Source: an uncultured delta proteobacterium (lineage in GTDB: Bacteria; Myxococcota_A; Polyangia; Fen-1088). From it: a stretch of DNA of 64,000 nucleotides. Numbering within the stretch: position 1 is the stretch's first letter; each line of letters starts with the position of its first letter. The position numbers were made by a program, and so were the translations under genes. Shown one piece after another: positions 1 to 64,000 of this stretch. Where the stretch lies: contig CAWAKD010000006.1 in assembly GCA_963782545.1 (NCBI GenBank), positions 71,309-135,308 of the forward strand. The letters run 5' to 3'. The notes below the pieces were generated by a model. The model did no database searches. It was not told the DNA's origin and saw only the letters and a program-made list of their open reading frames with translations.

Positions 1-1287
1 CCGCGGGCGACGCGCGCCAGCCGGCTGTGGTCGAAGAACGCGCTGCGCTTCTTCTTGCGCTTGCCGCTCTCGATGATCTCTTCCCAGCTCGTGATGACGA
101 ACTTCTCGGGCTGGCGCCTCTCGGCGTCGGTCATCGACGAGATGATGGATCCGATGCGCACCAGCTCGCGGTCGTCGACTTGGATGTTGGCGTCGGCCAC
201 GCCCGGGATCTTCTCGACCATCTCGGACAGCGGCCCCATCTTCTTCAGGATCGAGATCTGCTCCAGGAAGTCGTTCATGTCGAACTTGCCCTTGAGCATG
301 CGCAGGGCGTCCTGCTCGGCCTTCTCTTCATCGACGACGTCCTCGAACTGTTGTACGAGACCGACGACGTCGCCACGGCCGAGAATTCGGCTTGCCATGC
401 CGTCGGGACGGAACTCCTCCAGGCGGTCGAGCGACTCGCCCATGCCCACGAACTTGACCGGCTTGCCGGTAACCGCCTTGACCGACAGCGCTGCGCCGCC
501 GCGGGCGTCGCCGTCGAGCTTGGTCAGGATCACGCCGTCGTACTGGAGCCAGTCGTGAAAGGTCTTGGCCGTGGTCACGGCGTCCTGGCCGATCATGGCG
601 TCGATGACGAAGAAGATGTTGGCCGGATTGGTGCGGCGTTTGATCTCCTTGAGCTCGTTCATGAGCGGCTCGTCGATGGCAAGGCGGCCGGCGGTATCGA
701 ACAGCACGGTATCGCGGCCCGATTCCGCGGCCACCCGGTGCGCCTTCTCGCAGATGAGCGGCGGACTGCCCCCTGGTTCGGCGTAAACCGGCATGTTCAG
801 GGCCTGGCCCAGGACCTGGAGCTGCTCGATGGCGGCGGGACGGTACACGTCGGCGGCCACGAGCAGGGGGCGGCGCCCCTGCTTTTCCAGGTAGCGAGCC
901 AGCTTGCCCACCGTGGTGGTCTTGCCGCTGCCCTGCAAGCCGACCAGCATGATACCGGTCGGCCCCTTCTTGGAGAAGCGCAGTTCGGTGTCCACGGGCC
1001 CCATGAGCAGGACCAGTTCGTCATGGCACAACTTGACGAAGTGGTCCTCGGGAGTGACCCGGCGGACCTTCTCCTTGCTGGTGGCACGCACCTTGACGAT
1101 GACGCCGAGGGCTTTTTCCTTGACCTGCTTGCAGAACGCTTGCACGACCTCGAATCCAACGTCCGCCTCGAGCAGCGCCGTGCGCACCTCGACCAGCGCT
1201 TCGTCCACGGTCTTGTCGTCGAGCTCGGCCAGGCCCTGGAATTTCTGCTTGGCGGACCTGAAACCCTTGGTGAGTGTCTCAAACATC
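1..1287 (-). CDS. ffh: Signal recognition particle protein Ffh (SRP54). Partial: the C-terminal M-domain runs off the window start.
   Basis: Reverse-strand translation from the ATG at 1287 gives MFETLTKGFRSAKQKFQGLAELDDKTVDEAL...GSGKTTTVGKLA...TKLDGDARGGAALS, the SRP54 N/G-domain motifs. The ORF track does not list it because the reading frame runs off the window edge. Confidence 0.9.
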
Positions 1288-1389
1288 GGGCGCGCAATCT
1301 ACCACAGGCTCGCCTTGTCGCATCTGGTGCAATCGCGGGGGCGGGAAACCTTCACGCGGGATTCGCGCTCAAAGAGGCGACCGCTCGGG

Positions 1390-2481
1390 CTACGATCCCT
1401 GCTTCTTTTCCTGCCACCACGCGATCCAACGCTGGCGCGCCTCTTCCCGGTCGCGCTCGGGAAGGTCGTAGTGGTAGCCGAAGTACTCGCCGGAAATCTC
1501 GTAGAGTTCGTTGGAGGCCAGCAGGCGCAGCTCGGGGTCGCGGTGGGCGAGGGCTTCCAGCAGCCATTCCACCCGCGAGAGGACTCCCATCCTCCCCCAC
1601 CACTCCAGCCAACGTTTGGATTTCATGCCCAGGTCCTCGCAGGTCAAGGCCACGAGCGCGGCGTGCGCGGCCGTCGCGATGTCGGGGTCCGAAGATTCCA
1701 GCGTTTCCGCGATGGCGGGAACGGCGTTCTTGTCGCGCAATTCGGACAGGGCGCGCAGGGCGCCCGTGGCGACCGTGGCATCGCCCTGCGCGGCCTTCTT
1801 CTCGAGCGCGTGGCGGAAGGCAATCACGCGTGCGTCGAGCAGGCGTCGGGAGAGTCGTGCCAGGGCCGTCCGTCGCGCGGCGGCGTCGCCAAGGCGCGCG
1901 GCTTCCAGCAGGGTATCGATGGGGTCGACCCCGAGCACGAACGGCGTCGGGGTGCGCACGTCCGGCCGCGCGCCGTCGCCGGCCAGCGCGCGCGCTTGCG
2001 CCGTGCCGATCAGCTTCGCGAGCAGCGACAGGTAACGCGGCGGCATCGGTGTGTCGTAGATCGCGTGCATCTGGGCCCGGAAGCGCACCTCGGAAACCAG
2101 CGCGGGCTCGATGAGCAGCGAGCGCTGTTCGGCCCAGGCCACCAGGGCGTCGTGATCGTGTTCCGGACGGACCAGGACATCGAGAACATCGCCCTGTTTC
2201 GCCCGGGGCGCGGCGCCCAGCTTCTGGGCGATGCCACTGTCCATCCATGTGCGCGCCGCCCGGTCCGGCATCGACCCGAGCGAGCTTATGGGCGCGAGTG
2301 GAATGCCGATGATTTCGGCCAGGTGGCCGGTCAAGGTCTCCTCGTCGGTGGCGCGCAGCTCGAGGAGCGCGGTATCGAGGCCACCGCCGTAGAGTTTCTT
2401 GCGCTGCTCCGCCTCGATGGCGGCATCGCGCGTGATCACGCCACGGCGGACCAGGGCCTGGGCAATCTCGGACAGGGACAT
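1390..2481 (-). CDS. HEAT-repeat protein with an N-terminal T2SS-E N-terminal-like (MshEN-type) domain
   Basis: Start taken at MSLSEIAQALVRRGVITRDAAIEAEQRKKLYGGG (GspE_N-like). HEAT-like repeats follow (AIAETLESSDPDIATAAHAALVALT). The upstream part of the 1390..2664 ORF is low-complexity read-through. Confidence 0.6.
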   Translation of the reverse strand: MSLSEIAQALVRRGVITRDAAIEAEQRKKLYGGGLDTALLELRATDEETLTGHLAEIIGIPLAPISSLGSMPDRAARTWMDSGIAQKLGAAPRAKQGDVLDVLVRPEHDHDALVAWAEQRSLLIEPALVSEVRFRAQMHAIYDTPMPPRYLSLLAKLIGTAQARALAGDGARPDVRTPTPFVLGVDPIDTLLEAARLGDAAARRTALARLSRRLLDARVIAFRHALEKKAAQGDATVATGALRALSELRDKNAVPAIAETLESSDPDIATAAHAALVALTCEDLGMKSKRWLEWWGRMGVLSRVEWLLEALAHRDPELRLLASNELYEISGEYFGYHYDLPERDREEARQRWIAWWQEKKQGS

Positions 2482-2506
2482 GGTTGATGATTCCGGCCCA
2501 TGGCCA

Positions 2507-3040
2507 TCATCGTTCGTCGAGGATGACGTAGGTGCCCGACAGGTGGTCGTGCAGGGAGCGGCGCTCGCGATCGAAGATGCACCACAGGAAGCCCAGGCCG
2601 GCCAAGGCGAGAGAGAGCACCATGGTGAGGAAGCGCACGCTGGCGACGAGCGGACCCGGGGCATGGCCCCGTGAGGAGATCACGCGCAGGCCGAGCAGCC
2701 GCTTGCCCAGGGTCTGACCGAGGACGCCGCCGAGATAGATCTGGTAGAGCGCGCTCAGGCCGAAAAGCAGACCGAATGCTCCGGCGGCCATGGGGTTGCG
2801 ATCGAGGAGGCCAGCCATCACGAAGTCGGGGCCGAACTCCTTGGCCGTCGGCAATTGGATGCCGAGCGCGAGCGCGGCGCCGACCGTGACCGCGACCGTA
2901 AACGACAGGACCAGCACAAGGTCGACGAGAGCGGCCAGCGTGCGCCGCGGGAAACCCGCCGCCCTCACGCGCACCACACGCGTCTCGCGGCCGTGGACTT
3001 TGGTGCCCTCGGAGGGAGCGACGTGCGCGGGCCGGGGCAT
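2507..3040 (-). CDS. RDD family membrane protein
   Basis: 177 aa. Multi-transmembrane with an R..DD-type composition, typical of PF06271. Confidence 0.7.
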   Translation of the reverse strand: MPRPAHVAPSEGTKVHGRETRVVRVRAAGFPRRTLAALVDLVLVLSFTVAVTVGAALALGIQLPTAKEFGPDFVMAGLLDRNPMAAGAFGLLFGLSALYQIYLGGVLGQTLGKRLLGLRVISSRGHAPGPLVASVRFLTMVLSLALAGLGFLWCIFDRERRSLHDHLSGTYVILDER

Positions 3041-3150
3041 TCCGGTGGTTTCGTCCCTGAAGGCTCGCCTGATCGAGAAAGGCCGCGTAGCTGGTCACGC
3101 GACCATTTTGCGAAGGCCAGGGCTTGGCCGCAAGTTTATTGCTTGTGGTC

Positions 3151-3876
3151 CTAGTCGAGGCCGCCGGCGGCGGCCTGGGCCAGGGCGACGGCCACGATGG
3201 CGGCGGTTTCCGCGCGCAGGATGCGAGGACCCAGGGAAACCGGCACGAATCCGGCTTCGCTCGCGCCGTCCACTTCGGCGAGGGAGAACCCACCCTCGGG
3301 GCCGACCAGCAGGACGACTTCGCGAGGGCCGGCGGCGAGGGCGCCACGCAGGGCTTGGGTGCGCTCGCCCTCCCACAGCATGAGGCGCATTCTCGGCTGG
3401 TTCGCGAATCCTGCCAGGGCAGCGCCGAGGGAGAGACAATCGTCGATGTCGGGGACGTCGGCGCGGCCGCACTGCCGGGACGCCTCCGTGGCGATGGTCT
3501 GCCAGCGCTGGCGGCGTCCCCGCGCGGGCGGCTTGACCATGCCGTACTCGGTGATGACGGGTACGATGCGGGCCACGCCCAGTTCGGAGGTCTTCTGCAC
3601 GATGAAGTCCATGCGCTCGCCCCGCGGCAGCGACTGCAGCAGGGTGATGGCGCAGGCCGGGGGGGGCACCGGGTGGCGCCGTCCCAGGGCGATTTCGACC
3701 GAGGATTTCCCTACGGATAAGATGCGCGCCTCGATGACCGTGCCGACGCCATCGAAGACCTGGATGGCCGCCCCCGGCGCCAGGCGCAGCACCTTGATCA
3801 GGTGGCGGTGGGCGGCCTGGTCGATCGTGGCGCGCGAGCCTTGCAGTTTCTCCGGGGAAACATGAAGTCGCACCAT
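3151..3876 (-). CDS. rsmE: 16S rRNA (uracil1498-N3)-methyltransferase RsmE
   Basis: MVRLHVSPEKLQ...VLLVGPEGGFS...RILRAETAAI is the RsmE/PUA-SPOUT signature. Start moved to the ATG at 3876. Confidence 0.85.
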   Translation of the reverse strand: MVRLHVSPEKLQGSRATIDQAAHRHLIKVLRLAPGAAIQVFDGVGTVIEARILSVGKSSVEIALGRRHPVPPPACAITLLQSLPRGERMDFIVQKTSELGVARIVPVITEYGMVKPPARGRRQRWQTIATEASRQCGRADVPDIDDCLSLGAALAGFANQPRMRLMLWEGERTQALRGALAAGPREVVLLVGPEGGFSLAEVDGASEAGFVPVSLGPRILRAETAAIVAVALAQAAAGGLD

Positions 3877-3884
3877 GGCCTCTT

Positions 3885-4787
3885 CTAGCTCCCTGGACCT
3901 GCCTTGCGCAACAACAGGCCGGCCCACTCGTCCTCGTCACGTCGTGCATCCAAGGAGAATCCAGCCCGCGTGTAGGCGGCCAGCACGTCGCTTGCTTGGT
4001 CGACGAGGATCCCGGAAAGGATGGCGTGCCCTTCCGGCGCCAGCCTGGCCGCCATCGCCGCGGCCAGGCCGCCGAGCACGTCGGCCTGGATGTTGGCCAA
4101 CACGAGATCGAAGGCCGTTTCGGCGCTTTGCAGGGTGCCGGTCACGATGGCCACGCTGCCGACATGGTTGCGCGCGAAGTTCTCCTGACTGCACGCCGTG
4201 GCCTCTGGGTCGTTGTCGATGGCCAGGCCCGTGGCACCGGGCCAAAGACGATCGGCCGCAATGGACAAGATCCCGGAGCCACAGCCGAGGTCGAGAAAGC
4301 GCGTGATGGAAGAGCCCCTTTCCCGCACGTCCTCCGCCAAGGCGATGGCCAGCCGTGTGGAAGGATGGGCGCCCGTGCCGAAGGCCCGCCCGGGATCCAG
4401 GTCGATGACGAACTCGCCGGCCGGGGCCGGCCCGGGATCCCAACTCGGCCGAACCGTGAAGCGACGGCCGACGCGCGTTGCGCGAAAGAACTGCTTCCAC
4501 ACATCCCGCCACTCGCTCTCGTCGGCATGGCGTTCGCGGATGGCGACGGGATCGACGGCAAGACCCGAGGCGCGCGCGCTGGCCAGCACCCGGTGGGCCG
4601 TGGCAAGCAAGAAATCACGGTCCTCGGGCTTGCATAGCGCTATCACGGCGCTCCGGCCGGGCTTCGTGGAGAGCAAGGTGCCGGCGTCGCGCAACTCGAC
4701 GCCCCCGACCAGAGGGCCGATCTCGGCGGCCAGGATGTCGGCGGCCTCGGCCTGGGTCTCGATGTGGATTTCGATCCAGGCGCTCAG
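3885..4787 (-). CDS. prmA: Ribosomal protein L11 methyltransferase PrmA. The start codon is uncertain and non-canonical.
   Basis: SAWIEIHIE...GTGAHPSTRLAIALAE...DLGCGSGILSIAA matches PrmA (E. coli MPWIQLKLN...). The frame is open upstream, with no ATG/GTG/TTG before the TTG at 4694, which would remove the conserved N-terminus. The only start-like codon is a CTG at 4787 that overlaps the rpsU TGA stop. Confidence 0.75.
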   Translation of the reverse strand: MSAWIEIHIETQAEAADILAAEIGPLVGGVELRDAGTLLSTKPGRSAVIALCKPEDRDFLLATAHRVLASARASGLAVDPVAIRERHADESEWRDVWKQFFRATRVGRRFTVRPSWDPGPAPAGEFVIDLDPGRAFGTGAHPSTRLAIALAEDVRERGSSITRFLDLGCGSGILSIAADRLWPGATGLAIDNDPEATACSQENFARNHVGSVAIVTGTLQSAETAFDLVLANIQADVLGGLAAAMAARLAPEGHAILSGILVDQASDVLAAYTRAGFSLDARRDEDEWAGLLLRKAGPGS

Positions 4788-4999
4788 CGGATCACGCGCC
4801 TCTTGGCCTCGCGCCTGCGCCGCTTGCGCGCCTCGCGGATCTTGCGCTTGCGCTTGACCGACGGCTTCTCGTGGTAGCGGCGGCGCTTGATCTCCTGCAG
4901 GATGCCCTCTTTCGACATCTTCTGCTTCAGGATCTTCATCGCTTTTTCGATGGAATCCCGAACTTCAACTTCGAGGGGGCGTCCGAGCAGTGTCTCCAA
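4784..4999 (-). CDS. rpsU: 30S ribosomal protein S21
   Basis: VEVRDSIEKAMKILKQKMSKEGILQEIKRRRYHEKPSVKRKRKIREARKRRR is S21. A TTG start at 4999 has GGAGGA 4 nt upstream. Confidence 0.85.
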   Translation of the reverse strand: METLLGRPLEVEVRDSIEKAMKILKQKMSKEGILQEIKRRRYHEKPSVKRKRKIREARKRRRREAKRRVIR

Positions 5000-5041
5000 G
5001 CAATCCTCCAGGTGGGACAGGTCAAAATCGTGAAGGGTGAG

Positions 5042-5070
5042 TATTAACCATTCCGGATGCTTGCGGTCAA
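5042..5070 (-). promoter_or_regulatory. Putative sigma70-type promoter of the rpsU-prmA-rsmE operon
   Basis: On the minus strand: TTGACC (5070..5065), a 17-nt spacer, TTAATA (5047..5042). It lies in an unusually AT-rich 240-bp intergenic region. Confidence 0.35.
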
Positions 5071-5241
5071 GGTTCGTCTAGAGGAACCACCGCGTTACTT
5101 GAAAGAACATTGTCGTGTGCCAGATTACCCGAAAAAATATGTTTACCTTTTGGCTTTTGCATCGTATTCCAATGTTCACGCGGGTTGTGAGAGAGCTCAG
5201 CGAACAGCGTTCTGTAGGACAGTTCGGAAGGAGAAGCGCCA

Positions 5242-5424
5242 ATGATGGGGGCAAAGGTATTTACGGCCACTAAGGCGAAGGACCGCGATGAGCTCGGAGA
5301 GGTTCTGACGAGGTGGATTCACGACAACCCGAAGGCCAGGATCATCGACAAGGTCGTGACGCAGAGTTCGGATCGGGAATTCCACTGCCTCAGCATCACG
5401 ATCTTCTACGAGATGCAGCCCTAA
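5242..5424 (+). CDS. Small hypothetical protein (60 aa)
   Basis: Strong RBS (GGAAGGAGA) 8 nt before ATGATG. Lower GC than its surroundings. Not recognised. Confidence 0.5.
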   Translation: MMGAKVFTATKAKDRDELGEVLTRWIHDNPKARIIDKVVTQSSDREFHCLSITIFYEMQP

Positions 5425-5511
5425 GACTGCTGTCATGCCTGGCGGGGCAGCCGCGCTTCGAGCGTCCGTGGTAGGTGCGGGCGGAAGCGCTGTCGTGCCA
5501 TAATCGCGCCG

Positions 5512-6366
5512 ATGCGTTTCGGTTTCGTGGTCAGGCAAGGCAATCCCGAGGCGGAGAGTCTCGCCGCCGACCTCGCGGACATGCTGCGTGCGCGCGGCGA
5601 GGAGGTGCTGTTCGTCGCGGACTATGGGCAGGGTGCGCCGTCTGGCTATCCTGCCGCGCCCGGCGCGGAGATTGGGGCGCGCATCGACGTGATGGTCGCG
5701 CTCGGCGGCGACGGAACCTTTCTCCACGGCGCCAAGTTGGTGGCCGATCACGACGTTCCGCTGCTCGGTATCAACCTCGGTAGCCTCGGTTTCCTCACGC
5801 CCTATGCCGTCAGCGAGGCCAGCGCGGCCCTCGCCGATGCGGCCCAGGGTCGACTGCCGGTCGAACGGCGCATGCGTCTGCTCGTCACCCTGCGCGTGCA
5901 GGGGCGTCCGGCGGAAAGTCAGAGTGCGCTCAACGAGGCCGTCATCAACCAACGCGAGGTCGCGCGCTTGATGGATCTCCTGGCGACCACCAACGGCGAC
6001 ACCATCACGAGCTACAAGTCGGATGGGCTTATCCTCTGCACGCCGACGGGATCGACCGCCTACAACCTGGCCGCGGGGGGGCCCATCTTGAGCCCGGATT
6101 TGGAAGCCATCGTGCTCACCCCCATTTGCCCCCACACCTTGTCCAACCGCCCCTTGGTCGTGCGCGCGGATACCGGCGTCTCGGTGACCAATGTCTCGCC
6201 CTACCACGGCGTGGTCACCGTCGACGGGCATTGGAGCCGCGAGATGGCGCCCGGCGATGTGGTCGAGGTGCGGTTGCTGGAACGGCGGCTGCGCGTGTTC
6301 CGTCCCGGCCACTCCTTCTTCAAGATCCTGCGCCAGAAGCTCTCGTGGGGGGAGCGCAAGGCCTGA
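5512..6366 (+). CDS. nadK: NAD kinase
   Basis: Contains GGDGT and NE..IN motifs (DVMVALGGDGTFLHGAKL...TPTGSTAYNLAAGGP). Confidence 0.9.
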   Translation: MRFGFVVRQGNPEAESLAADLADMLRARGEEVLFVADYGQGAPSGYPAAPGAEIGARIDVMVALGGDGTFLHGAKLVADHDVPLLGINLGSLGFLTPYAVSEASAALADAAQGRLPVERRMRLLVTLRVQGRPAESQSALNEAVINQREVARLMDLLATTNGDTITSYKSDGLILCTPTGSTAYNLAAGGPILSPDLEAIVLTPICPHTLSNRPLVVRADTGVSVTNVSPYHGVVTVDGHWSREMAPGDVVEVRLLERRLRVFRPGHSFFKILRQKLSWGERKA

Positions 6367-6414
6367 CCTGGGGCCGCAAGCAACTTCGACCCTGCCATTG
6401 CCGAAACAGAAGTC

Positions 6415-8082
6415 ATGCTGACGCTGCTACGGGTTTCCGGTTTCGCTCTTATCGACGAGGTCGAGCTCGCGCTTGGGCCCGGACTGACCGTCATCACCGG
6501 CGAAACCGGCGCGGGCAAGAGCATTCTGGTCGAGGCCCTGGGCCTTTTGCGCGGTGGCCGGGCGCGGGCCGATCTGATTCGTGGCGGCACCGAGGAGGCG
6601 CGCGTGGAGGCGGTCTTCGATCTTGCGGCCGATTCGCAGCTGGCCGCGGCATTGCTGGCGGACGGCCGGGAGTTCACCGATGGTCTGGTCGTTCGCCGCG
6701 CCATTGCGCGAACCGGACGCGGCCGCATCCATCTCGGCGGTGGGCTGGCCACGGCGGCGGATCTCGCGGCCACGGTGGGCAGGCTGTGCGACATCACCTC
6801 GCAGCACGATCAGCAACTGCTCATGGATCCGGAGAGCCAACTGGCGATTCTCGACGCTTTCGCGGGCCACGGGGCCATGGTGGCCGAGGCCAAGCAGGCC
6901 TTCGCCACGCTCGCGGATGCGCGGTCAGCACTGGAGGTCTTCGACGCCGACGCGAAATCGCGCGGCGAGCGCGAGGATCTCTTGCGGTTTCAGCTGGGCG
7001 AGTTGGCCGACGCGGACTTGCAACCCGGGGAGGACGACGCCCTTCGGGTCGAGCGCGAACGCTGCAAGGGCGCCGAGCGGTTTCTCGGTACATGCACGCG
7101 CGGTGAAGACGTACTCTATTCCGGTGAGGACGCGGCGGCCGGGCGCATCGCCGGGGTGGCGCGCGACATCGCAGCCTTGTCCGCGCTCGACCCGGCCCTT
7201 GCTCCCGTGGTCGAGAGCTTGCAAGCCGCGCAAGCCCAGGTGGAAGACGCCGCGTCTTCGCTGTCGCGCTATGCGAGCAAGCTTCACTTCGAGCCCGAAC
7301 GACTGAACGAGATCGAAGAACGGCTGTTTCTCATCGGGCGGCTCGTGCGCAAACACGGTGGCTCGGTCGAAGCGGCTATCGAGCGCCGGGAGGAAATGGC
7401 GCGCGAACTGGCGGAGCTTGGATCCCATGAGGAGGGGCTGGCCGCCCGGCGCGCATCGGTGGCCGATGCCGAGCGACGCACGGACGAACTGGCGCGACAG
7501 CTTGGCGAAAAGCGACGCAAGGCCGCGCGAACCCTGGCCCGGCGGATCGACGAGACCCTGCGCGACCTTGGCCTGTCCGGCGCGCGCGTGCCCATCGCGG
7601 TGGAGGATCGCGGGACCGCGGTCGCCAGCGGGCGCGACCGGGTGCGTTTTCTCTTTGCCCCGAACCCTGGAGAGGAGCCGCGTCCGCTCGATCGCATCGC
7701 CTCGGGCGGAGAGCTTTCGCGCGTGATGCTGGCGGTGACCCAGGCGCTCGCGCGGGAGGGTCAGGCCACGACCTACGTGTTCGACGAGGTCGATGCCGGC
7801 GTTGGCGGCGGCACGGCCGAGGTGATTGGACGCAAATTGCGAGCCATCGCCCAGCATAAACAAGTCCTGGTCGTGACTCACCTACCGCAGATCGCTGCCT
7901 TGGCCGATTGCCACGTCAAGGTGACCAAGGAAGCGACCAAGTCCCGAACCGCAGTGCGTGTCGCACTGCTTTCCGACCAGGAACGGAGAGATGAGATCGC
8001 CAGGATGTTGGGAGGCGCCACGGTGACCGCGCAGGCCGCGGCCCACGCCGAGGAGATGCTGCGACGTTCAAAAGCGCTGTGA
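6415..8082 (+). CDS. recN: DNA repair protein RecN
   Basis: Walker A (GETGAGKSILVEALGLL), a long coiled-coil region and a C-terminal ABC signature (SGGELSRVMLAV...DEVDAGVGG). Confidence 0.9.
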   Translation: MLTLLRVSGFALIDEVELALGPGLTVITGETGAGKSILVEALGLLRGGRARADLIRGGTEEARVEAVFDLAADSQLAAALLADGREFTDGLVVRRAIARTGRGRIHLGGGLATAADLAATVGRLCDITSQHDQQLLMDPESQLAILDAFAGHGAMVAEAKQAFATLADARSALEVFDADAKSRGEREDLLRFQLGELADADLQPGEDDALRVERERCKGAERFLGTCTRGEDVLYSGEDAAAGRIAGVARDIAALSALDPALAPVVESLQAAQAQVEDAASSLSRYASKLHFEPERLNEIEERLFLIGRLVRKHGGSVEAAIERREEMARELAELGSHEEGLAARRASVADAERRTDELARQLGEKRRKAARTLARRIDETLRDLGLSGARVPIAVEDRGTAVASGRDRVRFLFAPNPGEEPRPLDRIASGGELSRVMLAVTQALAREGQATTYVFDEVDAGVGGGTAEVIGRKLRAIAQHKQVLVVTHLPQIAALADCHVKVTKEATKSRTAVRVALLSDQERRDEIARMLGGATVTAQAAAHAEEMLRRSKAL

Positions 8083-8397
8083 CAGATTCGCGTGGGGAGC
8101 CGGCCGGTTGTCGTGCTGAGATGGCCAGCCGGCGCAGGCGTGGCGGGTCGTCGAGTCGAACGCCTTGAAAGGGCCGCCCTTTGAGGGTTCCCATATCGGT
8201 CGCGTCGGGTATAGTGGCGAGCACCGCGCCACCCAGTCCAGCCAGGCTCTCTCCAGGTGGCGTTCGACATAGATGCTCAACCTTTCAACCATCTTCCCGC
8301 GAGGCGGCGTCCTCGTTCTTGATGCGCATCTCACCCCGGCGGTGAGGCTGCCGTTCCATGGGTTGGCTGACCATCTTGGAGCAGGAACGAATCGTCG

Positions 8398-9030
8398 GTG
8401 GCGATGCATCCAGCAGAGCTATCGCTGAGGGAAGAGAAGCGCGCCCTTCGTCGCGCCATGGCCGAGCAGAGAGACGCGCTGCCGCCCTCGCAACGAGAGG
8501 CGATGACCGGGCGAGCAGTGGAACGATTCCTCGATCTGCCCGAAACCCGCTCGGCCAGGACGGTGGCGGGGTTCGTGTCAACGCGCTCCGAAATCGATAC
8601 CGAACCGCTCCTCGGCCAGCTTCGGCGGCGAGGAGCCGCCGTCGTGCTTCCGCGGGTGAGCACCGGGCTCATCCCACCGCGCCTGCGCTTTCACCGGGCG
8701 GATTGGCGTTCCGAGCTGGTTTTTGGAATCTTCGGATTGCTCGAACCTGGACCGGATTGTCCCGAGGTGGCTGCTCACGACATCGACGTCTTCATGGTGC
8801 CCGGACTGGCGTTCGACAAGCGCGGCGCGCGTGTCGGATACGGAGGGGGCTACTACGACGAATTGGCGGCCTACGTGCGAGCCCATCCCGACGCCACCAA
8901 TGCGCGTTTCATCGGCTACTCTTTCGACTTTCAGGTGGTGGAGGCCTGTCCCTCCGGAGAGTGGGACGTGCCGCTCGACACCATCGTCACCGACGAACGC
9001 GTTGTTCGCTGCCAAGAATCGAGCCACTGA
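8398..9030 (+). CDS. 5-formyltetrahydrofolate cyclo-ligase
   Basis: LRRAMAEQRDALPP...VAGFVSTRSEIDTEPLL...VPGLAFDKRGARVGYGGGYYD is the MTHFS fold. Confidence 0.85.
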   Translation: MAMHPAELSLREEKRALRRAMAEQRDALPPSQREAMTGRAVERFLDLPETRSARTVAGFVSTRSEIDTEPLLGQLRRRGAAVVLPRVSTGLIPPRLRFHRADWRSELVFGIFGLLEPGPDCPEVAAHDIDVFMVPGLAFDKRGARVGYGGGYYDELAAYVRAHPDATNARFIGYSFDFQVVEACPSGEWDVPLDTIVTDERVVRCQESSH

Positions 9031-9039
9031 GGAAGAAAC

Positions 9040-10599
9040 ATGACCCCTGGAGCAATCATCGGCGCAATCCTGGCAGCGGCGATAGCCGGGGTGGTCGCGT
9101 TCCTGATTGGACGTCTGTCCAAGCGGGATTCGGTGCCGGAAAGCGAAGAAGATCGGAAGCGGGCGCTCGCCGCCGCGACCAGCGAGGCCGACGCCATCAA
9201 GCGTCAGGCGCAGGTCGAAGCCAAGGAGGGCGCCCAGAAGATCCGCAACGAGGTCGAGAGCGAAATTCGCTCCCGGCGCCAGGAACTGGATCGTGGCGCC
9301 GCCGAGATCCGCGCCCGGGTGGAGGCCGCCGAGCGCCGCGAACGCGAGACGAAGGCCGAGCGCGAGAATCTCTTGCGCAAGGAGAAGCAACTCCTGGCGC
9401 GCGAGCAGGCGGCCGAAACCGTGGCGAGAACGGCAGCCACGGCCGCCGCGGAGGCGCGGGCGCGGCTGGAAAAGATCGCCGGCATGGGTGAGGCCGAGGC
9501 GCGCAAGCTTCTCGCCGCCGAGGTCCAGGAGGAGGCCCGCGCGGCAGCGGCCAGCGAGGTCAAGCGCATCGAGGAAGAAGCCCAAGCGCAGGCCAAGCAA
9601 AAAGCCCAGCTCATCCTGGGGGCGGCGGTCCAGCGCTACGCCAGCGAGTACGTGGCCGAGCGCACGGTGGCCGTCGTGCCCTTGCCTTCGGACGACATGA
9701 AGGGGAGGATCATCGGGCGCGAGGGGCGTAACATCCGCGCCCTGGAATCCGCCACCGGCGTCGATCTGATTATCGATGACACACCCGAGGCGGTCGTCAT
9801 CTCCTGCTTCAATCCCGTGCGGCGCGAGATCGCGCGTCTGGCTCTGACCCGGCTCATCGCCGACGGACGCATCCATCCCACCCGCATCGAAGACATGGTG
9901 CGCAAGGCCACCGACGAGGTGGAGCAGCAGTGCAAGGAGGCCGGCGATCAGGCCGCGTTCGATCTGGGCATCGGCCGCCTGCACCCGGATCTCGGCCGCC
10001 TTCTCGGCAAGTTGCGCTTCCGTTCGGGAACCGCGCGGAATCTGCTGCAACACTCCATCGAGGTCGGTTTCCTCGCCGGCACCATCGCGGGCGAGCTCGG
10101 GTATCCGGTCAAGCTCGCCCGCCGCGCCGGGCTCTTGCATGACATTGGTTGCGGCGTCGACCAGGAGGTGGATGGCTCGCACGCCGTGGCGGGCGCGGTC
10201 ATGGCGCGCAAGTTCGGCGAGGCGCCCAAGATCTGTCACGCCATCGAGGCCCATCACGGCGAAGTGCCGGCCGAGGACGTGCTGGATCACATCGTGGACG
10301 CCGCCAACGTGCTCGCCAACCAGCGGCCAGGGGCACGGCGCGAGTCGCTCGAATCCTACGTGCAGCGACTCGACGATCTGGAGAAGATCGCGTCCAGCTT
10401 CGCCGGTGTGGAACGCGCCTTCGCCATCCAGGCCGGCCGCGAGGTGCGCGTTCTGGTGGAGAACACCAAGGTGAGCGACGAGCAGGCGCGCCTTCTGTCC
10501 AAGGACATCGCGCGCAAGGTGGAGTCGCAGCTGGCCTACCCGGGTCAGATCCGCGTGTCGGTCGTGCGCGAGACGCGCGCGGTGGACTTCGCCAAGTAG
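9040..10599 (+). CDS. rny: Ribonuclease Y
   Basis: N-terminal TM, coiled coil, KH domain (GRIIGREGRNIRALE) and HD domain (HSIEVGFLAG...HDIG). Confidence 0.9.
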   Translation: MTPGAIIGAILAAAIAGVVAFLIGRLSKRDSVPESEEDRKRALAAATSEADAIKRQAQVEAKEGAQKIRNEVESEIRSRRQELDRGAAEIRARVEAAERRERETKAERENLLRKEKQLLAREQAAETVARTAATAAAEARARLEKIAGMGEAEARKLLAAEVQEEARAAAASEVKRIEEEAQAQAKQKAQLILGAAVQRYASEYVAERTVAVVPLPSDDMKGRIIGREGRNIRALESATGVDLIIDDTPEAVVISCFNPVRREIARLALTRLIADGRIHPTRIEDMVRKATDEVEQQCKEAGDQAAFDLGIGRLHPDLGRLLGKLRFRSGTARNLLQHSIEVGFLAGTIAGELGYPVKLARRAGLLHDIGCGVDQEVDGSHAVAGAVMARKFGEAPKICHAIEAHHGEVPAEDVLDHIVDAANVLANQRPGARRESLESYVQRLDDLEKIASSFAGVERAFAIQAGREVRVLVENTKVSDEQARLLSKDIARKVESQLAYPGQIRVSVVRETRAVDFAK

Positions 10600-10645
10600 C
10601 GATCTCTTTTTTTGACGAACGCCATCTCCGGTCCAAGATCCGTCC

Positions 10646-11392
10646 ATGAACCGTCGCACTGCTCTTCTTGGCGTGGTTGCACTTGCGGGCTGTGGCAGCC
10701 AACCGGGTTCCTTGACCCCGGCCGAATACTGCAACCAGTACGCGCAGGACGTGTGCGCGGCAGTTGCGGCCGCGTGTCTCGTGCCGGAGGCCAGTTGTTC
10801 GACCGGCCAACTCGTCGCGTGCAACGCCGACGCGCAGAGCAAAGCGGGCCTGGACTTCATCCCGTCGAATGCCCAGACCTGTCTGAACAAGGTGAAAGCC
10901 ACCTACGGAAAGTTGAACCAGGGCTTGGCGATCCCCGCGGCGGATTTCCAGGCCATGAACGAAGCTTGCAGCCAGGTCTACCGGGGCACGAAAGTGGCCA
11001 ATGCATCATGTGCCGGTGACGCCGAGTGCATCAGCGGCTTGATCTGCGACAAGGGCCATTGCGGGACGGCGGCTGTGGTCGCGCCGGGGGCTGGTTGCGC
11101 CAATATCGGAGAGACGTGCCCGCAGGGCTTCTACTGTAGCGACGCCAGCAGCATTTGGGTGTGCGCGAGCAAGGTCTCTCTGGGCATGGCGTGCGACGAT
11201 GCGCTCCCTTGCCTGGAGAACCTGCGCTGCGCCGCGGGTGTCTGCACCGCGCGACTTGGCATCAGCGAGGACTGCACCCTCGACCAAGATTGCAGCAGCG
11301 GATTCTGCGAACCCTACGCGCTCAAGTGCGCGCAAGAATTACGTTTCGCCAGCGGTAACGTCGATTGCACGGCCATGGGTGGCAGCGGCTGA
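10646..11392 (+). CDS. Cysteine-rich secreted lipoprotein
   Basis: Lipobox LAGCGS. About 30 Cys residues in repeated C-x-x-G-x-C spacing. Confidence 0.6.
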   Translation: MNRRTALLGVVALAGCGSQPGSLTPAEYCNQYAQDVCAAVAAACLVPEASCSTGQLVACNADAQSKAGLDFIPSNAQTCLNKVKATYGKLNQGLAIPAADFQAMNEACSQVYRGTKVANASCAGDAECISGLICDKGHCGTAAVVAPGAGCANIGETCPQGFYCSDASSIWVCASKVSLGMACDDALPCLENLRCAAGVCTARLGISEDCTLDQDCSSGFCEPYALKCAQELRFASGNVDCTAMGGSG

Positions 11393-11394
11393 TC

Positions 11395-11619
11395 TCATTT
11401 CCCGCATTCGCAGTCGCTGACCAGCAGGATCTCCGAGCGTAGGGTGGCCGGAGAGAGTCGCGTCGTCATGCAGATGCAACGCTCGGCTTCGCTCTCGATG
11501 GAGGAGGCGAAGTCCGACAGGTCATACCTCGATGGAGGGGGCGCGTTGGGGGGGTGGTGCAAGACTTGCGGCACGGTCAAGCGCAGCATCTCAGCCAGGA
11601 CCAAGGTCGTGAGCATCAT
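11395..11619 (-). CDS. Small hypothetical protein (74 aa) with a Cys-containing C-terminus
   Basis: GGAGGG RBS 6 nt upstream of ATGATG. Downstream of, and co-oriented with, pfkA. The sequence ends ...CICMTT...DCECGK. Confidence 0.4.
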   Translation of the reverse strand: MMLTTLVLAEMLRLTVPQVLHHPPNAPPPSRYDLSDFASSIESEAERCICMTTRLSPATLRSEILLVSDCECGK

Positions 11620-11706
11620 GGTCGTCCCTCCGTCGTGAAAGCAAAGAGAATGTTACTCTCCTTGCGCGCGTTCGGCGCAAGTCCTCGATTCGGGCGGGCA
11701 GCTCGC

Positions 11707-12798
11707 CTAGTCGCCGAAGCAGGTGCCCACGGCGCGCGCGGTGCGCACCAGCGGATCGTCGGGCGCGACCGTGCGCTGTTTGCCGGCGACGCTGCAGATG
11801 GGGATCTCGGCCAGACGGCCGTCTTGTTGCACGACCAGTTGGCCGTGCGCGCCCGCCATCAAGATCTCGAGTGCATGGCAACCGAACTGGGTGGCCAGGA
11901 CGCGATCCGCGGGCGTGGGTGAACCGCCGCGCTGAATGTGGCCGAGAACGGTGGCGCGCGCGTCGAGCTTGGTCGACTCCTCGATGTCGGCGACCAACTT
12001 GTTGGCGATGCCGCCCAGCCGGATGGGATCGGGGCTGGTTTCCACGCGACGCTGGATCACGACCTCGCCACCCTTCGGCTTCGCGCCCTCGGATACGCAG
12101 ATGATGGAAAATCGCTTGCCGCTCTTGCTGCGCCGGCGAAGCACGTCGGCGACGATTTCTAGGTCGTAGGGGATTTCGGGTATCAGGATCACGTCGGCGC
12201 CCGAGGCCACGCCGGTGTGCAGGGCCAGCCAGCCGGCATTGCGGCCCATCACTTCCACCACCATCACGCGGTGGTGGCTCATGGCCGTGGTGTGGATCTT
12301 GTCGAAGCACTCGGTGGCGGTGTCCACGGCGGTGTCGAAGCCGAAGGTGCGTTCGCAGCCCATGAGGTCGTTGTCGATGGTCTTGGGCACGCCGATGCAA
12401 TTGATGCCACTGTCGATCAGGTTCGCGGCCCCGGTCATGGTGCCGTCGCCGCCGATGCAGATCAGGGCGTCGAGCTCGCTGGCGCGCACGTGATCGATCA
12501 CGCGGTCGGTGACGTCGACCCACTCGGTCTTGCCGTGGCGCTCGATGGCGAAACGCTGCGGATTGGCCTGGTTGCTGGTGCCGAGGATGGTCCCGCCCAG
12601 GGTGAGGATGTTCGAAACGTCGTTCCACTGGAGCTGGCGCATGCGGTTCTGGATGAGGCCGAGGAAGCCGTCCTCGACCCCGACGACTTCCAGCTTGTGC
12701 TCGTGGATGGCGGCCTTGGTCACCGCCCGGATCACGGCGTTCAGGCCAGGGCAATCGCCGCCGCCCGTCAGGACACCGATGCGTTTGATGTTTCCCAT
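11707..12798 (-). CDS. pfkA: 6-phosphofructokinase (ATP/PPi-PFK family)
   Basis: GGDCPGLNAVIRAV...IGGDGT...GVPKTIDNDL...MGR are PFK signatures. Confidence 0.9.
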   Translation of the reverse strand: MGNIKRIGVLTGGGDCPGLNAVIRAVTKAAIHEHKLEVVGVEDGFLGLIQNRMRQLQWNDVSNILTLGGTILGTSNQANPQRFAIERHGKTEWVDVTDRVIDHVRASELDALICIGGDGTMTGAANLIDSGINCIGVPKTIDNDLMGCERTFGFDTAVDTATECFDKIHTTAMSHHRVMVVEVMGRNAGWLALHTGVASGADVILIPEIPYDLEIVADVLRRRSKSGKRFSIICVSEGAKPKGGEVVIQRRVETSPDPIRLGGIANKLVADIEESTKLDARATVLGHIQRGGSPTPADRVLATQFGCHALEILMAGAHGQLVVQQDGRLAEIPICSVAGKQRTVAPDDPLVRTARAVGTCFGD

Positions 12799-12860
12799 GG
12801 GGCGCGATGCTAGCGCCTACTCTCACCTGCCGTCTAGCAAAGGCGGGATCCCAGGTGAGG

Positions 12861-13145
12861 TCACATGTCCTCCATGGTCTTGACGATCTCGACCTCGAAA
12901 CCCGCCCGGATCTCGATGAGCGATGGATACGCCGCGCGTGGCACGCTGAGGATGGCTTCGCCTTCTGGCCCCGAAAGTCCGCCCCTCACATCATCGGGCG
13001 TGAATTGCAAGTGCTTGACGGGCACCCAGCCATCGCTGGTGGCCTTGGCGGGGCTGGCGTCCCGCGCGTGGGCTGCGCCGGCAAGCAGCAGCAACGCGGA
13101 AAGCGCGACCGTACGGGCAAAGCGGATCATGCCTGTGTTCTTCAT
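12861..13145 (-). CDS. Small secreted hypothetical protein
   Basis: AGGAGG RBS. Signal peptide MKNTGMIRFARTVALSALLLLAGAAHA. Start trimmed to the ATG at 13145. Confidence 0.5.
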   Translation of the reverse strand: MKNTGMIRFARTVALSALLLLAGAAHARDASPAKATSDGWVPVKHLQFTPDDVRGGLSGPEGEAILSVPRAAYPSLIEIRAGFEVEIVKTMEDM

Positions 13146-13297
13146 GACGTTCCTCCTGCGTGGATCAACGAGCAATCGCGGGTTTCGTTCCGCCGTCCGT
13201 GGCGGTCCGGTCCGACGGCTGATGGCGCGTAGAAACGCCGGGTTCCGGAGCGTATGCTCACGAACAAGTTCGTGACCACCCTGCGCGCCCTCCCATC

Positions 13298-14212
13298 ATG
13301 ATCCGTCGAAGCCTACACTTCGGCGAAGGCCTCGTTCACCGCATGGGAGCGCGGGCCCAGCTTTTCGCGGCGGCCGTTCTCTTCGGATTGCTTGCCGCGC
13401 TCACGCGCAGCACGGCGGCGGGGGGCTTTTCCGTGGGGCAGATCTCCACGATTCGATTTGCCACGGGAGCAGTGCTTACGCTCGGCTTGTTCGTCGCCCG
13501 GCCCGGCACCTTCGCGCCGGTGAGACACGGGCTTCTCGTCGCGCGCGGTGCGCTCGGCGGGCTGGCGGCGTTCTTGTATTTCGTCGCGCTTTCGCGCATC
13601 CCGGCCGGGGAAGCGACACTGCTCAACAACACATTCCCGATCCTGGCCACGGCCCTCGCTTTCATCTCACTGCACGAGCGACCCACCATTCACCTCGCCG
13701 TGGGCCTGGCAATTGCCAGTGCCGGCGTGCTCTTGGTACTGGGTCGAGGAACCGCCTCGTTCTCCCTGGGATGGGGCGAGATGGCAGGTATCGCCTCGGC
13801 TATCCTGGGCGCGGGCGCGGTCACGACAATCCGGGCCTTGCGTGCCACCGACAACGCCCCCACGATCTTCTTCGCATTTTGCCTGGGCGGTCTGATTGTC
13901 TCCATTCCCTTCGCACTCGGGCCATGGCCGACGGGCACGGCGCTTTGGGGTGTTGCCTTGGGTGGCGTCGGGCTGACCTCGTTTGGCGCACAAATGCTCA
14001 TGACCCATGCCTACGGGGGGCTCACCGTCCCCGAGGCGGCCATATGGCAACAACTCACACCGGTCGCGAGCTACCTCTGGGCGCTGGCCATCCTCGACGA
14101 GCGACTCGCCCCGCTTGCCGTGCTGGGCGTTTTCTTGGGCCTTTCGGGCGTCGTCTACGGATCGGTCTGGGGGCGCGAGGGCACGACAACGGCGCCACCC
14201 TTCGATGCGTGA
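13298..14212 (+). CDS. DMT superfamily (EamA-like) transporter
   Basis: About 10 transmembrane segments in a duplicated EamA arrangement. Confidence 0.75.
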   Translation: MIRRSLHFGEGLVHRMGARAQLFAAAVLFGLLAALTRSTAAGGFSVGQISTIRFATGAVLTLGLFVARPGTFAPVRHGLLVARGALGGLAAFLYFVALSRIPAGEATLLNNTFPILATALAFISLHERPTIHLAVGLAIASAGVLLVLGRGTASFSLGWGEMAGIASAILGAGAVTTIRALRATDNAPTIFFAFCLGGLIVSIPFALGPWPTGTALWGVALGGVGLTSFGAQMLMTHAYGGLTVPEAAIWQQLTPVASYLWALAILDERLAPLAVLGVFLGLSGVVYGSVWGREGTTTAPPFDA

Positions 14213-14305
14213 ATCTTTTCGCTAGTGGCTGTTTGCGCTGGCGATTGGCCGCCGTGCCCACGCGCGGTGGCGTGCGCGAAGCACTGTCCAATTGATCAGC
14301 TCCGC

Positions 14306-15655
14306 CTAATGCAGCCAGGCTGTCCCACGATTGTCGTGGCGAAGGCTAGGCCACGATGAATTGGCCAGCCCAGGACTGCAGGTTTGGATGGCGAGCAGGT
14401 CCTTCTGCCCCTCCTCACCTGCTCGCACGAGATAGAGTACGCCGTCGGAGTCCAGCACGGCGTGTCCTGAGGCGCAGTATCCGCCCAGGTCCAGATGCCA
14501 CAGCTCCGTCAGATCGGGAGTGTAGGCGACGAGCCGGCTCGTCGGTTTGGCTGCGTACTTGCAAAGGATGGTGTAGATGGTGCCGTCGCGGCCGGCGGCA
14601 AACGGCTGTCCATCCACCGGCAGTGGCCCGACTCTTCTCTGCCCGTTAGCATCGTAGAGTGAGAGGAGCGAGATCGGTGTGGGGGCAGACGTGCCCTCTG
14701 TCCGGAGGGCCGAGGTGACGAGCAGATCGCCCTCGGTGATGATCCCCGAAGGGATAGCCCCCGACGTTCCCTCGACAAAGGAACCGCGCCGCCTGCCGCA
14801 GGAATCGAGCGCGAGCGTGTCGGCAAACGAGATGCCCGCTTTCCAGCCAAGACAGAAGCCGGCTAGCCCTCCTCGAAAGTCGTGTCCTTCGCTGACCTTG
14901 AACGTTCCAAGATGAGCGCCGGTCTTTGTCTCGTAGACCGCAAAGCCCATGGTGTGCGAGTACACGAAGACCGCGCTCCCCGCCCCGCCGAGAACTTGGG
15001 CCGGGTCGGGATACGAGGCTGGCACGCTATGGCTCCAGATCTCTCCCCCGTCTTTGGCCCGAATGGCGCGGAGCTTGTCGTCGAATCCCACGCCATAGAG
15101 GACGCCATCAGTATCCAACGCGAGCGGACCGGGGGATGGCGTCATCCCGACTCGCCATGCTCCGTGTGATTTGTGCCAGCCCAGCCTCTTGTCGGGATCC
15201 AAGGAAAAGACACCTGCTGCCGCCGCGTAATAGACATTTCCGCCGTCGCCGCCCGTCAGTGCAGAGACCTCAGAGCCCCAGGGAATGCCAGCGTACTCCG
15301 TTCGCTGACCCTGCTTGTCGAAGAACACGACCCGCGGTCCAGCCCGAACGGCCAACCGCTGTCCAGCCATGACTGGGCCATCGCAGTCGACCCGAAAGCA
15401 AGCAGTGACTCCGCCCGTCTTCCCAACCCAAAGAAGCTTCGGGCAGTCCACGGCCAGGGACGCCTTCTTGGCGGGCTGAAGCGATGGGGCAGACGGCCAA
15501 TCCGGGATGCATCTGGTCAAGCGGGAGCCTGCAAGGCCGCCTGTCCCGCATCCCCTCCCGCACGAGGAGAGACATGCGGGGCAAAGCAGCGTAGCGAGCA
15601 ACCCGAACGCGAGTCGTGTCACCTTCGTTGAGCTTGCGTGGGCAATCGAGGACAT
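14306..15655 (-). CDS. Secreted PQQ-like beta-propeller repeat protein (BamB/YVTN-like)
   Basis: Signal peptide. Repeated ...G.VY.....G.L.A.D..TG...W blades (DTDGVLYGVGFDDKLRAIRAKDGGEIWS ; DSDGVLYLVRAGEEGQKDLLAI). Confidence 0.7.
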   Translation of the reverse strand: MSSIAHASSTKVTRLAFGLLATLLCPACLSSCGRGCGTGGLAGSRLTRCIPDWPSAPSLQPAKKASLAVDCPKLLWVGKTGGVTACFRVDCDGPVMAGQRLAVRAGPRVVFFDKQGQRTEYAGIPWGSEVSALTGGDGGNVYYAAAAGVFSLDPDKRLGWHKSHGAWRVGMTPSPGPLALDTDGVLYGVGFDDKLRAIRAKDGGEIWSHSVPASYPDPAQVLGGAGSAVFVYSHTMGFAVYETKTGAHLGTFKVSEGHDFRGGLAGFCLGWKAGISFADTLALDSCGRRRGSFVEGTSGAIPSGIITEGDLLVTSALRTEGTSAPTPISLLSLYDANGQRRVGPLPVDGQPFAAGRDGTIYTILCKYAAKPTSRLVAYTPDLTELWHLDLGGYCASGHAVLDSDGVLYLVRAGEEGQKDLLAIQTCSPGLANSSWPSLRHDNRGTAWLH

Positions 15656-15723
15656 ACCAATGAGCGAACAGACTCAATAGGCCCGCTCGCTACTCCATAG
15701 GCCAAGCGAAGCAGCAGGTCATC

Positions 15724-18700
15724 CTAAGGGGAATATTGCGTCAGAGCCCAAGCCATGTGGTTTGCAATGAAGTCTTCGTCGTCGAAATCGGTCTGGTCGA
15801 GGTTGTAGATGCCGTCTGCATTCGGATAGAAGGTGGTCCAGGGGAGGTTTTCCTTGCAAAGAAGCCCCTCGCCTGGGAGTTCCCCATCGGCTTCATTGAT
15901 CTCCGCCGCCCCCCTGATCTTGCCGTCGAAGGTGACCAAGGAGGTTCCACCTATCGGATTATTGTAGACGTTGCCAAAGTAGGTGGGCGTGACAAAAGCG
16001 AGTGCATGGGTGGGACGAGAGCCGGTGCCGTTCCACGGCGCGTTGCCACGCGTGAACGTAATGAACTGAGCCGTCCCCACAACCCCGTTGCCCTTGAACG
16101 CCAGATAGAAGCGCCCTTCAGTGCCTTCCGGAAGGAAGGCCAGACTCACACTCCCTGGAACACTTACCCTCACCTGGGGGACAGGCGGGGCTGGCGGCGG
16201 AGGCGAAGGTGGAGTCGGAGTAGCAAGAATTCTGTCGAAACCGGGTAAGTCCGCCCAGATACCAGGATCGAGCTTCGACCAAGTCGAGGTGTAGATCTGT
16301 TGTCCAGCTATCGGGTTAGGGCCGGTACGCTCCAGCCGCGCGATTTCCATGATTGGAAGAGCTCCGGAGGTAGGATCCGACAAAAGGGAGGGGATGACCG
16401 CGAAGATGCTGGTCTGGCCAGGGGGATCGGTGGACAGGCGTCCCTTCGTCACGCCGATGCCGATATCCACTCCAGTCACCGCGATCTTGTCGCCGGTGGA
16501 CCAGTACTCATCGGCCCCAAAGACGACAACGCTACCGGATGTCAGATCGTACTCCCATCGCTTGAGGTAGTAATTGCCGTCGGGCGATAGGCCTGGCGCG
16601 AATATCAGCACTCTGTTACTCAGGTCGTCCTTTATCGCTATTGGTGATGCACTGACCGAGGCGCCGAATAGGGGCCAAAGACCTTGGAAGGCATTCGGGT
16701 CGATTTCCGGCAACCCGCCCGCCGTCGTCCACTTGGTCTTCAACAGGTAGAGCTGCCCGGTGCCGTCCGCATAAACGACGACGTCGCCCGCCGCTGTCGG
16801 ACTGCGAGCCCCGTCGGGAGCAGGCACCATGCCAATTTGAGCCTCTTTGGTGTTGAAGGTCGCACACTTCTCGTGCCCCGGGTTCGCGCATTGACTCAGG
16901 TCAACGACTCCCACATACATTTGGCCATTGGGCACTAGTGGGTTCTGAGGGCCTGGAGGATTGGTTACGCAGGCTTCCTGGTCTCGCATGGGGCCAACCA
17001 CCACCAGCCCCTGATCCATGACAGCAACCGCCCCATGCAGGGCCCGCACGAACCACTTGTTGGCGCGAACGTTGTAGGGGGCAAGATTGCAGTCCTTGGC
17101 GCCTTCGTAGTTCAGAACCGCTTGGACCGTTGTGCCCTGTGGAGCGATGTCCCCGTCCATGTTCCAGTCAACCGAGCCGTTCGGCTTGACCTCGCGGTCG
17201 AAGTAGGAGGAGGACTGAAGATAGTCGGCCAGTTGGCTCCCGACGTTGGCCACCCCTATGCCGGCGTATTCGTCCAATCGCGTCGGGTTGAGAACGAGAT
17301 TCTTGTAGGTGCCTGGGGAGTAAGGCCCGAGCACGGCCGAGGGATAGCCGCCTAGCTCCATGGCACCTTGATATCCATAGTTCATCTGGCTCAGATACTG
17401 GGGTTTGCAGTTCGCCTTGCCTGACTCCTCTTGTCCACTGTCTGGGATTCCGAAGAAGTGACCGGTTTCGTGGGCAAAGGTCAGGGCATTGCCACCTTCG
17501 GTAATTCCACTGCACGCGCCCGTATTCTGGCCAGCACCCCCGTTAAACAAGCGAATGTGATAGAAAGTGTTAGCTCGTGAGGGGGAGAAGCCATCACAGT
17601 AGCCCCCTGGGACCGTCAGCAGTTCCGCTCCACCCCAGCTTCCAGAAACCGTAGGATCCGTGGATGACGTGTTGCCCGTGTCGATGTGAACGTTGATGTG
17701 GAGCTTGGTACCCTTCCCCATCACCCGATGAATTGCGTCGGCCGCCTGCGGGGTCATCTGGTACCCCTGCTCCCAGTCTGCCTCCACGAAGAGGTCTCGC
17801 TGCAGCGGATTCGCGCCATAGTAGTGGAATTTGAGCAGGTTCTTTCTCGTGGTCTCGTGTGCTGGGTCGTCAGCCCCACCTACCACCTCCAAAAGGTCGG
17901 GGAGTCCGTCGCCGTCCACGTCATCATCGTCACAGTCAGGTTTGCCGTCTCCGTCCGTGTCCCTGCCGGGGTCGTTTGGATCGCAGGTTCCCACCAGCAC
18001 TTCCATGGCGTCGCCCATCCCATCGCCATCGCGGTCTGGTCCGGTGTGGCCGCCTTCAGCGTCCCACACCAGAGTTGTGCCGGCGTTGGTCGGGTCGGGC
18101 CCCGCAACACCGTCGACTAACTTGCCGGAGCGAACCGCTGCGCGGGCAACGAGGATAGAACAGTTGTTCGCGGGACAATCTTCGAACAGATGGAGCCAGG
18201 ACATCAGGGCCACGCCGTTGTCGTCGTCGTAGGCTATGGGCACGTCGCCGGCGCCCAGCACCATCAGGATGGTGTCATCGGTGCCACCCTGCTCCTCGAG
18301 GGTCGATATGTGGGTCGTGGTTGGCAGTCCCGTTGCAACGGCTGTTATGCTGGATACGCCACTGGGTGCAGGGGAGTATGAGCCGGATTGCAGAGCGACG
18401 GAGGTGTCCCCTCCCACGGTGGGGTGAAGCTCCGTCAGGCCATCGAAAATACCACTCGTGCCTGGTACACCCCTTACCACTAGGACAATGGGCCTATCCG
18501 CCGCCTGCGCGGGGAAGATCACTTGCGTTGGGGTATCGGCAACGTATCTCGCCTCTTGCAATAGGTCTTCATTCGGATACCCGAATGCGTCGACAATCAG
18601 GTCGGGATCGGGATCGGTCGTACCGGCCTTCCAGAACGTGTATGTCGCGGCGGTGTTCGCCGGCACCATGAGGAAATACTGGCTCACGGTGTCGACCCCA

Positions 18701-18798
18701 GAAAAGGGCACTATTCCGGCCGGCTGGGCGTGAGACGTTCCGGCTAAGAAGAGCAGCGAAATGGCAGAGGCGATCGAGATTATCTTGAGTGTGCGCAT
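15724..18798 (-). CDS. Secreted zinc metalloprotease (HExxHxxGxxD, snapalysin-type motif) with thrombospondin type-3-like Ca-binding repeats
   Basis: Signal peptide MRTLKIISIASAISLLFLAGTSHA. The motif HETGHFFGIPD is present. An acidic DTDGDGKPDCDDDDVDGDGLPD repeat block follows. 1024 aa. Confidence 0.8.
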   Translation of the reverse strand: MRTLKIISIASAISLLFLAGTSHAQPAGIVPFSGVDTVSQYFLMVPANTAATYTFWKAGTTDPDPDLIVDAFGYPNEDLLQEARYVADTPTQVIFPAQAADRPIVLVVRGVPGTSGIFDGLTELHPTVGGDTSVALQSGSYSPAPSGVSSITAVATGLPTTTHISTLEEQGGTDDTILMVLGAGDVPIAYDDDNGVALMSWLHLFEDCPANNCSILVARAAVRSGKLVDGVAGPDPTNAGTTLVWDAEGGHTGPDRDGDGMGDAMEVLVGTCDPNDPGRDTDGDGKPDCDDDDVDGDGLPDLLEVVGGADDPAHETTRKNLLKFHYYGANPLQRDLFVEADWEQGYQMTPQAADAIHRVMGKGTKLHINVHIDTGNTSSTDPTVSGSWGGAELLTVPGGYCDGFSPSRANTFYHIRLFNGGAGQNTGACSGITEGGNALTFAHETGHFFGIPDSGQEESGKANCKPQYLSQMNYGYQGAMELGGYPSAVLGPYSPGTYKNLVLNPTRLDEYAGIGVANVGSQLADYLQSSSYFDREVKPNGSVDWNMDGDIAPQGTTVQAVLNYEGAKDCNLAPYNVRANKWFVRALHGAVAVMDQGLVVVGPMRDQEACVTNPPGPQNPLVPNGQMYVGVVDLSQCANPGHEKCATFNTKEAQIGMVPAPDGARSPTAAGDVVVYADGTGQLYLLKTKWTTAGGLPEIDPNAFQGLWPLFGASVSASPIAIKDDLSNRVLIFAPGLSPDGNYYLKRWEYDLTSGSVVVFGADEYWSTGDKIAVTGVDIGIGVTKGRLSTDPPGQTSIFAVIPSLLSDPTSGALPIMEIARLERTGPNPIAGQQIYTSTWSKLDPGIWADLPGFDRILATPTPPSPPPPAPPVPQVRVSVPGSVSLAFLPEGTEGRFYLAFKGNGVVGTAQFITFTRGNAPWNGTGSRPTHALAFVTPTYFGNVYNNPIGGTSLVTFDGKIRGAAEINEADGELPGEGLLCKENLPWTTFYPNADGIYNLDQTDFDDEDFIANHMAWALTQYSP

Positions 18799-18812
18799 GA
18801 CATTCCTCCTGC

Positions 18813-20822
18813 CTAGCGAGCGACGAAAACGATGCTGGGATCGGCGATGGGAGTGAAGACTCCGTTGACCTCGGGGTTGGTCCTCGGCATCTGGCTGGCG
18901 CTACTGCCGCCGGGCGGTGGTTGTGGAGGCGGCTGGGAACTCGATGGTTGTGCCGGGGACATGGTCACGACGGACTCCTGGGCGATGGGCGTGACGACGG
19001 CGCTCTGGTCTTCAGCGCACCCGACGCTAAGCTGAACCCTGGTAGGCCCGGCCTGGGAGTCCCCCTGTTCGGTGTGCAGACGCAGCTTCGTGGCAAGCAG
19101 CTTCTGGCCCGCGACGAGCCCGCCTTCACACGACTCGAAGACGTAGAAGCCGGCGTATGCGCGTTCCAGCGGGGTGCTGGGATGTTCCTGCGAGGATCCC
19201 CCCCGGTACGTACAAGCCGTGAAGCAGGTCGGGCAGGCGCCGGCTTGCTGGATCGAGAGAATCGTGGTGCCGCTGCCTGACAGACCGTCGATGACGTTCA
19301 TGAGCTTGGGCACGGTGAACAGCGCGGGCGCCGAGAACTCTTGCTCGCCGTCCGTACTCGCGACGGGGCTGTAGGTCTTGAGTGCCACCAGGTTGACACC
19401 GGCGCAGGTCGCGCAGCTTCCGCCCACGCAACTGCCCTTCTGACAGAGCTGGCCTTCGGGGCATCCGGTCGAGTAGTAGCAGTCGGTTCCGTCCGGCACC
19501 GGATCGTTCGGGCACAAACCGGTTTGCGCGTTGCAGATCCCAGCCGCGTGGCATTGATCGGAGGCGGTGCAGGTGATGGGGTTCTGGCCGACGCAGATCC
19601 CGTCTTGGCACCGGTCGTCGTCGGTGCAGGCACTGGCGTCATCGCAGGGCGTGTCGTCGGAGAGGACGGTGTAGTTACCGCAAGCACCGGTCGACGGGTT
19701 GCATGTGCCGGGGCCGTGACAACCGTCGGGCGCAGGACACGCAACCGCAGGCCCTGGCACGCAGACGCCGCCTTGGCACCGGTTGTTCTGAGTGCAAGGG
19801 TTTGCGTAGGTACACGGAGTCGTGTCGGGCAGGCCGGTGCACGAGGCGGATGGCGTGCTGCCTGGACAGGCCAGACACTGATAGACTTGGTCCGCGATGG
19901 TCTTGGGTGCCACGCCATATGGGAATCTATTGACCCCGCACGTGCCATTGGGATCGTCGGTCGGACCGGTCCCATTCTCGAGGTAGCAGTCAAGGAACAC
20001 CGTGCAGTGTGTTCGGTCCCACTGCGTTTCTCGCGTGCACCACTGGCCGCACATGGTGTTGCGCCAGTCCTGCAAACAGGCGCCCCCGCCCCCACCGCCG
20101 TCACTGGTTGAGGTGCTGGTCGCGGTGGTCGTCACGGTGACAGTGGTCGTCGCCGTCGGGGTCGTCGTCTGCGTCAGGGTTTGCGTCTGCGTCTGGGTGA
20201 TCGTATCGGTGTGGGCGCCGGTCGCGGTCTTCGTATAGGTCCAGGTTATTCTTCCGCTCCAACCGACCCCAGTACCCGTGGCGAGCATGGTCTTGCTCAA
20301 GGCCCCCGCATAGTACGCCGCTACGGTCTTCGTGGTCGTGGCCGTCGCAAAGCTCGAGAACTGCATCGTTAAGGTCGTCGTGCCCGAGCCCGTATACGTC
20401 GCACCGCTGTCTGCGTATGTGCCGGTCGCGGTGCCGCTTCCGATGAAGGTCGTAACCGCCGTATCAGCACGGGTCAGGGTGGCGGTCCAGACATATGGCT
20501 TGGCTCCAACGTAGTCGTTCCTGAGGGTCACGGTGCCCACGCCCGTGCCCGTAACATTGAGGTAGTTCGCAGTCGCCGTCTTGGTGGTGACGTTGCCCGT
20601 TGCCGTCTGTGTATGCGTGGAGGTCGACGATTCGGTGTAGGTCGATGATTGCGTGTAGGTCGAGGTTTGCGTCTGGGTGCCGGTGACGGTGATGACCGAG
20701 TCCTTGATACTTGCGCGCAGCCCCCGATGCGAGCCGCCTCCTTCGTCCGGCGGAGGCGTCGAGCCGCACCCCACTGCCAAGGTCTGAGCTACAACCACGA
20801 ACCACAGAAGGTCTGTTTTCAT
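18813..20822 (-). CDS. Lipoprotein with a Thr-rich low-complexity region and Myxococcus-type cysteine-rich repeats
   Basis: Lipobox LAVGCGS. An approximately 230-aa T/Q/S-rich segment. Then tandem C-x5-6-C...C-x-x-G-x-C repeats (PCTYANPCTQNNRCQGGVCV...). Confidence 0.75.
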   Translation of the reverse strand: MKTDLLWFVVVAQTLAVGCGSTPPPDEGGGSHRGLRASIKDSVITVTGTQTQTSTYTQSSTYTESSTSTHTQTATGNVTTKTATANYLNVTGTGVGTVTLRNDYVGAKPYVWTATLTRADTAVTTFIGSGTATGTYADSGATYTGSGTTTLTMQFSSFATATTTKTVAAYYAGALSKTMLATGTGVGWSGRITWTYTKTATGAHTDTITQTQTQTLTQTTTPTATTTVTVTTTATSTSTSDGGGGGGACLQDWRNTMCGQWCTRETQWDRTHCTVFLDCYLENGTGPTDDPNGTCGVNRFPYGVAPKTIADQVYQCLACPGSTPSASCTGLPDTTPCTYANPCTQNNRCQGGVCVPGPAVACPAPDGCHGPGTCNPSTGACGNYTVLSDDTPCDDASACTDDDRCQDGICVGQNPITCTASDQCHAAGICNAQTGLCPNDPVPDGTDCYYSTGCPEGQLCQKGSCVGGSCATCAGVNLVALKTYSPVASTDGEQEFSAPALFTVPKLMNVIDGLSGSGTTILSIQQAGACPTCFTACTYRGGSSQEHPSTPLERAYAGFYVFESCEGGLVAGQKLLATKLRLHTEQGDSQAGPTRVQLSVGCAEDQSAVVTPIAQESVVTMSPAQPSSSQPPPQPPPGGSSASQMPRTNPEVNGVFTPIADPSIVFVAR

Positions 20823-21137
20823 CGTCCTTACTCCAGCTAAGTCTTTGGTCCAGGAGAACTACTCGGCCGTGCGACGCAAGGCGAGAGGCCATCTATCATG
20901 AGGGTTTCCGTGATGTCAATCTGAAGAGTATTCGCCGTTGAGCATCAGGTATCTTTACGAACGGGGCAAAACGTGCCTCGATGATCGTGCGTACCGCGGC
21001 CACAAGATGCGCCAAGTACTTGGAAGCTCGGGCGAAGAGGTCGGTGCTGCCACCCTCGCTGTCGATGTCAATCGCCAAAATGGCCTGCCCGGGTGTCAGA
21101 TCGCGCCTCCTCTTGGCGGGAACGCCCTCGCGCGGAG

Positions 21138-21830
21138 TCAGGCGCGTTGGCCGGCGGGGCCTTGGGGTGCATAGGGCGCGTCGAAGCGCTTGTTGAAGGC
21201 ACCGTGCTTCTTGAGCTGCGCGTTCCAGTAGATGTTGGCCAGACCGGAGAAGACGAGCAGACGCACGACCGCGCGGCCGACGATTCCGAAGGTTCGCGTG
21301 CCGGCCATGCTGGCAATCAAGCTGGGAGAGAATGCTTTCTTTTCCCCAAGCTCCTTGCCGGCGGCAACGAAGCGGGCTTGAATCTTGGCGACTTGCCTGG
21401 GTGGCATCATGCGAATACCTTCGACGCCGCCTCGGCGAAGCGTGCCCAGGTGCTGGAAGCCGAGACGGGTGGAGAGCCGCGCCAGGTACCGCCCCAGCAC
21501 CTCGGTGTGAATGGCCTCGGGAAAACCCGACTGGATGATGAAGGCAACGCGCTTGCCGCGCATCCGCGCCGGGTCGACGGCGACGAGCGCCTCGAAGAAG
21601 CCCTTCACGATCCCGGGCATCGCGTCCGTGTAGAGCGGGAAAGTGAACACCACCTCGTCCGCATCGAGAAACGCCGAAAGGACTTCGGGCCGGGTCGGAT
21701 CCGGGGCAAGGTCGACGGTGGGGGAAGCCGCCACGCCGGCCTGCTCCAGCCCTTGCCCGATCCACGCCAGGATCTTGCGCGAGTTGCCGTCCTTGCCTCT
21801 TGGCGAACCGTTAAGCAGCAAGCGCTTCAT
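21138..21830 (-). CDS. Flavodoxin-fold NAD(P)H-dependent FMN reductase-like protein
   Basis: MKRLLLNGSPRGKDGNS...FTFPLY is an NADPH-dependent FMN reductase / multimeric flavodoxin WrbA-like pattern. The N-terminal 33 aa of the ORF were discarded. Confidence 0.65.
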   Translation of the reverse strand: MKRLLLNGSPRGKDGNSRKILAWIGQGLEQAGVAASPTVDLAPDPTRPEVLSAFLDADEVVFTFPLYTDAMPGIVKGFFEALVAVDPARMRGKRVAFIIQSGFPEAIHTEVLGRYLARLSTRLGFQHLGTLRRGGVEGIRMMPPRQVAKIQARFVAAGKELGEKKAFSPSLIASMAGTRTFGIVGRAVVRLLVFSGLANIYWNAQLKKHGAFNKRFDAPYAPQGPAGQRA

Positions 21831-22356
21831 GGGCTGCCTCCTCGACGGTGGTGGTGCTGGTCGCGAACAGGCGCAGGCGCGTGCGGGTGTTGCGGGAGAA
21901 GCGCTCGAAGAAGGCACGCGCGATGGCCACATCCTCGGCCGTGTCGTCGGCGGCCGGTTCGACGATGACGCCGAGGTCGGCGTTGTGCGCGTAGCGGTGT
22001 CGGTGGTGGCACTCGCCGTCCACCAGCTCGATGTAGGGATGGGCGAGCGGGATGAACCAATCCTGCGCCTTCTTGGTCAGGGCGCTGATGGCTCCGAGCA
22101 CCAGCGGACTGGCCCATACGATGAGGTCGGCCTTCACCATCTCGGGATAGATGGCGCGCATGTCGTCCTTCATGGCGCACAGGCCGGGTGTCTTCCACCA
22201 GCAGGTCCAGCACCCGACGCAGTAGCGAATGTTGGCGTCGCGCAGGTCGAAGCGCAGGGCGGTGTGGCCGTTCGTGGTGAGCGCCTGGGCGAATCGCGTA
22301 AGGTAGTCGTCGAACGCCGAGGGCTTGGGATTTCCGTTCAGAACCAGACAGTGCAT
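21811..22356 (-). CDS. Flavodoxin-family / iron-sulfur flavoprotein-like reductase
   Basis: MHCLVLNGNPKPS...CVGCWTCW...LIVWASPL is the NADPH-dependent FMN reductase fold with a Cys cluster. Confidence 0.65.
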   Translation of the reverse strand: MHCLVLNGNPKPSAFDDYLTRFAQALTTNGHTALRFDLRDANIRYCVGCWTCWWKTPGLCAMKDDMRAIYPEMVKADLIVWASPLVLGAISALTKKAQDWFIPLAHPYIELVDGECHHRHRYAHNADLGVIVEPAADDTAEDVAIARAFFERFSRNTRTRLRLFATSTTTVEEAAHEALAA

Positions 22357-22377
22357 GGGGCCTCCTTCTTTTGCACA

Positions 22378-22429
22378 ATGTTTACGCTGTCAACATCAGG
22401 GAACTCCAAGATGTTGACGGTGTCAACAT
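22378..22429. promoter_or_regulatory. Two tandem 19-bp palindromic operators (putative TetR binding sites) in the divergent promoter region
   Basis: ATGTTTAC-GCT-GTCAACAT (22378..22396) and ATGTTGAC-GGT-GTCAACAT (22411..22429). Each has 8-bp inverted arms and a 3-bp spacer. Centres are 33 bp apart. They lie between the flavoprotein operon start (22356) and tetR (22449). Confidence 0.55.
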
Positions 22430-22448
22430 TAAAGTCGAGAATGTCGCC

Positions 22449-23081
22449 ATGGCCAAGAAGAAGCGGTATCACCACCCCGACCTGAAGCAGGCGCTTCTCG
22501 ACGGGGCGCTTAAGCTCATCCAGGAAGAAGGCTTGCGCGGCTTCTCGCTGCGCAAGCTGGCCATGCTGGCTGGAGTCAGCCACGCGGCGCCCTATCGCCA
22601 CTTTGCCAGCAAGGAGCAACTGCTGGTGAGCTTGATGCTGGAGGGGCACAAACGGCTGCGGTCCGCGTTGCTGGCCGCGGCTTCGAGCTGCAAGGGGACC
22701 GCGGTCGACAAGTACCTCGCGCTGGGCCGCGCCTACCTCGAATTCGCCAGAGAGAATCCGGAACACCTTCGGGTGATGTTCTCACGCGAGGCCATGCAGG
22801 CGGCCATGGGCTCGCAAGAGCCCGAAAAGTTCCACCAGCAGGACTACGATTCCTTCGGCGTCGTCGAAGAGATGGTTCGCGCGTGTCAGCGGGAAGGTGC
22901 GTTGCCCAAAAAGGGAAACGTCGGCGCCCTCGGAATCCTTGCCTGGGCCGAGGTGCACGGCCTGGCCCTGCTGTGCAACGAGGGGGTGGTCGCGACGATG
23001 GCGGAAATGCGTGGAACCAGCGAGAGCCAGGTCATGGGGATGATCTTCGCTTTCATGGAGGCGCGGCTCAAGCGTCGCTAG
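22449..23081 (+). CDS. TetR/AcrR family transcriptional regulator
   Basis: HTH motif LRGFSLRKLAMLAGVSHAAPYRHFASKEQLL. Start moved to MAKKKRYHH. Confidence 0.85.
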   Translation: MAKKKRYHHPDLKQALLDGALKLIQEEGLRGFSLRKLAMLAGVSHAAPYRHFASKEQLLVSLMLEGHKRLRSALLAAASSCKGTAVDKYLALGRAYLEFARENPEHLRVMFSREAMQAAMGSQEPEKFHQQDYDSFGVVEEMVRACQREGALPKKGNVGALGILAWAEVHGLALLCNEGVVATMAEMRGTSESQVMGMIFAFMEARLKRR

Positions 23082-24151
23082 GCGCGGTTCGGCGCGCGGC
23101 CCAGCTCGCGCAGCCAGCGGTAATGCGAGCCCAGGGCGGCGGTGGCGGTCGCGTGCGCGGCATATCGCACGCCGTGGGCCAGGCAGACGCGCTCGACGAT
23201 CTTCGACAAGGCCGGATAGTGCGTGTGGCAGACGCGTGGGAACAGGTGGTGTTCGATTTGGAAGTTCAACCCACCGACGAACCAGGTCAGCGCTCGGCTC
23301 TCGCGCGCGAAATCCACGGTGGCCTCGACTTGATGGGTTGCCCAGTCGCGTTCCATGACTTGTGCGGGAAGCGGCGGCTTGGCGAAGGTAGCCTCGCCCA
23401 GGCAATGGGCCAGCTGAAAAACCACGGCAAGCAACAGTCCCAGGATCACGTCGGTAAGCAGGAAGACGGCAAGCACGCCCCACAACGGATGAAAGAACAG
23501 GGGCAGCACCAGCGCCAAACCGAAAAAGAGGACCTTGCCGGACCAGAAGAGAAGTTGCTCGTTCCGAGCCGGCCGGGGCACCCGGGTGGAGGCGACCCCA
23601 GGCTTGATGATGCTGCGAAAGTCGTCCACCAGTTGCCACTTGATGGCCATGAGCCCGTAGAGAAGCCACATGTACAGATGCTGGAATCGGTGAAACCAGA
23701 AGCGTCGGTCATACGGGGTGAGGCGGCCAAGGGGACCGAGGTAGACGTCGTCATCGAAGCCGGCGATATTGGGGCACCCGTGGTGAGCAACGCCGTGCTT
23801 GTAGCGCCAGAAGTACGAGCTGCCGCCCAGCAAGTCGAGCGAGAAGGCCATGCCTCGATTGACAGAGGACGAGACGGCATAGGAGCCATGGCCGCCGTCG
23901 TGTTGCACGTTGAAGCCGATGCCAGCCATGGCGCAGGCCAGCGAGGCGGCAAGCAGTGCAAATTGCCATGGCTGTTTGGCGATGAACAGCAACAGCAGAT
24001 ACGACCCGACCAACCAGATGGCAAACACCGCGGTCTTTCCCCAAAGTGCATACGAACCTTTGCGAGAAAGGCCGCGACCCTGGAAGAATGCGGCGACCTT
24101 CGCATCGAGATCAGCCCGGAAAGCGGCGGGCGGCGCGTACTGAATGCCCAC
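23078..24151 (-). CDS. Membrane fatty-acid desaturase
   Basis: His boxes HDGGH, HGVAHH and QIEHHLFP. Four transmembrane segments. Confidence 0.85.
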   Translation of the reverse strand: MGIQYAPPAAFRADLDAKVAAFFQGRGLSRKGSYALWGKTAVFAIWLVGSYLLLLFIAKQPWQFALLAASLACAMAGIGFNVQHDGGHGSYAVSSSVNRGMAFSLDLLGGSSYFWRYKHGVAHHGCPNIAGFDDDVYLGPLGRLTPYDRRFWFHRFQHLYMWLLYGLMAIKWQLVDDFRSIIKPGVASTRVPRPARNEQLLFWSGKVLFFGLALVLPLFFHPLWGVLAVFLLTDVILGLLLAVVFQLAHCLGEATFAKPPLPAQVMERDWATHQVEATVDFARESRALTWFVGGLNFQIEHHLFPRVCHTHYPALSKIVERVCLAHGVRYAAHATATAALGSHYRWLRELGRAPNRA

Positions 24152-24334
24152 GCGATCCGTATGGCTCGGTCCCCGTCAAGAAGGGACCACGGTTGGGTCA
24201 CAACTAGGTCAGATATCGCGCGGGACGTAGATTGACGCCGGATTGGCACCCCCCATGGGTCGATCGCAAGGGCAACGCCAGCCTCTTCCAGAACAACATG
24301 GCATCGCGTCCGCCGACGGCTAAGCTTTCCCGTC

Positions 24335-25708
24335 GTGGTGGGCAAGCTTCGCAAGCAAGTCGTGGTCATCGGGGGCGGCTTCGGCGGCCTGGCGGTGACG
24401 CGCGCGCTGGCACGGGAGCCTGTCCAGGTGACGCTGGTCGATCGCCGCAACCACCACCTGTTCCAGCCCTTGCTCTACCAGGTCGCCATGGCCGGGCTGT
24501 CGCCGGCCGAGATCGCGGTGCCCATCCGCAGCGTGCTGCGTGGGCAGAAGAACGCGCGCGTCTTGCTGGCCGAGGCGATGCGCATCGACATGACGTCCCA
24601 GCAAGTGGTGCTGCGCGAGGCGCCGCCCCTGGCCTACGATTTCCTGGTGGTGGCCACGGGTGCGCTGACCAGCTACTTCGGTCACGATGAGTGGCGCGGC
24701 GTCGCGCCCGGGCTCAAGGACATCGAGGACGCCGTGGAGATCCGGCGGCGCGTGCTCCTGGCCTTCGAAGCCGCCGAGCGCGAGCCCGATCCCGAGGCAC
24801 GCCGCCGCCACCTGACCTTCGTCGTGATCGGCGGCGGCCCCACGGGCGTCGAGTTGGCTGGCGCCATTGCCGAGCTGGCAAGCTATGTGCTGGCCCGTGA
24901 TTTCCGCGCCATCCATCCCGAAGACGCCCGGGTCGTGCTGCTCGAAGGTGGACCGCGCATCTTGAACAACTTCGCGCCCCAGCTTTCCGACCGCGCCATG
25001 CGCAGCCTGGCCGGGATGGGCGTCGAGGTGCGCACCCGGGCCCAGGTCACCCAGATCGACGACGTTGGCGTCTTGCTCGGTGGCGAGCGCATCTGGGCCG
25101 GCACAGTGCTGTGGGCCGCCGGCGTTGCCGCTGCCCCGCTGCCCAAGGACTTGCAAGCGCCCGTGGACCGCATCGGCCGCGTCCTGGTGGAGGGCGACTG
25201 CTCGCTGCCAGGGCATCCTGAAATCTTCTGCATCGGCGATGCCGCCGCGTTCTTTCCATCGGGCGGCACAACCCCGCTTCCGGGGGTCAGTCCGGTGGCC
25301 ATGCAACAGGGACGATTCGTGGCCCGGCAGATCGGGCGTCGCATCGACGCCCGTCCCGGCGAAGCCTTCGTCTATCGCGACAAGGGCTCGATGGCGACCA
25401 TCGGCCGCAGCCGCGCGGTGGCCGAGATCGGCAAAGTCCGATTGAGCGGCTTCGTCGCTTGGCTCACGTGGCTGCTGGTCCACATCTACTACCTTGTCGA
25501 TTTCCGCAACCGCACCTTCGTGATCATCAATTGGGCCTGGTCCTATCTGACCTACCGGCGCGGAGCGCGCCTGATTACGGGCCGCAATGCCGGCCTGGTT
25601 CGCGACCGGCGTGAGGACGTGCCAGCTGACCAGCTTCGCGATGAGGTCGCCGACCGCGCGCGTGCCGATGCCCATCTTGCCGGCGGAGAGGATCTTGATC
25701 TTGCCTGA
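24335..25708 (+). CDS. ndh: Type II NADH dehydrogenase (NDH-2)
   Basis: VVVIGGGFGGL and VVIGGGPTGVELAG dinucleotide folds. C-terminal amphipathic region. GTG start. Confidence 0.85.
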   Translation: MVGKLRKQVVVIGGGFGGLAVTRALAREPVQVTLVDRRNHHLFQPLLYQVAMAGLSPAEIAVPIRSVLRGQKNARVLLAEAMRIDMTSQQVVLREAPPLAYDFLVVATGALTSYFGHDEWRGVAPGLKDIEDAVEIRRRVLLAFEAAEREPDPEARRRHLTFVVIGGGPTGVELAGAIAELASYVLARDFRAIHPEDARVVLLEGGPRILNNFAPQLSDRAMRSLAGMGVEVRTRAQVTQIDDVGVLLGGERIWAGTVLWAAGVAAAPLPKDLQAPVDRIGRVLVEGDCSLPGHPEIFCIGDAAAFFPSGGTTPLPGVSPVAMQQGRFVARQIGRRIDARPGEAFVYRDKGSMATIGRSRAVAEIGKVRLSGFVAWLTWLLVHIYYLVDFRNRTFVIINWAWSYLTYRRGARLITGRNAGLVRDRREDVPADQLRDEVADRARADAHLAGGEDLDLA

Positions 25709-25845
25709 AGCGGGGCCGGAAGGTCCTTGCGTGGACGGTGGCGGAGCGCCTCGACCCAACGAGGACGTGCCAGGTGTCGCTGGCCGCTAGCAAGCATCTC
25801 GTAATTGCGGGCCGGCCGTTGCTCTTTGCCGGGGAGACCGACGCG

Positions 25846-27345
25846 TCAGGGGTTGGCGAGCGTTGCCCAGGTATTGGGCGCGGCCAGACCGTTCTTGACG
25901 CCCGTCATGATTCCACTGACGATCGTCGATTGAGCCACGGCGCCAGAGTTTCGGTCGAAGAGTGAAAACGACTCGCTGCCCGAGCCCCCGTTGTCCCACC
26001 AAATGGGAACGAGGCCAGCCGTTGTGGTGTCTTGAGAATATGCCAAGGCGTGCGCCGCCCGGTTGGCCGTCGCTTGAGCTGCCATCGAGCCCCATTCGCC
26101 GATGAAGATGACCTGCGTGGGCAACCAGACGCGGATCTGCTGGGCGATGGAATTCTGCATGTTGGTGTAGTCCGACGAGCTTCCCCAGGGGTAGGGCGTT
26201 GTGCTCAGACCGAAATTCGTCGGGTAATAGGTGTGGAGCGAGATCACCAGATTGGGATCCTTGATGAAGCTCACCTTCTGCATCGCCTGGATGCCCGCCT
26301 GGATGGGGCTGGCGCCGATCGGTTGGATCATGACGATGCGGGTAGCGTTGGCTCCGCCGGTGCCTCGGATCGCACTGAAGCACGCCTCGAGGTACAGATT
26401 GAGATCGGCTTGCGATTGGGCGTTGTTGCTGCCGGTGTAGTTGGGCTCGTTGAAGCACTCGAACATCAGACGGTTGTTGAAAGCTTGGAAGGCCGTAGCG
26501 ATCTGGGTCCACACCGCCGTGACTTCGGCCGCAACGCTCTGTGCGGCTGAGGTTGTCGTCGGGAAGGTCACCCATCCCCCGTTCCCATCCGAATCGTGGT
26601 GGATGTTGATGAAGACGTACATACCGGCATCGATGGCCCACTGTGCGGTTTGCTTGACCTTGCCCATCCAGCCCGAGTCGATGGTGTAGGACGGCCCGGC
26701 GCCGATATGGTTGGTCCAGCCGACCGGGAGCCGCATGAGCTTGAACCCCGCTGAATGCACGGAGTTGATCAGGGTTTGACTGGGCGTGGGATTGCCCCAG
26801 CTCGTCTCGTTGGGCGTGGAATCGAAGGAGTTGCCCAGATTCCAACCTGGGGACATGAGCTTGGCCGCCTCTTGCGGCGTGAGTTGCCCCGTGCCCGAGC
26901 TTCCGCCGGTCCCTCCCACCCCACCGCTGCCCAGAAGCCCCCCCGTGCCCAGCGCGCCGCCGGAGCCTAACGCACCGCCAGAAACAACCACACGCGTGCC
27001 GCCCGTGCGACCTCCGCTGCCAATCGCGTCAACGGGACCGCTTCCGCCCATCCCGCCGGCGCCGGTAGCGCCGCCGCTGCTTCCGCCCATCCCACCGGTG
27101 CCGGTAGCGCCGCCGTTGCCTCCGCCCATCCCACCGGTGCCACCGGAACTGTTTCCGCCCACCCCGCCGTCACGACCGCTGCTTCCCCCAGCGCCCCCGG
27201 TTCCACTATTTCCGCCGCGACCGCCTGTGTCGAACTTGCCTCCGACTCCCGATCCTCCGGTCATTCCAGGTGTGTTCGGCGAACAAGCAGCGCCCGCAAT
27301 CGCGAGTGCCGCGACCGTTGTACGCAAGAAACGGCTCAATGTCAT
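25846..27345 (-). CDS. Glycoside hydrolase family 5 (endoglucanase-like) lipoprotein with a Gly-rich linker
   Basis: Lipobox AGAACS. An approximately 140-aa GGxGG linker. GH5 core (MRLPVGW...NEP...IGEWG). Confidence 0.8.
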   Translation of the reverse strand: MTLSRFLRTTVAALAIAGAACSPNTPGMTGGSGVGGKFDTGGRGGNSGTGGAGGSSGRDGGVGGNSSGGTGGMGGGNGGATGTGGMGGSSGGATGAGGMGGSGPVDAIGSGGRTGGTRVVVSGGALGSGGALGTGGLLGSGGVGGTGGSSGTGQLTPQEAAKLMSPGWNLGNSFDSTPNETSWGNPTPSQTLINSVHSAGFKLMRLPVGWTNHIGAGPSYTIDSGWMGKVKQTAQWAIDAGMYVFINIHHDSDGNGGWVTFPTTTSAAQSVAAEVTAVWTQIATAFQAFNNRLMFECFNEPNYTGSNNAQSQADLNLYLEACFSAIRGTGGANATRIVMIQPIGASPIQAGIQAMQKVSFIKDPNLVISLHTYYPTNFGLSTTPYPWGSSSDYTNMQNSIAQQIRVWLPTQVIFIGEWGSMAAQATANRAAHALAYSQDTTTAGLVPIWWDNGGSGSESFSLFDRNSGAVAQSTIVSGIMTGVKNGLAAPNTWATLANP

Positions 27346-27539
27346 GCGTTATTTTCTCTTTGCAGCTTCAACGGTCGGCATCTGTCATGGGGTGACCTCG
27401 CACTTACGGGGCGAGCATCCAACCCTTCAGGACAAGAGATATCATTATCTACAGTGGCAGGAGCGCCCGAATTCCGTCCTGCGAGTGACCGCGGCCCGTG
27501 ACGCATGGAGTGGCGAGCTGAGCGGCGATATGGCGACAT

Positions 27540-28892
27540 TCAGATCTCTTTGCGGCGTAGACGCAAGAACACCAGGAACAAAGCAACGAGGGCGGTGCCG
27601 AACGGGCTTGCAGTGGGGGTGGTGCTGCAACTGCAGCCACCTTGGGCATTGGTCGTCCCTGCTGTGCCTTCGCTGGTCTCGCCGCCACTCGCGGTGGTAC
27701 CGCCGGTTGCCGCCATGCCGCCCGATCCAATCGATCCACCGGAAGCGGTTGTGTCACCGGAGCCGGTCATGCCACCCGTGCGCAAAGTACCACCCAAGCC
27801 GGTCGATCCACCGGATGCGCTCGTGTCGCCCGATCCTGCCGTGCCGCCGGAAGCGGTGGTGCCACCGGTGTTCGTCGTGCCGCCGGAAGCGCCACCGGTG
27901 CTCGGCGTCCCACCGGAAGCGGTGGTGCTGCCGGCATTCGTCGTACCGCCGGTGCTCGTTGTCCCGCCGGTGCTCGTTGTCCTGCCGGTGCTCGTTGTCC
28001 CGCCGGTGCTCGTTGTCCCCCCTGTGCTCGTCGTGCCGCCGGATCCGCCGGTAGTACCCCCGGCGCCGCCGGTGGAGGTGACCCCGCCCGTGCCCGGACC
28101 ACCGCCCGCGCCACCACTGCCGCCGGCAGCATTGTCGACAGGTGGTGTGCCGGGATTGCCCGTCGCATTGTCTGCGGTCAGCGACAACACGGCGATGCCG
28201 TTCACGAAGGCGACGTTTTGCGGGCTGTGGGTCGACAGGTTGAAGGGCGAGGCCCAGTTGCCGACCGCCCAACCGGACGGAATGCCCGACGACTGGAAAT
28301 CCTCGTGCCACTGCACGTTGAAATTGCCGTTGTCGTACGACGAGTATTCCACCCAGCTTATGTACTGGTGCACCGGCAGTGTCGTGTTGTTGATGTTTCC
28401 GCCGAAGCTGGAGTTGCCGGGCCAGATGTTGAAGTGGAAGGACATGCCGGCGGTCGCATTCTGGGCGTAGGCGGTGGCGTTGGCGCCGGTATCCCGGCGG
28501 ATCTCTTTGCCGTCGACCACCCACGCGATGTAGGTCGGCGTCCATTCGAACCGATAGTCGTGGTATCCCGTGCAAATGCTGGCCAGGGAAGGTGTCTGCT
28601 GGTGCTGGCTCTTCGGGTTCCCGTAGATGCTATTGATCTGCATGTGGCAATCGGCGCCGACCTTCTCGTAGTCCAGCTCGTTCCAATAGCCGTTGGCCGC
28701 GTCGGAGCCCTCTTTCCAAAGAAAGAACGAGCTGACCACGCCGTCACCCGGGGCGAACTGAATGCGTGCATCGAAACGCCCGTAGAAATAGGCCTTCGTA
28801 CTGTACAGCTCGGCGCTGGCCATGCCCATGGCCGAGGCAGGAACGAGAACGGTCGCAACAACAAGCGCGAGCAGAGCCGACCTTGAATTCAT
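27540..28892 (-). CDS. Glycoside hydrolase family 16 (beta-glucanase/laminarinase-like) with a Gly/Thr-rich stalk and a MYXO-CTERM sorting tail
   Basis: Signal peptide MNSRSALLALVVATVLVPASA. GH16 E-x-D-x-x-E region (NELDYEK). The C-terminus is ...GGCSCSTTPTASPFGTALVALFLVFLRLRRKEI, i.e. Cys + TM + basic tail. Confidence 0.8.
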   Translation of the reverse strand: MNSRSALLALVVATVLVPASAMGMASAELYSTKAYFYGRFDARIQFAPGDGVVSSFFLWKEGSDAANGYWNELDYEKVGADCHMQINSIYGNPKSQHQQTPSLASICTGYHDYRFEWTPTYIAWVVDGKEIRRDTGANATAYAQNATAGMSFHFNIWPGNSSFGGNINNTTLPVHQYISWVEYSSYDNGNFNVQWHEDFQSSGIPSGWAVGNWASPFNLSTHSPQNVAFVNGIAVLSLTADNATGNPGTPPVDNAAGGSGGAGGGPGTGGVTSTGGAGGTTGGSGGTTSTGGTTSTGGTTSTGRTTSTGGTTSTGGTTNAGSTTASGGTPSTGGASGGTTNTGGTTASGGTAGSGDTSASGGSTGLGGTLRTGGMTGSGDTTASGGSIGSGGMAATGGTTASGGETSEGTAGTTNAQGGCSCSTTPTASPFGTALVALFLVFLRLRRKEI

Positions 28893-28968
28893 GCGCCAAC
28901 CATGAACGTCCGCCCCGGGTTTTCCAAGAAGGCGCGGAGAGGAATCCCAAGAAATGCGAAGATCGTCG

Positions 28969-30366
28969 CTAAAGTCTCCCGCGCCGCGCTTCCAAGCGGG
29001 CACGTATGGCGTTCATGGTGTCGCGGGTCAGAGGATAGCGTCCCAGGGCGATGGCGGCGAGAAGCGAGGCCACGGCCGGCACGACCGCGAAAAGAATGCG
29101 CAGCTCCGTGATGGTCGTCGCGTCCTGCAAGGCCCTGCGCGGATCGAAGCCGGTCAGCTCGACGAGCGGGCCGGCGGCGAGCAGCGTGAAGGTGGTGCCG
29201 AGCTTCAGCACGTAGGAAAGGGTCGAGGCGAAGGCGCCTTCGCGACGTGTCCCACCCTCCAGCTCGTCGAAATCGACGATATCGGCCAGCATCGAAGGTA
29301 GCAATACCCAAAAGAAGCCCGAGGCGACGATGCCGAAGAGGCCGTGGCAAACCACGGAGAGAATGGGAGCCGCTGGGGTGTAGAGCACAAAGCTCGCGGC
29401 CAGAGCGACGCTCCCGCCGTAGAGCGCACCCTGGAGGGTCTGGCGTTTTCCCACCTTGGCGGCCAGCCATGCCGCGCCGGGGATGCAGGCGGCCCCCAGG
29501 ATGCTGTAGGCGGTGCCCGCGAGCCCGCCGTAGAAAGCGGCGACGCCGGGGCTGCCGGCTAGTACGTGGTAGTAGAGAACGTACCAGCTGAAGACGCCGA
29601 CCATCGAGGTCGGTACCGCGAAGAGGACGAGCGTCAGCAAGAGGATGCGAAACGGTGGGCAGCGAAATGTCTGTCGCGTGGTGGCCCGGAAACCGACGCG
29701 CTCCTGTAAGCGGGCCAGCGGGTAGTAACGCTCGTGCACGAAGAGGACGTTGCCGATCCCGGCGAGCATGATCACGGCGCCAGCGATGGCACCGGCCCAC
29801 ATGGCGCCGCGGGCGAGGTTGGGGACGCCATCGGCGTCCGCGAACCAGGGGCGGGCGGTGAACCACCAGGCCCAGGCATTCGCCACGCCGGCCAGCGTCT
29901 GCACGATGCCTCGCCAGGACATGACGGCCGTACGCTCGTCGGTATCGGCGGTCAGCTCGGCCCCCAAGCTCTGGTACGGCATGTTGTAGCAGCTGAGGAT
30001 AGGGGCATAGCCGCACGCCGTAAGCAGGACGAACCAGAACAGCGTCGACGCGCTCCAGGTGTGCGAGGCGGCAAAAAGGCACGGCAGGGCAGCGCCGGCG
30101 AGGAGCGAGCCCACGAGGATGTACGGTCGTCGTCGCCCCCAGCGCGTCCGGGTGTTGTCCGACCGCCAACCGAAGTAGGAGTCGGTGAAGGCGTCGGTCA
30201 AACGGGCCGAGGCTTGCGCGATGCCAAGCAGCGACGGAGAGAGATGCAGGAAGCCGACGAACACCGGCTGCATCAGCCCGAAGTAGAACCAGTGGCCGAA
30301 GATGTCGATCGTCCCGCCCAACGCGTAGGCGGCTTTGGTGAGGCGGCGAAGCCTTGGCCCGGTCAA
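28969..30366 (-). CDS. Glycoside-pentoside-hexuronide (GPH):cation symporter family MFS transporter
   Basis: 12 TM segments, with a GPH-like D..R.G.RRP motif (WRSDNTRTRWGRRRPY). The TTG start overlaps the araC stop (TTGA). Confidence 0.8.
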   Translation of the reverse strand: MTGPRLRRLTKAAYALGGTIDIFGHWFYFGLMQPVFVGFLHLSPSLLGIAQASARLTDAFTDSYFGWRSDNTRTRWGRRRPYILVGSLLAGAALPCLFAASHTWSASTLFWFVLLTACGYAPILSCYNMPYQSLGAELTADTDERTAVMSWRGIVQTLAGVANAWAWWFTARPWFADADGVPNLARGAMWAGAIAGAVIMLAGIGNVLFVHERYYPLARLQERVGFRATTRQTFRCPPFRILLLTLVLFAVPTSMVGVFSWYVLYYHVLAGSPGVAAFYGGLAGTAYSILGAACIPGAAWLAAKVGKRQTLQGALYGGSVALAASFVLYTPAAPILSVVCHGLFGIVASGFFWVLLPSMLADIVDFDELEGGTRREGAFASTLSYVLKLGTTFTLLAAGPLVELTGFDPRRALQDATTITELRILFAVVPAVASLLAAIALGRYPLTRDTMNAIRARLEARRGRL

Positions 30367-31187
30367 GGATCGTAGGCCTGCTGCATTTGTTCGCGCAACC
30401 CCGCTTGGAAGAAGCTACGCGGAGAGCAGCCGAGCTCGGCCTGGAAGATACGATGACACTGAGAGTAGGAGCCGAAGCCCGATGCCTGGGCGGCCGAACT
30501 CAGGGTCAGGCCGCCGCCGTCCATCAGGCGGATCAAGTGCAACAGACGCACGCGGGTGCGGTAATGGGCGAAGGTCATACCCACGTCTCGGTGGAAGTAG
30601 CGGCTGATTTCGGAATCGGCGGTTCGCAGGCGTCGCGAGAGGGATCGCAAGCCGAGGCCCGGCATTTGACTGACTGCGGACAGCGCCCGGCGTGTGAGCA
30701 CGTGCATGGCCACCGGTTGGGCCGTGCAGCGCCTCGTCAGCCAGTGCGCGTAATCCCACAGCTCTGCGCACGGCTGGTCGACGCCGTCCCGATCCACGAT
30801 GGCCGAGGCACGGTTGACCAGCGCGCGGAAATCCTCAAGGCCAAGCCGTAGGTGCAGCGGCAGCATGCCCTCGTCGGTGCGCAAGACGTCCGAAGAGAGG
30901 CCCGGCTCCAGGCCGATGGCGAACAGGTACAGGTCCGGCGATGCCTCGAGCAGAACGTGGTCCTGGGCAGGGGAGAAGCCGAGCAGATCGCCCTGCGAAA
31001 CCCGGACGACGGTCTCGCCGATGCCGAAGGTCGCGTGCCCGGACGCGATGAGGTTGATCTCGGGCTCGACGTGGAAATGCCGCGGACGCCGTCCCCAGTT
31101 GACCGGCGAGTACTTCCAGACGAAGGCGCGCGCCTTTCCCTGCGTGGGCAGAAAGCGCTGGTGGATGGCTCGCCGTACTACAGTCAT
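30363..31187 (-). CDS. AraC family transcriptional regulator (cupin + HTH)
   Basis: C-terminal AraC-type HTH (...LSSAAQASGFGSYSQCHRIFQAELGCSPRSF). N-terminal cupin-like domain. Confidence 0.8.
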   Translation of the reverse strand: MTVVRRAIHQRFLPTQGKARAFVWKYSPVNWGRRPRHFHVEPEINLIASGHATFGIGETVVRVSQGDLLGFSPAQDHVLLEASPDLYLFAIGLEPGLSSDVLRTDEGMLPLHLRLGLEDFRALVNRASAIVDRDGVDQPCAELWDYAHWLTRRCTAQPVAMHVLTRRALSAVSQMPGLGLRSLSRRLRTADSEISRYFHRDVGMTFAHYRTRVRLLHLIRLMDGGGLTLSSAAQASGFGSYSQCHRIFQAELGCSPRSFFQAGLREQMQQAYDP

Positions 31188-31496
31188 GTCATCTACTCCT
31201 ACAATGTACAGCACTGGGCCATGGCGGCCAGTGCTTTTCGAGCGCCCTGGCGGCCTTCACCGAATCGCGTCCACAAGATGTCTGATAACGCAGATCACGT
31301 AAACCACATCCACCTCTACGCACTCAAACTGTCCTCTATACCCAGGATCGACGACATGTCCGTGGGAAGAGCGTAGCACCGCGCCGGGTCGCGCGTGATG
31401 CATGTCACGTTGGGTTGGCCAGGCGCGGGTTTCTGGTGTGGTGCCCCGCCCCCCACGGAATACGATAGGTCCGTGAGATGCCTCGGACAGAAGAAC

Positions 31497-32438
31497 ATGT
31501 GGTCCGTGACTGCCTCGCGACTCGCGGTCGCGATGTGCTCGCTCTTCGCAGTGAGCTGCAGCGGCAAAGGAGGTGGCCTTTCCGGGACCAATGGCAGAGG
31601 TGCAGGCAGCACCGCTGGCAGCAGTGTGACCGCGGCGAACGGTAGCAGCGGTGGCGACACAGGCGGTGTGCCCCAAGGTACCGGCAGCAGCACAGGCGGT
31701 CGCACGGGCGGCGCGCTCGGAGGCACTGGCGGTAGCCCGGATCGCGGAACGGGCGGCGCGGCCGAGAGCACAGGCGGCAGCCTCGGCAACGGAACGGGCG
31801 GCGCGGCCCAGGGCATCGGCGGTGGGATCGGCAACGGCACAGGCGGCGTGGATCTAGGAACCGCTGGCAGCATTGGCGTCGGCACCGGCGGAATGATCGC
31901 GGATGCCGGACCGGACGCGATCGCCTGTTCACGAGGCGCCACCCTGGCCGACTGCCAGCTTTGTCAGGGCGACGTGCCCGCGATCTGCGAACGGGCCTGT
32001 CCCAAGGTTGATTGCTCCGTCTATCCTCCTCCGGCCGAGTGTGAACCCATCTGCGCCGGAGGAACCTGTTGCGAATGCCAGCCCTCGCTCGGCAACGAGT
32101 ACTCCTGGCGAACCCCGCAAGTATCGATCCAGTGCGGCACCAGCTGCACCGACGTGGTTTCGAAGTGGAATGCGCTGGTATCGCAGCCTTCGCTCACGGC
32201 TTGTACCGTCGATTCCGACTGTGCCGCGGTTGGCGGCACTGGCAGTTGCAGCTGCGTGCGAAGCCTCTCGGGCTGCGGCAAGGCCGTCAATCTCGCCGCC
32301 TACCAGGCGACCGATGGGCCGGCGATCGAGTCCGCCTTCCAGCAAGGCTGCGAGAACACGCTTGCGACTTGCGATTGCGGTCCCGCCTACGTCGGCTGCA
32401 GAGCCGGTCAATGCGTGGTCACCGGTTACGGCTGCTGA
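31497..32438 (+). CDS. Gly-rich / Cys-rich secreted lipoprotein
   Basis: Start moved to MWSV...LFAVSCSG (lipobox). GGxGG repeats. C-terminal 24-Cys module. Confidence 0.6.
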   Translation: MWSVTASRLAVAMCSLFAVSCSGKGGGLSGTNGRGAGSTAGSSVTAANGSSGGDTGGVPQGTGSSTGGRTGGALGGTGGSPDRGTGGAAESTGGSLGNGTGGAAQGIGGGIGNGTGGVDLGTAGSIGVGTGGMIADAGPDAIACSRGATLADCQLCQGDVPAICERACPKVDCSVYPPPAECEPICAGGTCCECQPSLGNEYSWRTPQVSIQCGTSCTDVVSKWNALVSQPSLTACTVDSDCAAVGGTGSCSCVRSLSGCGKAVNLAAYQATDGPAIESAFQQGCENTLATCDCGPAYVGCRAGQCVVTGYGC

Positions 32439-32467
32439 ATGGGCTGCGTCGACGCCGGCGTGAGTGT

Positions 32468-33067
32468 CTAGGTTGGGAATTCTCTCAAGCCGTTGTCTCC
32501 GCCGCGGACCACGTCCTCCGCCTCGAGGCGCGCAGGGTTCTCCACCGTCGGGTAGTCCGAGTCCGAGAAAGCGAGATCCCGGGCGCCTTGGAAGAACCTC
32601 GGGTTCGGATTGGATGCGGGGTGCGGACGGCCGTCCGAGCGACCACCCATCTCCCGCACGTAGATTCCTCGCGCCGTTTTCAAGGCGGTATGTCCAGGTC
32701 CGTGAACCATCAGATCGCCCAAGCTGACGACGCCTTCGAGATGTCCGACTTCGTCGACCACCAACAGCCGGGAGACTCCCGACGCGATCATCAACTCGCC
32801 AGCCGTAGTGACTGGACAATCGCGCCCAATGGAATGGACTTGAGCCGTCATTACTTCTTTCACTCTGGCCTGCGCGGCCGGGAGATACTTCCCGATCGCG
32901 CGCAGGGCAATATCGCGATCGGTAATCACGCCCAATGGCGTTCCCTGGGCGCTGCATACTGGTAGAAATCCCAGGTTGTGGAATCTCATTAGTTGCGCAG
33001 CACGAGCCACGGATTGGTCGGGCGCAATCCATTGCACCTCATGAGTCATAATTTCCTTGCAATGCAT
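32468..33067 (-). CDS. CBS domain pair protein
   Basis: Two CBS motifs (VQWIAPDQSVARAAQLM ; LLVVDEVGHLEGVVSLGDLM). Confidence 0.75.
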   Translation of the reverse strand: MHCKEIMTHEVQWIAPDQSVARAAQLMRFHNLGFLPVCSAQGTPLGVITDRDIALRAIGKYLPAAQARVKEVMTAQVHSIGRDCPVTTAGELMIASGVSRLLVVDEVGHLEGVVSLGDLMVHGPGHTALKTARGIYVREMGGRSDGRPHPASNPNPRFFQGARDLAFSDSDYPTVENPARLEAEDVVRGGDNGLREFPT

Positions 33068-33370
33068 CTTCTTCCCTCCTTGTTAGCAGGGTTCGACAAT
33101 ATGCTTGAGCAAGAGACGGACCAAAGACGCGGACAGGCTCGCGCCACGGCTAGTCACCGCTTCCCGCGCAAGGTTTCGCTCCGCCGGTTCGTCTCCTGTC
33201 TGCCGCCTTTCGATCCACCGGCGTGGCGCCATGCCACGGATGGCAGAATGCCACAATGGGAACTACACCACCTGCACAGTCGGGTGGGCGCGTGGTCCCC
33301 GGGCAGGGGTGCTGAAGGCATCCATCCTGGACGAACCGATCGTCGGTGTCGACCGACCGCCGAGACCTCG

Positions 33371-34291
33371 CTAGCGCGTGGCCTTGATGCCTTCTTTCCC
33401 TAGCAGGTCTTGCAGGGCACGGAGGTTCTGATCGCAGGCAGTGGTGAGCGCCGGCTTTGTCTGCAAGGACAACTCGAGCGAGCGAACGTTGCTGTTCCGC
33501 CGAGACAGCGCCACGATCTGGCGAGAGATGTCCTTGAACCGTTCGAGGGCAGACAACGCGACCGTGAGGGTTGGACGCGCATCTCTGGGAAGCAGCTTGG
33601 TCAGCGACTCGACGGCGCTCCTGGCCATCGTGTCGAGGTTGGCCATTTTCTGCTCCATGCTGGTCATGGCGGCGTCCTTGGATGCGGCGATATGGGGGCC
33701 GTACAGCACCTGAATCTCGCGAACCGCCAGGACCGCCTTGGCGATCGTCTCCTCGACGCCACAGCGGGCTTGGGGCGGAACTTTGCGTGCGACGGTGCCC
33801 AGAGCATCGCGGAACGAGTCTGCGGCCTCCTGCGCTGGACCAAAGGCCAAGCGCTGCGCCTTGAGATTGGTATTCTCGACGGCCAACGCGAGGATGGTAC
33901 GGTCGATCTCTCGGTACTTGGCGAGGTTCTCACCGAAGTCTTCGAGATCCTGGAGTTCGCGCGGGAAGCTCAGGCTCTGCAGCAGTGGCCTGAGCGCCGC
34001 GACCTCGCCGTCGACGATCTGCAGAGCCTTTTCGGCCTCGCGCGCAGACGCAATCGATGCCTCGTCTGTGTCCGCCATGACAGCACGATTGGACGCATCT
34101 ACTGCTTGGGTAAACTGAACCCTGAGGTCCGCTGCCAACCGTTTCGAATCGGCGAGCTGAGTGAAGTAGTCGCGTCGCCCTCGGCAGCCCAAGGCCAGGC
34201 CGAGGACACAAATCAAGACCGCTAGTTGCTGAAGTGTTTGGCGCGCCGGAGCGAGGCCTACGGAATAAAACACGGCGCAAGGGTACCACAT
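33371..34291 (-). CDS. Hypothetical membrane-anchored periplasmic helical protein (4HB-like)
   Basis: N-terminal TM/signal. All-alpha, coiled-coil-prone. Weak resemblance to a four-helix-bundle sensor module. Confidence 0.45.
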   Translation of the reverse strand: MWYPCAVFYSVGLAPARQTLQQLAVLICVLGLALGCRGRRDYFTQLADSKRLAADLRVQFTQAVDASNRAVMADTDEASIASAREAEKALQIVDGEVAALRPLLQSLSFPRELQDLEDFGENLAKYREIDRTILALAVENTNLKAQRLAFGPAQEAADSFRDALGTVARKVPPQARCGVEETIAKAVLAVREIQVLYGPHIAASKDAAMTSMEQKMANLDTMARSAVESLTKLLPRDARPTLTVALSALERFKDISRQIVALSRRNSNVRSLELSLQTKPALTTACDQNLRALQDLLGKEGIKATR

Positions 34292-34398
34292 GGCCGGAGC
34301 GGAACTGCCGGTAATCCGTGCGGCTTCGCCGCTTCCTGTCGCTTTGAGGTTGTCGGCGGCTATCCGGGGTGCCAGAAGATGACGACGTTCACTTCTCC

Positions 34399-35235
34399 AT
34401 GACCATCTGGGTTTTCACGATCGCGGTCTTCGGCGGTTCGGTCACCGCCGGGCTCTTGGGTTCCTTGACGGGGCTCGGGGGTGGCGTGGTGCTCATCCCG
34501 CTGCTCCACCTGCTCTTCAAAGTTGACATGCGATATGCCATGGGGGCCTCTCTGGTCGCGGTGATCGCGACCTCGTCGGGGGCGGCGGCTGCCTACGTCA
34601 AGGAGGGGTTCTCGAACATCCGCATCGGGATGTTCCTCGAGGTGGCCACCACCCTGGGGGCGCTGGGCGGCGCGCTCCTGGCCACCCGGATCCCGACCCA
34701 CGTGCTGGCCTTCATCCTGGGGGTGGTTCTGCTCGGCTCTGGCTACCTGTCGCGCAAGCCGCGCTCCCACGCGGAGCGCGAGGTGCCGCCCGACGCGCTC
34801 GCCACGCGTCTCGGCATGAACGGCACTTTTCCCGGGTCGGAAGGGGTTCGCGCCTACAACGTCACCCACGTGCCCACGGGATTCGCTCTCATGCTGGGAG
34901 CCGGCGCCCTCTCCGGCCTACTCGGCATCGGCTCGGGGGCGATGAAGGTCCTGGCCATGGATCGGGCCATGAAGATCCCGTTCAAGGTTTCCACCACCAC
35001 CAGCAACTTCATGATTGGCGTCACCGCGGCGGCGAGCGCCGGCGTCTACCTTGACCGTGGCTACATCGACCCCGGTCTGGCCATGCCCGTGGTGCTGGGC
35101 GTGCTGGTCGGTTCGGTGGCGGGGACGCGCGTGCTGACCCATGGTCAGACCAGGTGGCTGCGCCTGCTCTTCAGCATGGTCATCGCGGCCCTCGGGATCG
35201 AGATGATCCTCAAGGGCTTGCAGGGGATCCCCTGA
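34399..35235 (+). CDS. TauE/SafE family sulfite/anion exporter
   Basis: Duplicated 4-TM halves with G-rich motifs (LTGLGGGVVLIPLL ; LLGIGSGAMKV). Confidence 0.8.
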   Translation: MTIWVFTIAVFGGSVTAGLLGSLTGLGGGVVLIPLLHLLFKVDMRYAMGASLVAVIATSSGAAAAYVKEGFSNIRIGMFLEVATTLGALGGALLATRIPTHVLAFILGVVLLGSGYLSRKPRSHAEREVPPDALATRLGMNGTFPGSEGVRAYNVTHVPTGFALMLGAGALSGLLGIGSGAMKVLAMDRAMKIPFKVSTTTSNFMIGVTAAASAGVYLDRGYIDPGLAMPVVLGVLVGSVAGTRVLTHGQTRWLRLLFSMVIAALGIEMILKGLQGIP

Positions 35236-35236
35236 C

Positions 35237-35614
35237 ATGAAGACCTCGTCCGCGACCCTCGACAAGCGCGTGGAGAACACCATCGGCAACCTGCTCCGGC
35301 TCGGCGTCCTCCTGTCCGCCGGATTGATCGTTGTGGGGGCCGCGCTCTATTTGTGGCGGCACGGCCACTCGCCCGCCGCCTACCACGTGTTCCGCGACGA
35401 TCTGCCCGAGCTGCGCGGGCTCGGGGGGATCTTGCGCTCGGCCTGGGCCCTCAATCCCCGCGGAGTCATTCAATTCGGGCTCCTCGTCCTCATCGCCACG
35501 CCGGTGGCGCGGGTCGGATTCTCGATCTGGGGATTCGCGGCGATGCGGGATCGGACCTACGTGCTCATCGCCAGCCTGGTGCTCTGCACGCTCCTCTACA
35601 GTCTCTTCGGGTAG
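35237..35614 (+). CDS. DUF1634 family small membrane protein
   Basis: Its start overlaps the tauE stop. Three TM segments. Commonly paired with TauE. Confidence 0.6.
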   Translation: MKTSSATLDKRVENTIGNLLRLGVLLSAGLIVVGAALYLWRHGHSPAAYHVFRDDLPELRGLGGILRSAWALNPRGVIQFGLLVLIATPVARVGFSIWGFAAMRDRTYVLIASLVLCTLLYSLFG

Positions 35615-35701
35615 CTGGCGGAAGCCAACGTGCGCCACGTGGCTGCTGCAGCCTGACTCTGCCGGGGAAGAGAGACCGGACAACCGTGGTACTATCGGGC
35701 C

Positions 35702-36124
35702 GTGACGATCGAGGAACTGACTTCACGGCTAGGCCGGGCGTTGCAGGCGCGGCCAGAGGTGCGTCTTGCGTTCCTGTTCGGGTCGTCAGTGTCAAGGGGG
35801 CTGGATTCTGCGAAGGATGTCGATGTCGCGAGCGCCTTTGCGGGTCCCCTTACTCTTCTCGAGCAAGGCACCATCGCGACCCAGCTCGAGCAGGTCGCGG
35901 AGCGCGAGATCGATCTCATCGACCTCGATGCGACCTCGACCTTGCTGCGCTGGGAGGTCGCACGCAGCGGCGTCGTCCTCTTCGCTAGAGACCACGCCGA
36001 GCTGGTGGAATTCCGCGCGCGTGTGCCTCTCGAGTATTTCGATCTCGAACCCTTCCTCGTTCGCGAAGCCGCCGGCCTACGTCTGGCTTTGGAGGAAACG
36101 AGATGGTCCAGCTCGAAGTCGTGA
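35702..36124 (+). CDS. MNT-type nucleotidyltransferase antitoxin (HepT/MNT type VII TA pair 1)
   Basis: GS..RG....SDVD motif (FLFGSSVSRGLDSAKDVDVAS). Overlaps the downstream DUF86 gene by 22 nt. Confidence 0.75.
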   Translation: MTIEELTSRLGRALQARPEVRLAFLFGSSVSRGLDSAKDVDVASAFAGPLTLLEQGTIATQLEQVAEREIDLIDLDATSTLLRWEVARSGVVLFARDHAELVEFRARVPLEYFDLEPFLVREAAGLRLALEETRWSSSKS

Positions 36125-36537
36125 GACAGAAAATCGCGCGCATGCGCGACACCGGGCAGTGGCTGAAGGCGTGCCTTCCCGCAGGGTCTGCCGACATGGT
36201 TTCCGACCGGAATGTCCGGGATCTCGTCTCGTTCCGCGCCCACCTGCTGGTCCAGGAGGCCATCGATATTTGTTCTCACCTCATCGCCGACCAGGGTTGG
36301 GGCCCCGTGCCGAGCCTGCGTGATCACTTCACGTTTCTGGCAGACAAGGGCGTGTTGCCGACCGGGTTGGCCGGCCAACTTGCAGCAGCCGTCAAGGTGC
36401 GCAACCTGGTCGGCCACGGCTACGTCGCGGTGGATCCACACAAGATGCACGAGGCGGCGGTGGAGATCGTTACCCTGGTCGATCCGTTTTGCGCGACCGT
36501 TTTATCGTTTGCCGAGGGCCACGCCCGCCGAGGCTGA
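36103..36537 (+). CDS. HepT-like (DUF86, HEPN) RNase toxin (pair 1)
   Basis: C-terminal R-x4-HGY motif (VRNLVGHGYVAVDPHKM), the HEPN Rx4-6H. Confidence 0.75.
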   Translation: MVQLEVVRQKIARMRDTGQWLKACLPAGSADMVSDRNVRDLVSFRAHLLVQEAIDICSHLIADQGWGPVPSLRDHFTFLADKGVLPTGLAGQLAAAVKVRNLVGHGYVAVDPHKMHEAAVEIVTLVDPFCATVLSFAEGHARRG

Positions 36538-36842
36538 AGCCGATGGCGGGCTGGTGCCGCCACGAACCCAGGTGTGACCGCGCGCGCGGCTAGACCGCAA
36601 TCCTTACCCTTGGCTCTGGACCTTCCCGGCAAGGCGGTCTGGCGTAGCTTGGTCACCTTCGGGCGAGGAGGAATGGATGAACCCGCGCTACGTACGCACC
36701 ATGGTTGATCGTTTGCTGGCGGATCTGGAGAAGGATCCACGGCTCGGATCATAGCGCCTTCAAGCGCCATTTCTTCTGCCGCTCGGCCTCGCGCCCGGCC
36801 GCCATCTTGAAAGTCTCGACCTGGGTACTCGTCGACCACTGG

Positions 36843-37190
36843 CTATCCCCGGAACGTGAAGTACGCAGCACCGATCAGGCAGAGGCCGGCCCACAGGTAG
36901 TCGAGCTTGATCGGCTGGCGCATGTAGAAGATTGCGAATGGAACGAAGACCGTCAGCGTCACCACCTCTTGGAGAATCTTGAGTTGCGCCAAACTGAGCG
37001 CGGTGAAGCCGAGGCGGTTGGCGGGCACCTGCAGGCAATATTCGAACAGGGCGATCGACCAGCTTACCAGTGCGGCGACGTACCAGGGCTTGCCGCCCAA
37101 GGTCTTGAGGTGACCGTACCAGGCGAGGAGCATGAAAGTGTTCGACAGACAAAGTAGGCCGGTGGTCCGCAGGAGCACGGAGATGTTCAT
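36843..37190 (-). CDS. Small DMT-like (DUF486) membrane protein
   Basis: 115 aa, 4 TM. The upstream 230 aa of the ORF is read-through of a transposase remnant. Confidence 0.55.
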   Translation of the reverse strand: MNISVLLRTTGLLCLSNTFMLLAWYGHLKTLGGKPWYVAALVSWSIALFEYCLQVPANRLGFTALSLAQLKILQEVVTLTVFVPFAIFYMRQPIKLDYLWAGLCLIGAAYFTFRG

Positions 37191-37379
37191 GGGCTCTGGT
37201 CCTACCATGATGGACACGCAGGGGCCGCCCAGCCCGCCGCCCCCCGTTCCACGTAGCCTCGCCAAAACCCATCGGCGGCACCTCCCGCGCACCGCTGGGC
37301 CTTCCGTCGGTTCTGGACCTGGCGTTCTCGGCATCGTCAACCAGGCCGCCCTCCCACAAGTCGCGAGGTTCGTGACTTG

Positions 37380-38080
37380 ATCAAGCGAATGGCTGCCGCC
37401 AACCTGGGCTGTCGACGTAGAACACGAGCAGCCTTTCCAAAGCGGCGAAGGTGTCGAGCTGATGCAGGTAGAGCCATCCGCGCTTGAGCGAGCAGAGACC
37501 ACGCGCCAATCGTTGAGTTCGAGAAGCTGACCTCGACCTGGGCGAGCACGCGGCGTAGTTGTCCGAGGCCGAGGAGATCGTCGACCGCGCGGTTGACATT
37601 CTCCCACCCGAGTCGGCGACGACCGTGGCCGCATCGCTGCTCGTCGGAAGGTTCTTCGCTGCCTCCATGAGAACCTGGCAGGTGGTCTGTGGTTCTGAAG
37701 TTCCGCATGATCCAAGGCGAGGACCTCGGCGGAAACGACGGGGCGAGGCCCACGACGAATCCAACTGACGGCCGTCGAGCGTGGAACGCCTATGTGGTTG
37801 AACAGGTCCGGGTCGCGCTCCTCACAGACGAGGTCGCGCATTCGGTGGTCATAGGTGCGTCGCAAGGTGGCAGCAGGCATGGGTCATGGTCGTCACGGCT
37901 TGCCCATCAGGCAAGCATGGCTGGTGCCGATTGCTTCTGCGATTTCGCGGGTGTTGCAGCTGCATGCGCCCGAGTCCAGAATGTCTTGGTTCGCAGCTGG
38001 GCTAACAGCCAGGCTAACCGTCGTCCACCGCCATCGGAACTGCGCCTCGCCGACTGGGTTGGGCTGGTGTAGGATTTGAG
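37380..38080 (-). pseudogene. Degenerate transposase remnant (HTH fragments, multiple frameshifts)
   Basis: The minus strand has ...CNTREIAEAIGTSHACLMGKP* followed by MPAATLRRTYDHRMRDLVCEERD...GVPRSTAVSWIRRG, which are IS630/IS3-like N-terminal HTH segments. No intact catalytic domain. Confidence 0.3.
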
Positions 38081-38088
38081 TTGGTTCA

Positions 38089-38388
38089 ATGAGCCCGCAC
38101 CTGCACTCCGAGGGCGAGGAGATCGCCACCTTTTGTCGCCGCAACCACATCCGAAAGCTCGCATTTTTCGGATCGGTGCTGCGTGCCGATTTTCGTGACG
38201 ACAGCGACATCGACGTGCTCGTGGAGTTCGAACCGGGCCGTGTCCCGGGCTTCGCCTTCTTCGGTCTGGAGGACGAGCTTGGTCTCCTCCTGGGACACAA
38301 GGTCGACTTGCATACGCCCGCCTCTCTCAGCGTCCACTTCCGCGATCGGGTCCTTCGCGAAGCCGAGCCTGCCTATGTCGCAGCATGA
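38089..38388 (+). CDS. MNT-type nucleotidyltransferase antitoxin (pair 2)
   Basis: Contains FFGSVLRADFRDDSDIDVLVEF. The 3' end overlaps the next gene by 14 nt. Confidence 0.7.
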   Translation: MSPHLHSEGEEIATFCRRNHIRKLAFFGSVLRADFRDDSDIDVLVEFEPGRVPGFAFFGLEDELGLLLGHKVDLHTPASLSVHFRDRVLREAEPAYVAA

Positions 38389-38716
38389 TCCCCTCATCGA
38401 GCTCGCTCAGATGCGCGACCATGCGCAGGAGGCAATGGCCTTCTGGCGGGCAAGAGCCGGGCGGATCTGGAAGCCGACCGTGTTCTTGGCCTCGCCATCG
38501 TTCGCCTGCTCGAAATCCTCGGCGAGGCGGCCAGAAGAGTTCCAGGCGAGGTGCAACAATCGCACCCGGGCATTCCCTGGTCCTACATCATTGGGATGCG
38601 CAATCGTTTGATTCATGGGTACGACCGTGTCGATCTAGACATCGTGTGGTCCGTGGTCGTCGCAGACCTTCCACCCCTGGTGGCGCAACTCGCAGAAATC
38701 ACGGCCGGGCGTTGAG
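38375..38716 (+). pseudogene. HepT-like (DUF86) toxin, disrupted by a 1-nt deletion near 38443
   Basis: Frame 1 reads MSQHDPLIELAQMRDHAQEAMAF. Then frame -1 reads LAGKSRADLEADRVLGLAIVRLLEILGEAARRVPGEVQQSHPGIPWSYIIGMRNRLIHGYDRVDLDIVWSVV...*. The DUF86 family alignment is continuous only across the shift (gccttcTGG where gccttcCTGG is expected). Confidence 0.6.
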
Positions 38717-38766
38717 CGACGGCCTTTTCACCCCTGTCGCTCTACGAAAAGGGCGGGCGGGTCAAG

Positions 38767-38973
38767 GTGGAGCTGGCGCTGGTGCACTCATTGGCGGGAC
38801 TGGGTAAGGAAGTCGGTGATGCGAATCTGCCGAGATGCTGGTGTGCCGGAGGTGTCTGCATCAATCGATGCGCGGGCTTCACGGTTCTTTGGGTGTGGAG
38901 TCGAGTGGAGTCGCCGACCGCTGTAGCCGCCGCGCTGGGGCACTCGTCGCCCAGCACGACGCTTCAGAGCTAG
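38767..38973 (+). pseudogene. Tyrosine recombinase/integrase C-terminal fragment
   Basis: ...AGFTVLWVWSRVESPTAVAAALGHSSPSTTL resembles the R-H-T..LGHSS...Y catalytic tail. Only about 68 aa, truncated. About 150 bp from the tRNA-Ala 3' end. Confidence 0.4.
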
Positions 38974-39080
38974 GCGACCAGGGAATCGGCGGCGACTGGC
39001 CGCCAGAATCGAGTGACCGCGACGTTGCTTAGGGGAAGAGATCGAGGTCCGATCCGAAGGAATATCGTTCCGCAATCGTT

Positions 39081-39112
39081 CCGCAGAAAGAAAAGCGCCG
39101 CCTTGCGGCGGC
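39081..39112 (-). terminator. Intrinsic terminator downstream of tRNA-Ala
   Basis: Minus strand: GCCGCC-GCAA-GGCGGC hairpin, followed by GCTTTTCTTTCT. Confidence 0.4.
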
Positions 39113-39120
39113 AAATTCCT

Positions 39121-39193
39121 TAGTAATATTGTGGAGCTGAACAGGATCGAACTGTCGGCCTCCTGAATGCCATTCAGGCGCTCTCCCAGCTGA
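39121..39193 (-). tRNA. tRNA-Ala (anticodon GGC)
   Basis: Reverse complement: GGGGCTGTAGCTCAGCTGGGAGAGCGCCTGAATGGCATTCAGGAGGCCGACAGTTCGATCCTGTTCAGCTCCA. G3:U70 identity pair. Anticodon loop AT-GGC-AT. T-loop TTCGATC. 73 nt, CCA not encoded. Confidence 0.9.
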
Positions 39194-39370
39194 GCTACAG
39201 CCCCATCGCCCCTTGCGAGGCACGGAGTAACTACCAGCCACGTGGCCAGACGTCAATACCGGAGTCGCGGCGTCACGGCACGGCTTGACAGGGCGGGGCA
39301 GGGTGGCAGATTGTCTCCTCCCTTTTCGCGGCGATCTTGCGCCGCGAGGGACGCAACATCAGGAGAATCC

Positions 39371-40471
39371 ATGGCAACGATCGATTTCGGTGGAGTCAAA
39401 GAGGAAGTCATCACCCGCGAGGAGTTCCCCATCAAGAAGGCCCTCGAGGTCTTGAAGAACGAGACCATCGCGGTGATCGGCTACGGCGTCCAAGGTCCGG
39501 CCCAGTCGCTCAACATGAAGGACAATGGCTTCAACGTCATCATCGGCCAGGCGTCGAAGTTCAAGAAGGATTGGGACCGCGCGGTTCGCGACGGCTGGGT
39601 GCCGGGTAAGACCCTGTTCGAGATCGAGGAAGCCGCCGAGAAGGGCACCATCATTCAGATGCTGGTGTCGGACGCCGCGCAGAAGGCGATCTGGCCTGAC
39701 ATCAAGAAGCACCTCAAGAAGGGCAAGGCCGTGTACTTCTCGCACGGCTTCTCCATCGTCTACAAGGATCAGACCGGCGTGGTTCCGCCACCGGACGTGG
39801 ACGTCATCATGGTCGCGCCCAAGGGCTCGGGCACCTCGGTGCGCCGCAATTTTCTGTCCGGCGCCGGGATCAATTCCAGCTTCGCCGTCGAGCAGGACGC
39901 CACCGGACGAGCCAAGGAGCGCACCATGGCGCTCGGCATCGCGGTCGGCTCGGGCTACCTGTTCCCCACCACCTTCCAGAAGGAGGTGTACAGCGACCTC
40001 ACCGGCGAGCGCGGCGTGCTCATGGGCGCGCTGGCCGGGATCATGGACGCGCAGTACGAGGTGTTGCGCCGAAACGGTCACAGCCCGAGCGAGGCGTTCA
40101 ACGAAACCGTCGAGGAGCTGACCGAAAGCCTCATCCGCCTGGTGGGTGAGAACGGCATGGACTGGATGTACTCGAACTGCTCGGCCACGGCCCAGCGGGG
40201 CGCCCTCGACTGGCGCCCGCGCTTCAAGCAGGCGGTGGCGCCCGTGTTCGAGCTGCTCTACGACCGCGTCGCGTCCGGCAAGGAGACCGCACGCGTGCTC
40301 GAGTCCACGGGCGGTCCCGATTACCAGCAGCGGCTCGGCAAGGAGCTGGCCGAGATGGGCAACTCCGAGATGTGGCTGGCCGGCAAGGCCACGCGCTCGC
40401 TGCGCCCGAAGGAGTTGGCGCGTACGATCTCCTCCGACACCAAGGGCATCGGCGGCCGTGGCGAGAACTAG
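39371..40471 (+). CDS. ilvC: Ketol-acid reductoisomerase
   Basis: MATIDFGGVKEEVIT...IAVIGYGVQGPAQSLNMKDNG... with RBS AGGAG. Start trimmed from the ORF's 39242. Confidence 0.9.
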   Translation: MATIDFGGVKEEVITREEFPIKKALEVLKNETIAVIGYGVQGPAQSLNMKDNGFNVIIGQASKFKKDWDRAVRDGWVPGKTLFEIEEAAEKGTIIQMLVSDAAQKAIWPDIKKHLKKGKAVYFSHGFSIVYKDQTGVVPPPDVDVIMVAPKGSGTSVRRNFLSGAGINSSFAVEQDATGRAKERTMALGIAVGSGYLFPTTFQKEVYSDLTGERGVLMGALAGIMDAQYEVLRRNGHSPSEAFNETVEELTESLIRLVGENGMDWMYSNCSATAQRGALDWRPRFKQAVAPVFELLYDRVASGKETARVLESTGGPDYQQRLGKELAEMGNSEMWLAGKATRSLRPKELARTISSDTKGIGGRGEN

Positions 40472-40495
40472 CCACAGCGCCCCTCACCCTGTCCC

Positions 40496-41904
40496 TCATA
40501 GGTGCTAACCACTTTTTTGCTAGTGATCTCGCGAAGGTGTACGGGGAGGTATGGGGACGAAACTTCTGGAGTGCGAATGGCCGATGTTGGTCCGGGAGCT
40601 TCCTGCCGGGTGGAAGGAGAGCGCGTTCTTAACGGGCGCAATTGTCATGGAGGACGGGCCACTGGCCGACCCGGAGAAGCTGCTACGGTTGCTGTTGGGT
40701 AGGGCAGCATCTGACGGATCCCTACGCTCCGTGGTCGCGCACGCTCGGGCAACCGGGTTGTGCGACGTGAGCAACGTAGCCCTGCACAAGCGGGAGAAGC
40801 GATGTGCGGACTGGCTGGAATGGATCGCGGACGACATGCTGGCGGAAACCATGGCTGGGCTGCCGTCAAGTCCCTTGCGCATGCGTCTGGTAGACGCGAC
40901 TTGCGCGAGCCGGCCTGGCAGCACGATGGCCGATTTTCGCCTGCACGTGACTGTGGAGTTGCCTACCCGGCGATTCACCCGAGCGGAGTTGACCGACAAC
41001 CATGGCGGGGAGTCGTTCGAGCGAATGGCGGTTGAGCCAGGTGATCTCTTGGTGGGTGACCGCATCTATGGGACGGCGAATTCGATCGAGCACGTGACGG
41101 CGAGAGGTGGCTACGCCCTGGTGCGCATCAATGCTTCGTCGCTGCCAATGTGGAGTACCTCCGACGGGGCGCGGGTCGACCCACTGGTCGTGGCCAGAAG
41201 GCTCGCCCCTGGCGAGATGACGGAGATCCCCGTCGAGATCCGGCCGAAGTCTGGTCAGGCGATCGAGGGAAGATTTTGTATCTATGCCTTGCCCACCGAG
41301 CAGGCAGCCAAGGCCCAGAAGCGGACGCGCCGGACCAAGTTGAAGCGCGGCAAGCGACCGGGCAAGTGTTCCATCGAGAGCGCCAAGTACATCATGTTGT
41401 TTACGACCGTGCCCTGCAAGATGATGACGACCGCACAAGTGGTCGCGACCTATCGGCTGCGTTGGCAAGTCGAGCTTGCGTTCAAGACGCTCAAGACTGT
41501 GCTCAAGTTCGACGAGTTGCCCAATCGCCTGCCGGACACGGGCCGTACCTGGCTGCTCGCTAAGCTGATCTGCGCGCTTCTGCTGCAACGGTTGGCCGGC
41601 TGCCACGAGGCTATTCCCCCCTCGGACGTCGCAGCCGCTGCCTAGCCCATCATCCCGGCCAAGCCGGCTTTCTCCATTTCGCGCCATTGCGTTTCTGTCC
41701 TGTGCTCTGGCCGATGCCATTCTCGGTCGACTCACGCTGACGGCACGAGTTGCAGCCCTTGACCGCACATCTGAGTTTCGCGACGGCCGCCAGCAGTACC
41801 AAATCGACAAATTCGTCGTCCGACCTCGACACCGTCTTGCTCAACGCCTCGGCCTAGTCACGAAAGCTACCTCATGCAGGGCTCCGAGTGGTTAGCACCT
41901 ATGA
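40496..41904 (+). mobile_element. IS element copy A (1409 bp, DDE_Tnp_1 / IS4-like)
   Basis: 18-bp terminal IRs TCATAGGTGCTAACCACT (40496..40513 and 41887..41904). Flanked by a 9-bp direct repeat CCCTGTCCC (40487..40495 / 41905..41913). Confidence 0.8.
40551..41645 (+). CDS. IS4-like DDE transposase (364 aa)
   Basis: Y-(2)-R-(3)-E-(6)-K signature in YRLRWQVELAFKTLK. Identical to the copy at 42324..43418. Confidence 0.85.
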   Translation: MGTKLLECEWPMLVRELPAGWKESAFLTGAIVMEDGPLADPEKLLRLLLGRAASDGSLRSVVAHARATGLCDVSNVALHKREKRCADWLEWIADDMLAETMAGLPSSPLRMRLVDATCASRPGSTMADFRLHVTVELPTRRFTRAELTDNHGGESFERMAVEPGDLLVGDRIYGTANSIEHVTARGGYALVRINASSLPMWSTSDGARVDPLVVARRLAPGEMTEIPVEIRPKSGQAIEGRFCIYALPTEQAAKAQKRTRRTKLKRGKRPGKCSIESAKYIMLFTTVPCKMMTTAQVVATYRLRWQVELAFKTLKTVLKFDELPNRLPDTGRTWLLAKLICALLLQRLAGCHEAIPPSDVAAAA

Positions 41905-42064
41905 CCCTGTCCCTTACCCTGTCCCTCTCCCCGGCTGTCGCCGGGGCGAGGGGACCTGGCTGCTGGATCTCTGCGCAGGCAAGTGATCTCTCGACTCGTC
42001 CGAACCGCCCCCTCGCCCCGCGTAGCGCAGCGAAGCGGGGAGAGGGTTGGGGTCAGGGTTGGGG
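41905..42064. repeat. 160-bp remnant of an imperfect palindromic intergenic element between the two IS copies
   Basis: Arms ccctgtcccttaccctgtccctctcccc ... ggggagagggttggggtcagggttgggg are inverse-complementary with a few mismatches. The overlapping 67-aa ORFs on both strands are palindrome artefacts. Confidence 0.5.
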
Positions 42065-43473
42065 TCATAGGTGCTAACCACTCGGAGCCCTGCATGAGGT
42101 AGCTTTCGTGACTAGGCCGAGGCGTTGAGCAAGACGGTGTCGAGGTCGGACGACGAATTTGTCGATCTGGTACTGCTGGCGGCCGTCGCGAAACTCAGAT
42201 GTGCGGTCAAGGGCTGCAACTCGTGCCGTCAGCGTGAGTCGACCGAGAATGGCATCGGCCAGAGCACAGGACAGAAACGCAATGGCGCGAAATGGAGAAA
42301 GCCGGCTTGGCCGGGATGATGGGCTAGGCAGCGGCTGCGACGTCCGAGGGGGGAATAGCCTCGTGGCAGCCGGCCAACCGTTGCAGCAGAAGCGCGCAGA
42401 TCAGCTTAGCGAGCAGCCAGGTACGGCCCGTGTCCGGCAGGCGATTGGGCAACTCGTCGAACTTGAGCACAGTCTTGAGCGTCTTGAACGCAAGCTCGAC
42501 TTGCCAACGCAGCCGATAGGTCGCGACCACTTGTGCGGTCGTCATCATCTTGCAGGGCACGGTCGTAAACAACATGATGTACTTGGCGCTCTCGATGGAA
42601 CACTTGCCCGGTCGCTTGCCGCGCTTCAACTTGGTCCGGCGCGTCCGCTTCTGGGCCTTGGCTGCCTGCTCGGTGGGCAAGGCATAGATACAAAATCTTC
42701 CCTCGATCGCCTGACCAGACTTCGGCCGGATCTCGACGGGGATCTCCGTCATCTCGCCAGGGGCGAGCCTTCTGGCCACGACCAGTGGGTCGACCCGCGC
42801 CCCGTCGGAGGTACTCCACATTGGCAGCGACGAAGCATTGATGCGCACCAGGGCGTAGCCACCTCTCGCCGTCACGTGCTCGATCGAATTCGCCGTCCCA
42901 TAGATGCGGTCACCCACCAAGAGATCACCTGGCTCAACCGCCATTCGCTCGAACGACTCCCCGCCATGGTTGTCGGTCAACTCCGCTCGGGTGAATCGCC
43001 GGGTAGGCAACTCCACAGTCACGTGCAGGCGAAAATCGGCCATCGTGCTGCCAGGCCGGCTCGCGCAAGTCGCGTCTACCAGACGCATGCGCAAGGGACT
43101 TGACGGCAGCCCAGCCATGGTTTCCGCCAGCATGTCGTCCGCGATCCATTCCAGCCAGTCCGCACATCGCTTCTCCCGCTTGTGCAGGGCTACGTTGCTC
43201 ACGTCGCACAACCCGGTTGCCCGAGCGTGCGCGACCACGGAGCGTAGGGATCCGTCAGATGCTGCCCTACCCAACAGCAACCGTAGCAGCTTCTCCGGGT
43301 CGGCCAGTGGCCCGTCCTCCATGACAATTGCGCCCGTTAAGAACGCGCTCTCCTTCCACCCGGCAGGAAGCTCCCGGACCAACATCGGCCATTCGCACTC
43401 CAGAAGTTTCGTCCCCATACCTCCCCGTACACCTTCGCGAGATCACTAGCAAAAAAGTGGTTAGCACCTATGA
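42065..43473 (-). mobile_element. IS element copy B (1409 bp, inverted relative to copy A)
   Basis: The same 18-bp IRs (42065..42082 and 43456..43473). Own 9-bp direct repeat GGGTTGGGG (42056..42064 / 43474..43482). Confidence 0.8.
42324..43418 (-). CDS. IS4-like DDE transposase (364 aa), second copy
   Basis: Translation identical to 40551..41645. Confidence 0.85.
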   Translation of the reverse strand: MGTKLLECEWPMLVRELPAGWKESAFLTGAIVMEDGPLADPEKLLRLLLGRAASDGSLRSVVAHARATGLCDVSNVALHKREKRCADWLEWIADDMLAETMAGLPSSPLRMRLVDATCASRPGSTMADFRLHVTVELPTRRFTRAELTDNHGGESFERMAVEPGDLLVGDRIYGTANSIEHVTARGGYALVRINASSLPMWSTSDGARVDPLVVARRLAPGEMTEIPVEIRPKSGQAIEGRFCIYALPTEQAAKAQKRTRRTKLKRGKRPGKCSIESAKYIMLFTTVPCKMMTTAQVVATYRLRWQVELAFKTLKTVLKFDELPNRLPDTGRTWLLAKLICALLLQRLAGCHEAIPPSDVAAAA

Positions 43474-43644
43474 GGGTTGGGGTGAGGGGCGATCCTGTGG
43501 ACCTCTCCAAGCCGCCCTCTTACCGCTGGAAGCCGCCGGTGTAGGTCGCACACTTGGCTTTCTGGGTAAGGACGAGCCCCGATGGGGAGAGGCTTGAAGT
43601 GGCCAGGCGTCGCTCTCAGCGCGCTCTGTGGTTAAACTGCGCTG

Positions 43645-45915
<2,271 letters not shown>

Positions 45916-45950
45916 CAGCCGGGCTGTCCTGGTCCGTGTAGACTGCCCCG

Positions 45951-46985
45951 ATGCAGGTCGAGTCTTTCGATGTCGTCATCGTGGGCGCGGGCCCGGGCGG
46001 ACTCTCGTGTGCGCGGGCGCTGGCGGGTTCCGGCCAGCGCGTGCTGGTTCTGGAAAAGAGCGAGGGCTTGGGCAAGAAGATCTGCGCCGGCGAACTGACA
46101 GCCAAGGTGCTACCCGGCGAGGAATTCGACCGTGGCAGGCCGTGGACCGAGATCCACGTCGGTAACGATCACACGAGCCATAGGATCGAGCTTCCGCGCC
46201 CGTTCGCCTGGACCGCCGGCCGGCACGCCATCGAGAGTCACTTGATGAAGGGTTGTGACGCCGAGATCAGGTTCGACGAGCCCGTGCAGAGGATCACCTG
46301 CGAATTCGTCGAGACCCGCACGGGCCGCTTCGGCTACAAGAAGCTGGTGGGGGCCGACGGGGCAAACTCGATCGTACGCACGCACCTCGGTCTGCCGCGC
46401 GAAAGCATCGTGGGTTGGGCCTATCATTTCGTGGTCGATCGTCCGGCCACCGAGTTTCACATCTACTGGCTGCCCCGCACCTTCCCGGCTGGCTACGGAT
46501 ACATGATGTCGCGCAGCCGCGGTCAGACCATGGTGGGGCTGGCCTTCGAGGGCACCGGCTTCGATCGCGACGTCGCGGCGCGCGCCGGCGCGTGGGTGGC
46601 GCAGCGCTTCGGCTTGGACGTTTCCAAGCTCCGCCATGAGGCGGCCAAGGGCAACGCCGACTACCGCGGCTGGCGCTTCGGCGACGTATTCCTGGTCGGC
46701 GAGGCAGCCGGTCTCCTCAATCCCCTATCCACCGAGGGGATCTACTACGCGATTCGCAGCGGCGAAGGCGTCGGCCGTTTCCTGCGTGGCGATGCGGCGG
46801 GGGAGAAACTGATGCGTCACCTCGCCCGCGTGCACAAGAGGCAGGCACGTATCTTCAAGCTGGTGACGAACAGGAAGCTGCCGGCGTGTTGGGTGGTGGA
46901 TTGGGTAATGCACGACCCACGCAAGGGTCTGCGGCGTTTCCTCTTGCAGTGGGTCCTGTACTGGCTCATGGATCGCTCGGGCTAG
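45951..46985 (+). CDS. Geranylgeranyl-reductase-family FAD-dependent oxidoreductase
   Basis: DVVIVGAGPGGLSCA FAD-binding fold and a GD motif (FLVGEAAGLLNPLSTEGIYYA). Confidence 0.75.
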   Translation: MQVESFDVVIVGAGPGGLSCARALAGSGQRVLVLEKSEGLGKKICAGELTAKVLPGEEFDRGRPWTEIHVGNDHTSHRIELPRPFAWTAGRHAIESHLMKGCDAEIRFDEPVQRITCEFVETRTGRFGYKKLVGADGANSIVRTHLGLPRESIVGWAYHFVVDRPATEFHIYWLPRTFPAGYGYMMSRSRGQTMVGLAFEGTGFDRDVAARAGAWVAQRFGLDVSKLRHEAAKGNADYRGWRFGDVFLVGEAAGLLNPLSTEGIYYAIRSGEGVGRFLRGDAAGEKLMRHLARVHKRQARIFKLVTNRKLPACWVVDWVMHDPRKGLRRFLLQWVLYWLMDRSG

Positions 46986-47222
46986 CGTCGGTCGACCTGG
47001 CGGCTGGCGTTGACGAATTGTGGTTGGTCTGGCCAAGGGCGTGGCAAAATGCGAGGCAATCGGGGTGCGGAGGCGGGTGGGATTTGTGGCTTTCCATGCC
47101 TCAAGTCCGGAAGAAAAGCCGACGAAAACTGTTGATAGGACGGGGCGATTGCGCACCTCGACACACTCGCGGCGGCTGGTACGCAGCAGCCCTACACCAG
47201 TTCCCCGACATGGGAGGTCTCA

Positions 47223-47611
47223 GTGAACGTTGTCAAGACTCGTAAGGTTCTCGTGGTCGAGGATTCGCGTCTGATTCACAAGATGTACGAAGTCATGCTT
47301 CGGCCCTGCATGCTGATCGCGGCGCACGATGGGCGGGAAGGCCTGGCTCGTCTGAGGAGAATCCGGACGTGGACGTCATCATCCTGGACATCAACATGCC
47401 ACACATGACCGGGTTGGAGTTTCTCGGCCAGATCAAGGCCCAGCCCGAGTTCGCCGCCATTCCGGTCATCATCGTTTCCACCGAGGGCAAGGAGGAGGAT
47501 GTCGCACGCGGGCTCCAGGCGGGCGCGTTGGCCTACCTCAAGAAGCCGTTCCAGCGCGAGGATTTGCTCAAGATCATCGGGCGCCTCACTGCCAAGCAAC
47601 CTTCCCCGTGA
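47223..47611 (+). pseudogene. CheY-like single-domain response regulator, frameshifted near 47355 (1 nt missing)
   Basis: Frame 1 reads MNVVKTRKVLVVEDSRLIHKMYEVML...GREGLARL. Frame -1 reads (N)PDVDVIILDINMPHMTGLEFLG...KKPFQREDLL. The phospho-acceptor Asp, T and K regions are in the second frame (AGGAGAAT where AGGGAGAAT is expected). Confidence 0.7.
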
Positions 47612-47692
47612 AAGTTGGTGATGTGATGGTCGACGGTCCTCGGAAATCCATCTACTCGGCGGAGGAAAGCGCGAGATCCTCTCGCCACCCTG

Positions 47693-48379
47693 ATGCGGGC
47701 ACGCCAGCTCATCCACGACGCCCAGGCCGCCATCGAGGAGGCCAGCAAATCGGTCGTGCAGCAGCGCACGGCCTCGGCCGAGATTCCCGAGCGCGAGCTG
47801 CGGCTGGCCAAGGCCGAAGACGAACGCGAGGAGCTGGCCGCGCGACTCGTCGAGGTCGAGCACCAGGTCGGGCGACTCATGACCTTGTACGTGGCCACCT
47901 ACCAGCTGCACGCCACGCTCGACCCCGCCGACGTGCAATCGACCATCGCGGAGATCGCCGTGAATCTGCTCGGTGCCGAGCATTTCGCCTTGCTTCTGCG
48001 CAACGATGACGACAGCGCCTTGGAGATTCGCCTGCAGGAAGGCTCGATTGACGCGGCCTGGTCGGGGGCCGCGACCTACACCGGGGGGGATCCGCTCATC
48101 GATGCCTCTCTTCTCGACGGCATGTTGCGCTTCGGCCCGGCCGACGATTCTCCGGTGCTGGTCGCCGTACCGCTGCGCGTGCAGGACGTTACGGAGGGGG
48201 CGCTGGTGATCACGAAGTTGTTCGAGCACAAGGGCAAGCTGGACGAGGACGATCGCGACTTGCTCGATCTGCTTGGGGCGCACGCCGCCTCGGCGCTCTT
48301 CGCCTCACGGGTGTACTCGCGGGCCGCGCGCAAGGTGCGAACTCTGGAAGGACTGATCAAGCTGGTCAGGAAGGGGTGA
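47693..48379 (+). CDS. Coiled-coil + GAF-like domain protein
   Basis: N-terminal heptad-rich helix. The C-terminal approximately 150 aa has GAF-like topology (LLGAEHFALLLRNDD...LVAVPLRVQDVTEGALVITKLF). Confidence 0.55.
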   Translation: MRARQLIHDAQAAIEEASKSVVQQRTASAEIPERELRLAKAEDEREELAARLVEVEHQVGRLMTLYVATYQLHATLDPADVQSTIAEIAVNLLGAEHFALLLRNDDDSALEIRLQEGSIDAAWSGAATYTGGDPLIDASLLDGMLRFGPADDSPVLVAVPLRVQDVTEGALVITKLFEHKGKLDEDDRDLLDLLGAHAASALFASRVYSRAARKVRTLEGLIKLVRKG

Positions 48380-48410
48380 CCCGCGGGCGCGTCGCCCAAG
48401 CGAGGACGAT

Positions 48411-50063
48411 ATGAGTTTCCAAGGGATGATCGAAGACGTCGCGGTTGCCGACGTGATGCAACTGATTCGTCTCGGCGGTCATTCCGGCACGCTGACCGTG
48501 AGCAACGGACACGAGGAGAGTTTCATCGGCTTCGAGCGTGGCCGGATCGTGAGCGCATGGAATCCACGCTCGCGCAGGGTGGGGGAGCTTCTGGTCGCCG
48601 CGGGCGCGGTCGATGAGGTCTCCCTGGAGCGCGCGCTAGAGGCTCAGAGCACCGAGCGGCCCCGCAGAAGCATCGGGCATTACCTGGTCCGCATGGGCGT
48701 CACGACGCCGGAAACCATCCGCGACGTGATGGCGGGCGAGATCGAGCGCGTGGTGGGCGAATTGTTCGCTTGGAAATCGGGAACCTTCGAATTCGCCATC
48801 GACGATCTCACGCCGATGATCGAGGTCACCCGCTTTACCGGCGCGCCCAAGGTCGACCTCGACACCCAGACGGTTCTCATGGATGTCTTGCGCCGGATCT
48901 CGGATGCCGAGGCCGGGGCCGCGCCTGGGGGCGACGCGGTCGGGTCCGGTGGCGGTGAGGGGGAAGGCGCGGAGAGCCGCCAGCACACCCACAGCAGCGA
49001 ATTCGAACCGCCCGCGCCGGAAGATGTGAACCAGACGGACGCCGTCGCAGTCTCGTCCCATAGCGCATCGCAAGCGCAAGCTGGCGGGCACCTCGGACGC
49101 GAGCCCACGCCCATGCCCGAGGTGGGGGAGCACCTGCGCTTCCAGATCGTGTCTCCCGATACCGAACTCCTGAACCGCCTCAACCAGCTCATGTCCCCTG
49201 CGGGCGATCACGTCTCCGCGGTCGCTTTGCGCGACGCGGGCGCATCGCTGCTCGGCGAACCCCCGCCCATCGTGGTGGTCGATTTGCGCCACCAGGTCCA
49301 TGTCGCTTCCACGCTGTCGGCGCTGTGCCGGTCTCGGCCGCGCGCCGCGATCATCGCGATGTTCGAGGGCCGGGCGCCCCTGCGCGAAATGTACAAGGCA
49401 GGGGTGCTTTCGGTCACCTCGACGGCGCCGGAGACCGTCGTTGCCTGCATGCAATCCGTCGCCAGGCAGCGCAAGTACATGGCGAACGAGCACGCCATCA
49501 CGGAGGGCATCCGCACCAGTTTCGCGCGCCTGCGCCGGATCATCGCCGACCTGCGCTCGGGCCTGCTCGGCACCTCGGTATCGTCGAATCTGATGGCGGC
49601 CGTGGCCGAATCCCTCGACCGCGGGGTGCTGTTCGTGCCCCATCTCGATCGCTTGGTCGCGCTAGGGGCGTTCGGCAATGCCGGCTGGGGCGCGCCGCTG
49701 GCCAGGACCACGCAGGGGCTCATCATGGCGATCGGGGACAGCGGGGTATTCAAGGACTGCGTGAACGACAGTCGGGCACGCCGCTTGCGTTACGAGGAGG
49801 CCAACTTGCCGCAGGCCTTCGCCGAGGCGGTGGATTGTCCGCGTACCGGCGAGATCGCGGTCTTGCCGGTGCCCGGCAGCGAACGTGTGATCGCGGCCAT
49901 CTACCTCGACAACGGCGCACGGGATCGGGCCATCGGCGATATCGAGATCTTCGAGCTGGCGGCCTTCCAACTCGGCTTGGCGCTGGAAAACGAGTTCCTG
50001 CGCCGGGCGCATCCCAAGCAGGACGTGACGTCGTTCGTCTTCGGCGCGCGTGACGCCGGGTAG
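48411..50063 (+). CDS. DUF4388 / T2SSE_N-like + GAF-like domain protein
   Basis: N-terminus DVAVADVMQLIRLGGHSGTLTV (DUF4388), then a GspE_N-like segment. C-terminal GAF-like domain (...IAAIYLDNGARDRAIGDIEIFELAAFQLGLALEN). Confidence 0.6.
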   Translation: MSFQGMIEDVAVADVMQLIRLGGHSGTLTVSNGHEESFIGFERGRIVSAWNPRSRRVGELLVAAGAVDEVSLERALEAQSTERPRRSIGHYLVRMGVTTPETIRDVMAGEIERVVGELFAWKSGTFEFAIDDLTPMIEVTRFTGAPKVDLDTQTVLMDVLRRISDAEAGAAPGGDAVGSGGGEGEGAESRQHTHSSEFEPPAPEDVNQTDAVAVSSHSASQAQAGGHLGREPTPMPEVGEHLRFQIVSPDTELLNRLNQLMSPAGDHVSAVALRDAGASLLGEPPPIVVVDLRHQVHVASTLSALCRSRPRAAIIAMFEGRAPLREMYKAGVLSVTSTAPETVVACMQSVARQRKYMANEHAITEGIRTSFARLRRIIADLRSGLLGTSVSSNLMAAVAESLDRGVLFVPHLDRLVALGAFGNAGWGAPLARTTQGLIMAIGDSGVFKDCVNDSRARRLRYEEANLPQAFAEAVDCPRTGEIAVLPVPGSERVIAAIYLDNGARDRAIGDIEIFELAAFQLGLALENEFLRRAHPKQDVTSFVFGARDAG

Positions 50064-50077
50064 CGAGGAGGCAAGGC

Positions 50078-51799
50078 GTGGACGAACTTTTCGCATCCCT
50101 GGCGAGAGACTTCGTCGACGAGACAGCACCCATTGCGCAAGAAGTGGGCGGCCTCCTGCTCAAGCTGGAGGAGGTTTTCGCGGCGGGGGACGATGCCAAG
50201 CCGCTGCTGCGCGCGATTCGCAGCGGACTGCACACCATCAAAGGCAACAGCGCGATGATGGGCCTTTCGCCCATCGAGCGAGTGGCGCACGCGCTCGAGG
50301 ATGTCTGCGCGCAGGTCGCGACGGGCTCGACAGCCGGGTATGTCCCGCGGGTCCAGCTGCTTGTCGAGGGCTGCGATCTCCTCGGGGTTCTGATTCCCTC
50401 GGTGCTTGCCGGCGACATGGACGCGAGGCCTGCGGACGCGTTCGTGAAGCGTTCGCTCGAAGCGGACGAGGTGGTCGGGCCGCCGGGGGAGATTTCGGCC
50501 CCCGCGGAAGACCCGGCACGTGGTGATTCGGCGGGGGGCGAGCCAATCCTCGCGGGCGACGCCAGGGACGGGCGGGGAGCGGCGCGCATCGCCGACCGGG
50601 ACGTCGACGAATTGCTGGAGCTGGCCGGGGAAGCCATCGTCGGGCAGACCGAGCTCGCGCGTGTGCATGGCCGTCTGGCGCGCGGCCAGTTCGAGGCTGG
50701 CGACATCGCGGTCATGGATCGGATTCTGACCGACCTCGGGCGGACGACGCGCGAGATGCGCCATAAGCTGCTGCGGGTGCGCCTTGCGCCCATCGCCACG
50801 CTGTTTCGTCGCTTCGCCCGTTTCTTGCGCGATCTGGCCCGCGAACGGGGGCAGGCCGTCGAGCTGTGTATCGAAGGGGGGGAGACGGCCGTGGATCGGG
50901 CTATCATCAGCCGTCTTCACGAACCCCTGGTCCACATCGTGCGCAATGCCTTGGCCCACGGTATCGAAACCGCCGACGAGCGCGTGGCGCGGGGCAAGCC
51001 GGCCAAGGCCCAGATTCTGCTGAGCGCACGCATGCGCGAGGGGCGGGTGAATGTCTGCATCGCCGACGACGGTCGCGGCCTCGACCTGCGCGCCATCGCG
51101 GCCAAGGCCAACAGCCAGGGGGTGGATACCAGCAGTCTTTCCGAGCGCGACCTCCAGCGCTTGATCTTCAAGGCGGGATTCTCGACAGCTCCGCAGGTGT
51201 CGAACCTGGCCGGCCGAGGGGTTGGCTTGGACGTGGTGGCGTCCGTGGTGCAAGGCCTGGGCGGCAGCATCGACGTCCGCTCGGCGAGTGGACGAGGAAC
51301 GGTGTTCGTGCTCGACCTGCCGGTGACGGTTTCCCTGCAAAAGGCCCTCATCTTCGGCGTGGACAGCGAGACCTTCGCCGTTCCCGCGGGCTTCATCCTC
51401 GATACCATGGAGAGCCGCGAGAAGGACATGCAGGCGATCAACCGCGTGCTGCTTGTTTCCTGGCGCGGAGATTTCGTCCGTGCCGTGGATGCCGGGCGTC
51501 TGCTTGGCTGCCAGGGGTTGGCGCAGGCCTGGGCGCGTCCCTACGCCATTGTCTTGCAGGCGGGTAACAAGCGCGGCGCTCTCCTCGTGGATTGGCTCTC
51601 GGACGTACAGGAGATCGTGGTCAAACCGCTCGACGAAACCCTGGCCAAATGTCGCATGATCGCCGGTGCGACGGTTCTTGCACATGGCCGCGTGGTGCCC
51701 ATTCTCGACTGTGTCGAGGTGGTCCGTCGCGCCAGTGTTGCCCTCTTGTCCGAACCCCCCAAGGAAGCCAAGGTGGAGGCCAGCTACGATGTCTTCTGA
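50078..51799 (+). CDS. cheA: Chemotaxis histidine kinase CheA
   Basis: HPt domain (HTIKGNSAMMG), dimerisation, HATPase (HIVRNALAHGIE ; GRGVGLDVV) and a C-terminal CheW-like domain. GTG start with RBS GAGGAGG. Confidence 0.9.
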   Translation: MDELFASLARDFVDETAPIAQEVGGLLLKLEEVFAAGDDAKPLLRAIRSGLHTIKGNSAMMGLSPIERVAHALEDVCAQVATGSTAGYVPRVQLLVEGCDLLGVLIPSVLAGDMDARPADAFVKRSLEADEVVGPPGEISAPAEDPARGDSAGGEPILAGDARDGRGAARIADRDVDELLELAGEAIVGQTELARVHGRLARGQFEAGDIAVMDRILTDLGRTTREMRHKLLRVRLAPIATLFRRFARFLRDLARERGQAVELCIEGGETAVDRAIISRLHEPLVHIVRNALAHGIETADERVARGKPAKAQILLSARMREGRVNVCIADDGRGLDLRAIAAKANSQGVDTSSLSERDLQRLIFKAGFSTAPQVSNLAGRGVGLDVVASVVQGLGGSIDVRSASGRGTVFVLDLPVTVSLQKALIFGVDSETFAVPAGFILDTMESREKDMQAINRVLLVSWRGDFVRAVDAGRLLGCQGLAQAWARPYAIVLQAGNKRGALLVDWLSDVQEIVVKPLDETLAKCRMIAGATVLAHGRVVPILDCVEVVRRASVALLSEPPKEAKVEASYDVF

Positions 51800-52358
51800 G
51801 CCCGGTCTGCCTCCCGAACCCACGGGCGGCCATGCCGAGGGCGCAAAGCCCCTACTGGCCTTCGCGGACGCGTTGCTTTCCGCGAGTCCGCGCGAACCGA
51901 GTCGCGCCGCCGGCCCGGTACAACAGTACGTGACCTTCTTCTTGCGAGAAGACGAGATCGGCATCCCCATCTTGCAGTGTCGCGAGATCGTTCGCGCCTT
52001 GGCGATCACGCGCGTGCCGGAAGCCCCGGCCCACGTGCGCGGGGTCGTGAATCTGCGCGGCCGCATCCTTCCCGCGGTGGATACCCGCAAGTGCCTCGGC
52101 TACGAGTCCGCCCCTGCCACCGCCCGGTCGCGCCTGCTCGTCGTGGAGGTCGCCGGCCGCGGCTTCGCGCTTCTCGTGGACCGGGTCGCGCGTATTCTCA
52201 AGTTGGCCGCCGAGGACATCGCGGCGGCCCCCGAAAACGCGAAGGTACCGGCCACCCTCGGAGTGGCGCGTGATGGAGATGCCACGATTCATCTTACCGA
52301 TGCCGAACGAATTCTGAGCGCAGGATCCCCGGTGGCGGCTTCAACCCCCAAGGAGTGA
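51789..52358 (+). CDS. cheW: Chemotaxis coupling protein CheW
   Basis: CheW fold (QYVTFFLREDEIGIPILQCREIV...VRGVVNLRGRILPAVD). Its start overlaps the cheA stop. Confidence 0.85.
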   Translation: MSSEPGLPPEPTGGHAEGAKPLLAFADALLSASPREPSRAAGPVQQYVTFFLREDEIGIPILQCREIVRALAITRVPEAPAHVRGVVNLRGRILPAVDTRKCLGYESAPATARSRLLVVEVAGRGFALLVDRVARILKLAAEDIAAAPENAKVPATLGVARDGDATIHLTDAERILSAGSPVAASTPKE

Positions 52359-52364
52359 AGAGGC

Positions 52365-54734
52365 ATGAGCACACACGAAAGCAAGGCTTCCTCGACTTCC
52401 AGGTCTCCGCGCCCAACCGGAATTGCAGACGCCGCGCGCGAGCAACGGGGCCACTGGTGGCTGGGGCGCATCGAAGGCGCGCCCCTCCTGCGCCACCTGT
52501 CCTTGTGGCAGAAGCTGCTCATCATCGTCGTCGTCCTCCTTCTCCCCACGGTTCTGCTGCTGCGCGATTTCGTCAGCAAGAGCAACGAGGAGATCGTGCG
52601 TATGCGGCGGGAGCTGTGCGTGGAGAGTTATGCGCAGCAGCTCAAGCGAATCCTGAGTCAACAGATAGCCATGAATATCAGGTCGCTGTTTTCCGGTCCG
52701 GACGATCTGGTGAGGGTCTCGAAAGACGTGACCACGGCGGCTTTGGAGGAGCTCGGCACCTTGAATAGGACGGGTTGCGGAGCGAATCCGGACCTGGCCA
52801 GGGTGCGCATGCCGGAAACCTTGGCCGAATTGGGCGCCCTGGAGGCGCAGGCCGGGCAGGATGCGTCCCGAAGGGAGGAATTGCAACGACGCATGCGCGA
52901 GGCAATCGCCACCTGGTTCCGTCAGATCGCCATGGTGGCCAACGAAGCCCAGATCCTGGATCCCGGCGCTGTCCATCTCGACGACACCACCTTGCGGCGA
53001 TTGCCGGAGGCGGCCTGGCGCCTCGAGCGGGTCGTGGAACTGGGAGCCGAGTGGTCGGACGGACAGGAGGTTCCGATCGCGGTTCGCGCCGATCTCATCA
53101 GCGCCATCGATGGATTCGCCGACGATCTTACCGATATCGAACGCGATCTGCTGGCCGCGGTACGCGCAGGTGGTCCCTCGGCGGCGGCACAATCGCTCGC
53201 CAGCGTGAGCATTCCCTTGCAGGAGTGTGTCTCGGCTGGACGCAAGGCCATTGCGGCTGGGAGGAAGCTCGTGGCTGACGCGCGAAGCGCCAAGGACTCC
53301 GGCAGCGACGCGACGGTATCGTCTCTGCGGGGCCTGGCCTCATCGGCGCTGGAGTCGCTGTTCGCGACCTTCGATGCCACCCTCGACGCGCGTCGCGCGG
53401 ACCTCCAGGAAAAGGTAACCGGACACGAGGAGCAACGAAGCCGGACCATCGCGCTCGTGCTGGTGGCCGTGCTTGCGGCGGTGGGACTGGTGTCGGTGAT
53501 CGTACGCAGTATCACGGTGCCGATCAATTTGGCGGTCGAGTCCGCCAACAGTTTGGCCGAGCAGGACTTCGCCATCGAAATCGGTGAAACCCGATCCACC
53601 GACGAGGTCGGCCAGCTCTTGGTGTCGATGCGCAAGATGGCGGCCAACCTACGCGCGACCATCCGCTCGATCCTGGATGCCTCGCGCATCGTGGCCAGCA
53701 CATCGGAAAGAATATCGATTTCAGGCACTCAACTCGGCAAGGGCACCGAAACGCAGTCCACCGCGACCGCCGCGACCTCGGCGAGCATGGGGCGTATCGC
53801 GGAGCAGATTCAGCAGCTTTCGCAGACGGCGACATCGCTTTCCGCCAGCGTGGAGGAAACCACCACCGCCTTCCAGCGCATGTATGAGACCCTCGAACGA
53901 ACCGCGCTGCACGGTCAAACCTTGCTCGCATCGTCCCAGGAAGCCACCATGCACCTGGCAGGACTGACGAGCAACATCACGCAGGTGACGGCGCAGGCTC
54001 GCACGGCCAATGAGATGTCCAAGGCTACTCTCGGGTCTGTCAAGTCGGGCAGCGAGTCGCTGCAGCGGTCCATCGGGGCCATCGGTGACCGAGCTCAGGA
54101 AATCAGCAAGATCCTTCGTCTCATCGAGGAGATCGCCGACCAGACCAACCTGCTGGCGCTGAACGCCGCCATCGAGGCAGCCCGTGCCGGCGAGGCCGGG
54201 CGCGGCTTCGCCGTGGTGGCCGACGAAGTCAAGCGCTTGGCCGAGCGCAGCGCCCAGTCAACGCGCGACATCGGCGCGATCATCGAAAGCGTGCAGAAGG
54301 ACGTGGGCGCTGCAGTGACCTTGACCGATGAGGTACTTGTGGGAATGATGGCGTCCATCGACAAGACATCCACCATCATCGCGGCCAGCGCGCTCGCCAC
54401 GGAAAGTCAGAGCGAGGCCGCTCGGCAGACCCTCAGGGTCGCGGAGAACATGTCCGGGCTGGCCCAACAGATAGCCATGGCCGCGCGTGAAAACGCGGGC
54501 AGCGCCGCGGAGATCGTCACGGCCTCACGGCGCATGAGTGCCTTGACCGGCTCGATGCTGGACGCGACCATGGAACAAAAGCGGGGTGGGGAAACCGTGG
54601 TCAAGTCGACCGAATCGATCTCCGAAGTCGCCCGCCAGAATCTGCAGGTGGTGGAGCAGCTCAACGTGGCGGCCAAGGATCTGTCGGCGGAGGCAGAATC
54701 CCTCCGCCAGCGCATGGAGTTGTTTACGGTCTGA
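52365..54734 (+). CDS. Methyl-accepting chemotaxis protein (2 TM, HAMP, MA domain)
   Basis: Highly conserved signalling hairpin [35 protein letters not shown] long periplasmic/helical N-terminal region. Confidence 0.9.
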
Positions 54735-56671
54735 TGGAAACCCCCGCACCTGCGCAATCGCTGGACCAGGCGCTGCAGGCGGCGCTGGGGGAGGGCGGCC
54801 GTTCGGCTTTCGGTCCGGACTTCGCGGAAGGCACGGGCAGCGTGGAACAGCCGCGCGGATCGCGCGGGAGGAGTGAGGACATTTTGGGCCGCACGGCCCT
54901 GCTCGACGCCCTGGCGAGTGGGGGTAGCCAAGGCATATCGGCGCTCGTGAGTGCCGTGCGCAGCGGCGATGACGACGTGGCCATGTACGCGGCCACCGCG
55001 CTCGGCGATGCGCGCGATCCGGCGGCGGTTCCACACTTGATACGGTTGGTCCGGCACCCGGATCTCAACGTGGCTCAGGCCGCGATCGATGCCTTGGGCA
55101 AGTTGCGTGCGCAATCGGCCGCGGCTTCCATCGAGGCCATGCTGGAGGCCGACCCATGGTTGCGTTTTGCGGCGGCTCATGCCCTGGGCGAGATCGGGCA
55201 CCCTGGCAGCGTGTCTGCGCTCATGCGCGCGGCCGGAGATCCCACCATCTCGGAATTGGCCATCGAGGCCCTGGGAAAGATCGCCACCGTTTCGGCCGCG
55301 ACGGCGCTGGCCGACTTGCTGGCCCGCCGGGTGGACGGCGAAAGTTTCGATGAATGCCTACTTGCCCTGGGGACTGCGCTTTCACGCATGGTCGACCTTT
55401 CGGATCTCCAAGACTGCTCGGCCTGGCGCCGGCTTGGCTCGACCGAGGCGAGCGCCGTGCACGCACGCCTGGTGGCCGTCCTGGTTTGTCGCGACGTCGC
55501 GACCGAGGGCGCGCTCGACCGGCACCTTCTCGGGGAAGCTGCTATCGCGGTGATTCGCGCACTGGCGATTCCCGCGCTTTATCCGGCCCTCATCGACGGC
55601 GCGTGGGATGTCACCTTGGCGGAGACGTTGCTCGATGCAGTGCTGTTTGCGGCGCCGGCCACGCATGCCTGCGTCCTGGCGGGCCTCGGCCACGCCGATG
55701 CCGATGTGCGGGCCTTCTGCTGCGAAGCCGCGGGCGCCATGGGCATCGAGGAAGCCATCGGCCCCTGCGAGCGCCTGCTCGATTCCAAGGAGGCGTGGGT
55801 GCGCGTGGCCGCCGTACGGGCGTTGGCCGACTTGAAGGCCGACCGGGCCCTGCCCGCCATGCTCCGTTGCCTCGCGGATCCCGTTGAACCGGTGCGCACG
55901 GCCGCCGTGCGATCGCTCGGAACCATGGATGCGAATCTGGTCACGGGGGCACTGCTCTCGAATGCCGAACTGGCGAGCACCCACACGGCGTTGGCCCTCG
56001 AAGTAATGCACATCGCGCCCTGCGTGGCTCAGCGGGAGTACGTTCTCCGTGCGCTCACCGATGCCCGTGACGACGCGCGGCGCGCGGCGGTCGCGGTCAT
56101 GGGTGCGAAGGAAGACGCAGAGGTCATCGACGTTCTGGAGCCGATGCTCCGGGATCCGTCCAGCGCGGTTCGCGCCGAGGTCGTCCAGGCGTTCGGGCGG
56201 CGTCGCTCACCAAGGGCACAGCGCCTGCTGCTCGACCAGTTCGCGTGCGACGTCGAAATTCGCGAGCACATCCTGCGCGCCCTTGGCCATGTCGGGGACG
56301 GATGGGCCGCTCGTCGCCTGATGGGTCTCTTTCCCGAACAGGAGCCCGCGATTCGCTTGGCCATGGTCGACGCCCTCGGCGCCATCGCCGCGCCCGTGGC
56401 CGAGCCCTTCCTGGCCCAGTTGCTAGCCGATCCCCATCCCGAGATTCGGGGCCGGGCGGCTGTGGCCATCGGCCACTATGCGAGCGATGGCGCCGTGACC
56501 CGTCTGGCTCACGCGGCCCGGGATGAGAGCGCGCGCGTGCGTCTGGCGGCGCTGGAATCACTGTCCGCCTTTGCCAGCCGACCGGCTGCGGTCGAGGCCT
56601 TCGAGCGTATGTGCCTGGATCCGGTTCCCGCCATCGCGGCACTGGCCCGTCGCTGTTTGCGCAAAAGCTGA
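54734..56671 (+). CDS. HEAT-repeat (PBS-lyase-like) protein
   Basis: More than 12 repeats of ...VR..AA.ALG.IGDP.AV..L (e.g. DPWLRFAAAHALGEIGHPGSVSAL). The ATG overlaps the MCP stop (TGATGG). Confidence 0.8.
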   Translation: METPAPAQSLDQALQAALGEGGRSAFGPDFAEGTGSVEQPRGSRGRSEDILGRTALLDALASGGSQGISALVSAVRSGDDDVAMYAATALGDARDPAAVPHLIRLVRHPDLNVAQAAIDALGKLRAQSAAASIEAMLEADPWLRFAAAHALGEIGHPGSVSALMRAAGDPTISELAIEALGKIATVSAATALADLLARRVDGESFDECLLALGTALSRMVDLSDLQDCSAWRRLGSTEASAVHARLVAVLVCRDVATEGALDRHLLGEAAIAVIRALAIPALYPALIDGAWDVTLAETLLDAVLFAAPATHACVLAGLGHADADVRAFCCEAAGAMGIEEAIGPCERLLDSKEAWVRVAAVRALADLKADRALPAMLRCLADPVEPVRTAAVRSLGTMDANLVTGALLSNAELASTHTALALEVMHIAPCVAQREYVLRALTDARDDARRAAVAVMGAKEDAEVIDVLEPMLRDPSSAVRAEVVQAFGRRRSPRAQRLLLDQFACDVEIREHILRALGHVGDGWAARRLMGLFPEQEPAIRLAMVDALGAIAAPVAEPFLAQLLADPHPEIRGRAAVAIGHYASDGAVTRLAHAARDESARVRLAALESLSAFASRPAAVEAFERMCLDPVPAIAALARRCLRKS

Positions 56672-57119
56672 CTAGTTCTTGGACGGAGCCGACGCGCCTT
56701 TGCCACCGCCTCGGCCGAACCGTTTCCACACCACGGCGTCCAGGGAGTAGCGCCCGCAGCCGAGCCAGCAGAATCGTCAGGCTTGCGGCCAGGTAGAGCG
56801 CCCACAACTCGCGTTCGTGCCAGGCGCCGGCGTGAAGGGTTGAAAACAGGGTCAAAGCGGCCACGAAGGCAACCAGAAAGGCGCCGACGCGCCCCGCGAG
56901 CCCCGTGGCGAGCAGGATGCCACCGAAGAACTCGCCCGCGACCGCCACCATCAGCGAGTATTTCGGGCCGATGCCCAGGGGATCGGGAAAAGATCCAAGC
57001 CTGGCGCTGAAGTGGTGCAGTTTGTCCCAGCCATGCAGGCAGGCCATGTTCACGCCCACTACGGCGCGCAGCACGAGGAGGACGACGTTCGAGGGTAGTT
57101 CACGGCTGAGGGCCACCCT
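56672..57119 (-). pseudogene. DoxX family membrane protein, apparently frameshifted near 56755-56780
   Basis: TM1 VVLLVLRAVVGVNMACLHGWDKL. The DoxX C-terminal consensus G.GR(Y/W)SLDA...(GCGRYSLDAVVWKRFGR...*) is found only in the +1 frame, which ends at 56672, giving the expected roughly 149 aa. The nominal frame runs stop-less across the convergent HEAT gene. Confidence 0.5.
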
Positions 57120-57271
57120 GCGAGAGTGGCACAAAGGCGCGAAACCCCCAAAAAAGCCGCTAACTCGGGACGCGCCCAGTCGCGTGGGGAGCCGATAGTG
57201 TTTGAACTCCGGCTGCCGTGCTAGCATCGCACTTCTGCGATGAAGCACATCCCTAGGACGAAGGATAGCCC

Positions 57272-57508
57272 ATGAAACGCCTCCTCATCACCGCGTCCAT
57301 CAGCTTGGTGGTTGGTCTCATCCTCGGCGTGATGGCGGGGCGCCGGCTACCGCCGTCGCGGGAGCAGGTCGCCAACTACCTCAGCAACCTCAGCGTTGGG
57401 GAGCTCTCGGACTTCACCAAGCGGTTGACCGCACAATGGGGCTTCCAGGCTTTTCCCCAGCACTTCGTTCCGGGCATGCCCGCGGTGCCCGCGGAGTCCG
57501 GCAAGTAG
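57272..57508 (+). CDS. Small membrane protein (78 aa), hypothetical
   Basis: RBS AGGACGAAGGA. One N-terminal TM helix. Confidence 0.45.
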   Translation: MKRLLITASISLVVGLILGVMAGRRLPPSREQVANYLSNLSVGELSDFTKRLTAQWGFQAFPQHFVPGMPAVPAESGK

Positions 57509-57530
57509 CGGCGATCTACCGGCCTCGGAA

Positions 57531-58526
57531 TCAGGACCGCGGGCCGGGCCGCGCCCCGTTCATCGCGGCGACAACTTCTTCCACGGTGGGCAGCGCGGAG
57601 CGCGCGCCGATGCTGCGGCACACGAGACCGGCGGCCGCATTGGCGAAGGGGACCGCCTTCTCCAGGGGCCAGCCATGGATGTGCGCGAAGGCGAAGGCGC
57701 CCGCGAAGGCATCGCCCGCGCCCGAGGTGTCGGCGATGAATACGTCCAGGGCCTCTTGCTCGACCAGCTTGTTGCCCTCCAGCCCGACCGAGCCGGATTC
57801 CCCCATGGTGATGAGCGCGATGCGTGGTCCCAAGTTGAGGATCTCGCGCAGGCTGTCGCCCATGTTGTCGGCAGGGGCGAGCTCGTGAGCGAAACGCTCG
57901 GAGCCGATGACGATGTCCGAGAGCGAGAGCAGCTCGCCCATGCCGCCGGAGAGCTGGCTGGCATTGAGGAGCACCGTGATCTCCTTGTCGCGGGCTTTCT
58001 CCGCGATGGCGGCCTGCAGGGCCGGCTGGGTCCCGTCGATCACCAGCATGGCCGCGCCCGCGAGCAGTCCGGCCGGGAGATCGCGCGGCGACAGCGGCGT
58101 GACGTTCCCGCGCGAGCGCAGGATTCTGCGCCGCCGGGTGAGCTCGTCGATCTGCAGGACGGAAACCGGCGACACCTTGTCCTTTTCGACGGTGAGCATG
58201 GAGGTGTCGATACCCAGGTTCTGCATGCTGCGCAGAATGAAGTGGCCGTGCTCGTCGTCGGCGATGTGGCCGAAGAAGCGCGTCTTCTCCCCCATCACCG
58301 CCAGCGCGGCCAGCATGTTCGAGGCCGAACCTCCGGCCTGCATGCTGAAGACCGAGGAATCTACCAGGCGCTCGTCGAGGCGTGGGCAGACGAAGAGCAG
58401 GTCGACCGTGGCGAGGCCGACGCCCACCACGATGCGCGGCGCGGCGGGCCGCGCCGTTGCGGATTTCTTGCCCCGGCCCTTGGTTCGGGCGCGGGGTGAC
58501 GGGCGCACGACTCGCTTCTTGGCCAC
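57531..58526 (-). CDS. PfkB-family carbohydrate/ribokinase-like kinase with an Arg/Lys-rich N-terminal tail
   Basis: VGVGLATVDLL ... DTSGAGDAFAGAF (PfkB signature 2). The GTG at 58526 lies 4 nt after the upstream gene's stop. The longer ORF up to 58757 is probably read-through. Confidence 0.7.
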   Translation of the reverse strand: MAKKRVVRPSPRARTKGRGKKSATARPAAPRIVVGVGLATVDLLFVCPRLDERLVDSSVFSMQAGGSASNMLAALAVMGEKTRFFGHIADDEHGHFILRSMQNLGIDTSMLTVEKDKVSPVSVLQIDELTRRRRILRSRGNVTPLSPRDLPAGLLAGAAMLVIDGTQPALQAAIAEKARDKEITVLLNASQLSGGMGELLSLSDIVIGSERFAHELAPADNMGDSLREILNLGPRIALITMGESGSVGLEGNKLVEQEALDVFIADTSGAGDAFAGAFAFAHIHGWPLEKAVPFANAAAGLVCRSIGARSALPTVEEVVAAMNGARPGPRS

Positions 58527-58530
58527 GGCC

Positions 58531-61500
58531 TCATGGTACCACCTGCGCGGGACTTTGCGATTTTTCCGCAGCTTCACCTTTCGCTGCCGCCTCCTCTTCC
58601 AGCTTCGCCGATACAGGAAGGAGAGGCCGGCCAAGGGCTTTCTGGGCGAGGATATAGCGTTCGAGCGTGGCCACGGCCTTGGTGAAGTTGGCGTTGGCGA
58701 AGTACGAGCGACCGAGATAGTAGAGAAGCTCCGGACGACGCTTGCAGAACTCGGCATCGTCGGCGAGCGGTTTCAGTTCGTCGATGGCGTCACCGTAGTA
58801 TTCCGCCTTGTAATCGAGAAAACCGGTGAGCACGGAGAAGTCCTTGCCGAGCTTGCCGCCCCAGGTTTGCTCCGGCCAATCCTCGATCAACTTGAAGGCG
58901 CTGGCGTACATGTTCTTCTCGACTTCGGCGGCGACGTCGACGTACTCCTCGCGCACGCGGGTCGCCACGGCCGGCGCCAGGCCGGGCGGTATGACCGGCG
59001 GTGTCAGTCCGTCCGCCGGCGCTAGCGGAATTTCCGGGTCGCGGTCCTCGCGCGTGGCCACCAGATCCAGCAGCAAGTGGGTGTGGTCGACATCCGGGTT
59101 GGCGACTTTCTGCTCGCGGGCGGCTGCCTCGGCCCGTTCCTGCCAAAGCTTCGACTCGCGCGCCTTGCCGTGCGCCATCAGGCTGCGCGCCAGGTGCGCC
59201 ATGTTCGAGGCACGATCTGCGTCATCGTAGCCCTCGACCAACCCGGTCAGGTGTCCATAGGGCCACATCGGGCCGTACACCTTGGCCAGGTAGGGATCGT
59301 AGGCCTTGTAGCGCAGGAGATCGCGCGGCGCCGCGAACTCGATGAGCGCGTTGTCGTCGGTGTTGACCTGCGCCCCGGCGGTGAAGGAGCGCAATTCGTC
59401 GGGGCCCAGCAGGAGGAAGGCCGGCACGTCGTTCGGCGAATCGAAGCCTGCGCGTTTGGCCTCGGCCGCAGTCGTGGGGTCCTTGAAGGCCCTCGCGATC
59501 TTGCGGATGTCGAGCTCGATGGGCTTGCGGCTGGCGATGAGGATGGTGTCCGACGAGAGATCCTCCGCCGCGAAGACCATCACGTAGGGAAACTCGTCGG
59601 TCAGGGTGCGGTAGATGGCCTTGATGTTCCAGGGCGCCATCTCGTACAGCTGCGCCCATTGGCAAAAGATCCCGCCTTGGGCCAGTCGCGACTTGACGGA
59701 CTGGAAGTACTCGCGGGTGAAGAGGTTCGAGACCCCCGTGATCCAGGGATTCGACGGCTGGCTGATGATGACGTCGTAGAGGTCGCGGCGCTGGGAAAGA
59801 AAGTTGCGGCCATCCCCCACGATGGCCCGCACGCGTGGATTCTCCGTCGGGCGATGGTTCACGTTGTCGAAGAAGTGCGCGGCCTCGTAAATGGCTGGTT
59901 CCAGCTCGACGACCTCCAGGCTGGCGATGGGATACTGGGTGACGGCGCCGGCGGTGACGCCGGATCCGTAGCCGATGAGCGCGACCTTGGGCGGGTGGGT
60001 GTCGTCGTAGAGGAGCAGGGGCAAAAGGCCGACGCCGATCTGGGTCGGCATGTCGGCGTCGTTCGAGGCGTCGACCTTGCCGTTGTTCTTGAGGGAGAAG
60101 ACCTTGCCCCACTGGTCGACCGACACGGTCGTGGCAATGCCGTCCCGGTAGTAGACCAGTTTCGGCATCTTCCACTTCTTGCGCTGGTGGCGGTGTTCGA
60201 CCATGTCGATATAGTCGCTGGCCATGGAAATCCGGAAGAAGCCGATGGAGAAATTGCTGAGGTTCCAGCGGGGAAGGATGAGAGCCACGAGCGCCATGGC
60301 CACCGCGGTGCCCATGCCAACGATCCGACGCCTGCGCGGCAAGGCCGGCGCAACGGCGAAGAGCAGAACCGCCAGGGCCAGATCGATGACCGCGGCCAGA
60401 TAGATCCCGCGTTGCAGGCCAAGGCTGGGCAGGATCACGAAGCCGGAAAAGAACGACCCGACGATGGCGCCCACGGTGTTGAGGGCGTAGGCGAAACCGA
60501 CGTCGCGGCCCACGGTGGCAAGGTTGCCGGTGACCACGCGCACGGTGATGGGAAAGATGGCGCCCATGAGGAAGGTCGAGGGCAGGACGGTGAGGCAGGC
60601 CAGGGCGAACTGGCAGGTCAGAACCGCGTCGGGGCTGACCATGGTCGAGGAAAGCAGGTAGGTGAAGACGAAGGGCAGGCGATCGGTGATGAGGTACGAC
60701 AGGCCGATGCAGGCCACGATGCCGAGATGGGTGAGGGCGAGCCCGTGCACGGGATCGCGGAAGCGCGTCACCAAACGGCCGAAGACCGCCGAGCCGGCGC
60801 CGAGTCCGATGAGAAACGCCAGCAGGATGATGGTGAACGAGAAGATGGAGGAGCCGATGAGCACGGCCAAGGCGCGCGTCCACAGCACCTGCAGGGTCAT
60901 GGCGGTTGCGCCCGAAACCGCGAAGGCGAGGAGAACCGCGCGCCGGGCCGCGAGTGGGATGCGGGCTGGCGTGGCCGCGGGGACGCCAGGCATACTGCCG
61001 CCGGCCGCTGCGGCGAGCTCCTCGAGGGCTTCGCTGGCACGGACCGCTTGCTTGGCCGGAACCAGGCGCCGTGCGACCATGATGGCGATGGCGAGGGACA
61101 TGTCGAAGCTGGCCGCCACCAGATTGGTCCTGTGGATTCCGATGGTAGGCAGGAAGACGAAGCCGGCGAAGAACGAGCCCGCGACCGCGCCGAACAGATT
61201 GACCGCGTAGAGCGTGCCCAGGCGGAGACTGACGCGGCCGAGCTCGAATGGCCTCGATACGAAGTAGCGGGCCAGGATCGGCAGCGTGGCACCCATGAGC
61301 GTGGTTGGCACGATGAGCAGCCCGGCCGATGCGAAGAAGCGCAGGACGGAGAGCAAGGTGTAGCGGTCGCCGAAGGTCGACCACAGCCACTGATTGAGCC
61401 CCGGGTAGAAGCCGATGATCCAGGGCACGGAAAGCGCGTAAATGCCGATGGCCGCCTCGGCCAAGGCATAGGCGCGCACCGGATCCTTGAGTCGGTCGCT

Positions 61501-61677
61501 GATCTTGCCCGCCAGGTACGAGCCCAGTCCGAGGCCGCCCATATAGGCGGTCAGCACCGTCGACACGGCAAGCGCGGTCGAGCCGAAGACCAGGGTCAAC
61601 ATGCGCGTCCACAGGAGCTCGAGGATCAGCCCCGAGGCTCCGGACAGGAAGAAGCACGAAAGCACGACGGAGGGCAT
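58531..61677 (-). CDS. Polytopic membrane spermidine-synthase-like (PABS fold) protein with C-terminal TPR repeats
   Basis: Two roughly 7-TM blocks, then a spermine/spermidine synthase core (ALIGYGSGVTAG...DVIISQPSNPW), then a TPR-like C-terminus. 1048 aa. Confidence 0.8.
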   Translation of the reverse strand: MPSVVLSCFFLSGASGLILELLWTRMLTLVFGSTALAVSTVLTAYMGGLGLGSYLAGKISDRLKDPVRAYALAEAAIGIYALSVPWIIGFYPGLNQWLWSTFGDRYTLLSVLRFFASAGLLIVPTTLMGATLPILARYFVSRPFELGRVSLRLGTLYAVNLFGAVAGSFFAGFVFLPTIGIHRTNLVAASFDMSLAIAIMVARRLVPAKQAVRASEALEELAAAAGGSMPGVPAATPARIPLAARRAVLLAFAVSGATAMTLQVLWTRALAVLIGSSIFSFTIILLAFLIGLGAGSAVFGRLVTRFRDPVHGLALTHLGIVACIGLSYLITDRLPFVFTYLLSSTMVSPDAVLTCQFALACLTVLPSTFLMGAIFPITVRVVTGNLATVGRDVGFAYALNTVGAIVGSFFSGFVILPSLGLQRGIYLAAVIDLALAVLLFAVAPALPRRRRIVGMGTAVAMALVALILPRWNLSNFSIGFFRISMASDYIDMVEHRHQRKKWKMPKLVYYRDGIATTVSVDQWGKVFSLKNNGKVDASNDADMPTQIGVGLLPLLLYDDTHPPKVALIGYGSGVTAGAVTQYPIASLEVVELEPAIYEAAHFFDNVNHRPTENPRVRAIVGDGRNFLSQRRDLYDVIISQPSNPWITGVSNLFTREYFQSVKSRLAQGGIFCQWAQLYEMAPWNIKAIYRTLTDEFPYVMVFAAEDLSSDTILIASRKPIELDIRKIARAFKDPTTAAEAKRAGFDSPNDVPAFLLLGPDELRSFTAGAQVNTDDNALIEFAAPRDLLRYKAYDPYLAKVYGPMWPYGHLTGLVEGYDDADRASNMAHLARSLMAHGKARESKLWQERAEAAAREQKVANPDVDHTHLLLDLVATREDRDPEIPLAPADGLTPPVIPPGLAPAVATRVREEYVDVAAEVEKNMYASAFKLIEDWPEQTWGGKLGKDFSVLTGFLDYKAEYYGDAIDELKPLADDAEFCKRRPELLYYLGRSYFANANFTKAVATLERYILAQKALGRPLLPVSAKLEEEAAAKGEAAEKSQSPAQVVP

Positions 61678-61753
61678 GACCGGATAGGCGCTTCTAGCAC
61701 AAGCGGAGTTGTTACCGGCGAGGGGGAAAGCTTGATGCTATAGTGACCGGTCG

Positions 61754-62491
61754 ATGCGCTACGGCATCCTTTCGGACACACACGCGAACATCGAGGCGCT
61801 TGAAGCCGTGCTCAAGGCTTACGAGTCCGAGAGCGTGGACAAGTTCATCTGCCTCGGCGACACCGTCGGGTATGGGGCCAGTCCCAACGAAACCTGCAAC
61901 CTCATGCGCGCGACCGTGGCGCAGACCGTGCTCGGCAACCACGACGCCGCGGTGTCCGGGCGCATGGACTATTCCTACTACTACCACGCCGCCCGTCACG
62001 TGCTCGACAAGCACGCGCAGATCCTCGAGCCGCAGAACATGGCGTGGCTGAAGTCGTTGCCCTACGAATTCCGAGAAAACGGCGTGCTCTTCTGCCACGG
62101 CTCGCCGGTCAGCGTCGAGGAATTCGACTACATCTTCGCCCGCGATCAGGCGGCGCAGTGTCTCGGCATCTGGGCGCGGTTGCCGCAGCTTACCCTCATC
62201 GGACACTCTCATCTGTGCAAGGCCTTCGCGATCAATCCCAAGCACGAGGGCGCCCAGGAGGTGGTCACGTTGAAATTCCAGCTGCGCGACGATTGGAAGT
62301 ACATCGTCAGCGTGGGGTCGGTGGGACAGCCTCGCGATTTCGACCCGCGCGCCAGCTACACCCTCTACGATAGCGACAGCAAGACTTTCGAGTTCAAGCG
62401 TGTGGAGTACGACATCAAGACCTCTGCCAGCAAGATCCTGGCCTCGGACCTCGAACCGAACTTCGGGACACGGCTCTTCCTGGGGATCTGA
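61754..62491 (+). CDS. Calcineurin-like metallophosphoesterase
   Basis: Motifs DTH, GD, GNHD, GH.H (ILSDTHANIE ... CLGDTVGYG ... GNHD ... IGHSH). Confidence 0.8.
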   Translation: MRYGILSDTHANIEALEAVLKAYESESVDKFICLGDTVGYGASPNETCNLMRATVAQTVLGNHDAAVSGRMDYSYYYHAARHVLDKHAQILEPQNMAWLKSLPYEFRENGVLFCHGSPVSVEEFDYIFARDQAAQCLGIWARLPQLTLIGHSHLCKAFAINPKHEGAQEVVTLKFQLRDDWKYIVSVGSVGQPRDFDPRASYTLYDSDSKTFEFKRVEYDIKTSASKILASDLEPNFGTRLFLGI

Positions 62492-62529
62492 ACGGCGCGA
62501 CCAATGCGAGGGCGCGATGAATCGCGCCC

Positions 62530-63931
62530 CTATGGATTGGCGGCGGTCACGTCGAGCCCGGTGGCGCGCGTGAGGGCCGCGGCGGCCACGTTGTAGTCGT
62601 ACAGGCTTTGCAGGTAGCGGACACGGGCTTGGAAGAAGGCCACGAGGGCGTCGGAAAAGTCCTTTGCCTCGCTCACCCCGATGGCGATGTTCTGAGCGAC
62701 GGCGGCGATCCACTGCCGGCCCGCTTTTTCACCCTTCTCCATCACCTTGGTCCGCTTGCCGGCCTCCATCAGCTCGGTATGCGCCTTCTCGACTTCGAAG
62801 GCGATGCCACTGAGGGCTTCGCGGCGCTTCTGCTCCGCCTCCTTGGCCTCGGCGTGCAGCTTGGCCGCGTGTGCGCTCTTGACGCCCAGATCGAGCGGCA
62901 TGTGGAATCCGGCCGCGATGCCCGCCCCCAAGGAGTGGAAGGGATCGTTGTAATAGGCGTTCTGGGGGGTGTCCACGCTGCTTGCGTAGGCATACTGGGC
63001 GGTCCCGATGAGCACGATGTCGGGGTACTGCCGCCGCGTCTCGAGCTCGGCCAGGGCTCGCTTGGCTGCCACCATGTTGTCCAGGGCCTTGACCTCGGGG
63101 CGGGACTCATGCGCCTGGTCTTCGTAGCGCTGGAGCGAACGATCGGGGACGGTGACGGCCTCCAGCGGATCCGTGTCCACGTCGAGGTCCACAGGCGCGT
63201 CAGGTCCGATGAGCGCACGCAAGCCGCCTCGCGCCAGATCCTTCATGCGTTGCGCTTCCAGGATTCGCCCGTCGATATCCGCGCGCATGGTGCGCAGGCG
63301 CAACCTGTCCGTCACGGAAGCGTCTCCGGTTCCTTCCGCCAGCTCCTCCTCGACCTTCTTTTGCGCTTGGTCCATGTATCCGCTGGCTTCCTTGAGCGTG
63401 GCCAGAATCTCGGAGGCCAGCTTGGCGCCCCAGTAGGCTTTGCGCACGTTGAGCTCGAAGATCCGCCACCAGTCCGAATTGTCGGCTTTGGGATGCCTTC
63501 ACGCCCGACTCGGCGGCGGCCACGCCGGCCGAGATCTTGCCGAAGGTGTAGATAGGCTGTACCACTTTGAGCTCGGTGCGGGTGAATATGCCGGCGGGCG
63601 TGATGGCGTGGAGAAAGCCCTTGGTGTCGGCCCCGACGGATTCCGTCTCGATGCAGTTTTGTTCGTTGGCCGGCCCGCCTGAACCGTTTTGGCAATGGAT
63701 GCTCGGCGCCTGGGCCAGGAGCGAGGTGATCTCGCCGGTGGGCATCCAGTGTCGCTTCGCTTCGAGGAGCTGGGCTTGGATGCCTGCCGTGGCTTGTTCG
63801 CCCGCGGCCAGGCCAGGATTGCCCTTTCTCGCCAGATCGAGGATCTCGTCGAGCTTGTACGACTTGGCCTGGGACGGGGCGGACAGGCACGGAACTAGGA
63901 GGAGTACGGGAAACAGCTTTGCTTTCATCAT
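62530..63931 (-). pseudogene. TolC-family outer-membrane efflux protein, split by a frameshift near 63487-63495
   Basis: The N-terminal half (signal peptide MMKAKLFPVLLLVPCLSAPSQA ... FGKISAGVAAAESGVKA) and the C-terminal half (KADNSDWWRIFELNVRKAYWGAKLAS...) are in different frames (one extra nucleotide). Together they make a normal roughly 465-aa TolC-like protein. Confidence 0.65.
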
Positions 63932-64000
63932 GGTGCGTGGCGGGACCTTTCGGGTTTGACCCGCGAGAAAACGCATGATACCGCAATCCATCCATGAAAA

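Follow-up and report, generated by a model that had tools for sequence, protein, structure and literature searches.

Three genes on the minus strand of the window (the whole stretch of 64,000 nucleotides that was analysed, from an uncultured delta proteobacterium) are read here as a co-transcribed module that would build an envelope-tethered protease assembly, a reading to which we give a probability of about one half. Gene B encodes a secreted protease of the metzincin clan, gene C a propeller lipoprotein and gene A a second lipoprotein (Table 1). Because distant myxobacteria-like relatives have the trio too, it is probably one functional unit. Judged from gene order, B and C form its invariant core, and A is missing from some loci. 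The earlier claim that this is not a described system stands: Pfam and NCBIfam give sub-threshold matches only for all three proteins, PADLOC gives no match for the trio, and literature searches on metzincins, propellers, myxobacteria, lipoproteins and the named minor metzincin families turned up no account of the module.

Table 1. Features of the three-gene locus in window positions; residue numbers refer to the product of the gene named.
Feature	Positions	Strand	Description
Promoter-like element	20890..20919	minus	TTGACA 20914-20919, 18-nt spacer, TAGATG 20890-20895 (sequence reading)
Gene A	18813..20822	minus	669-aa ORF; lipoprotein, accessory member of the module
A residues 36-243	20094..20717	minus	Alternating-Thr (T-x)n region; 34% Thr, 47 TxT motifs
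A residues 249-318	19869..20078	minus	Conserved Cys-containing domain, CLQxWRxTxCGQxC...DCYL...APKTIADQVYxCLxC
A residues 326-470	19413..19847	minus	About 2.5 DUF7107/Dicty_CTDC-type cysteine repeats
A residues 471-669	18816..19412	minus	Conserved C-terminal domain, Pro-rich linker, conserved tail TNPxVxGxxxPIxxP
Gene B	15724..18798	minus	1024-aa ORF; secreted multidomain metzincin
B residues 27-250	18049..18720	minus	N-terminal beta-sandwich, PPC-like; all-beta, high confidence in the model
B residues 253-305	17884..18042	minus	Asp-rich TSP3-type calcium-binding loops, DxDxDG
B residues 306-580	17059..17883	minus	Metzincin catalytic domain
B residues 443-453	17440..17472	minus	Zinc motif HETGHFFGIPD (85-sequence alignment)
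B residues 470-474	17377..17391	minus	Met-turn SQMNY (85-sequence alignment)
B residues 590-1024	15727..17031	minus	C-terminal beta-propeller, about 24 strands (strand count from the model)
Gene C	14306..15655	minus	449-aa ORF; PQQ/BamB-like beta-propeller lipoprotein, putative core partner of B
C residues 1-32	15560..15655	minus	Signal peptide with lipobox LSSC (Cys32)
C residues 420-449	14309..14398	minus	Invariant C-terminal motif AIQTxSPGLAxSSWPSLRHDNRGTxWL
Loci with B then C			Contigs of P0002 (two copies) and P0004; L001, L002, L003, L005, L014 (two copies), L085, L086

The open reading frames lie as the sequence-only reading had placed them, with gaps of 14 nt between A and B (18799-18812) and of 68 nt between B and C (15656-15723). 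Neither gap contains a terminator-like site. A strong AGGAGG ribosome-binding site is found 6 nt 5' of the ATG of B, and no obvious one precedes C in the 68-nt gap. The promoter that had been predicted is present in its letters, 67 nt 5' of the start codon of A. Its function is putative; it was left unscored by the consensus scan because the -10 hexamer ends in G, and no enrichment of promoters over shuffles was observed around it. The trio is flanked by unrelated genes (FMN reductases, TetR, EamA and PFK). A repeat search of positions 13800-21400 for island boundaries and regulatory repeats returned only the coding periodicity of the Thr repeats. With Rfam, a single tRNA and no other RNA family is found in the window.

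The co-conservation of the genes was followed in relatives. Few loci were sampled, most of them on short metagenome contigs, and those from the 6-sequence metagenome scan are among the matches listed. In 9 of 10 full-length relatives, the gene after B is C-like. The B proteins share 27-50% identity, by which near-clonal contigs are excluded. The two genes are often separated, or overlap, by 1-4 nt, and stop and start codons often overlap. The one full-length relative that has no downstream C is L089. Upstream of B, an A-like gene is directly adjacent in 5/9 cases (L001, L002, L014 and the contigs of P0002 and P0004). In L003 and L089, a small unrelated lipoprotein with a 4-nt overlap with B takes the place of A, and the two small proteins show no significant similarity to each other (E 0.14). 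In total, a lipoprotein gene is found directly 5' of B at 7 of the 9 loci with visible upstream sequence (5 A-type, 2 small and unrelated); at L005 and L085 gene A is missing and no upstream lipoprotein is present. Clustering of the open reading frames around 160 related loci gave no conserved neighbor except C; the largest cluster is likely a single-linkage artefact and was set aside. Among the many distant relatives in which the catalytic region alone (residues ~255-576) is shared, and among the full-architecture relatives in other phyla, no C-like neighbor was found.

Three unrelated genes for secreted proteins could also have become neighbors by chance. No curated family or system joins them, and homologues of C are sometimes found alone (L164, L165). 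However, B is followed by C at 9 of 10 independent loci, even where identity falls to 27%, and their stop and start codons often overlap. A accompanies the pair at five loci. This makes mere coincidence scarcely credible. A more specific link is suggested by L166 and L167, which are one remnant locus found in two samples. Here, the nearest homologue of C (52%) is preceded by an open reading frame that retains the B propeller alone (B residues 626-1021, 47.5% identity). As read from this one remnant locus, a propeller-propeller contact between B and C is most likely.

The metzincins count among the most thoroughly studied extracellular proteases. The clan (MEROPS clan MA(M), with the astacins, serralysins, adamalysins, matrixins and snapalysins) shares with B the zinc motif HExxHxxG/NxxH/D, the definition of which was taken from PMC12237041. 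B starts with an N-terminal Sec signal peptide, and this, the zinc motif and the Asp-rich block are all present as had been described. The B family has at least 85 full-length representatives. In the 85-sequence alignment, E444 and H447 are found in 85/85 sequences and H443 in 80/85, while position 450 is Gly in 48 and Asn in 16 (G or N in 64/85). The Met-turn lies 16 residues after the motif, in the Ser-x-Met-x-Tyr form of astacins and serralysins (S470 in 84/85, M472 in 79/85, Y474 in 82/85). The Glu base, zinc ligands and Met-turn are thus retained, and B is, on these sequence motifs, a real metzincin. The sequence-only reading had named two observations that would count against it, a trio that is not co-conserved and a protease without its Glu base or Met-turn. 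Neither is made here, because the trio is co-conserved and B keeps its catalytic Glu, ligands and Met-turn.

The third zinc ligand is the exception. Position 453 is His in 82 of the 85 sequences and Asp in 3, the window protein having Asp453 and its nearest homologue (P0002) His. From this Asp, B had been called snapalysin-like. The pattern HExxHxxGxxD is indeed shared with the snapalysins (M7) and other Asp-ligand metzincins. Snapalysins, however, are small single-domain enzymes, whereas B counts 1024 aa and belongs to a family in which Asp is rare, and Peptidase_M7 gave no match at E<=1. The assignment is dropped: as the alignment indicates, the Asp is a private substitution inside a His-type family and no snapalysin trait. 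The same deviation from the family His could be taken as the mark of a lost function, with B as a catalytically dead adhesin or scaffold and the trio as a surface adhesion complex that works without proteolysis. B also scores below its relatives on the Reprolysin models, and propellers, Cys repeats and a Thr-rich region are modules of the binding type. Yet E444, H443, H447, G450, M472 and Y474 are all kept, Asp occurs at position 453 in two further family members, and snapalysins, thuringilysins and IgAse all function with Asp as the third ligand (PMC12237041). A dead enzyme is therefore quite improbable.

B reaches no Pfam or NCBIfam cut-off. Its scores are 14.4 bits for Reprolysin_5 (cut-off 27) and 13.7 bits for Reprolysin_4 (cut-off 22), and an assignment to the adamalysins/reprolysins (M12B) was rejected as it stays below the Pfam gathering cut-off of that family. 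Sub-threshold matches to Reprolysin_4/5 and M66 are found in 22-25 of 30 family members, with an E of 2e-6 at best among the relatives on the Reprolysin models. The top PDB profile matches of the catalytic domain are adamalysins and serralysins (E 3e-4 to 3e-2), and the weak sequence matches of B land only on the zinc sites of adamalysins, serralysins and MMPs. Among the classic families, the third ligand is followed by Asp in adamalysins, by Pro in serralysins, by Glu in astacins and by Ser in matrixins. In the B family this next residue is Gly in 59/85 members, and in the window protein it is Ser. The serralysins (M10B), which are marked by type I secretion and an RTX nonapeptide domain, were rejected on the Sec signal peptide, on the C-terminus, which is a propeller and not an RTX roll, and on the TSP3-type calcium loops. 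The curated models of the known metzincin families all stay below cut-off on B, and, unlike in those families, its catalytic domain sits in an architecture of 900-1100 aa together with PPC, TSP3 and propeller parts. By these comparisons, B belongs to a branch of the metzincins that is not yet catalogued. A profile search yielded 11,947 matches at E<=1e-3, and proteins of 900-1100 aa with the PPC, TSP3, catalytic and propeller parts occur in Myxococcota, Actinomycetota, Acidobacteriota and Bacteroidota. To our knowledge, no structure has been solved and no substrate is known for this large multidomain branch.

The AlphaFold model of B is confident (pLDDT 85.7, pTM 0.87) when built on the 85-sequence alignment; a version with 6 sequences (pLDDT 39.7) was discarded. 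In the predicted order, the signal peptide is followed by the PPC-like beta-sandwich, the TSP3 calcium loops, the catalytic domain and the C-terminal beta-propeller. PPC (PF04151) matches relatives of B weakly. The repeated DxDxDGxxDxxE loops of TSP3 are visible as a motif, their residues D257, D259, D293, D297 and D301 are invariant in the 85 sequences, and TSP3_bac matches the relatives but not the window protein itself. With Foldseek, the B propeller retrieves 5- and 6-bladed propellers from the PDB (GH43, sialidases and the AFL lectin; E ~1e-5, probability 1.0).

The matrix metalloproteinases follow the same plan, with a beta-propeller placed C-terminal to the metzincin catalytic domain. 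In these, the hemopexin propeller binds substrates and partners. The hemopexin propeller is 4-bladed, however, whereas that of B spans ~435 residues and its best matches are the larger folds named above. B also lacks a cysteine-switch prodomain, and Peptidase_M10 matches its relatives no more than weakly. A matrixin identity (M10A) was rejected on the ~24-strand propeller and the lack of a Hemopexin Pfam match.

For gene C, the propeller that had been proposed is upheld, while the mere signal peptide gives way to a lipoprotein signal. The lipobox (LSS-C32, of the type [LVI][ASTVI][GAS]C) marks C as a putative lipoprotein because it is conserved: Cys32 is found in at least 90% of 11 relatives, always in the context L-[SGA]-C. 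The public annotation gives a 340-aa product for C, without the part that holds residues 1-32. The C family profile aligns to Cake9, a designed PQQ-type propeller, over 8 matched stretches (E 4e-61), and also retrieves 3hxj (E 2e-25) and BamB (E 4e-11). The window protein alone stays below the PQQ_2 cut-off (20.8 bits, cut-off 27.6), and its relatives carry PF13360. On these profiles, C is a PQQ/BamB-like beta-propeller. Nothing points to PQQ binding, and a PQQ-dependent dehydrogenase was rejected at 12 bits for TIGR03075 (cut-off 480) and 13.8 bits for TIGR04528 (cut-off 650). C shares the predicted lipid anchor, the PQQ-type fold and the 8 matched repeats with BamB and related lipoproteins (Pfam PQQ_2). 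In contrast to BamB, it has a protease gene and the gene of an EamA transporter as neighbors and no bam genes around it, and it has its own C-terminal motif, which is the best-conserved block of the family. An N-terminal CIxDWP segment is likewise its own, and the NCBIfam equivalog of BamB gave no match at E<=0.1.

Gene A carries the lipobox LAVGC, as the sequence-only reading had noted together with the Thr-rich region. Cys19 is invariant across 9 relatives, and the signal peptide and lipobox (again [LVI][ASTVI][GAS]C) make A a putative lipoprotein. The alternating-Thr region, for which no relative was found in the PDB, is much longer in P0173, P0174, P0170 and P0178. Residues 244-470 contain 30 Cys. 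The first Cys-containing domain has no Pfam match and is kept in 8 of 9 aligned A-family proteins. The repeats that follow had been assigned to a Myxococcus type, but A gave no NCBIfam match at E<=0.1, including the Myxococcus cysteine-rich repeat TIGR02232. They come closest to DUF7107 (E 3.4e-4, 21.3 bits, cut-off 24.6), homologues bear PF23416 or PF00526, and the number of repeats in relatives varies from 0 to 3. For the C-terminal part, identity is 70% to L001, 40% to L002 and 39% to L014.

The position of A directly 5' of B invites another explanation, in which A and/or C would be the cognate inhibitor that blocks B, either within the periplasm or on the surface of the producer, until release. 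Periplasmic inhibitors of serralysins offer a precedent for such inhibition. In Tannerella forsythia, secreted KLIKK proteases are co-expressed with potempin lipoproteins, whose genes are found directly 5' of the protease genes (PMC7296668). The trio has the same layout of lipoprotein gene and protease gene. The lipoprotein gene at 7/9 loci fits this latency or immunity module, the replacement of A by non-homologous lipoproteins is the pattern expected of fast-evolving inhibitors, and the conserved tail of A could, after its Pro-rich linker, fill the active-site cleft. However, potempins are small and show no sequence relationship to the multidomain A, and the trio has an extra propeller lipoprotein. 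At 669 and 449 aa, A and C are far bigger than typical protease inhibitors and resemble no inhibitor family in sequence (Pfam, NCBIfam), the fold of C is a generic scaffold not known as a metzincin inhibitor, and L005 and L085 have no upstream lipoprotein. A module devoted to inhibition is thus rather unlikely.

For the tethered assembly, the analysis demonstrates how the genes are built, that they carry signals for export and lipidation, that the catalytic motifs are intact, and which domain architecture and synteny are conserved. Physical interaction, localisation, direction of regulation and substrate are inferred. B would be exported by Sec and act as a calcium-stabilised zinc endopeptidase, its catalytic domain placed between the PPC-like beta-sandwich with TSP3 loops and a roughly six-bladed C-terminal propeller. 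This propeller probably recognises a substrate or partner. C would be the lipid-anchored obligate partner, most likely docking on the propeller of B, and may hold or regulate B at the outer membrane. A, with its alternating-Thr region, predicted disulfide-rich repeats and conserved C-terminal part, may be a lineage-specific accessory lipoprotein with one of two roles: it would present or bind substrate, or it would maintain B in a latent state. More tentatively, B may represent an unnamed, phylum-spanning metzincin family of which the myxobacterial branch gained an obligate lipoprotein propeller partner. The two propellers would then dock as a surface-tethered, regulated proteolytic machine, with A as a stalk-mounted substrate receptor or latency factor. 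A role of the trio in predation or adhesion is pure conjecture.

If the reading is correct, a conserved and often translationally coupled propeller lipoprotein would be a new means of anchoring or regulating a bacterial metalloprotease. With docked propellers and A as receptor or latency factor, the module would be a new type of bacterial cell-surface protease complex. A definition of the B family would better annotate thousands of proteins now labelled hypothetical, and the trio offers a concrete three-gene target for myxobacterial surface biology, be it matrix remodelling, predation or kin interactions.

The 1024-aa product of gene B, the protease of the trio, is matched in Pfam and NCBIfam only below threshold and around the zinc site, with 14.4 bits for Reprolysin_5 (cut-off 27) and 16.5 for the M6 domain model (cut-off 110.8). 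A word-indexed protein search with B returned only six relatives, and a search of 1.84 billion representative proteins with a profile gave 11,947 matches at E<=1e-3, 489 of them at E<=1e-30; the best 150 matches are mostly full length. Metzincins carry the signature HExxHxxG/NxxH/D and a Met-turn (PMC12237041), and both can be observed when 85 full-length members of the B family are aligned (see the table). The catalytic residues and Met-turn expected of B in the sequence-only reading are thus retained (Glu444 in 85/85, Met472 in 79/85). PDB profile searches returned adamalysins, serralysins and MMPs only (E 3e-4 to 0.1), and weak matches to Reprolysin_4/5 and M66 were found in 22-25 of 30 catalytic domains of the family. 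By sequence, these matches place B inside the clan yet outside every named family, as a genuine metzincin.

The Asp at position 453 of B had been read as a snapalysin-like zinc ligand. It is no sign of snapalysin ancestry, as 82 of the 85 members have His here. The window's B is one of only three members with Asp, and its closest relative, P0002, has His, so Asp453 is a recent private substitution. Since Asp is an accepted third zinc ligand in metzincins (PMC12237041), the enzyme is probably active; that it is a pseudo-enzyme is unlikely, given its intact catalytic residues.

The AlphaFold model of B was built from 85 sequences (pLDDT 85.7, pTM 0.87). From the PDB, Foldseek retrieved 5- and 6-bladed propellers (E ~1e-5, probability 1.0), which belong to GH43 enzymes, to sialidases and to a fucose lectin of fungal origin. 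In MMPs a metzincin domain is likewise followed by a propeller, but that of B is not a hemopexin domain. The overall layout of B also occurs in other phyla, for example in proteins of Microbacterium (L022), Acidobacteriaceae (L013), a Bacteroidota MAG (L016) and an actinomycete MAG (L008); all of these stay below the curated cut-offs.

Features of the trio and other parts of the window (nucleotide positions in the window unless marked as residues)
Feature	Position	Strand	Description
Gene A	18813-20822	-	ORF, 669 aa
A, Thr-rich region	20094-20717 (residues 36-243)		34% Thr, 47 TxT motifs
A, conserved Cys-containing domain	residues 249-318		~70 aa, after Thr-rich region
A, Cys repeats			~2.5, after the 249-318 domain
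A, C-terminal domain			conserved, after Cys repeats
A, Pro-rich linker			after C-terminal domain
A, tail TNPxVxGxxxPIxxP			conserved, after Pro-rich linker
Gene B	15724-18798	-	ORF, 1024 aa
B, signal peptide	residues 1-24
B, beta-sandwich region	residues 27-250		weak PPC matches in relatives
B, Asp-rich TSP3-type loops	residues 253-305		five invariant Asp
B, catalytic domain	residues ~306-580		HExxH helix 438-448
B, beta-propeller	residues 590-1024		~24 strands
B, alignment position (n=85)	residue 443		His 80, Gln 5
B, alignment position (n=85)	residue 444		Glu 85
B, alignment position (n=85)	residue 447		His 85
B, alignment position (n=85)	residue 450		Gly 48, Asn 16
B, alignment position (n=85)	residue 453		His 82, Asp 3
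B, alignment position (n=85)	residue 470		Ser 84
B, alignment position (n=85)	residue 472		Met 79
B, alignment position (n=85)	residue 474		Tyr 82
Gene C	14306-15655	-	ORF, 449 aa
TTGACA ... TAGATG	20919-20890		18-nt spacer
FMN-reductase/flavodoxin-like genes	21138-21830, 21811-22356	-	tandem, directly upstream of trio
TetR-family gene	22371-23081		divergent to the tandem pair
Cys-rich ORF	10646-11392	+	248 aa
tRNA gene	39132-39204		only one in the window
Insertion-sequence copies	40478-41933, 42036-43491		inverted, 1456 nt each

With the profile of the C family, PQQ-type propellers of both designed and natural origin were matched, Cake9 at E 4e-61 over eight stretches, 3hxj at 2e-25 and BamB at 4e-11. 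These matches confirm the predicted PQQ-type fold of C, which had been proposed as an 8-bladed, BamB-like propeller, and the eight Cake9 stretches are consistent with eight blades. Models of quinoprotein dehydrogenases scored far under their cut-offs on C, and nothing points to PQQ chemistry. Common to eleven aligned relatives are the lipobox cysteine (Cys32, within LSSC in the window), the N-terminal segment CIxDWP and a near-invariant C-terminal AIQTxSPGLAxSSWPSLRHDNRGTxWL. The export signal previously assigned to C therefore stands, but with Cys32 common to its relatives the product is more exactly a predicted lipoprotein. The deposited annotation of C comprises only 340 aa (P0210) and lacks both the signal peptide and the lipobox. 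Homologues span 93-96% of the 449-aa ORF and support either its full length or a start at the GTG 11 codons downstream of its ATG.

In gene A, the lipobox Cys19 is invariant among aligned relatives. In the relatives P0173, P0174, P0170 and P0178 the (T-x)n tract alternates strictly over hundreds of residues. No relative of A was found in the PDB, and the (T-x)n tracts of its family have neither a structural relative nor a Pfam model; such tracts may adopt a beta structure with a Thr face or be a glycosylated stalk. The Cys repeats, present in 0 to 3 copies across relatives, are of the DUF7107/Dicty_CTDC kind. They had been described as Myxococcus-type, an assignment to be dropped because no NCBIfam model matches. 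A few kb from the trio, the ORF of 248 aa, which weakly matches the cysteine-rich Dickkopf_N model (E 0.002), may encode another Cys-rich secreted protein.

All three minus-strand ORFs are present exactly where they had been claimed, with gaps of 14 and 68 nt, and all are coding as judged by codon-position GC. No terminator-like sites were found in either gap. The ATG of gene B has a strong AGGAGG site 6 nt ahead of it, and in front of gene C no obvious ribosome-binding site was seen. The promoter proposed upstream of A exists as a sequence, but it was left unscored by a consensus scan, and promoter-like sites are not enriched in the region around it. Inside the 315-nt gap preceding gene A, GATTGACATC occurs a second time, near 21070.

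The GC3 of A, B and C (0.78, 0.69 and 0.72) is lower than that of the neighbour genes (0.83-0.89), and the regional GC drops to 0.60-0.64 at 14000-22000 compared to 0.65-0.68 around it. This is compatible with horizontal acquisition; flanking repeats and mobility genes were looked for at the trio's borders and none were found. The flanking genes are unrelated to the trio: two FMN-reductase-like genes, the TetR gene and a desaturase gene upstream, and a convergent EamA transporter gene and a phosphofructokinase gene downstream. Elsewhere in the window, ~1.3 kb from the tRNA gene, two insertion-sequence copies (99% complementary, 102 nt apart) each encode a 372-aa DDE_Tnp_1 transposase.

Synteny was assessed at ten further loci where a full-length B-like gene is present and the sequence downstream of it can be read; B there is 27 to 50% identical to that of the window. 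A C-like gene directly follows B in nine of the ten (JGI contigs of P0002, two copies, and P0004; L001, L002, L003, L005, L014, two copies, L085, L086), with gaps or overlaps of 1-4 nt in several; it is absent at L089. An A-like gene precedes B at five loci (L001, L002, L014 and the contigs of P0002 and P0004), and at L005 and L085 the upstream genes are unrelated. The co-occurrence of the trio thus holds for B and C, but only in part for A: the module core is B plus C, and A is a frequent accessory specific to some lineages. Chance adjacency of the three genes is excluded by this synteny. No C-like neighbour was found at loci with the catalytic region only or with the B architecture in other phyla, and lone C homologues occur at L164 and L165. 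The closest C homologue (52%), at L166 and L167, follows an ORF that keeps only the propeller of B (47.5% over residues 626-1021). This ORF (L166 4260-5630, also in L167) joins the propeller to an unrelated helical N-terminus of ~100 aa; it represents either what is left of the module or a form of it without the protease.

Export signals are found on all three products and lipidation signals on two. The conserved gene order and the frequency of translational coupling argue for a stoichiometric assembly. Most likely, A, B and C would form an envelope-tethered protease complex, in which C would anchor or regulate B via the propeller of B, with A as accessory. The main rival, by analogy, is that A and/or C may be cognate latency or immunity inhibitors of B. 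Potempin lipoproteins are encoded upstream of KLIKK proteases (PMC7296668), just as the lipoprotein gene A lies before B. At L003 (203-697) and L089 (238-762), a small predicted lipoprotein of 164 or 174 aa precedes the B-like gene with a 4-nt overlap. These two show no detectable likeness to A or to each other, and their occurrence in A's place fits an inhibitor role reasonably well.

The view of the trio as an undescribed system is borne out: the module is not above threshold in Pfam, NCBIfam or PADLOC and was not found in the literature searched. In its chemistry B belongs to a known clan, and there are precedents for secreted proteases with lipoprotein partners. The module joins an uncatalogued, widespread family of multidomain metzincins to a propeller lipoprotein partner that is conserved in a myxobacterial branch. 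The module holds no conceptual surprise and is a solid experimental target.

Follow-up and report, generated by a model that had tools for sequence, protein, structure and literature searches.

Two MNT/HepT toxin–antitoxin pairs and an insertion sequence relic at a variable tRNA-Ala(GGC) locus of an uncultured Polyangia genome

In the type VII toxin–antitoxin (TA) system of S. oneidensis, HepT is a HEPN RNase with an RX4HXY motif that cleaves mRNA, and MntA, which carries a GSX10DXD motif, neutralises HepT by oligo-AMPylation of the motif tyrosine (PMC7641770). Two further kinds of mobile DNA have to be considered for the locus described here, namely IS3-like insertion sequences with rve (DDE) transposases of the InsO type, and genomic islands that tyrosine integrases insert at tRNA genes. 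We analysed a 64,000-nucleotide stretch of DNA from an uncultured member of the Polyangia (the window), with a focus on positions 35700-39130 on the 3' side of a tRNA-Ala(GGC) gene. What lies there is unremarkable selfish DNA next to a tRNA gene with variable surroundings; the families are known ones throughout, and no new kind of system is present. Its features are listed in Table 1.

Table 1. Features on the 3' side of tRNA-Ala(GGC), in window coordinates.
Feature	Position	Strand	Remarks
MNT1, MntA-type antitoxin, 140 aa	35702-36124	+	GSX10DXD motif GSSVSRGLDSAKDVD at residue 27 (regex)
HepT1, predicted HepT-type HEPN RNase toxin, 144 aa, intact	36103-36537	+	RX4HXY motif RNLVGHGY at residue 100 (regex)
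25-aa ORF ("orphan stub")	36675-36752	+	
DMT_6 (DUF486, PF04342) small membrane protein, 115 aa, intact	36843-37190	minus	1.3e-43, profile positions 2-104/104
Relic of an rve-domain, IS3-like insertion sequence	37405-38014	minus	blastn against L162-L166
IS relic, rve C-terminal part	37695-37405	minus	frameshifted
IS relic, transposase N-terminus	37880-37695	minus	62 aa
IS relic, left inverted repeat	~37981-38014		retained; matches the ends of L162
MNT2, MNT antitoxin, 99 aa, intact	38089-38388	+	GSX10DXD motif GSVLRADFRDDSDID
HepT2, toxin pseudogene	38375-38715	+	14-nt overlap with MNT2; frame broken at ~38443
68-aa ORF, proposed integrase C-terminal relic	38767-38973	+	ends in ...ALGHSSPSTTLQS and stop; without statistical support
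Terminator-like site for tRNA-Ala	39096-39113	minus	GC-rich hairpin, then T-run, directly after the tRNA; consensus scan, pattern match only
tRNA-Ala(GGC)	39131-39204	minus	ARAGORN and Rfam

Two dissimilar MNT/HepT pairs

Like the system of S. oneidensis, both pairs place the MNT gene upstream of a HepT gene that it overlaps, encode small proteins (99-144 aa) and carry GSX10DXD in both MNTs and RX4HXY in both HepTs. A preliminary description of this DNA had recognised the two pairs from their open reading frames, and the HMM searches supported its MNT and DUF86 assignments in both. Pair 1, whose adjacent genes lie on the same strand and overlap by the 22 nt already described, is an intact type VII HepT/MntA module with predicted toxin and antitoxin activity. 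MNT1 matches PF18765 (9e-15), passes the NCBIfam MntA equivalog NF047752 (72.9 bits, cut-off 60) and aligns to S. oneidensis MntA (5YEP_A) at 8e-6. HepT1 matches PF01934 (4e-15), passes the HepT equivalog NF047751 (67.5 bits, cut-off 60) and aligns to S. oneidensis HepT (6M6U_B/5YEP_B) at 2.5e-5, with its RX4HXY motif lining up with that of 6M6U_B. By analogy with the characterised proteins, HepT1 would cleave mRNA and MNT1 would neutralise it by oligo-AMPylation of the motif tyrosine.

Pair 2 differs from the S. oneidensis system in that it represents another subfamily, stays under the NCBIfam equivalog cut-offs and has a pseudogene for a toxin; its closest counterparts are the minimal nucleotidyltransferase of T. 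thermophilus and a cyanobacterial plasmid HepT. MNT2 matches PF01909 at 2.8e-11 (44 bits, cut-off 21), the NCBIfam MntA equivalog at 38.6 bits (under the cut-off of 60), the T. thermophilus enzyme (PDB 1WOT) at 1.3e-11 and the PADLOC family PDC-S09 at 5e-29. The toxin gene carries a 1-nt deletion that turned TTCCTG into TTCTG, a single base being lost from a short CC run. As a result, the RX4HXY motif (RNRLIHGY) is retained only in the downstream frame, which has no start codon before 38551 and which on its own still matches PF01934 at 7e-16 (58 bits). Insertion of one C restores a full-length ORF of 113 aa that matches PF01934 at 5.4e-25 (88 bits) over profile positions 1-120/120 and aligns without a break to an intact HepT from a Microcystis plasmid (residues 1-108, 3e-27). 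The same frameshift is present in contig L167 of the Logan assembly of run ERR11571143, which is 100% identical to the window over 37580-38786. The earlier reading of pair 2, an intact antitoxin next to a frameshifted toxin, is thereby borne out. Programmed frameshifting was rejected on reading the site: CTTCTGG contains no slippery heptamer, and a simple 1-nt deletion suffices. The deletion would have inactivated HepT2 and left behind an orphan MNT2 that is probably still active.

The two pairs share only motif-level similarity with each other, for which reason a tandem duplication was rejected as their origin; they are members of unrelated subfamilies.

A small membrane protein gene and an insertion sequence relic

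Between the pairs lies DMT_6, whose full-length match to PF04342 confirms the DUF486 small membrane protein of the preliminary description and which is likewise called as a 115-aa gene in contig L001. A 345-aa ORF that joins the transposase N-terminus to DMT_6 was discarded as a GC-rich read-through artefact.

The sequence between DMT_6 and pair 2 had been described as the N-terminal remnant of a transposase. The remnant is real, but it is more than an N-terminal stub, as a C-terminal part of the rve domain is kept as well. Relatives of the 62-aa N-terminus are 82-94% identical, and, as in IS3-like elements with InsO-type transposases, their full-length forms carry the rve domains PF00665/PF13683 and have terminal inverted repeats. 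The best NCBIfam family match is IS3 with 57 bits (cut-off 160); as the match stays under the equivalog cut-offs of both IS3 and IS481, we assign the element to no IS family. Unlike a complete element, the copy in the window is non-autonomous, being deleted inside, frameshifted and 3'-truncated, with most of the catalytic domain gone. In the blastn alignment against L162-L166, a jump exactly at 37695 marks an internal deletion of ~630 bp, and the homology stops at 37405, so that the 3' end and the right inverted repeat are missing. An rve-type insertion sequence would have inserted between DMT_6 and pair 2, and the internal loss of ~630 bp and the loss of the 3' end would have followed. The same IS family is found amid HNH, TIR and MNT genes in L163/L164.

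The tRNA-Ala breakpoint and the extent of the variable DNA

ARAGORN and Rfam agree on the tRNA-Ala(GGC) gene, and the genes described above indeed lie on its 3' side; the tRNA ends in ...CCACAA, and a comparison of 3' ends indicates that CCA is not encoded. A direct repeat of this 3' end, which would have marked a far attachment site, was found nowhere in the window by four search methods: a repeat finder (no repeat family), a pattern search with the 21-nt tRNA 3' end and ≤3 mismatches allowed (zero matches), blastn at word size 7, and blastn-short (no match >11 nt).

The preliminary description had further proposed a C-terminal fragment of a tyrosine integrase next to the tRNA. We searched with the 68-aa ORF as called and with peptides from other frames or spliced from them, and obtained no match in Pfam (including the Phage_integrase profile PF00589), PHROGs, PDB or plasmids; the ORF as called retrieved only repeat proteins and no integrase from a library of 1.84 billion proteins. 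The proposed fragment is a motif-level impression, and what speaks for it is positional and comes from a sister lineage: in L177/L178 a truncated Phage_integrase ORF (PF00589, 41.8 bits, profile positions 57-168/172) sits directly beside the tRNA, where the 68-aa ORF lies in the window, and points the same way. A direct comparison of the 68-aa ORF region with the integrase of L177 yielded no similarity. The 25-aa ORF has no Pfam match, and its best tblastn match among plasmids has E=3.

Comparison with relatives places a breakpoint of synteny at the tRNA. In four related lineages (L172-L175, L176-L180 and L181, together with L002, whose contig ends inside the tRNA), blastn homology with the window covers ilvC and reaches exactly to the tRNA-Ala 3' end, its start being at 39127-39131 in L172-L181; on the other side of this point the DNA is different in each lineage. 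The lineage-specific DNA of the window extends over ~26 kb from 39131 back to PFK at 12812, which is the sole shared left flank and is shared with L172. It consists mostly of ordinary metabolic and transport genes, and therefore the 3.5 kb next to the tRNA are no delimited islet and no single decayed element. What stands of the accessory tRNA-Ala islet described earlier is non-ancestral DNA with a breakpoint at the tRNA 3' end, but as part of a mosaic of ~26 kb.

An empty site, that is, a relative joining TauE-DUF1634 to tRNA-Ala-ilvC, was not found among JGI metagenomes and four long relatives, and in ~80 metagenome loci and the same four relatives TauE-DUF1634 is never followed by MNT/HepT. 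Anchoring on TauE showed that only the TauE-DUF1634 pair itself is conserved, its neighbours differing in every relative. Anchoring on ilvC in GTDB genomes led to L002 as the closest contig, which begins inside the tRNA, and to more distant relatives that have no tRNA there. The window holds no paralogous copies of the islet elsewhere. The TA genes have a GC3 of 0.66-0.78 as compared to 0.88-0.91 for TauE, DUF1634 and ilvC, and that of DMT_6 is core-like (0.84); the shift of the TA genes is modest and falls inside the range found in the window (0.69-0.91).

Origin of the region and alternative readings

We consider it likely that the 3.5 kb are the tRNA-proximal end of a ~26-kb lineage-specific mosaic between PFK and tRNA-Ala(GGC), whose 3' end it borders, and that selfish elements accumulated and decayed in this proximal end. 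The tRNA 3' end may serve as a recurrent point of recombination or integration in this clade, and the tRNA-proximal DNA would therefore most likely stem from insertion by a tyrosine integrase; we infer this, as we infer the order of events. Gene order is fluid in these genomes, as the varying neighbours of TauE-DUF1634 illustrate, so that the breakpoint at the tRNA could also be a product of rearrangement in general and not of site-specific integration. The resemblance to tRNA-associated islands is accordingly a partial one: the region lies directly 3' of a tRNA gene, breaks between lineages at the tRNA 3' end, is rich in TA and IS genes and has a sister lineage in which the remains of an integrase gene read into the tRNA. 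Unlike in such islands, no integrase can be demonstrated in the window, the tRNA 3' end has no direct repeat, a distal boundary cannot be drawn, and the ~26-kb variable segment holds mostly housekeeping-like accessory genes. That a single integrative element of ~3.5 kb, the remnant of a prophage or island, inserted at tRNA-Ala and decayed until the TA modules were its only intact cargo, as proposed earlier, is distinctly unlikely. The broken synteny, the integrase relic at the same position in the sister lineage, the concentration of TA and IS genes in the proximal 3.5 kb and the ending ...LGHSSPSTTLQS (and stop) of the 68-aa ORF, which to the eye resembles an integrase C-terminus, would all fit such an element. 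Against it speak the missing att repeat, at 35.6 kb as elsewhere in the window, and the missing conserved flank at 35.6 kb, where the lineage-specific DNA simply goes on to 12.8 kb; the neighbours of TauE-DUF1634 vary in all relatives, the TA pairs are unrelated to each other, DMT_6 has a core-like GC3, and the integrase fragment found no support.

Other readings concern function and the state of pair 2. Since the lesion in HepT2 is a single base in a short CC run and the sequence seems to come from a metagenome assembly, which can contain indel errors, pair 2 might be intact in vivo and its frameshift an artefact of sequencing or assembly. We regard this as rather unlikely: the independently built Logan contig is 100% identical at the site, and real variation at other places does show up in this dataset (L001 has a 3-nt indel and a SNP), although the frameshift could be a shared error if the same reads underlie both assemblies. 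HEPN RNases are common abortive-infection effectors, which, together with the PDC-S09 match of MNT2 and the HNH, TIR and MNT genes around the same IS family in L163/L164, would suit a functional anti-phage islet in which both modules, perhaps joined by DMT_6, serve abortive infection and are kept by selection rather than by selfish addiction. Such an islet is very doubtful, as the toxin (effector) of pair 2 is a pseudogene, HepT1, HepT2 and DMT_6 have no PADLOC match, and the flanking 10 kb contain no further defence genes; PDC-S09, itself a candidate family, is all that is left of the defence-island signature seen earlier in the tandem pairs. More speculative still, and in our estimation highly improbable, is the idea that the intact orphan MNT2 is kept as a "free" adenylyltransferase that neutralises incoming or non-cognate HepT toxins, with the 3' end of tRNA-Ala(GGC) as a clade-wide exchange hotspot for such modules; if it were true, MNT2 would have a role in anti-addiction or immunity.

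The locus matters little beyond annotation. The gain is a correct labelling of two type VII TA modules, one apparently active and one with a presumably dead toxin, of an IS relic and of variable DNA linked to tRNA-Ala in a genome of the uncultured Polyangia. Beyond this, it may exemplify how a HepT/MntA pair decays toxin first, and may serve as a marker of strain-level variation in the clade.

Toxin–antitoxin pairs on the 3' side of tRNA-Ala(GGC)

The tRNA-Ala(GGC) gene lies on the minus strand, which places the region 35700-39130 on its 3' side, in agreement with the preliminary description, whose gene identifications, the integrase excepted, also proved largely accurate in profile searches. 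All components belong to well-known families (see table).

Features of the tRNA-Ala(GGC) region and associated segment
Feature	Coordinates	Strand	Evidence or remark
Two large Pfam-less proteins	15724-18798; 18813-20822		
rve transposase relic, ~90 nt	25714-25800	plus	between NDH-2 and GH5 cellulase genes
TauE-DUF1634	34344-35611		
MNT1	35702-36124		PF18765 9e-15; NCBIfam type VII MntA equivalog 72.9 bits
HepT1	36103-36537		PF01934 4e-15; NCBIfam HepT equivalog 67.5 bits
25-aa stub	36675-36752		
DMT_6/DUF486	36843-37190	minus	full-length profile match, 1e-43
345-aa ORF	36843-37880	minus	
IS relic, later transposase part	37695-37405		
IS relic, 5' part of transposase gene	37892-37695		
IS relic, left inverted repeat	~37981-38014		
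MNT2	38089-38388		PF01909 3e-11; PADLOC PDC-S09 5e-29; PDB 1WOT 1e-11
HepT2	38375-38715		first frame to ~38443, then homologous sequence in another frame to stop
68-aa ORF	38767-38973		
tRNA-Ala(GGC)	39131-39204	minus	ARAGORN and Rfam; single tRNA
IS4-family copies	40496-41904; 42065-43473		

In pair 1, both proteins score above the NCBIfam equivalog cut-off (60 bits for MntA as well as HepT), carry the motifs GSX10DXD (MNT1) and RX4HXY (HepT1), can be aligned with the solved MntA and HepT of S. oneidensis, and are encoded with a 22-nt overlap, which bears out their assignment as an MNT+HepT module. In the S. oneidensis system HepT cuts mRNA and is neutralised by MntA, which attaches AMPs to the RX4HXY tyrosine (PMC7641770); judged by motif and profile membership, pair 1 is predicted to follow the same mechanism. 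Strain microdiversity is indicated by L001, a Logan contig of run ERR11571143, whose MNT1 lacks one codon in frame (3 nt, 35858-35860) and has one SNP (36031) relative to the window.

In pair 2, MNT2 matches PDC-S09, which is a PADLOC candidate only, and the minimal nucleotidyltransferase 1WOT; the start of HepT2 overlaps it by 14 nt. The downstream frame of HepT2 by itself reaches 58 bits against PF01934, and repair with one C after 38443 (TTCTG to TTCCTG) yields 88 bits over profile positions 1-120 of 120 as well as a continuous alignment with an intact Microcystis plasmid HepT (residues 1-108, 3e-27). In the downstream frame a start codon comes no earlier than 38551, which limits any product to a fragment of at most 54 aa. 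A second contig of the same run (L167) is 100% identical across 37580-38786, lesion included, and since L001 has its own variants of MNT1, the Logan assembly does not merely reproduce the source assembly. Profile scores, the one-base repair and the recurrence of the lesion thus uphold the frameshifted toxin beside an intact antitoxin, and pair 2 shows the toxin-first decay that had been proposed. Pairwise BLASTP between the two pairs gave E = 0.085 and 0.008, a similarity at the motif level only that rules out duplication as their origin; by sequence comparison, they are independent modules.

Insertion-sequence relic and neighbouring reading frames

The full-length DMT_6 match confirms the DUF486 protein between the pairs. 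A longer ORF of 345 aa joins the transposase N-terminus in frame with DMT_6 via an Arg/Pro-rich out-of-frame stretch; it is probably a read-through artefact of GC-rich DNA and could mislead gene callers.

The frames at 37380-38080, searched as one query, matched 75 proteins: the 62-aa transposase N-terminus is 82-94% identical to the closest of these, and longer relatives contain rve domains (PF00665/PF13683). DNA comparison with full copies (L162-L166) revealed the anatomy of the relic. Its match to the 5' portion of the transposase gene stops exactly at 37695 and resumes ~630 bp further along the full copies, which marks an internal deletion at this position. In this comparison the relic lacks the 3' end and the right inverted repeat and keeps the left inverted repeat, ~75-105 nt away from where MNT2 starts. 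The previously noted transposase remnant is accordingly real, but its limitation to the N-terminus was wrong, as the later part and the inverted repeat are retained. The relic is non-autonomous and by sequence appears IS3-like, scoring below the NCBIfam cut-offs. Logan contigs stop at 37327 and 37580, flanking its 3' half. A related rve relic (…GRKVLAWTVAERLDPTRTCQ…) lies at 25714-25800 (tblastn with P0015, 2e-5). In another organism, an IS of this family (L163/L164, 4000-8549) is found beside HNH_5, TIR_2, Metallophos and MNT genes, a neighbourhood that looks defence-type.

The 68-aa ORF, which had been described as an integrase C-terminus, ends in ...ALGHSSPSTTLQS before its stop codon and on visual inspection looks like the LGHSS..T..Y terminus of a tyrosine recombinase. 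This reading did not hold: no match to the ORF, to the frames around it or to spliced peptides was obtained in Pfam, PHROGs and PDB at E up to 10, or against plasmids at E up to 0.1, and when the ORF as called was run with HMMER through 1.84 billion proteins, only multi-stretch repeat-protein matches came back. Searches with the 25-aa stub yielded no identity.

Synteny breakpoint at the tRNA-Ala 3' end

Three sets of related contigs were reached via close ilvC homologues (92-96% aa identity), and all three keep the order tRNA-Ala(GGC)-ilvC-Suv3-like helicase. Nucleotide homology with the window opens at 39127-39131, the last tRNA bases, goes through ilvC to 40471, omits 40478-43491 and picks up at ~43610. 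Left of the tRNA, none of the sets has anything in common with the window, and the content differs per lineage: a VTT/DedA gene followed by MFS_1 in L172-175, two secreted proteins in L176-180, and unrelated non-coding DNA in L181. Synteny in this clade thus breaks repeatedly at the tRNA-Ala 3' end. In L177 and L178 there is also an ORF of 214 aa that reads into the tRNA; it matches positions 57-168 of 172 of the Phage_integrase profile (1.3e-10) and is thus a truncated integrase, providing direct evidence of integrase activity at tRNA-Ala in at least one lineage. The contig of the closest GTDB genome (L002) begins inside the tRNA.

Divergence between lineages sets in precisely at the last tRNA-Ala bases (window 39127-39135), where the window gene terminates ...CTCCACAA and so does not encode CCA; CCA is encoded in the L172 (L172 8963) and L177 (L177 9769) groups, and the L181 end (L181 211) is CCG. 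The direct repeat of the tRNA 3' end that had been named as a mark of the far attachment site was found nowhere in the window.

The part omitted from the homology contains two inverted IS4-family copies, 99% identical, with 18-nt terminal inverted repeats (TCATAGGTGCTAACCACT) and a separate 9-bp duplication for each copy (CCCTGTCCC and GGGTTGGGG). They lie in the two arms of a C-rich/G-rich repeat within the spacer that separates ilvC from the helicase and are recent insertions, since relatives have only 110-270 nt there.

Extent and origin of the variable segment

The genes for 5-FTHF cyclo-ligase, RNase Y and PFK at window 8205-12812 also occur in L172, where PFK and tRNA are 3 kb apart (109-aa ORF, MFS_1, VTT/DedA); in the window the distance is 26.3 kb (12812-39131). 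As these ~26.3 kb are absent from L172, the variable segment is larger than 3.5 kb and the earlier delimitation of the islet was not accurate. Its 12.8-34.3 kb part consists of ordinary accessory genes (EamA, FMN reductases, TetR, fatty-acid desaturase, NDH-2, GH5, GH16, MFS_2, AraC) and contains no mobility genes; metabolic and transport genes are accompanied by two large Pfam-less proteins. The only block common with four relatives (L168-L171) is TauE-DUF1634, at 82-87% aa and ~82% nucleotide identity; its neighbours on both sides differ in all four, and the two genes behave as a cassette that relocates. MNT/HepT never follows this pair in ~80 metagenome loci. GC3 is 0.66-0.78 in the four toxin–antitoxin genes versus 0.88-0.91 in TauE, DUF1634 and ilvC, although the window as a whole spans 0.69-0.91.

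A single decayed element of 3.5 kb is the less likely explanation, as it comes without a demonstrable boundary, an att site or a common history of its components. The region is more probably the end next to the tRNA of a lineage-specific mosaic segment in which selfish elements have gathered, and by analogy with L177 the proximal DNA may plausibly owe its origin to an integrase. It is commonplace for a variable locus linked to a tRNA to combine toxin–antitoxin modules with IS debris.

Follow-up and report, generated by a model that had tools for sequence, protein, structure and literature searches.

A probable twin insertion of an IS4-family element, one copy in each of two inverted REP-like units, in an uncultured member of the Polyangia

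Insertion sequences (IS) of the IS4 family have short terminal inverted repeats (IRs) that begin 5'-CA, and their target site duplications (TSDs) span approximately one helical turn (8-13 bp). The family signature is a DDE triad together with Y-(2)-R-(3)-E-(6)-K in a single ORF without frameshift, and De Palmenaer 2008 described 'spectacular' insertion specificity in the IS4 subgroup (PMC2266710). Members of the IS231 subgroup have ends reading CAT..., direct repeats of 10-12 bp and a size of at least 1.45 kb (PMC2266710 Table 1); the ISH8 subgroup likewise has a CAT end, with a direct repeat of 10 bp. IS231A of Bacillus thuringiensis inserts at GGGNNNNNCCC (GGGN5CCC) and produces an 11-bp TSD (PMC2577343 Table 1; PMC2266710 Table 1), and IS186 of Escherichia coli targets GGGG(N6/7)CCCC (PMC5009759).

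Insertion into REP sequences has also been described. For ISRm22, an IS4-family element of Sinorhizobium meliloti (IS4Sa), Tobes & Pareja 2006 found 10/10 copies inside REPs, usually in REP clusters (PMC1525189; PMC2266710), a precedent that overturns the view in the initial annotation that such targeting was unknown in the DDE_Tnp_1/IS4 group. ISRm22 has CA- ends, gives 6-bp direct repeats and lands on the axis of symmetry of its REP. IS1397 and ISKpn1 (IS3) and IS621, ISPa11 and ISPpu9/10 (IS110) likewise occupy a fixed REP position, with the broken halves flanking the IS (PMC1525189), but they use unrelated transposases (copy-out-paste-in enzymes and DEDD recombinases, respectively) and their TSDs are very short or absent.

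Here we describe two copies of an unnamed IS in a 64-kb stretch of DNA (the window) from an uncultured member of the Polyangia (Myxococcota). As initially annotated, the pair lies between ilvC and a gene for a Suv3-like helicase. The features of the locus are as follows.

39371..40471, + strand: ilvC (ketol-acid reductoisomerase), upstream gene, with its stop codon directly before the palindrome
40472..40485, + strand: outer left palindrome end, CCACAGCGCCCCTC, including the REP 'head' GCCCCTC
40486..40496, + strand: left TSD of copy A, ACCCTGTCCCT, its 11-bp length validated on related contigs
40497..41903, + strand: IS copy A, 1407 bp, with 17-bp IRs (CATAGGTGCTAACCACT) at 40497-40513 and 41887-41903
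40551..41645, + strand: transposase gene of copy A, 364 aa, with D115/D170/E308 and Y301/R304/E308/K315 and a predicted Tn5-like fold
41904..41914, + strand: right TSD of copy A, ACCCTGTCCCT
41915..41926, + strand: extra, footprint-like 11-mer of arm A, T (1-nt spacer) followed by ACCCTGTCCCT, overlapping the start of hairpin 1
41923..41955, + strand: REP hairpin 1, CCCTCTCCCCGGC-TGTC-GCCGGGGCGAGGG
41956..42007, no strand assigned: non-repeated centre of the palindromic doublet, 52 bp
42008..42046, - strand: REP hairpin 2, in inverted orientation, CCCTCGCCCCGC-loop-GCGGGGAGAGGG
42043..42054, - strand: extra 11-mer of arm B, AGGGTTGGGGT plus a 1-nt spacer (C at 42054), mirroring 41915-41926
42055..42065, - strand: inner TSD of copy B, AGGGTTGGGGT, which reads ACCCCAACCCT in the IS orientation
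42066..43472, - strand: IS copy B, 1407 bp, inverted relative to copy A, with its sole difference at the equivalent of window position 41802
42324..43418, - strand: transposase gene of copy B, identical 364 aa
43473..43483, - strand: outer TSD of copy B, AGGGTTGGGGT
43484..43500, - strand: outer right palindrome end, GAGGGGCGATCCTGTGG
43645..45915, + strand: Suv3-like helicase gene, downstream, whose orthologues in L037-L048 carry DEXQc_Suv3 and Helicase_C

The ends of the element (CATAGG...CCTATG) were placed by comparison with related copies on metagenome contigs (L numbers throughout). The base adjoining CATAGG differs among these copies (T, C or G on the left side; A, T, G or C on the right side), and on the intact contigs L032, L033, L034, L055 and L056 the two flanks share exactly 11 bp. 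This gives the IS a length of 1407 bp, with 17-bp IRs and 11-bp TSDs. These values replace the 1409-bp unit, 18-bp IR and 9-bp direct repeats first proposed, and the 9-bp repeats are the cores of the true 11-mers. Outside the window, 11-bp TSDs are seen on those same five contigs and on L058. The two copies are identical at 1406/1407 positions; the one mismatch, at position 41802, pairs an A of copy A with a G of copy B and falls outside the ORF. The two transposases are identical, as had been claimed, while the accompanying claim of about 100% nucleotide identity over 1409 bp holds as near-identity and fails as full identity (1408/1409). The copies lie in an inverted repeat of 1456 nt (40478-41933 and 42036-43491) that is 99% complementary. 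Four IS terminal IRs are present in the window, against 0.02 expected; our count of IS copies for this genome covers this window and comprises these two, which are separated by a spacer of 162 bp.

The element is an IS4-family insertion sequence. Its transposase matches the Pfam domain DDE_Tnp_1 (PF01609, E = 3.4e-13) and the NCBIfam model NF033592 transpos_IS4_1 (123.9 bits against a cut-off of 115), and is encoded by one uninterrupted ORF in which D115/D170/E308 and Y301-R304-E308-K315 are invariant across 68 homologues and IS421. The perfect 17-bp IR begins with CA, which fits IS4-family ends. The five best PDB matches to an AF2 model (pLDDT 81.3) were all Tn5 transposase, with E from 4e-10 to 3e-9 and a probability of 1.0; a PDB search by sequence only returned nothing. 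The CAT ends and 11-bp direct repeat fit the IS231 subgroup, with the 1407-bp length slightly under the size listed for it. Among the named elements of the collections searched, IS421 comes closest (~34% identity by tblastn over at least 80% of the protein), and its IR is homologous, reading CATAAGCGCTAAC in IS421 and CATAGGTGCTAAC here. We take IS186 and IS421, following ISfinder, to be placed in the IS231 subgroup. P0075, from a more distant clade (39% identity, 8.8-Mb genome), has an IS186-like end, CATAAGCGTTAACTTAAGGGG, and is uninformative on targets because it has a single insertion site; in P0007 (68% identity) the IR has diverged and the two flanks are mismatched.

REP and REPIN elements occur in tens to hundreds of copies per genome and are associated with RAYT (Y1 transposase) proteins. 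The initial annotation proposed a palindromic element beneath the IS pair, and in-silico removal of both copies indeed leaves 193 nt that fold as one long hairpin (-69.3 kcal/mol, z = -8.4), an energy matched by 0/200 shuffles. It comprises two inverted REP-like units of the form GCCCCTC-[N CCC NNN CCC N]-CTCCCCGC-loop-GCGGGGNGAGGG, and so has the characteristics of a REPIN, being an extragenic, GC-rich, imperfect palindrome in which an inverted doublet of two stem-loops gives a long hairpin. This is the only such doublet in the window. Similar units occur on unrelated metagenome contigs, beside related IS copies, which shows that they form a repeat family. An Rfam search of the region gave only a sub-threshold chance match, and a promoter and terminator scan found nothing. 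The palindrome centre (41979-41994) resembles the IS interior (40519-40534) at 14/16 positions, a likeness rejected as being at chance level, with many similar pairs.

IlvC is 100% identical to P0121, and its homologues carry the KARI_N and KARI_C Pfam domains. Close relatives (ilvC 94-95% identical) keep the ilvC-helicase synteny with a spacer of 137-144 bp. When these were searched for an empty site, the spacer proved unrelated, without REP or IS, so that no true pre-insertion allele was found among them. The comparison marks the REP doublet as lineage-specific.

Each IS copy is bounded by its own perfect 11-bp TSD, and all three 11-mers of an arm share an arm-specific triplet, TGT in arm A and CAA in arm B. 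As each copy has its own TSD, the two insertions were separate events, and the independent transpositions proposed at the outset are borne out. From the intact TSD pairs it follows only that the spacer does not, at present, sit in an odd-numbered inverted state. A composite transposon was considered and rejected: the pair encloses just 162 bp of non-coding REP sequence with no cargo gene, and there is no outer TSD common to the pair, the outer flanks being ACCCTGTCCCT and AGGGTTGGGGT.

To assess site preference, unique IS junctions were collected from the window and from related metagenome contigs. A metagenome IR scan gave 14 loci, many of them short or chimeric. Most of the supporting junctions lie on short contigs, many of which read as chimeras of IS copies because their left and right flanks mismatch. 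The motif N-SSS-NNN-SSS-N lies exactly at the junction in 32/50 unique flanks (background 0.12%, binomial p = 2e-80), the 50 flanks being not fully independent because one insertion may recur across samples, and the strict motif is absent from about a third of flanks. An in-register REP half is found at 27/51 unique flanks, compared to 3/121,160 background positions. Enrichment is thus ~500-fold for the motif and >10,000-fold for in-register REP halves. The reconstructed consensus target places the insertion point at the 5' base of the REP stem, and related IS from many metagenomes occupy the same register of similar units, in agreement with the targeting first suggested. Perfect 11-bp TSDs within REP units are seen on L033, L034, L055 and L056, and intact, unoccupied REP units lie nearby on L010, L013, L015 and L031. 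The 'type 1 association' of REP-recognizer IS (Tobes & Pareja 2006) is seen for both window copies; across metagenome contigs, 27/51 unique flanks are in-register REP halves, and perfect TSDs are also found at non-REP sites (L029/L030). The orientation of the IS relative to the C-rich strand varies across the family. Two IR matches in GTDB representatives (Scytonema and Algibacter MAGs) were judged to be chance because their flanks are AT-rich, no IS is present and about 9 matches are expected. Overall, the junction sequences support targeting of a REP-like G/C-triplet site.

We consider it very probable that this 1407-bp IS4-family element inserted twice independently, once into each inverted REP-like unit. 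It would belong to the lineage that includes IS231, IS186 and IS421, and its DDE/YREK transposase would act by cut-and-paste of the Tn5/Tn10 type, a chemistry that we infer by homology to Tn5, Tn10 and IS231A. Attack by the two 3'-OH ends at points separated by 11 bp, or roughly one helical turn, would leave an 11-bp TSD. Target capture would strongly favour an 11-bp site with G/C homopolymer triplets at positions 2-4 and 8-10 (N-CCC-NNN-CCC-N or its complement), supplied mostly by REP-like units in these genomes. Because one unit lies in each arm, in opposite orientation, the two hits look like mirror images and the IS copies are inverted. The preference is probably exerted by the transpososome on duplex sequence or shape, and not on an extruded hairpin.

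The main alternative is that the transposase reads DNA structure, for instance a REP hairpin or cruciform in extruded form, or the single strand at a fork, with the G/C-triplet motif a mere passenger. The insertion point lies at the REP stem base in every case, the host palindrome is very stable, and IS1397 and IS621 have been discussed as recognising REP features (PMC1525189). In addition, a non-palindromic target motif is odd under symmetric duplex recognition, and base reading by a symmetric transposase dimer gives no simple explanation for it. However, perfect 11-bp TSDs are also found at G-tract sites with no recognisable REP (AGGGGGATAGT on L029/L030), both flanks on L012 carry the motif without a REP, the relatives IS231A and IS186 choose duplex motifs bounded by G/C tracts (PMC2577343, PMC5009759), and the predicted Tn5-like fold is typical of enzymes that capture duplex targets. 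We therefore regard structure reading as unlikely. A further non-REP site with a perfect TSD is CCACGACGGGC on L058 (a 64%-identical relative), and the L032 site, GGGGGGAGTGG, is G-rich with a REP-head-like GGGTGAGGG just downstream.

It is also very unlikely that the pair is an assembly artefact, with one IS copy or a foldback chimera wrongly rendered as an inverted pair. A 1.4-kb inverted repeat around a short spacer is what mis-assembly typically yields, and the exact transposase and contig positions are absent from record in the searched collections. Against this, the copies differ at one base, and the arms differ in the TGT/CAA triplets, in a 3-nt bulge and in the hairpin loops, yet the TSDs agree perfectly within each copy. 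Identical arms would be expected from a foldback, and mismatched flanks from a collapse, so the observed differences and matches argue against either artefact.

Selection alone, with random landing and survival just in neutral intergenic REP clusters, seems still harder to credit. Lying outside genes, REP units are presumably neutral places to land, and metagenome data reveal surviving copies only, but selection is unable to yield a single-nucleotide register in which the same unit position and 11-bp segment recur in many units, in IS subfamilies only 61-81% identical and at the enrichments given above. Least credible is a single insertion, after which the arm with its IS was duplicated in inverted form or gene conversion acted between the arms; this would suit two near-identical copies in an overall palindromic layout but would afterwards need the same three substitutions three times in parallel (TGT versus CAA in all 11-mers), and the loops and stems of the two hairpin units differ too.

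A more tentative extension of the preferred reading, twin insertion at a favoured duplex site, is that REP units act as self-renewing hot spots marked by footprint 11-mers, with asymmetric target capture by the Tn5-like transposase; we hold this to be possible but rather doubtful. As the target lies almost wholly inside the duplicated 11 bp, each insertion makes a second copy of it. The third 11-mers (41915-41926 and 42043-42054) would then be excision footprints of earlier visits, in the form TSD + 1 nt + TSD. On related contigs the 11-mer is present once per intact unit, and on L013 and L025 one 11-mer is common to two IS-like ends. Explaining the 1-nt spacers as P-nucleotides or as IS-terminal bases fits just one of the two arms and was rejected. 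Orientation bias looks subfamily-specific (8:2 versus 1:9, Fisher p = 0.005, with non-independent flanks), and a Tn5-like transposase acting on a non-palindromic motif with such a bias would imply asymmetric target capture, which to our knowledge is undescribed for the IS4 family.

Compared by features, the element resembles IS231A in its single-ORF DDE/YREK transposase, CAT ends, 11-bp TSD, presumed cut-and-paste mode and G/C triplets bordering the duplicated segment. The IS231A motif is palindromic, however, with GGG...CCC at positions 1-3 and 9-11, whereas the TSD here is bounded by same-strand triplets (CCC...CCC or GGG...GGG at 2-4 and 8-10), and the hosts are Firmicutes and Myxococcota, respectively. 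IS186/IS421 share a TSD of ~10-11 bp (10 bp, GGATATCCCC, in the IS421 copy compared) and a highly specific target bounded by G/C tracts, but they are distant in sequence and their target is palindromic, lies outside any REP family and is used in either orientation at one site. Unlike ISRm22, our element has CAT ends and an 11-bp TSD, and its insertion point is next to the hairpin, within the C-rich hexamer run on the 5' side of the stem; by their ends (CAT versus CA-) the two belong to different subgroups.

In short, the site-preferring twin insertion is a clear yet essentially ordinary case of known behaviour, and opens no new mechanism class. The resulting 1.4-kb inverted repeat with its 162-bp spacer is a structure prone to mis-assembly and to recombination or inversion; SbcCD-type cleavage is a further possibility. 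For the uncultured and poorly studied Polyangia, the locus offers a clean natural case in which REP-like units serve an IS4-family element as safe landing sites, and it shows the IS231/IS186-style rule, by which G/C tracts bound the duplicated turn of DNA, in a non-palindromic form.

An inverted repeat of 1456 nt with 99% complementarity (window 40478-41933 against 42036-43491) separates ilvC from the Suv3-like helicase gene, and contains two copies of one insertion sequence (IS). Copies A and B encode an identical 364-aa protein, and the units delimited in the initial annotation (40496-41904, + strand, and 42065-43473, - strand) differ by a single base, A vs G at 41802, which sits 3' of the transposase stop codon. 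The 64-kb window contains exactly four occurrences of the terminal inverted repeat (IR) of the IS, where 0.02 are expected by chance.

The boundaries of the IS were defined using related copies from two sources, namely contigs carrying transposase homologues (P0001 (98%), P0003 (81%), P0006, P0007, P0018, P0028 (61%)) and metagenome contigs scanned for the IR pattern. The IR sequence CATAGGTGCTAACCACT is kept even across elements with transposases only 61% identical, while the adjacent outer base is not constant: T, C or G occurs at the left end, and all four bases at the right. Where both flanks derive from one insertion, they match over exactly 11 bp.

Flank matches of 11 bp on contigs carrying related IS copies
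L033: AGGGCTAGGGT
L034, L055, L056: AGGGTTAGGGC
L032: GGGGGGAGTGG
L029 + L030: AGGGGGATAGT
L058: CCACGACGGGC

The decisive contig is L034, where the outer bases are C on the left and A on the right, and so are part of the target, outside the IS. Together, the conserved IR, the variable outer base and the 11-bp flank matches give an IS of 1407 bp with 17-bp IRs and 11-bp target site duplications (TSDs). The paired copies first annotated are present but with corrected boundaries, and the 9-bp direct repeats ascribed to them are only the cores of the real TSDs. Elements on contigs L001-L035 with transposases only 61% identical share the same initial 24 nt at the left end (CATAGGTGCTAACCACTTTTTTGC), and their interiors are beyond megablast alignment, so the ends are far more constrained than the remainder.

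Features of the IS pair and its target in the window
40486-40496 and 41904-41914: TSD of copy A, ACCCTGTCCCT
40497-41903, + strand: IS copy A, 1407 bp
41915-41926: 1-nt spacer and extra 11-mer of arm A (arm without IS and TSD: ACCCTGTCCCT-T-ACCCTGTCCCT)
41923-41955: stem-loop of unit 1
42008-46: stem-loop of unit 2
42043-42054: extra 11-mer and 1-nt spacer of arm B (arm without IS and TSD: ACCCCAACCCT-G-ACCCCAACCCT in IS orientation; spacer C on the + strand)
42055-42065 and 43473-43483: TSD of copy B, AGGGTTGGGGT
42066-43472, - strand: IS copy B, 1407 bp

The copies are arranged tail to tail: the ends distal to the transposase gene face one another over a distance of 162 bp. When each IS and one TSD are removed from 40472-43500, a 193-nt element remains that folds into a single long hairpin (-69.3 kcal/mol, z = -8.4). 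This palindrome comprises two units in inverted orientation, each with the form GCCCCTC-[A CCC NNN CCC T]-...-CTCCCCGC-loop-GCGGGGCGAGGG, with a centre of 52 bp between the two stem-loops. Its architecture is that of a REP doublet (REPIN-like), and it is the sole such element in the 64-kb window. A scan of the region gave no promoter-like or terminator-like sites, and an Rfam search of the region returned nothing above threshold.

IlvC homologues that are 90-92% identical carry the names of uncultured Polyangia (Myxococcota), and on these names the host is taken to be an uncultured polyangian too. In close relatives (IlvC 94-95% identical, ilvC-helicase synteny conserved) the spacer is unrelated, 137-144 bp long, and holds neither REP nor IS. 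The doublet and the two IS copies are therefore additions specific to this lineage, and the relatives sharing this synteny offered no true empty-site allele. Close upstream, ilvC is preceded by a gene for tRNA-Ala(GGC) (window 39131-39204, - strand). A 214-aa Phage_integrase-family gene is directly upstream of ilvC in the related loci L040-L042 (3162-3806; L042: 2525-3169) and absent from L037-L039, which suggests a variable integrated element at the ilvC locus. Elsewhere, at window 27718-28053, degenerate tandem repeats recur every 18 nt (CCGCCGGTGCTCGTTGTC-like) and probably encode a proline/valine-rich repeat on one of the strands.

The junction sequences indicate that the IS does have a target preference. 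A set of 50 unique 20-nt flanks was assembled from the window and related contigs, although left and right flanks disagree on many metagenome contigs, which are chimeric between IS copies, and some flanks are probably one insertion seen in several samples. The motif N-(CCC or GGG)-NNN-(same triplet)-N is found exactly at the IS end in 32 of the 50, compared to a background of 0.12% of positions in the rest of the window and also in five long related contigs (binomial p ~ 2e-80). In-register REP halves, reading ...CCTCNCCC-NNN-CCCN/IS on one side and the reverse complement of IS/NCCC-NNN-CCC-N-CTCCCC... on the other (the slash marks the junction), occur in 27/51 unique flanks, against 3/121,160 positions in the window. 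The reconstructed consensus site is GCCCCTC[N CCC YNN CCC Y]CTCCCCGC-loop-GCGGGGAGAGGG, in which the duplicated 11-mer overlaps the first four stem bases. Unoccupied intact units with one 11-mer each are found near related IS copies on L010, L013, L015 and L031. These data bear out the proposed targeting of a REP-like palindrome. The strict triplet motif is absent from about a third of flanks, a perfect TSD is seen at a non-REP site (L029/L030), and a relative with 64% identity and a slightly altered IR occupies an unrelated site (L058), so a REP does not look strictly required. Rather, the preference looks like one for a motif of sequence or shape, of which REP units are an abundant source. 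Survival bias alone, with no preference at insertion, cannot account for a single-nucleotide register across many different units and IS subfamilies that are 61-98% identical.

Within the window, the 11-mer reads ...TGT... in each of its three copies in arm A and, in equivalent orientation, ...CAA... in each of the three copies in arm B, and the TSD pair within each IS copy agrees perfectly. The most parsimonious reading of these sequences is that two independent insertions occurred, each at the equivalent site of its unit, as had been proposed from the separate direct repeats. An inverted duplication of one arm together with its IS is less parsimonious, as the same three substitutions would then need parallel recurrence. 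A foldback assembly artefact predicts identical arms, but these differ. The mirror geometry needs no special mechanism, because the units are inverted and the IS has the same polarity with respect to the C-rich strand in both. That the inverted copies differ by a single SNP fits insertion in the recent past, or conversion still going on between them.

With IS and TSD removed, each arm still keeps the 11-mer twice with 1 nt between, while intact REP units elsewhere have a single 11-mer. As the preferred motif falls within the TSD, each insertion duplicates the target. Slippage of 12 nt is an alternative source of the extra 11-mers, but predicts a C spacer in both arms, and the T and G observed are the only deviations. 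From these two instances alone, we tentatively favour an excision footprint (TSD + 1 nt + TSD) left by an earlier insertion in each arm. Contigs L013 (~617-650) and L025 (- strand, beside the IS left end at position 55) read ...CCGCTTAAYGCCTATG-GGGGTTGGGGG-CATAGGTGC..., so that exactly 11 bp separate an IS-like right end (…GCCTATG) from an IS left end downstream of it. A single 11-mer target appears to serve both elements, or one element and a remnant of another, which fits with one site being used repeatedly.

The family shows no fixed polarity with respect to the C-rich strand, as C-type and G-type flanks number 10:9 at left ends and 8:8 at right ends. Two subfamilies with 81% identical transposases hint at opposite biases, 8:2 (L001-L009 and L024) vs 1:9 (L028-L035, L055, L056; Fisher p = 0.005, with non-independent flanks). 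In a 98%-identical IS (L002, L004, L006) both ends abut C-type REP heads, GCCCCTCTCCCTCGCCCT and GCCCCTCTCCCTAGCCCT (each ending at the IS), so these flanks are inverted repeats and not a TSD. They could reflect recombination between inverted copies, possible also at the window locus, or chimeric assembly.

The transposase has a Pfam DDE_Tnp_1 domain and scores 123.9 bits with the NCBIfam IS4-family model, above its cut-off of 115. D115, D170 and E308, and the IS4 signature Y301-(2)-R304-(3)-E308-(6)-K315, are invariant across 68 homologues and IS421. A search of the PDB by sequence alone gave no match, and the AlphaFold2 model (pLDDT 81) has Tn5 transposase as its best structure match (E = 4e-10). 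Plasmid and E. coli collections yielded IS421 copies as the closest annotated relatives (~34% identity), whose IR CATAAGCGCTAACTTAAGGGTTG is visibly homologous to CATAGGTGCTAACCACTTTTTTG of the window IS; the TSD of the IS421 copy examined is 10 bp (GGATATCCCC). CAT ends and direct repeats (DRs) of 10-12 bp characterise the IS231 subgroup (De Palmenaer et al. 2008, PMC2266710, Table 1), to which we provisionally assign the IS on its ends and DR length. Scanning GTDB species representatives with the IR found no copy, and all the close relatives known come from short metagenome contigs. Related copies often have transposase genes of other, unrelated kinds (DUF772/DDE_Tnp_1) as neighbours (L010 1131-2528; L049 1-845 and 2903-4134; L052 2192-3138; L057 1769-2988), and such nests are consistent with REP clusters as shared landing pads.

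By homology with Tn5, Tn10 and IS231A, the DDE/YREK transposase would act by cut-and-paste, attacking the target at staggered positions 11 bp apart, and target capture would prefer two G/C triplets three base pairs apart inside the duplicated turn of DNA. The motif resembles the targets of IS231A (GGGNNNNNCCC, 11-bp TSD; PMC2577343 Table 1, citing Hallet et al. 1994) and IS186 (GGGG(N6/7)CCCC; PMC5009759) but is non-palindromic, which suggests a readout of G/C-tract geometry and not of bases on a defined strand. That the transposase instead recognises DNA structure (the hairpin) rather than duplex seems to us improbable.

REP targeting, initially thought unknown in this transposase group, has a precedent in ISRm22 of the IS4 family, of which all copies lie inside S. 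meliloti REPs, with 6-bp DRs and insertion on the palindrome axis (Tobes & Pareja 2006, PMC1525189); the list in that paper includes REP targeting in five IS families, and De Palmenaer et al. 2008 (PMC2266710) describe ‘spectacular’ insertion specificity for the IS4 subgroup and ISRm22. The window IS differs from ISRm22 in its 11-bp TSD, its site beside the stem instead of on the axis, its CCC-N3-CCC motif and its host phylum. In short, this is ordinary biology in a neat configuration. As the TSDs match within each pair, the spacer is not singly inverted at present. With 1.4-kb arms around a 162-bp spacer, the inverted repeat is a classic assembly hazard, and is also a predicted substrate for recombination or inversion and for hairpin processing.

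Follow-up and report, generated by a model that had tools for sequence, protein, structure and literature searches.

The window, the 64-kb stretch of DNA analysed here, carries a real seven-gene chemotaxis-like signalling operon at 47223-56671 on the forward strand, and its host is an uncultured soil myxobacterium of the class Polyangia. The region is best explained, with moderate confidence, as a streamlined operon, inherited vertically, that belongs to a distinct family of chemosensory, non-flagellar operons from uncultured Polyangia Myxococcota; it would have lost adaptation and would act through a GAF/PATAN output. The family is characterized by a CheA that is compact and lacks P2, together with CheW, a single-domain CheY, an MCP whose signalling hairpin is long and a HEAT-repeat auxiliary protein; many members also encode a GAF protein and a PATAN-domain protein. 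Pfam searches returned the gene order of the original prediction, namely cheY, a coiled-coil GAF gene (ccGAF), a DUF4388/PATAN gene, cheA, cheW, mcp and a HEAT-repeat gene, and its description of non-canonical accessories applies to the GAF, PATAN and HEAT proteins of this non-flagellar module. The features of the locus are as follows.

46986..47222, forward strand: conserved non-coding region, presumed promoter or leader (81% mean column identity, 6 clade I loci)
47223..47612, forward strand: cheY, single-domain response regulator (Response_reg, E 1e-25 for the frame-corrected product)
47693..48379, forward strand: ccGAF, 228 aa, GAF domain at residues 76-202 after a helical (coiled-coil-like) N-terminus (Pfam GAF_3, E 4e-9)
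48411..50063, forward strand: 550-aa DUF4388/PATAN adaptor protein (Pfam DUF4388, E 4e-25)
48564..48743, forward strand: MshEN/T2SSE_N-like 'alpha-clip', residues 52-111, inserted in PATAN (profile search, NCBIfam)
49137..49481, forward strand: pseudo-receiver domain of the 550-aa protein (alignment, secondary structure, fold matches)
50078..51799, forward strand: cheA, compact 573-aa kinase with P1, P3, P4 and P5 (Pfam Hpt, dimerisation, HATPase_c and CheW domains)
51789..52358, forward strand: cheW, 189 aa (Pfam), overlapping cheA
52365..54734, forward strand: mcp, 789 aa (Pfam HAMP and MCPsignal; two hydrophobic segments, 41-73 and 358-391)
53757..53786, forward strand: degenerate methylation site 1 in the MCP (ancestral 'SAATEETSSS', Glu-Glu to Ala-Ala in the window)
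53841..53870, forward strand: retained methylation-consensus site 2 in the MCP (conserved in clade I)
54734..56671, forward strand: HEAT-repeat protein H2, 645 aa, PBS-lyase/NblB/CpcE-like repeats (HEAT_2, E 4e-62; HEAT_PBS, E 3e-13)

The cheA and cheW genes overlap by 11 nt (cheW ATG at 51789, cheA stop at 51797-99), mcp and the HEAT gene overlap within TGATG at 54732-36, and the remaining intergenic gaps are 80, 31, 14 and 6 nt. The tight spacing and overlapping starts and stops described originally were confirmed at these junctions, and such close packing is compatible with the single transcription unit then proposed. The cheY GTG start is preceded at 5-6 nt by a GGGAGG Shine-Dalgarno sequence; for the conserved region upstream of cheY, Rfam gave no match and an RNA structure was not supported by covariation. 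Both ends of the operon fall inside the window, with helicase and FAD oxidoreductase genes upstream and, downstream, DoxX, PfkB and spermine-synthase-like genes in convergent orientation.

The searches recovered nine genome loci and 66 metagenome loci, and the cluster is common to about 30 related Polyangia loci. Counting the window, all 21 complete clade I loci have the same order (Y-G-P-A-W-M-H2), and dN/dS across all cluster genes is 0.04-0.25. Sister loci share the KARI upstream flank and the DoxX-PfkB-spermine-synthase downstream flank, which places them at the same chromosomal locus. In three distant loci (L083, L086, L088), whose CheA is 39% identical to that of the window, the order is GAF-PATAN-CheY-CheA-CheW, with the HEAT gene directly after CheW (L083, L086) or after the MCP (L088); the GAF protein of L086 is 41% identical to ccGAF. 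On sequence comparison, the association of GAF, PATAN and HEAT genes with compact-CheA clusters is old.

In the CheA, the phospho-His motif reads H-T-I-K-G and the N, G1, F and G2 boxes are intact; the domain scan found no P2 domain and no receiver, and its closest representatives are CheAs of 540-590 aa that can be aligned end to end. The MCP has a 284-aa periplasmic domain belonging to no Pfam family and a long signalling hairpin, with its tip at E610 and 179 aa per arm.

The window cheY is split across frames, frame 1 giving 'VNVV...GLARL' and frame 3 'EENPDVDVIILD...'. The 1-nt frameshift originally placed at about 47355 is present in the sequence as a single-base deletion at 47354/55, where the window reads 'CTGA-GGAGAAT' and seven relatives read 'CTGGCCGAGAAC' or similar. 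All key residues are there: E13/D14 form the acidic pocket, 'IILDINMP' holds the phospho-acceptor Asp and 'KKPF' the Lys, and the S/T position is also present. That the frameshift is a true mutation in a decaying pathway, which is being lost here as in sister lineages, is possible but on balance doubtful. The deletion itself and the natural reduction series of the lineage, which runs down to PATAN plus a PilC-like gene only, speak for such decay, as does the finding of no further frameshift in the window, which indicates that the assembly is not error-ridden in general. Against it, cheY is in frame in 45 of 45 orthologs, the broken copy occurring only in the window sequence, and its dN/dS of 0.04 at dS ~0.75 is the lowest of the cluster. 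Just 2 substitutions are private to the window copy, each in a variable column, and this copy bears no mark of decay; the other genes of the cluster are all intact with dN/dS of 0.10-0.25, and a related MAG (L003) has obvious frameshift errors, so that such artefacts do occur in this data type. From the low dN/dS and the intact orthologs it follows that the frameshift arose as an artefact of assembly or sequencing, or is a lesion too recent to have left any other trace. The loss of the receiver suggested originally is, as a long-standing event, excluded by the in-frame orthologs, the dN/dS and the few private substitutions.

In the 550-aa protein, a PATAN/DUF4388 domain (1-168) is joined by a disordered linker (171-239) to a degenerate receiver (243-357), after which come a helix (360-382) and a GAF domain (392-533). 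It was originally described as a DUF4388/T2SSE_N-GAF protein, of which the DUF4388 and GAF parts stand; the T2SSE_N-like part sits as an insert within PATAN, and the receiver-like domain, which had been missed, is seen in the alignment, the secondary structure and the fold matches. The AF2 model has a pLDDT of 70, Foldseek matched the REC-GAF protein 6oap (E 2e-8), the GAF domain 3oov and the CheY 1tmy, and the 291 homologs are all metagenomic. The alpha-clip matches the MshEN c-di-GMP receptor domain of MshE, PilB and PilF N-termini by profile (PilF 6f8l, E 1.5e-6; MshE 5htl, E 1.3e-3; NCBIfam NF053729, E 4.8e-9 at 35.9 bits, just under the cut-off of 38), but is embedded in PATAN and not at the N-terminus of an ATPase. 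Motif I, RVGELLVAAGAVDEVSLERALEAQ, matches in sequence the relaxed c-di-GMP-binding 24-mer exactly (motif definition in PMC5013675), motif II is degenerate with 3 deviating positions, and the spacer between them has 7 residues rather than 5; c-di-GMP binding is putative. The pseudo-receiver has an invariant Asp, D291, at the phospho-acceptor position, and four of the five catalytic residues are missing, the acidic pair being S248-P249, the T87 position M317/F318 and the K109 position without Lys. With its clip-bearing PATAN domain, degenerate receiver and GAF domain, the protein resembles a PatA-type regulator.

The ccGAF gene is invariably flanked by cheY and the PATAN gene. CheY and ccGAF also persist beside the PATAN protein where CheA, CheW, MCP and HEAT are gone, and this persistence of the PATAN protein, usually with CheY and GAF, argues for a PatA-like rather than a Cpc7-like output. 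By analogy with cyanobacteria, the evidence points to the GAF/PATAN pair as the conserved output candidate and to a type IV pilus-like target; no pilus genes were found in the 64-kb window. A periplasmic cue would be sensed by the transmembrane MCP through its unclassified 284-aa domain, the MCP would control CheA through CheW, and CheA would phosphorylate CheY. CheY~P would then act on the co-inherited ccGAF and PATAN-pseudoreceiver-GAF pair, and the PATAN domain on a type IV pilus/T2SS-like platform (PilC/PilB-type) or on polarity machinery, as in cyanobacterial PatA-type regulators; the order of these last steps is drawn from co-inheritance and that analogy. A second-messenger or metabolite input may come in through the MshEN-like clip and the two GAF domains, and H2 would serve as an array- or CheY-associated scaffold.

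The seventh position is variable. H2 is a divergent paralog, with 30-32% identity to the ancestral HEAT protein (H1), which invariably neighbours CheR-CheB and disappeared along with them. In sister loci H2 is replaced by a Ser/Thr kinase or by a gene, labelled T2SSF, of the GspF/PilC family (GspF, E 4e-47; PDB PilC 3jc8, E 1.5e-35), and the clade I locus L064 has no H2; no PilC-like gene is present at the locus in the window or its clade. The lineage contains M-T2SSF loci (L011, L012, L037, L049), Y-G-P-kinase loci (L067, L081, L082) and P-T2SSF-only loci (L039-41, L045, L059, L061, L075, L079, L080). The HEAT-repeat protein is, by gene content, an old and recurrent part of this cluster class and not an invariant accessory.

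It is nevertheless conceivable, though unlikely, that CheY~P acts directly on the HEAT protein, as CheY7 does on Cpc7 in the Che7 system of Myxococcus xanthus, an interaction cited in PMC11514114; GAF and PATAN would then only modulate, and the output would be developmental or physiological. The repeats are of the HEAT_PBS type, mcp and the HEAT gene appear translationally coupled, and the HEAT gene recurs even without GAF and PATAN (L085). The ancestral content of CheY, receiver-less CheA, CheW, MCP, CheR, CheB and HEAT resembles that of Che7 (CheY7, CheA7, CheW7, Mcp7, CheR7, CheB7, Cpc7; tables in PMC3945109), including a HEAT gene adjacent to CheR and CheB. The Che7-like reading of the original prediction stands for the non-flagellar, alternative-cellular-function character, the recurrent PBS-lyase-type HEAT gene and the likeness in gene content. 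It is not supported for the output, since H2 is divergent and replaceable or dispensable, CheY and ccGAF stay with PATAN where HEAT is gone, and the link of H1 to CheR-CheB better fits an adaptation or array role. The window further differs from Che7 in lacking CheR and CheB, in having GAF and PATAN genes between cheY and cheA, and in a transmembrane MCP with HAMP, whose hairpin seems to exceed in length the 40H class to which the cytoplasmic, HAMP-less Mcp7 is reported to belong.

The claim that CheR, CheB, CheD and CheC are missing from the window was upheld. CheR and CheB were not found in the 64 kb by tblastn with E. coli queries (best E 0.98), no CheC or CheD was present among about 45 window ORFs scanned with Pfam, and the operon is bounded inside the window. 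Sister loci L054, L043 and L070 have HEAT1-CheR-CheB between cheW and mcp, and partial versions occur in L042, L046, L055, L037 and L049. None of the 28 clade I MCPs keeps the Glu-Glu pair of methylation site 1, which is variously replaced by AA, GA, DA, ST or EA; clade II loci with CheR/CheB retain it. On these comparisons the loss of adaptation enzymes in the window's clade is judged to be real. The ancestral locus would have been cheY-GAF-PATAN-cheA-cheW-HEAT1-cheR-cheB-mcp-HEAT2, from which HEAT1-cheR-cheB would have been deleted once, the other seven genes being kept under purifying selection and site 1 decaying afterwards; a single loss is the parsimonious rather than the proven reading, the trees being rough NJ trees. 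That CheR/CheB encoded elsewhere in the genome serve the MCP in trans is improbable: site 2 is conserved in clade I, and multiple che clusters and orphan CheR/CheB genes are frequent in myxobacteria (PMC3945109), but the heterogeneous site 1 replacements are as expected under relaxed constraint, site 2 takes the EQ form, for which deamidation by CheB is needed, in four CheB-carrying loci and nowhere else, and none of these enzymes is encoded in the window.

The cyanobacterial Tax1/Pix, Hmp and Ptx systems (PatA-type PATAN-REC, Tfp class) likewise have a PATAN regulator, a separate single-domain CheY, CheA, CheW and an MCP in one operon, a PATAN alpha-clip resembling the GspE/PilB N-terminus, and no CheR or CheB. 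The link to a PilC-type platform is genomic in the sister loci of the window and a physical interaction in Synechocystis. In the window, by contrast, the PATAN-fused receiver is degenerate (only the D57-position Asp is kept), so that phosphorylation of PATAN-REC by CheA, as in cyanobacteria, is not simply transferable; a GAF domain follows the receiver. The window family also has a second, coiled-coil GAF protein always adjacent, the window CheA is compact and no CheA-REC hybrid, its MCP is a 2-TM receptor with HAMP and no photoreceptor, CheR, CheB and HEAT proteins were part of the ancestral form, and the host is a myxobacterium. The M. xanthus Dif system is tied functionally to type IV pili and exopolysaccharide, not to flagella, its accessories are DifB and the CheC-like DifG, and DifA is a short 44H receptor; to our knowledge, it has no HEAT, GAF or PATAN genes. 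As in the window, no CheR or CheB is listed for this chemosensory cluster (PMC3945109, Table 3). PatA-type regulators arose within chemosensory systems without CheR and CheB (bioRxiv 10.1101/2021.06.11.447907; PMC11181946).

Should the cheY frameshift be real, the window genome would be without the only canonical receiver of the pathway. With HEAT1-cheR-cheB deleted and a methylation site decayed, the operon would signal without methylation-based adaptation, and it probably does so through a hitherto undescribed PatA-like (PATAN) adaptor.

The chemosensory locus comprises seven genes on the forward strand (47223-56671), all of which were recovered by Pfam as described in the original prediction, in a window with a G+C content of about 65 %.

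Genes of the chemosensory operon
47223-47612, +, cheY, reading frame broken by 1 nt
47693-48379, +, ccGAF, 228 aa, helical N-terminus followed by a GAF domain
48411-50063, +, DUF4388/PATAN protein, 550 aa
50078-51799, +, cheA
51789-52358, +, cheW
52365-54734, +, mcp
54734-56671, +, HEAT-repeat protein, 645 aa

The tight spacing and overlaps noted at the outset are confirmed: cheA shares 11 nt with cheW, mcp and the HEAT gene overlap within TGATG, and the remaining intergenic gaps are 80, 31, 14 and 6 nt. Both borders of the operon lie inside the window, with genes for a Suv3-like helicase and an FAD oxidoreductase on the 5' side and convergent DoxX, PfkB and spermine-synthase-like genes on the 3' side. 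The Che core is complete by Pfam (MCP signalling domain, CheW, CheA domains P1, P3, P4 and P5, and a CheY-type receiver), and CheA has an HTIKG phospho-His motif and intact N, G1, F and G2 boxes, and lacks a P2 domain and a receiver. The HEAT protein matches HEAT_2 (E 4e-62) and HEAT_PBS (E 3e-13), its top NCBIfam matches being NblB/CpcE-like repeats that all fall under their cut-offs, and ccGAF matches GAF_3 (E 4e-9). Just upstream of the locus, between KARI and the helicase, lies a 1,456-nt inverted repeat (40478-41933 and 42036-43491) with arms 99 % complementary and 102 nt apart, each containing a 364-aa DDE_Tnp_1 transposase ORF (40551-41645, +, and 42324-43418, -); these are two inverted IS copies, and the repeat may be a fold-back assembly artefact. 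Further away, two large adjacent ORFs of 1024 and 669 aa (15724-20822, -) match no Pfam family up to E 1e-4.

In the 550-aa protein Pfam sees DUF4388 alone (PF14332, E 4e-25, residues 4-165 against profile positions 1-120), and the match is split by an insertion, giving the N-terminal PATAN domain with an alpha-helical insertion that is seen in PatA-type regulators. In a profile search built on 27 orthologs, residues 52-111 matched MshEN/GspE-N domains, namely those of PilF (E 1.5e-6), MshE (E 1.3e-3) and PilB, and the NCBIfam model of an MshE-related c-di-GMP motif, NF053729, gave 35.9 bits, below its cut-off of 38. MshEN domains consist of two tandem 24-residue motifs, [RKPN]hGxxhhxx[GAS]hhxxxxhxxxhxx[QNKRYWST], separated by a spacer of about 5 residues (PMC5013675). 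Clip motif I of the window protein, RVGELLVAAGAVDEVSLERALEAQ, fits the relaxed published motif at all positions (PMC5013675), motif II is off at three positions, and the spacer has 7 residues rather than 5; in the homolog from the distant locus L086 both motifs are nearly perfect. The following regions were delimited on an AlphaFold model with a mean pLDDT of 70.

Regions of the 550-aa protein in the AlphaFold model
Residues 1-168, PATAN
Residues 171-239, linker, disordered and variable
Residues 243-357, five-stranded alpha/beta domain (receiver-like)
Residues 360-382, long helix
Residues 392-533, GAF-like domain

The best PDB match by Foldseek was the REC-GAF dual sensor kinase 6oap (E 2e-8), followed by GAF domains and CheY-like receivers; the C-terminus matched the GAF folds 3oov, 4g3v and 5w10, and one ortholog matches PF13185. 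BLASTP found no similarity between the two GAF domains that would point to paralogy. In the receiver-like domain D291, at the phospho-acceptor position, is the sole invariant catalytic residue, the acidic pair being S248-P249, the Thr/Ser position M317/F318, and the Lys missing. Because the fold is receiver-like and its pocket is reduced to D291, rather than complete as in the C-terminal receiver of a PatA-type regulator, the protein is read as PATAN-pseudoreceiver-GAF. It is encoded together with a separate single-domain CheY and with CheA, CheW and MCP, as PatA-type proteins are, and as modelled it is a PatA-like adaptor. The initial description as a DUF4388/T2SSE_N-GAF protein missed the receiver-like domain.

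The PATAN adaptor is encoded at nine genome loci from Myxococcales/Polyangia MAGs and at 66 metagenome loci. In clade I, to which the window belongs, the PATAN protein is at least 66 % identical to that of the window, and in clade II 58-62 %; the two are sisters in a neighbour-joining tree of this protein. Complete clade I loci all have the gene order of the window, with the sole exception of L064, which lacks the window-type HEAT gene (HEAT2), has DoxX directly 3' of mcp, and has a PATAN gene that aligns in two pieces, suggesting a frameshift or insertion. Clade II loci occupy the same chromosomal site, with KARI upstream and DoxX-PfkB-spermine synthase downstream, and differ in gene content as follows.

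Gene orders in clade II (Y, cheY; G, ccGAF; P, PATAN; A, cheA; W, cheW; R, cheR; B, cheB; M, mcp; T2SSF, GspF/PilC-family platform protein; leading dots, beginning of the order not repeated)
Y-G-P-A-W-HEAT1-CheR-CheB-M-HEAT2, L054 (complete), L043 and L070 (partial)
...R-B-M, L042
...B-M, L046 and L055
...B-M-T2SSF, L037 and L049
...M-T2SSF, L011 and L012
P-T2SSF alone, nine loci
Y-G-P-Ser/Thr kinase, L067, L081 and L082

These peat-soil Polyangia form a deletion series that runs from the full system to loci without CheR and CheB, then without the Che core, and finally to the PATAN and PilC-like genes only. HEAT1 is always beside CheR-CheB and was lost together with them. CheY and ccGAF are either both retained or both lost, and stay beside the PATAN gene where a kinase replaces CheA, CheW and MCP. 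In 13 sister loci the PATAN gene or mcp adjoins a PilC/GspF-like gene, which is indirect support for a contact of PATAN with the pilus extension ATPase or platform. Downstream of the PilC-like gene at two PATAN-PilC-like loci (L079, 7074-9347; L080, 6218-8467) is a gene for a protein of about 750 aa with nine disintegrin-like repeats and a CarboxypepD_reg/Ig-like domain, which may be a secreted or surface substrate. At the reduced locus L081, MNT/HepT, HicAB and PIN genes occupy the space beside the PATAN gene, the first similar to the overlapping MNT (Polbeta nucleotidyltransferase) and HepT toxin-antitoxin pair at 35657-36537 in the window.

The absence of CheR and CheB from the window, as originally predicted, holds in a wider sample: tblastn with the E. 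coli proteins found neither across the 64 kb, and none was present in 21 complete clade I loci, the window included. The MCP has two hydrophobic segments and a HAMP domain, and its signalling hairpin has arms of 179 aa (about 25.5 heptads) flanking the tip residue E610, which by arm length alone is consistent with roughly 48-52H; for its periplasmic domain of 284 aa there is no Pfam match up to E 1. Elsewhere in the window a 306-aa ORF (33371-34291, -) has a partial match to the sensory module 4HB_MCP_1 (E 9e-7) and no MCP signalling domain. Clade II MCPs have two methylation-consensus sites, SAATEETSSS and SASVE[EQ]TTTA. The Glu-Glu pair of site 1 is gone from all 28 clade I MCPs, replaced heterogeneously by AA, GA, DA, ST or EA, and the only clade II MCP without it comes from L058, which also lacks CheR and CheB. 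Adaptation enzymes encoded elsewhere might still act in trans on the clade I receptor, in which site 2 is kept, but the loss of site 1 in 28/28 sequences and the confinement of the EQ form of site 2 to CheB-bearing loci argue against this. The combination of CheR, CheB and methyl-accepting Glu pairs that marks methylation-based adaptation was not found in the window or the clade I loci, and the loss of adaptation, as judged from these alignments, is real and derived, with site 1 showing the pattern expected once CheR and CheB are lost.

The 1-nt cheY frameshift predicted near 47355 is present; in a DNA alignment with seven relatives one base is missing at 47354/55, within a codon that varies, so that residues 1-44 are in frame 1 and the remainder in frame 3. 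The proposal that the pathway had thereby lost its receiver is not established. The orthologous cheY is in frame in 45/45 sequences recovered, the frame-corrected CheY of the window carries no more than two substitutions of its own, each at a variable column, and the whole cluster is under purifying selection, with cheY having the lowest dN/dS against the closest relatives (0.04 at dS of about 0.75; 0.10 to 0.25 for the other genes). These three observations argue against a long-standing loss, and the lesion is probably either an artefact or of very recent origin. In a related MAG with the name prefix MFD (L003, 5251-8597) the genes for the helicase and the FAD oxidoreductase contain several frameshifts, which shows that indel errors do occur in assemblies of this lineage. 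Caution is warranted, as the apparent receiver loss is most likely no biological feature of the lineage. Programmed frameshifting at 47354 was ruled out by eye, there being no slippery heptamer. A crude search found no further frameshifts in the window, and overlapping ORF pairs flagged by a GC3-based caller proved to be separate genes, namely MNT/HepT and two FMN reductases. The latter are tandem overlapping FMN-reductase/flavodoxin-like paralogs (21138-22389, -), which are not one frameshifted gene because each matches its Pfam profile from position 1.

Immediately 5' of cheY a non-coding stretch of about 200 nt (46986-47222) has 81 % column identity across six clade I loci, a coding-like level of conservation, with conserved blocks that include GGCCAAGAGCGTGGCAAAATG and GTTCCATGCCTCAAGTCC, and it may be a promoter or operator. 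A search for a riboswitch or other RNA element here gave no Rfam match and no covariation, a sigma-54-like TGGCA...TTGC was dismissed by eye as its spacing is 2 nt off, and promoter and terminator scans scored no better than on shuffled sequence.

A search of 1.84 billion cluster representatives with CheA of the window gave as closest relatives compact CheAs (540-590 aa) alignable from end to end at 57-39 % identity; matches beyond this family are generic CheAs at 30-37 %. By length and name, no M. xanthus CheA paralog was among the nearest representatives, the named matches being from Bacillota and Nitratiruptor.

Gene orders of distant clusters
L083, GAF-PATAN-CheY-CheA-CheW-HEAT-CheR-CheB
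L086, GAF-PATAN-CheY-CheA-CheW-HEAT-CheR-CheB (order as L083)
L088, GAF-PATAN-CheY-CheA-CheW-x-MCP-HEAT
L085, CheW-HEAT-CheR-CheB, no GAF, no PATAN
L084 and L089, without HEAT and without GAF/PATAN

The PATAN proteins of these clusters have 179, 338 and 505 aa, the PATAN domain being the constant part, and the distribution marks the association of GAF/PATAN with compact-CheA clusters as old. HEAT1 of the clade II locus L054 aligns along its entire length with the HEAT proteins of L086 and L085 at 45-46 % identity, whereas HEAT2 of the window reaches only 30-32 % with them; with its tie to CheR-CheB, this identifies HEAT1 as the ancestral core HEAT protein and, by the same sequence comparison, HEAT2 as a divergent paralog.

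By gene content the locus resembles Che7 of M. xanthus in its HEAT accessory, receiver-less CheA and single-domain CheY, and its ancestral form likewise had CheR and CheB. It differs in that Che7 has CheR7 and CheB7, of which there is no counterpart here (they are present in the sisters L054, L043 and L042), in that Che7 lacks the GAF and PATAN genes, and in that its own MCP has two hydrophobic segments and HAMP whereas Mcp7 is cytoplasmic, with no TM segments and no HAMP (Table 1, PMC3945109). The original Che7-like reading is partly supported, by the HEAT (PBS-lyase-like) gene; the missing counterparts of CheR7/CheB7 and the receptor type depart from Che7. A TetR regulator adjoining a fatty-acid desaturase lies at 22371-24151; the che7 cluster of M. 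xanthus includes a desaturase gene, and a link to the che cluster across 23 kb is unlikely. A paper on the Halobacterium taxis network makes no mention of HEAT proteins. The cyanobacterial Tax/Pix systems share with the locus a PATAN protein with CheY, the lack of adaptation enzymes and a link to pilus-platform proteins, but differ from it in having a functional receiver and a hybrid CheA. The cluster is best described as a variant of the Che7 and Tax/Pix kinds.

PatA-type regulators arose inside chemosensory systems without methylation enzymes (bioRxiv 10.1101/2021.06.11.447907; PMC11181946), and PATAN proteins of M. xanthus occur together with SgmX, a pilus-polarity factor (PMC11580455). In the proposed pathway the MCP would act on CheA via CheW, CheA would phosphorylate CheY, and CheY~P would act on the pair of ccGAF and PATAN-pseudoreceiver-GAF protein, whose PATAN domain, by analogy with the Synechocystis work, may engage a PilC/PilB-type platform or polarity machinery. 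A ligand, c-di-GMP or another, may enter through the MshEN-like clip and the two GAF domains. Possible roles of HEAT2 are the binding of CheY~P, in the manner of Cpc7, or scaffolding of the array; it is less likely as the sole output because it is replaceable in relatives. It is possible, if doubtful, that ccGAF and the PATAN(-pseudoreceiver-GAF) protein form an unrecognised portable output module, which would pass CheY~P and perhaps c-di-GMP signals, the latter entering through the MshEN-like clip, to an orphan PilC-like platform or polarity apparatus, and which would predate the clade and outlive its own kinase. The GAF/PATAN pair extends to clusters with a CheA that shares just 39 % identity with that of the window, and the searchable literature yielded no account of ccGAF paired with a PATAN-pseudoreceiver-GAF protein in che operons.

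Chemosensory pathways for alternative cellular functions are common and their outputs mostly unknown, and experimental evidence for the link between PATAN and the pilus platform is to date confined to cyanobacteria. Comparison of the genomes puts forward ccGAF with the PATAN adaptor as a specific candidate output module, and these loci carry the PATAN-pilus-platform link, genomically, to the myxobacteria. The step-by-step loss of CheR, CheB, HEAT and the Che core, with matching decay of a receptor methylation site, constitutes a natural experiment in which one can ask how an array functions without adaptation and how separable its parts are. The locus owes its interest chiefly to the candidate PATAN output module and to this deletion series with its methylation-site decay.
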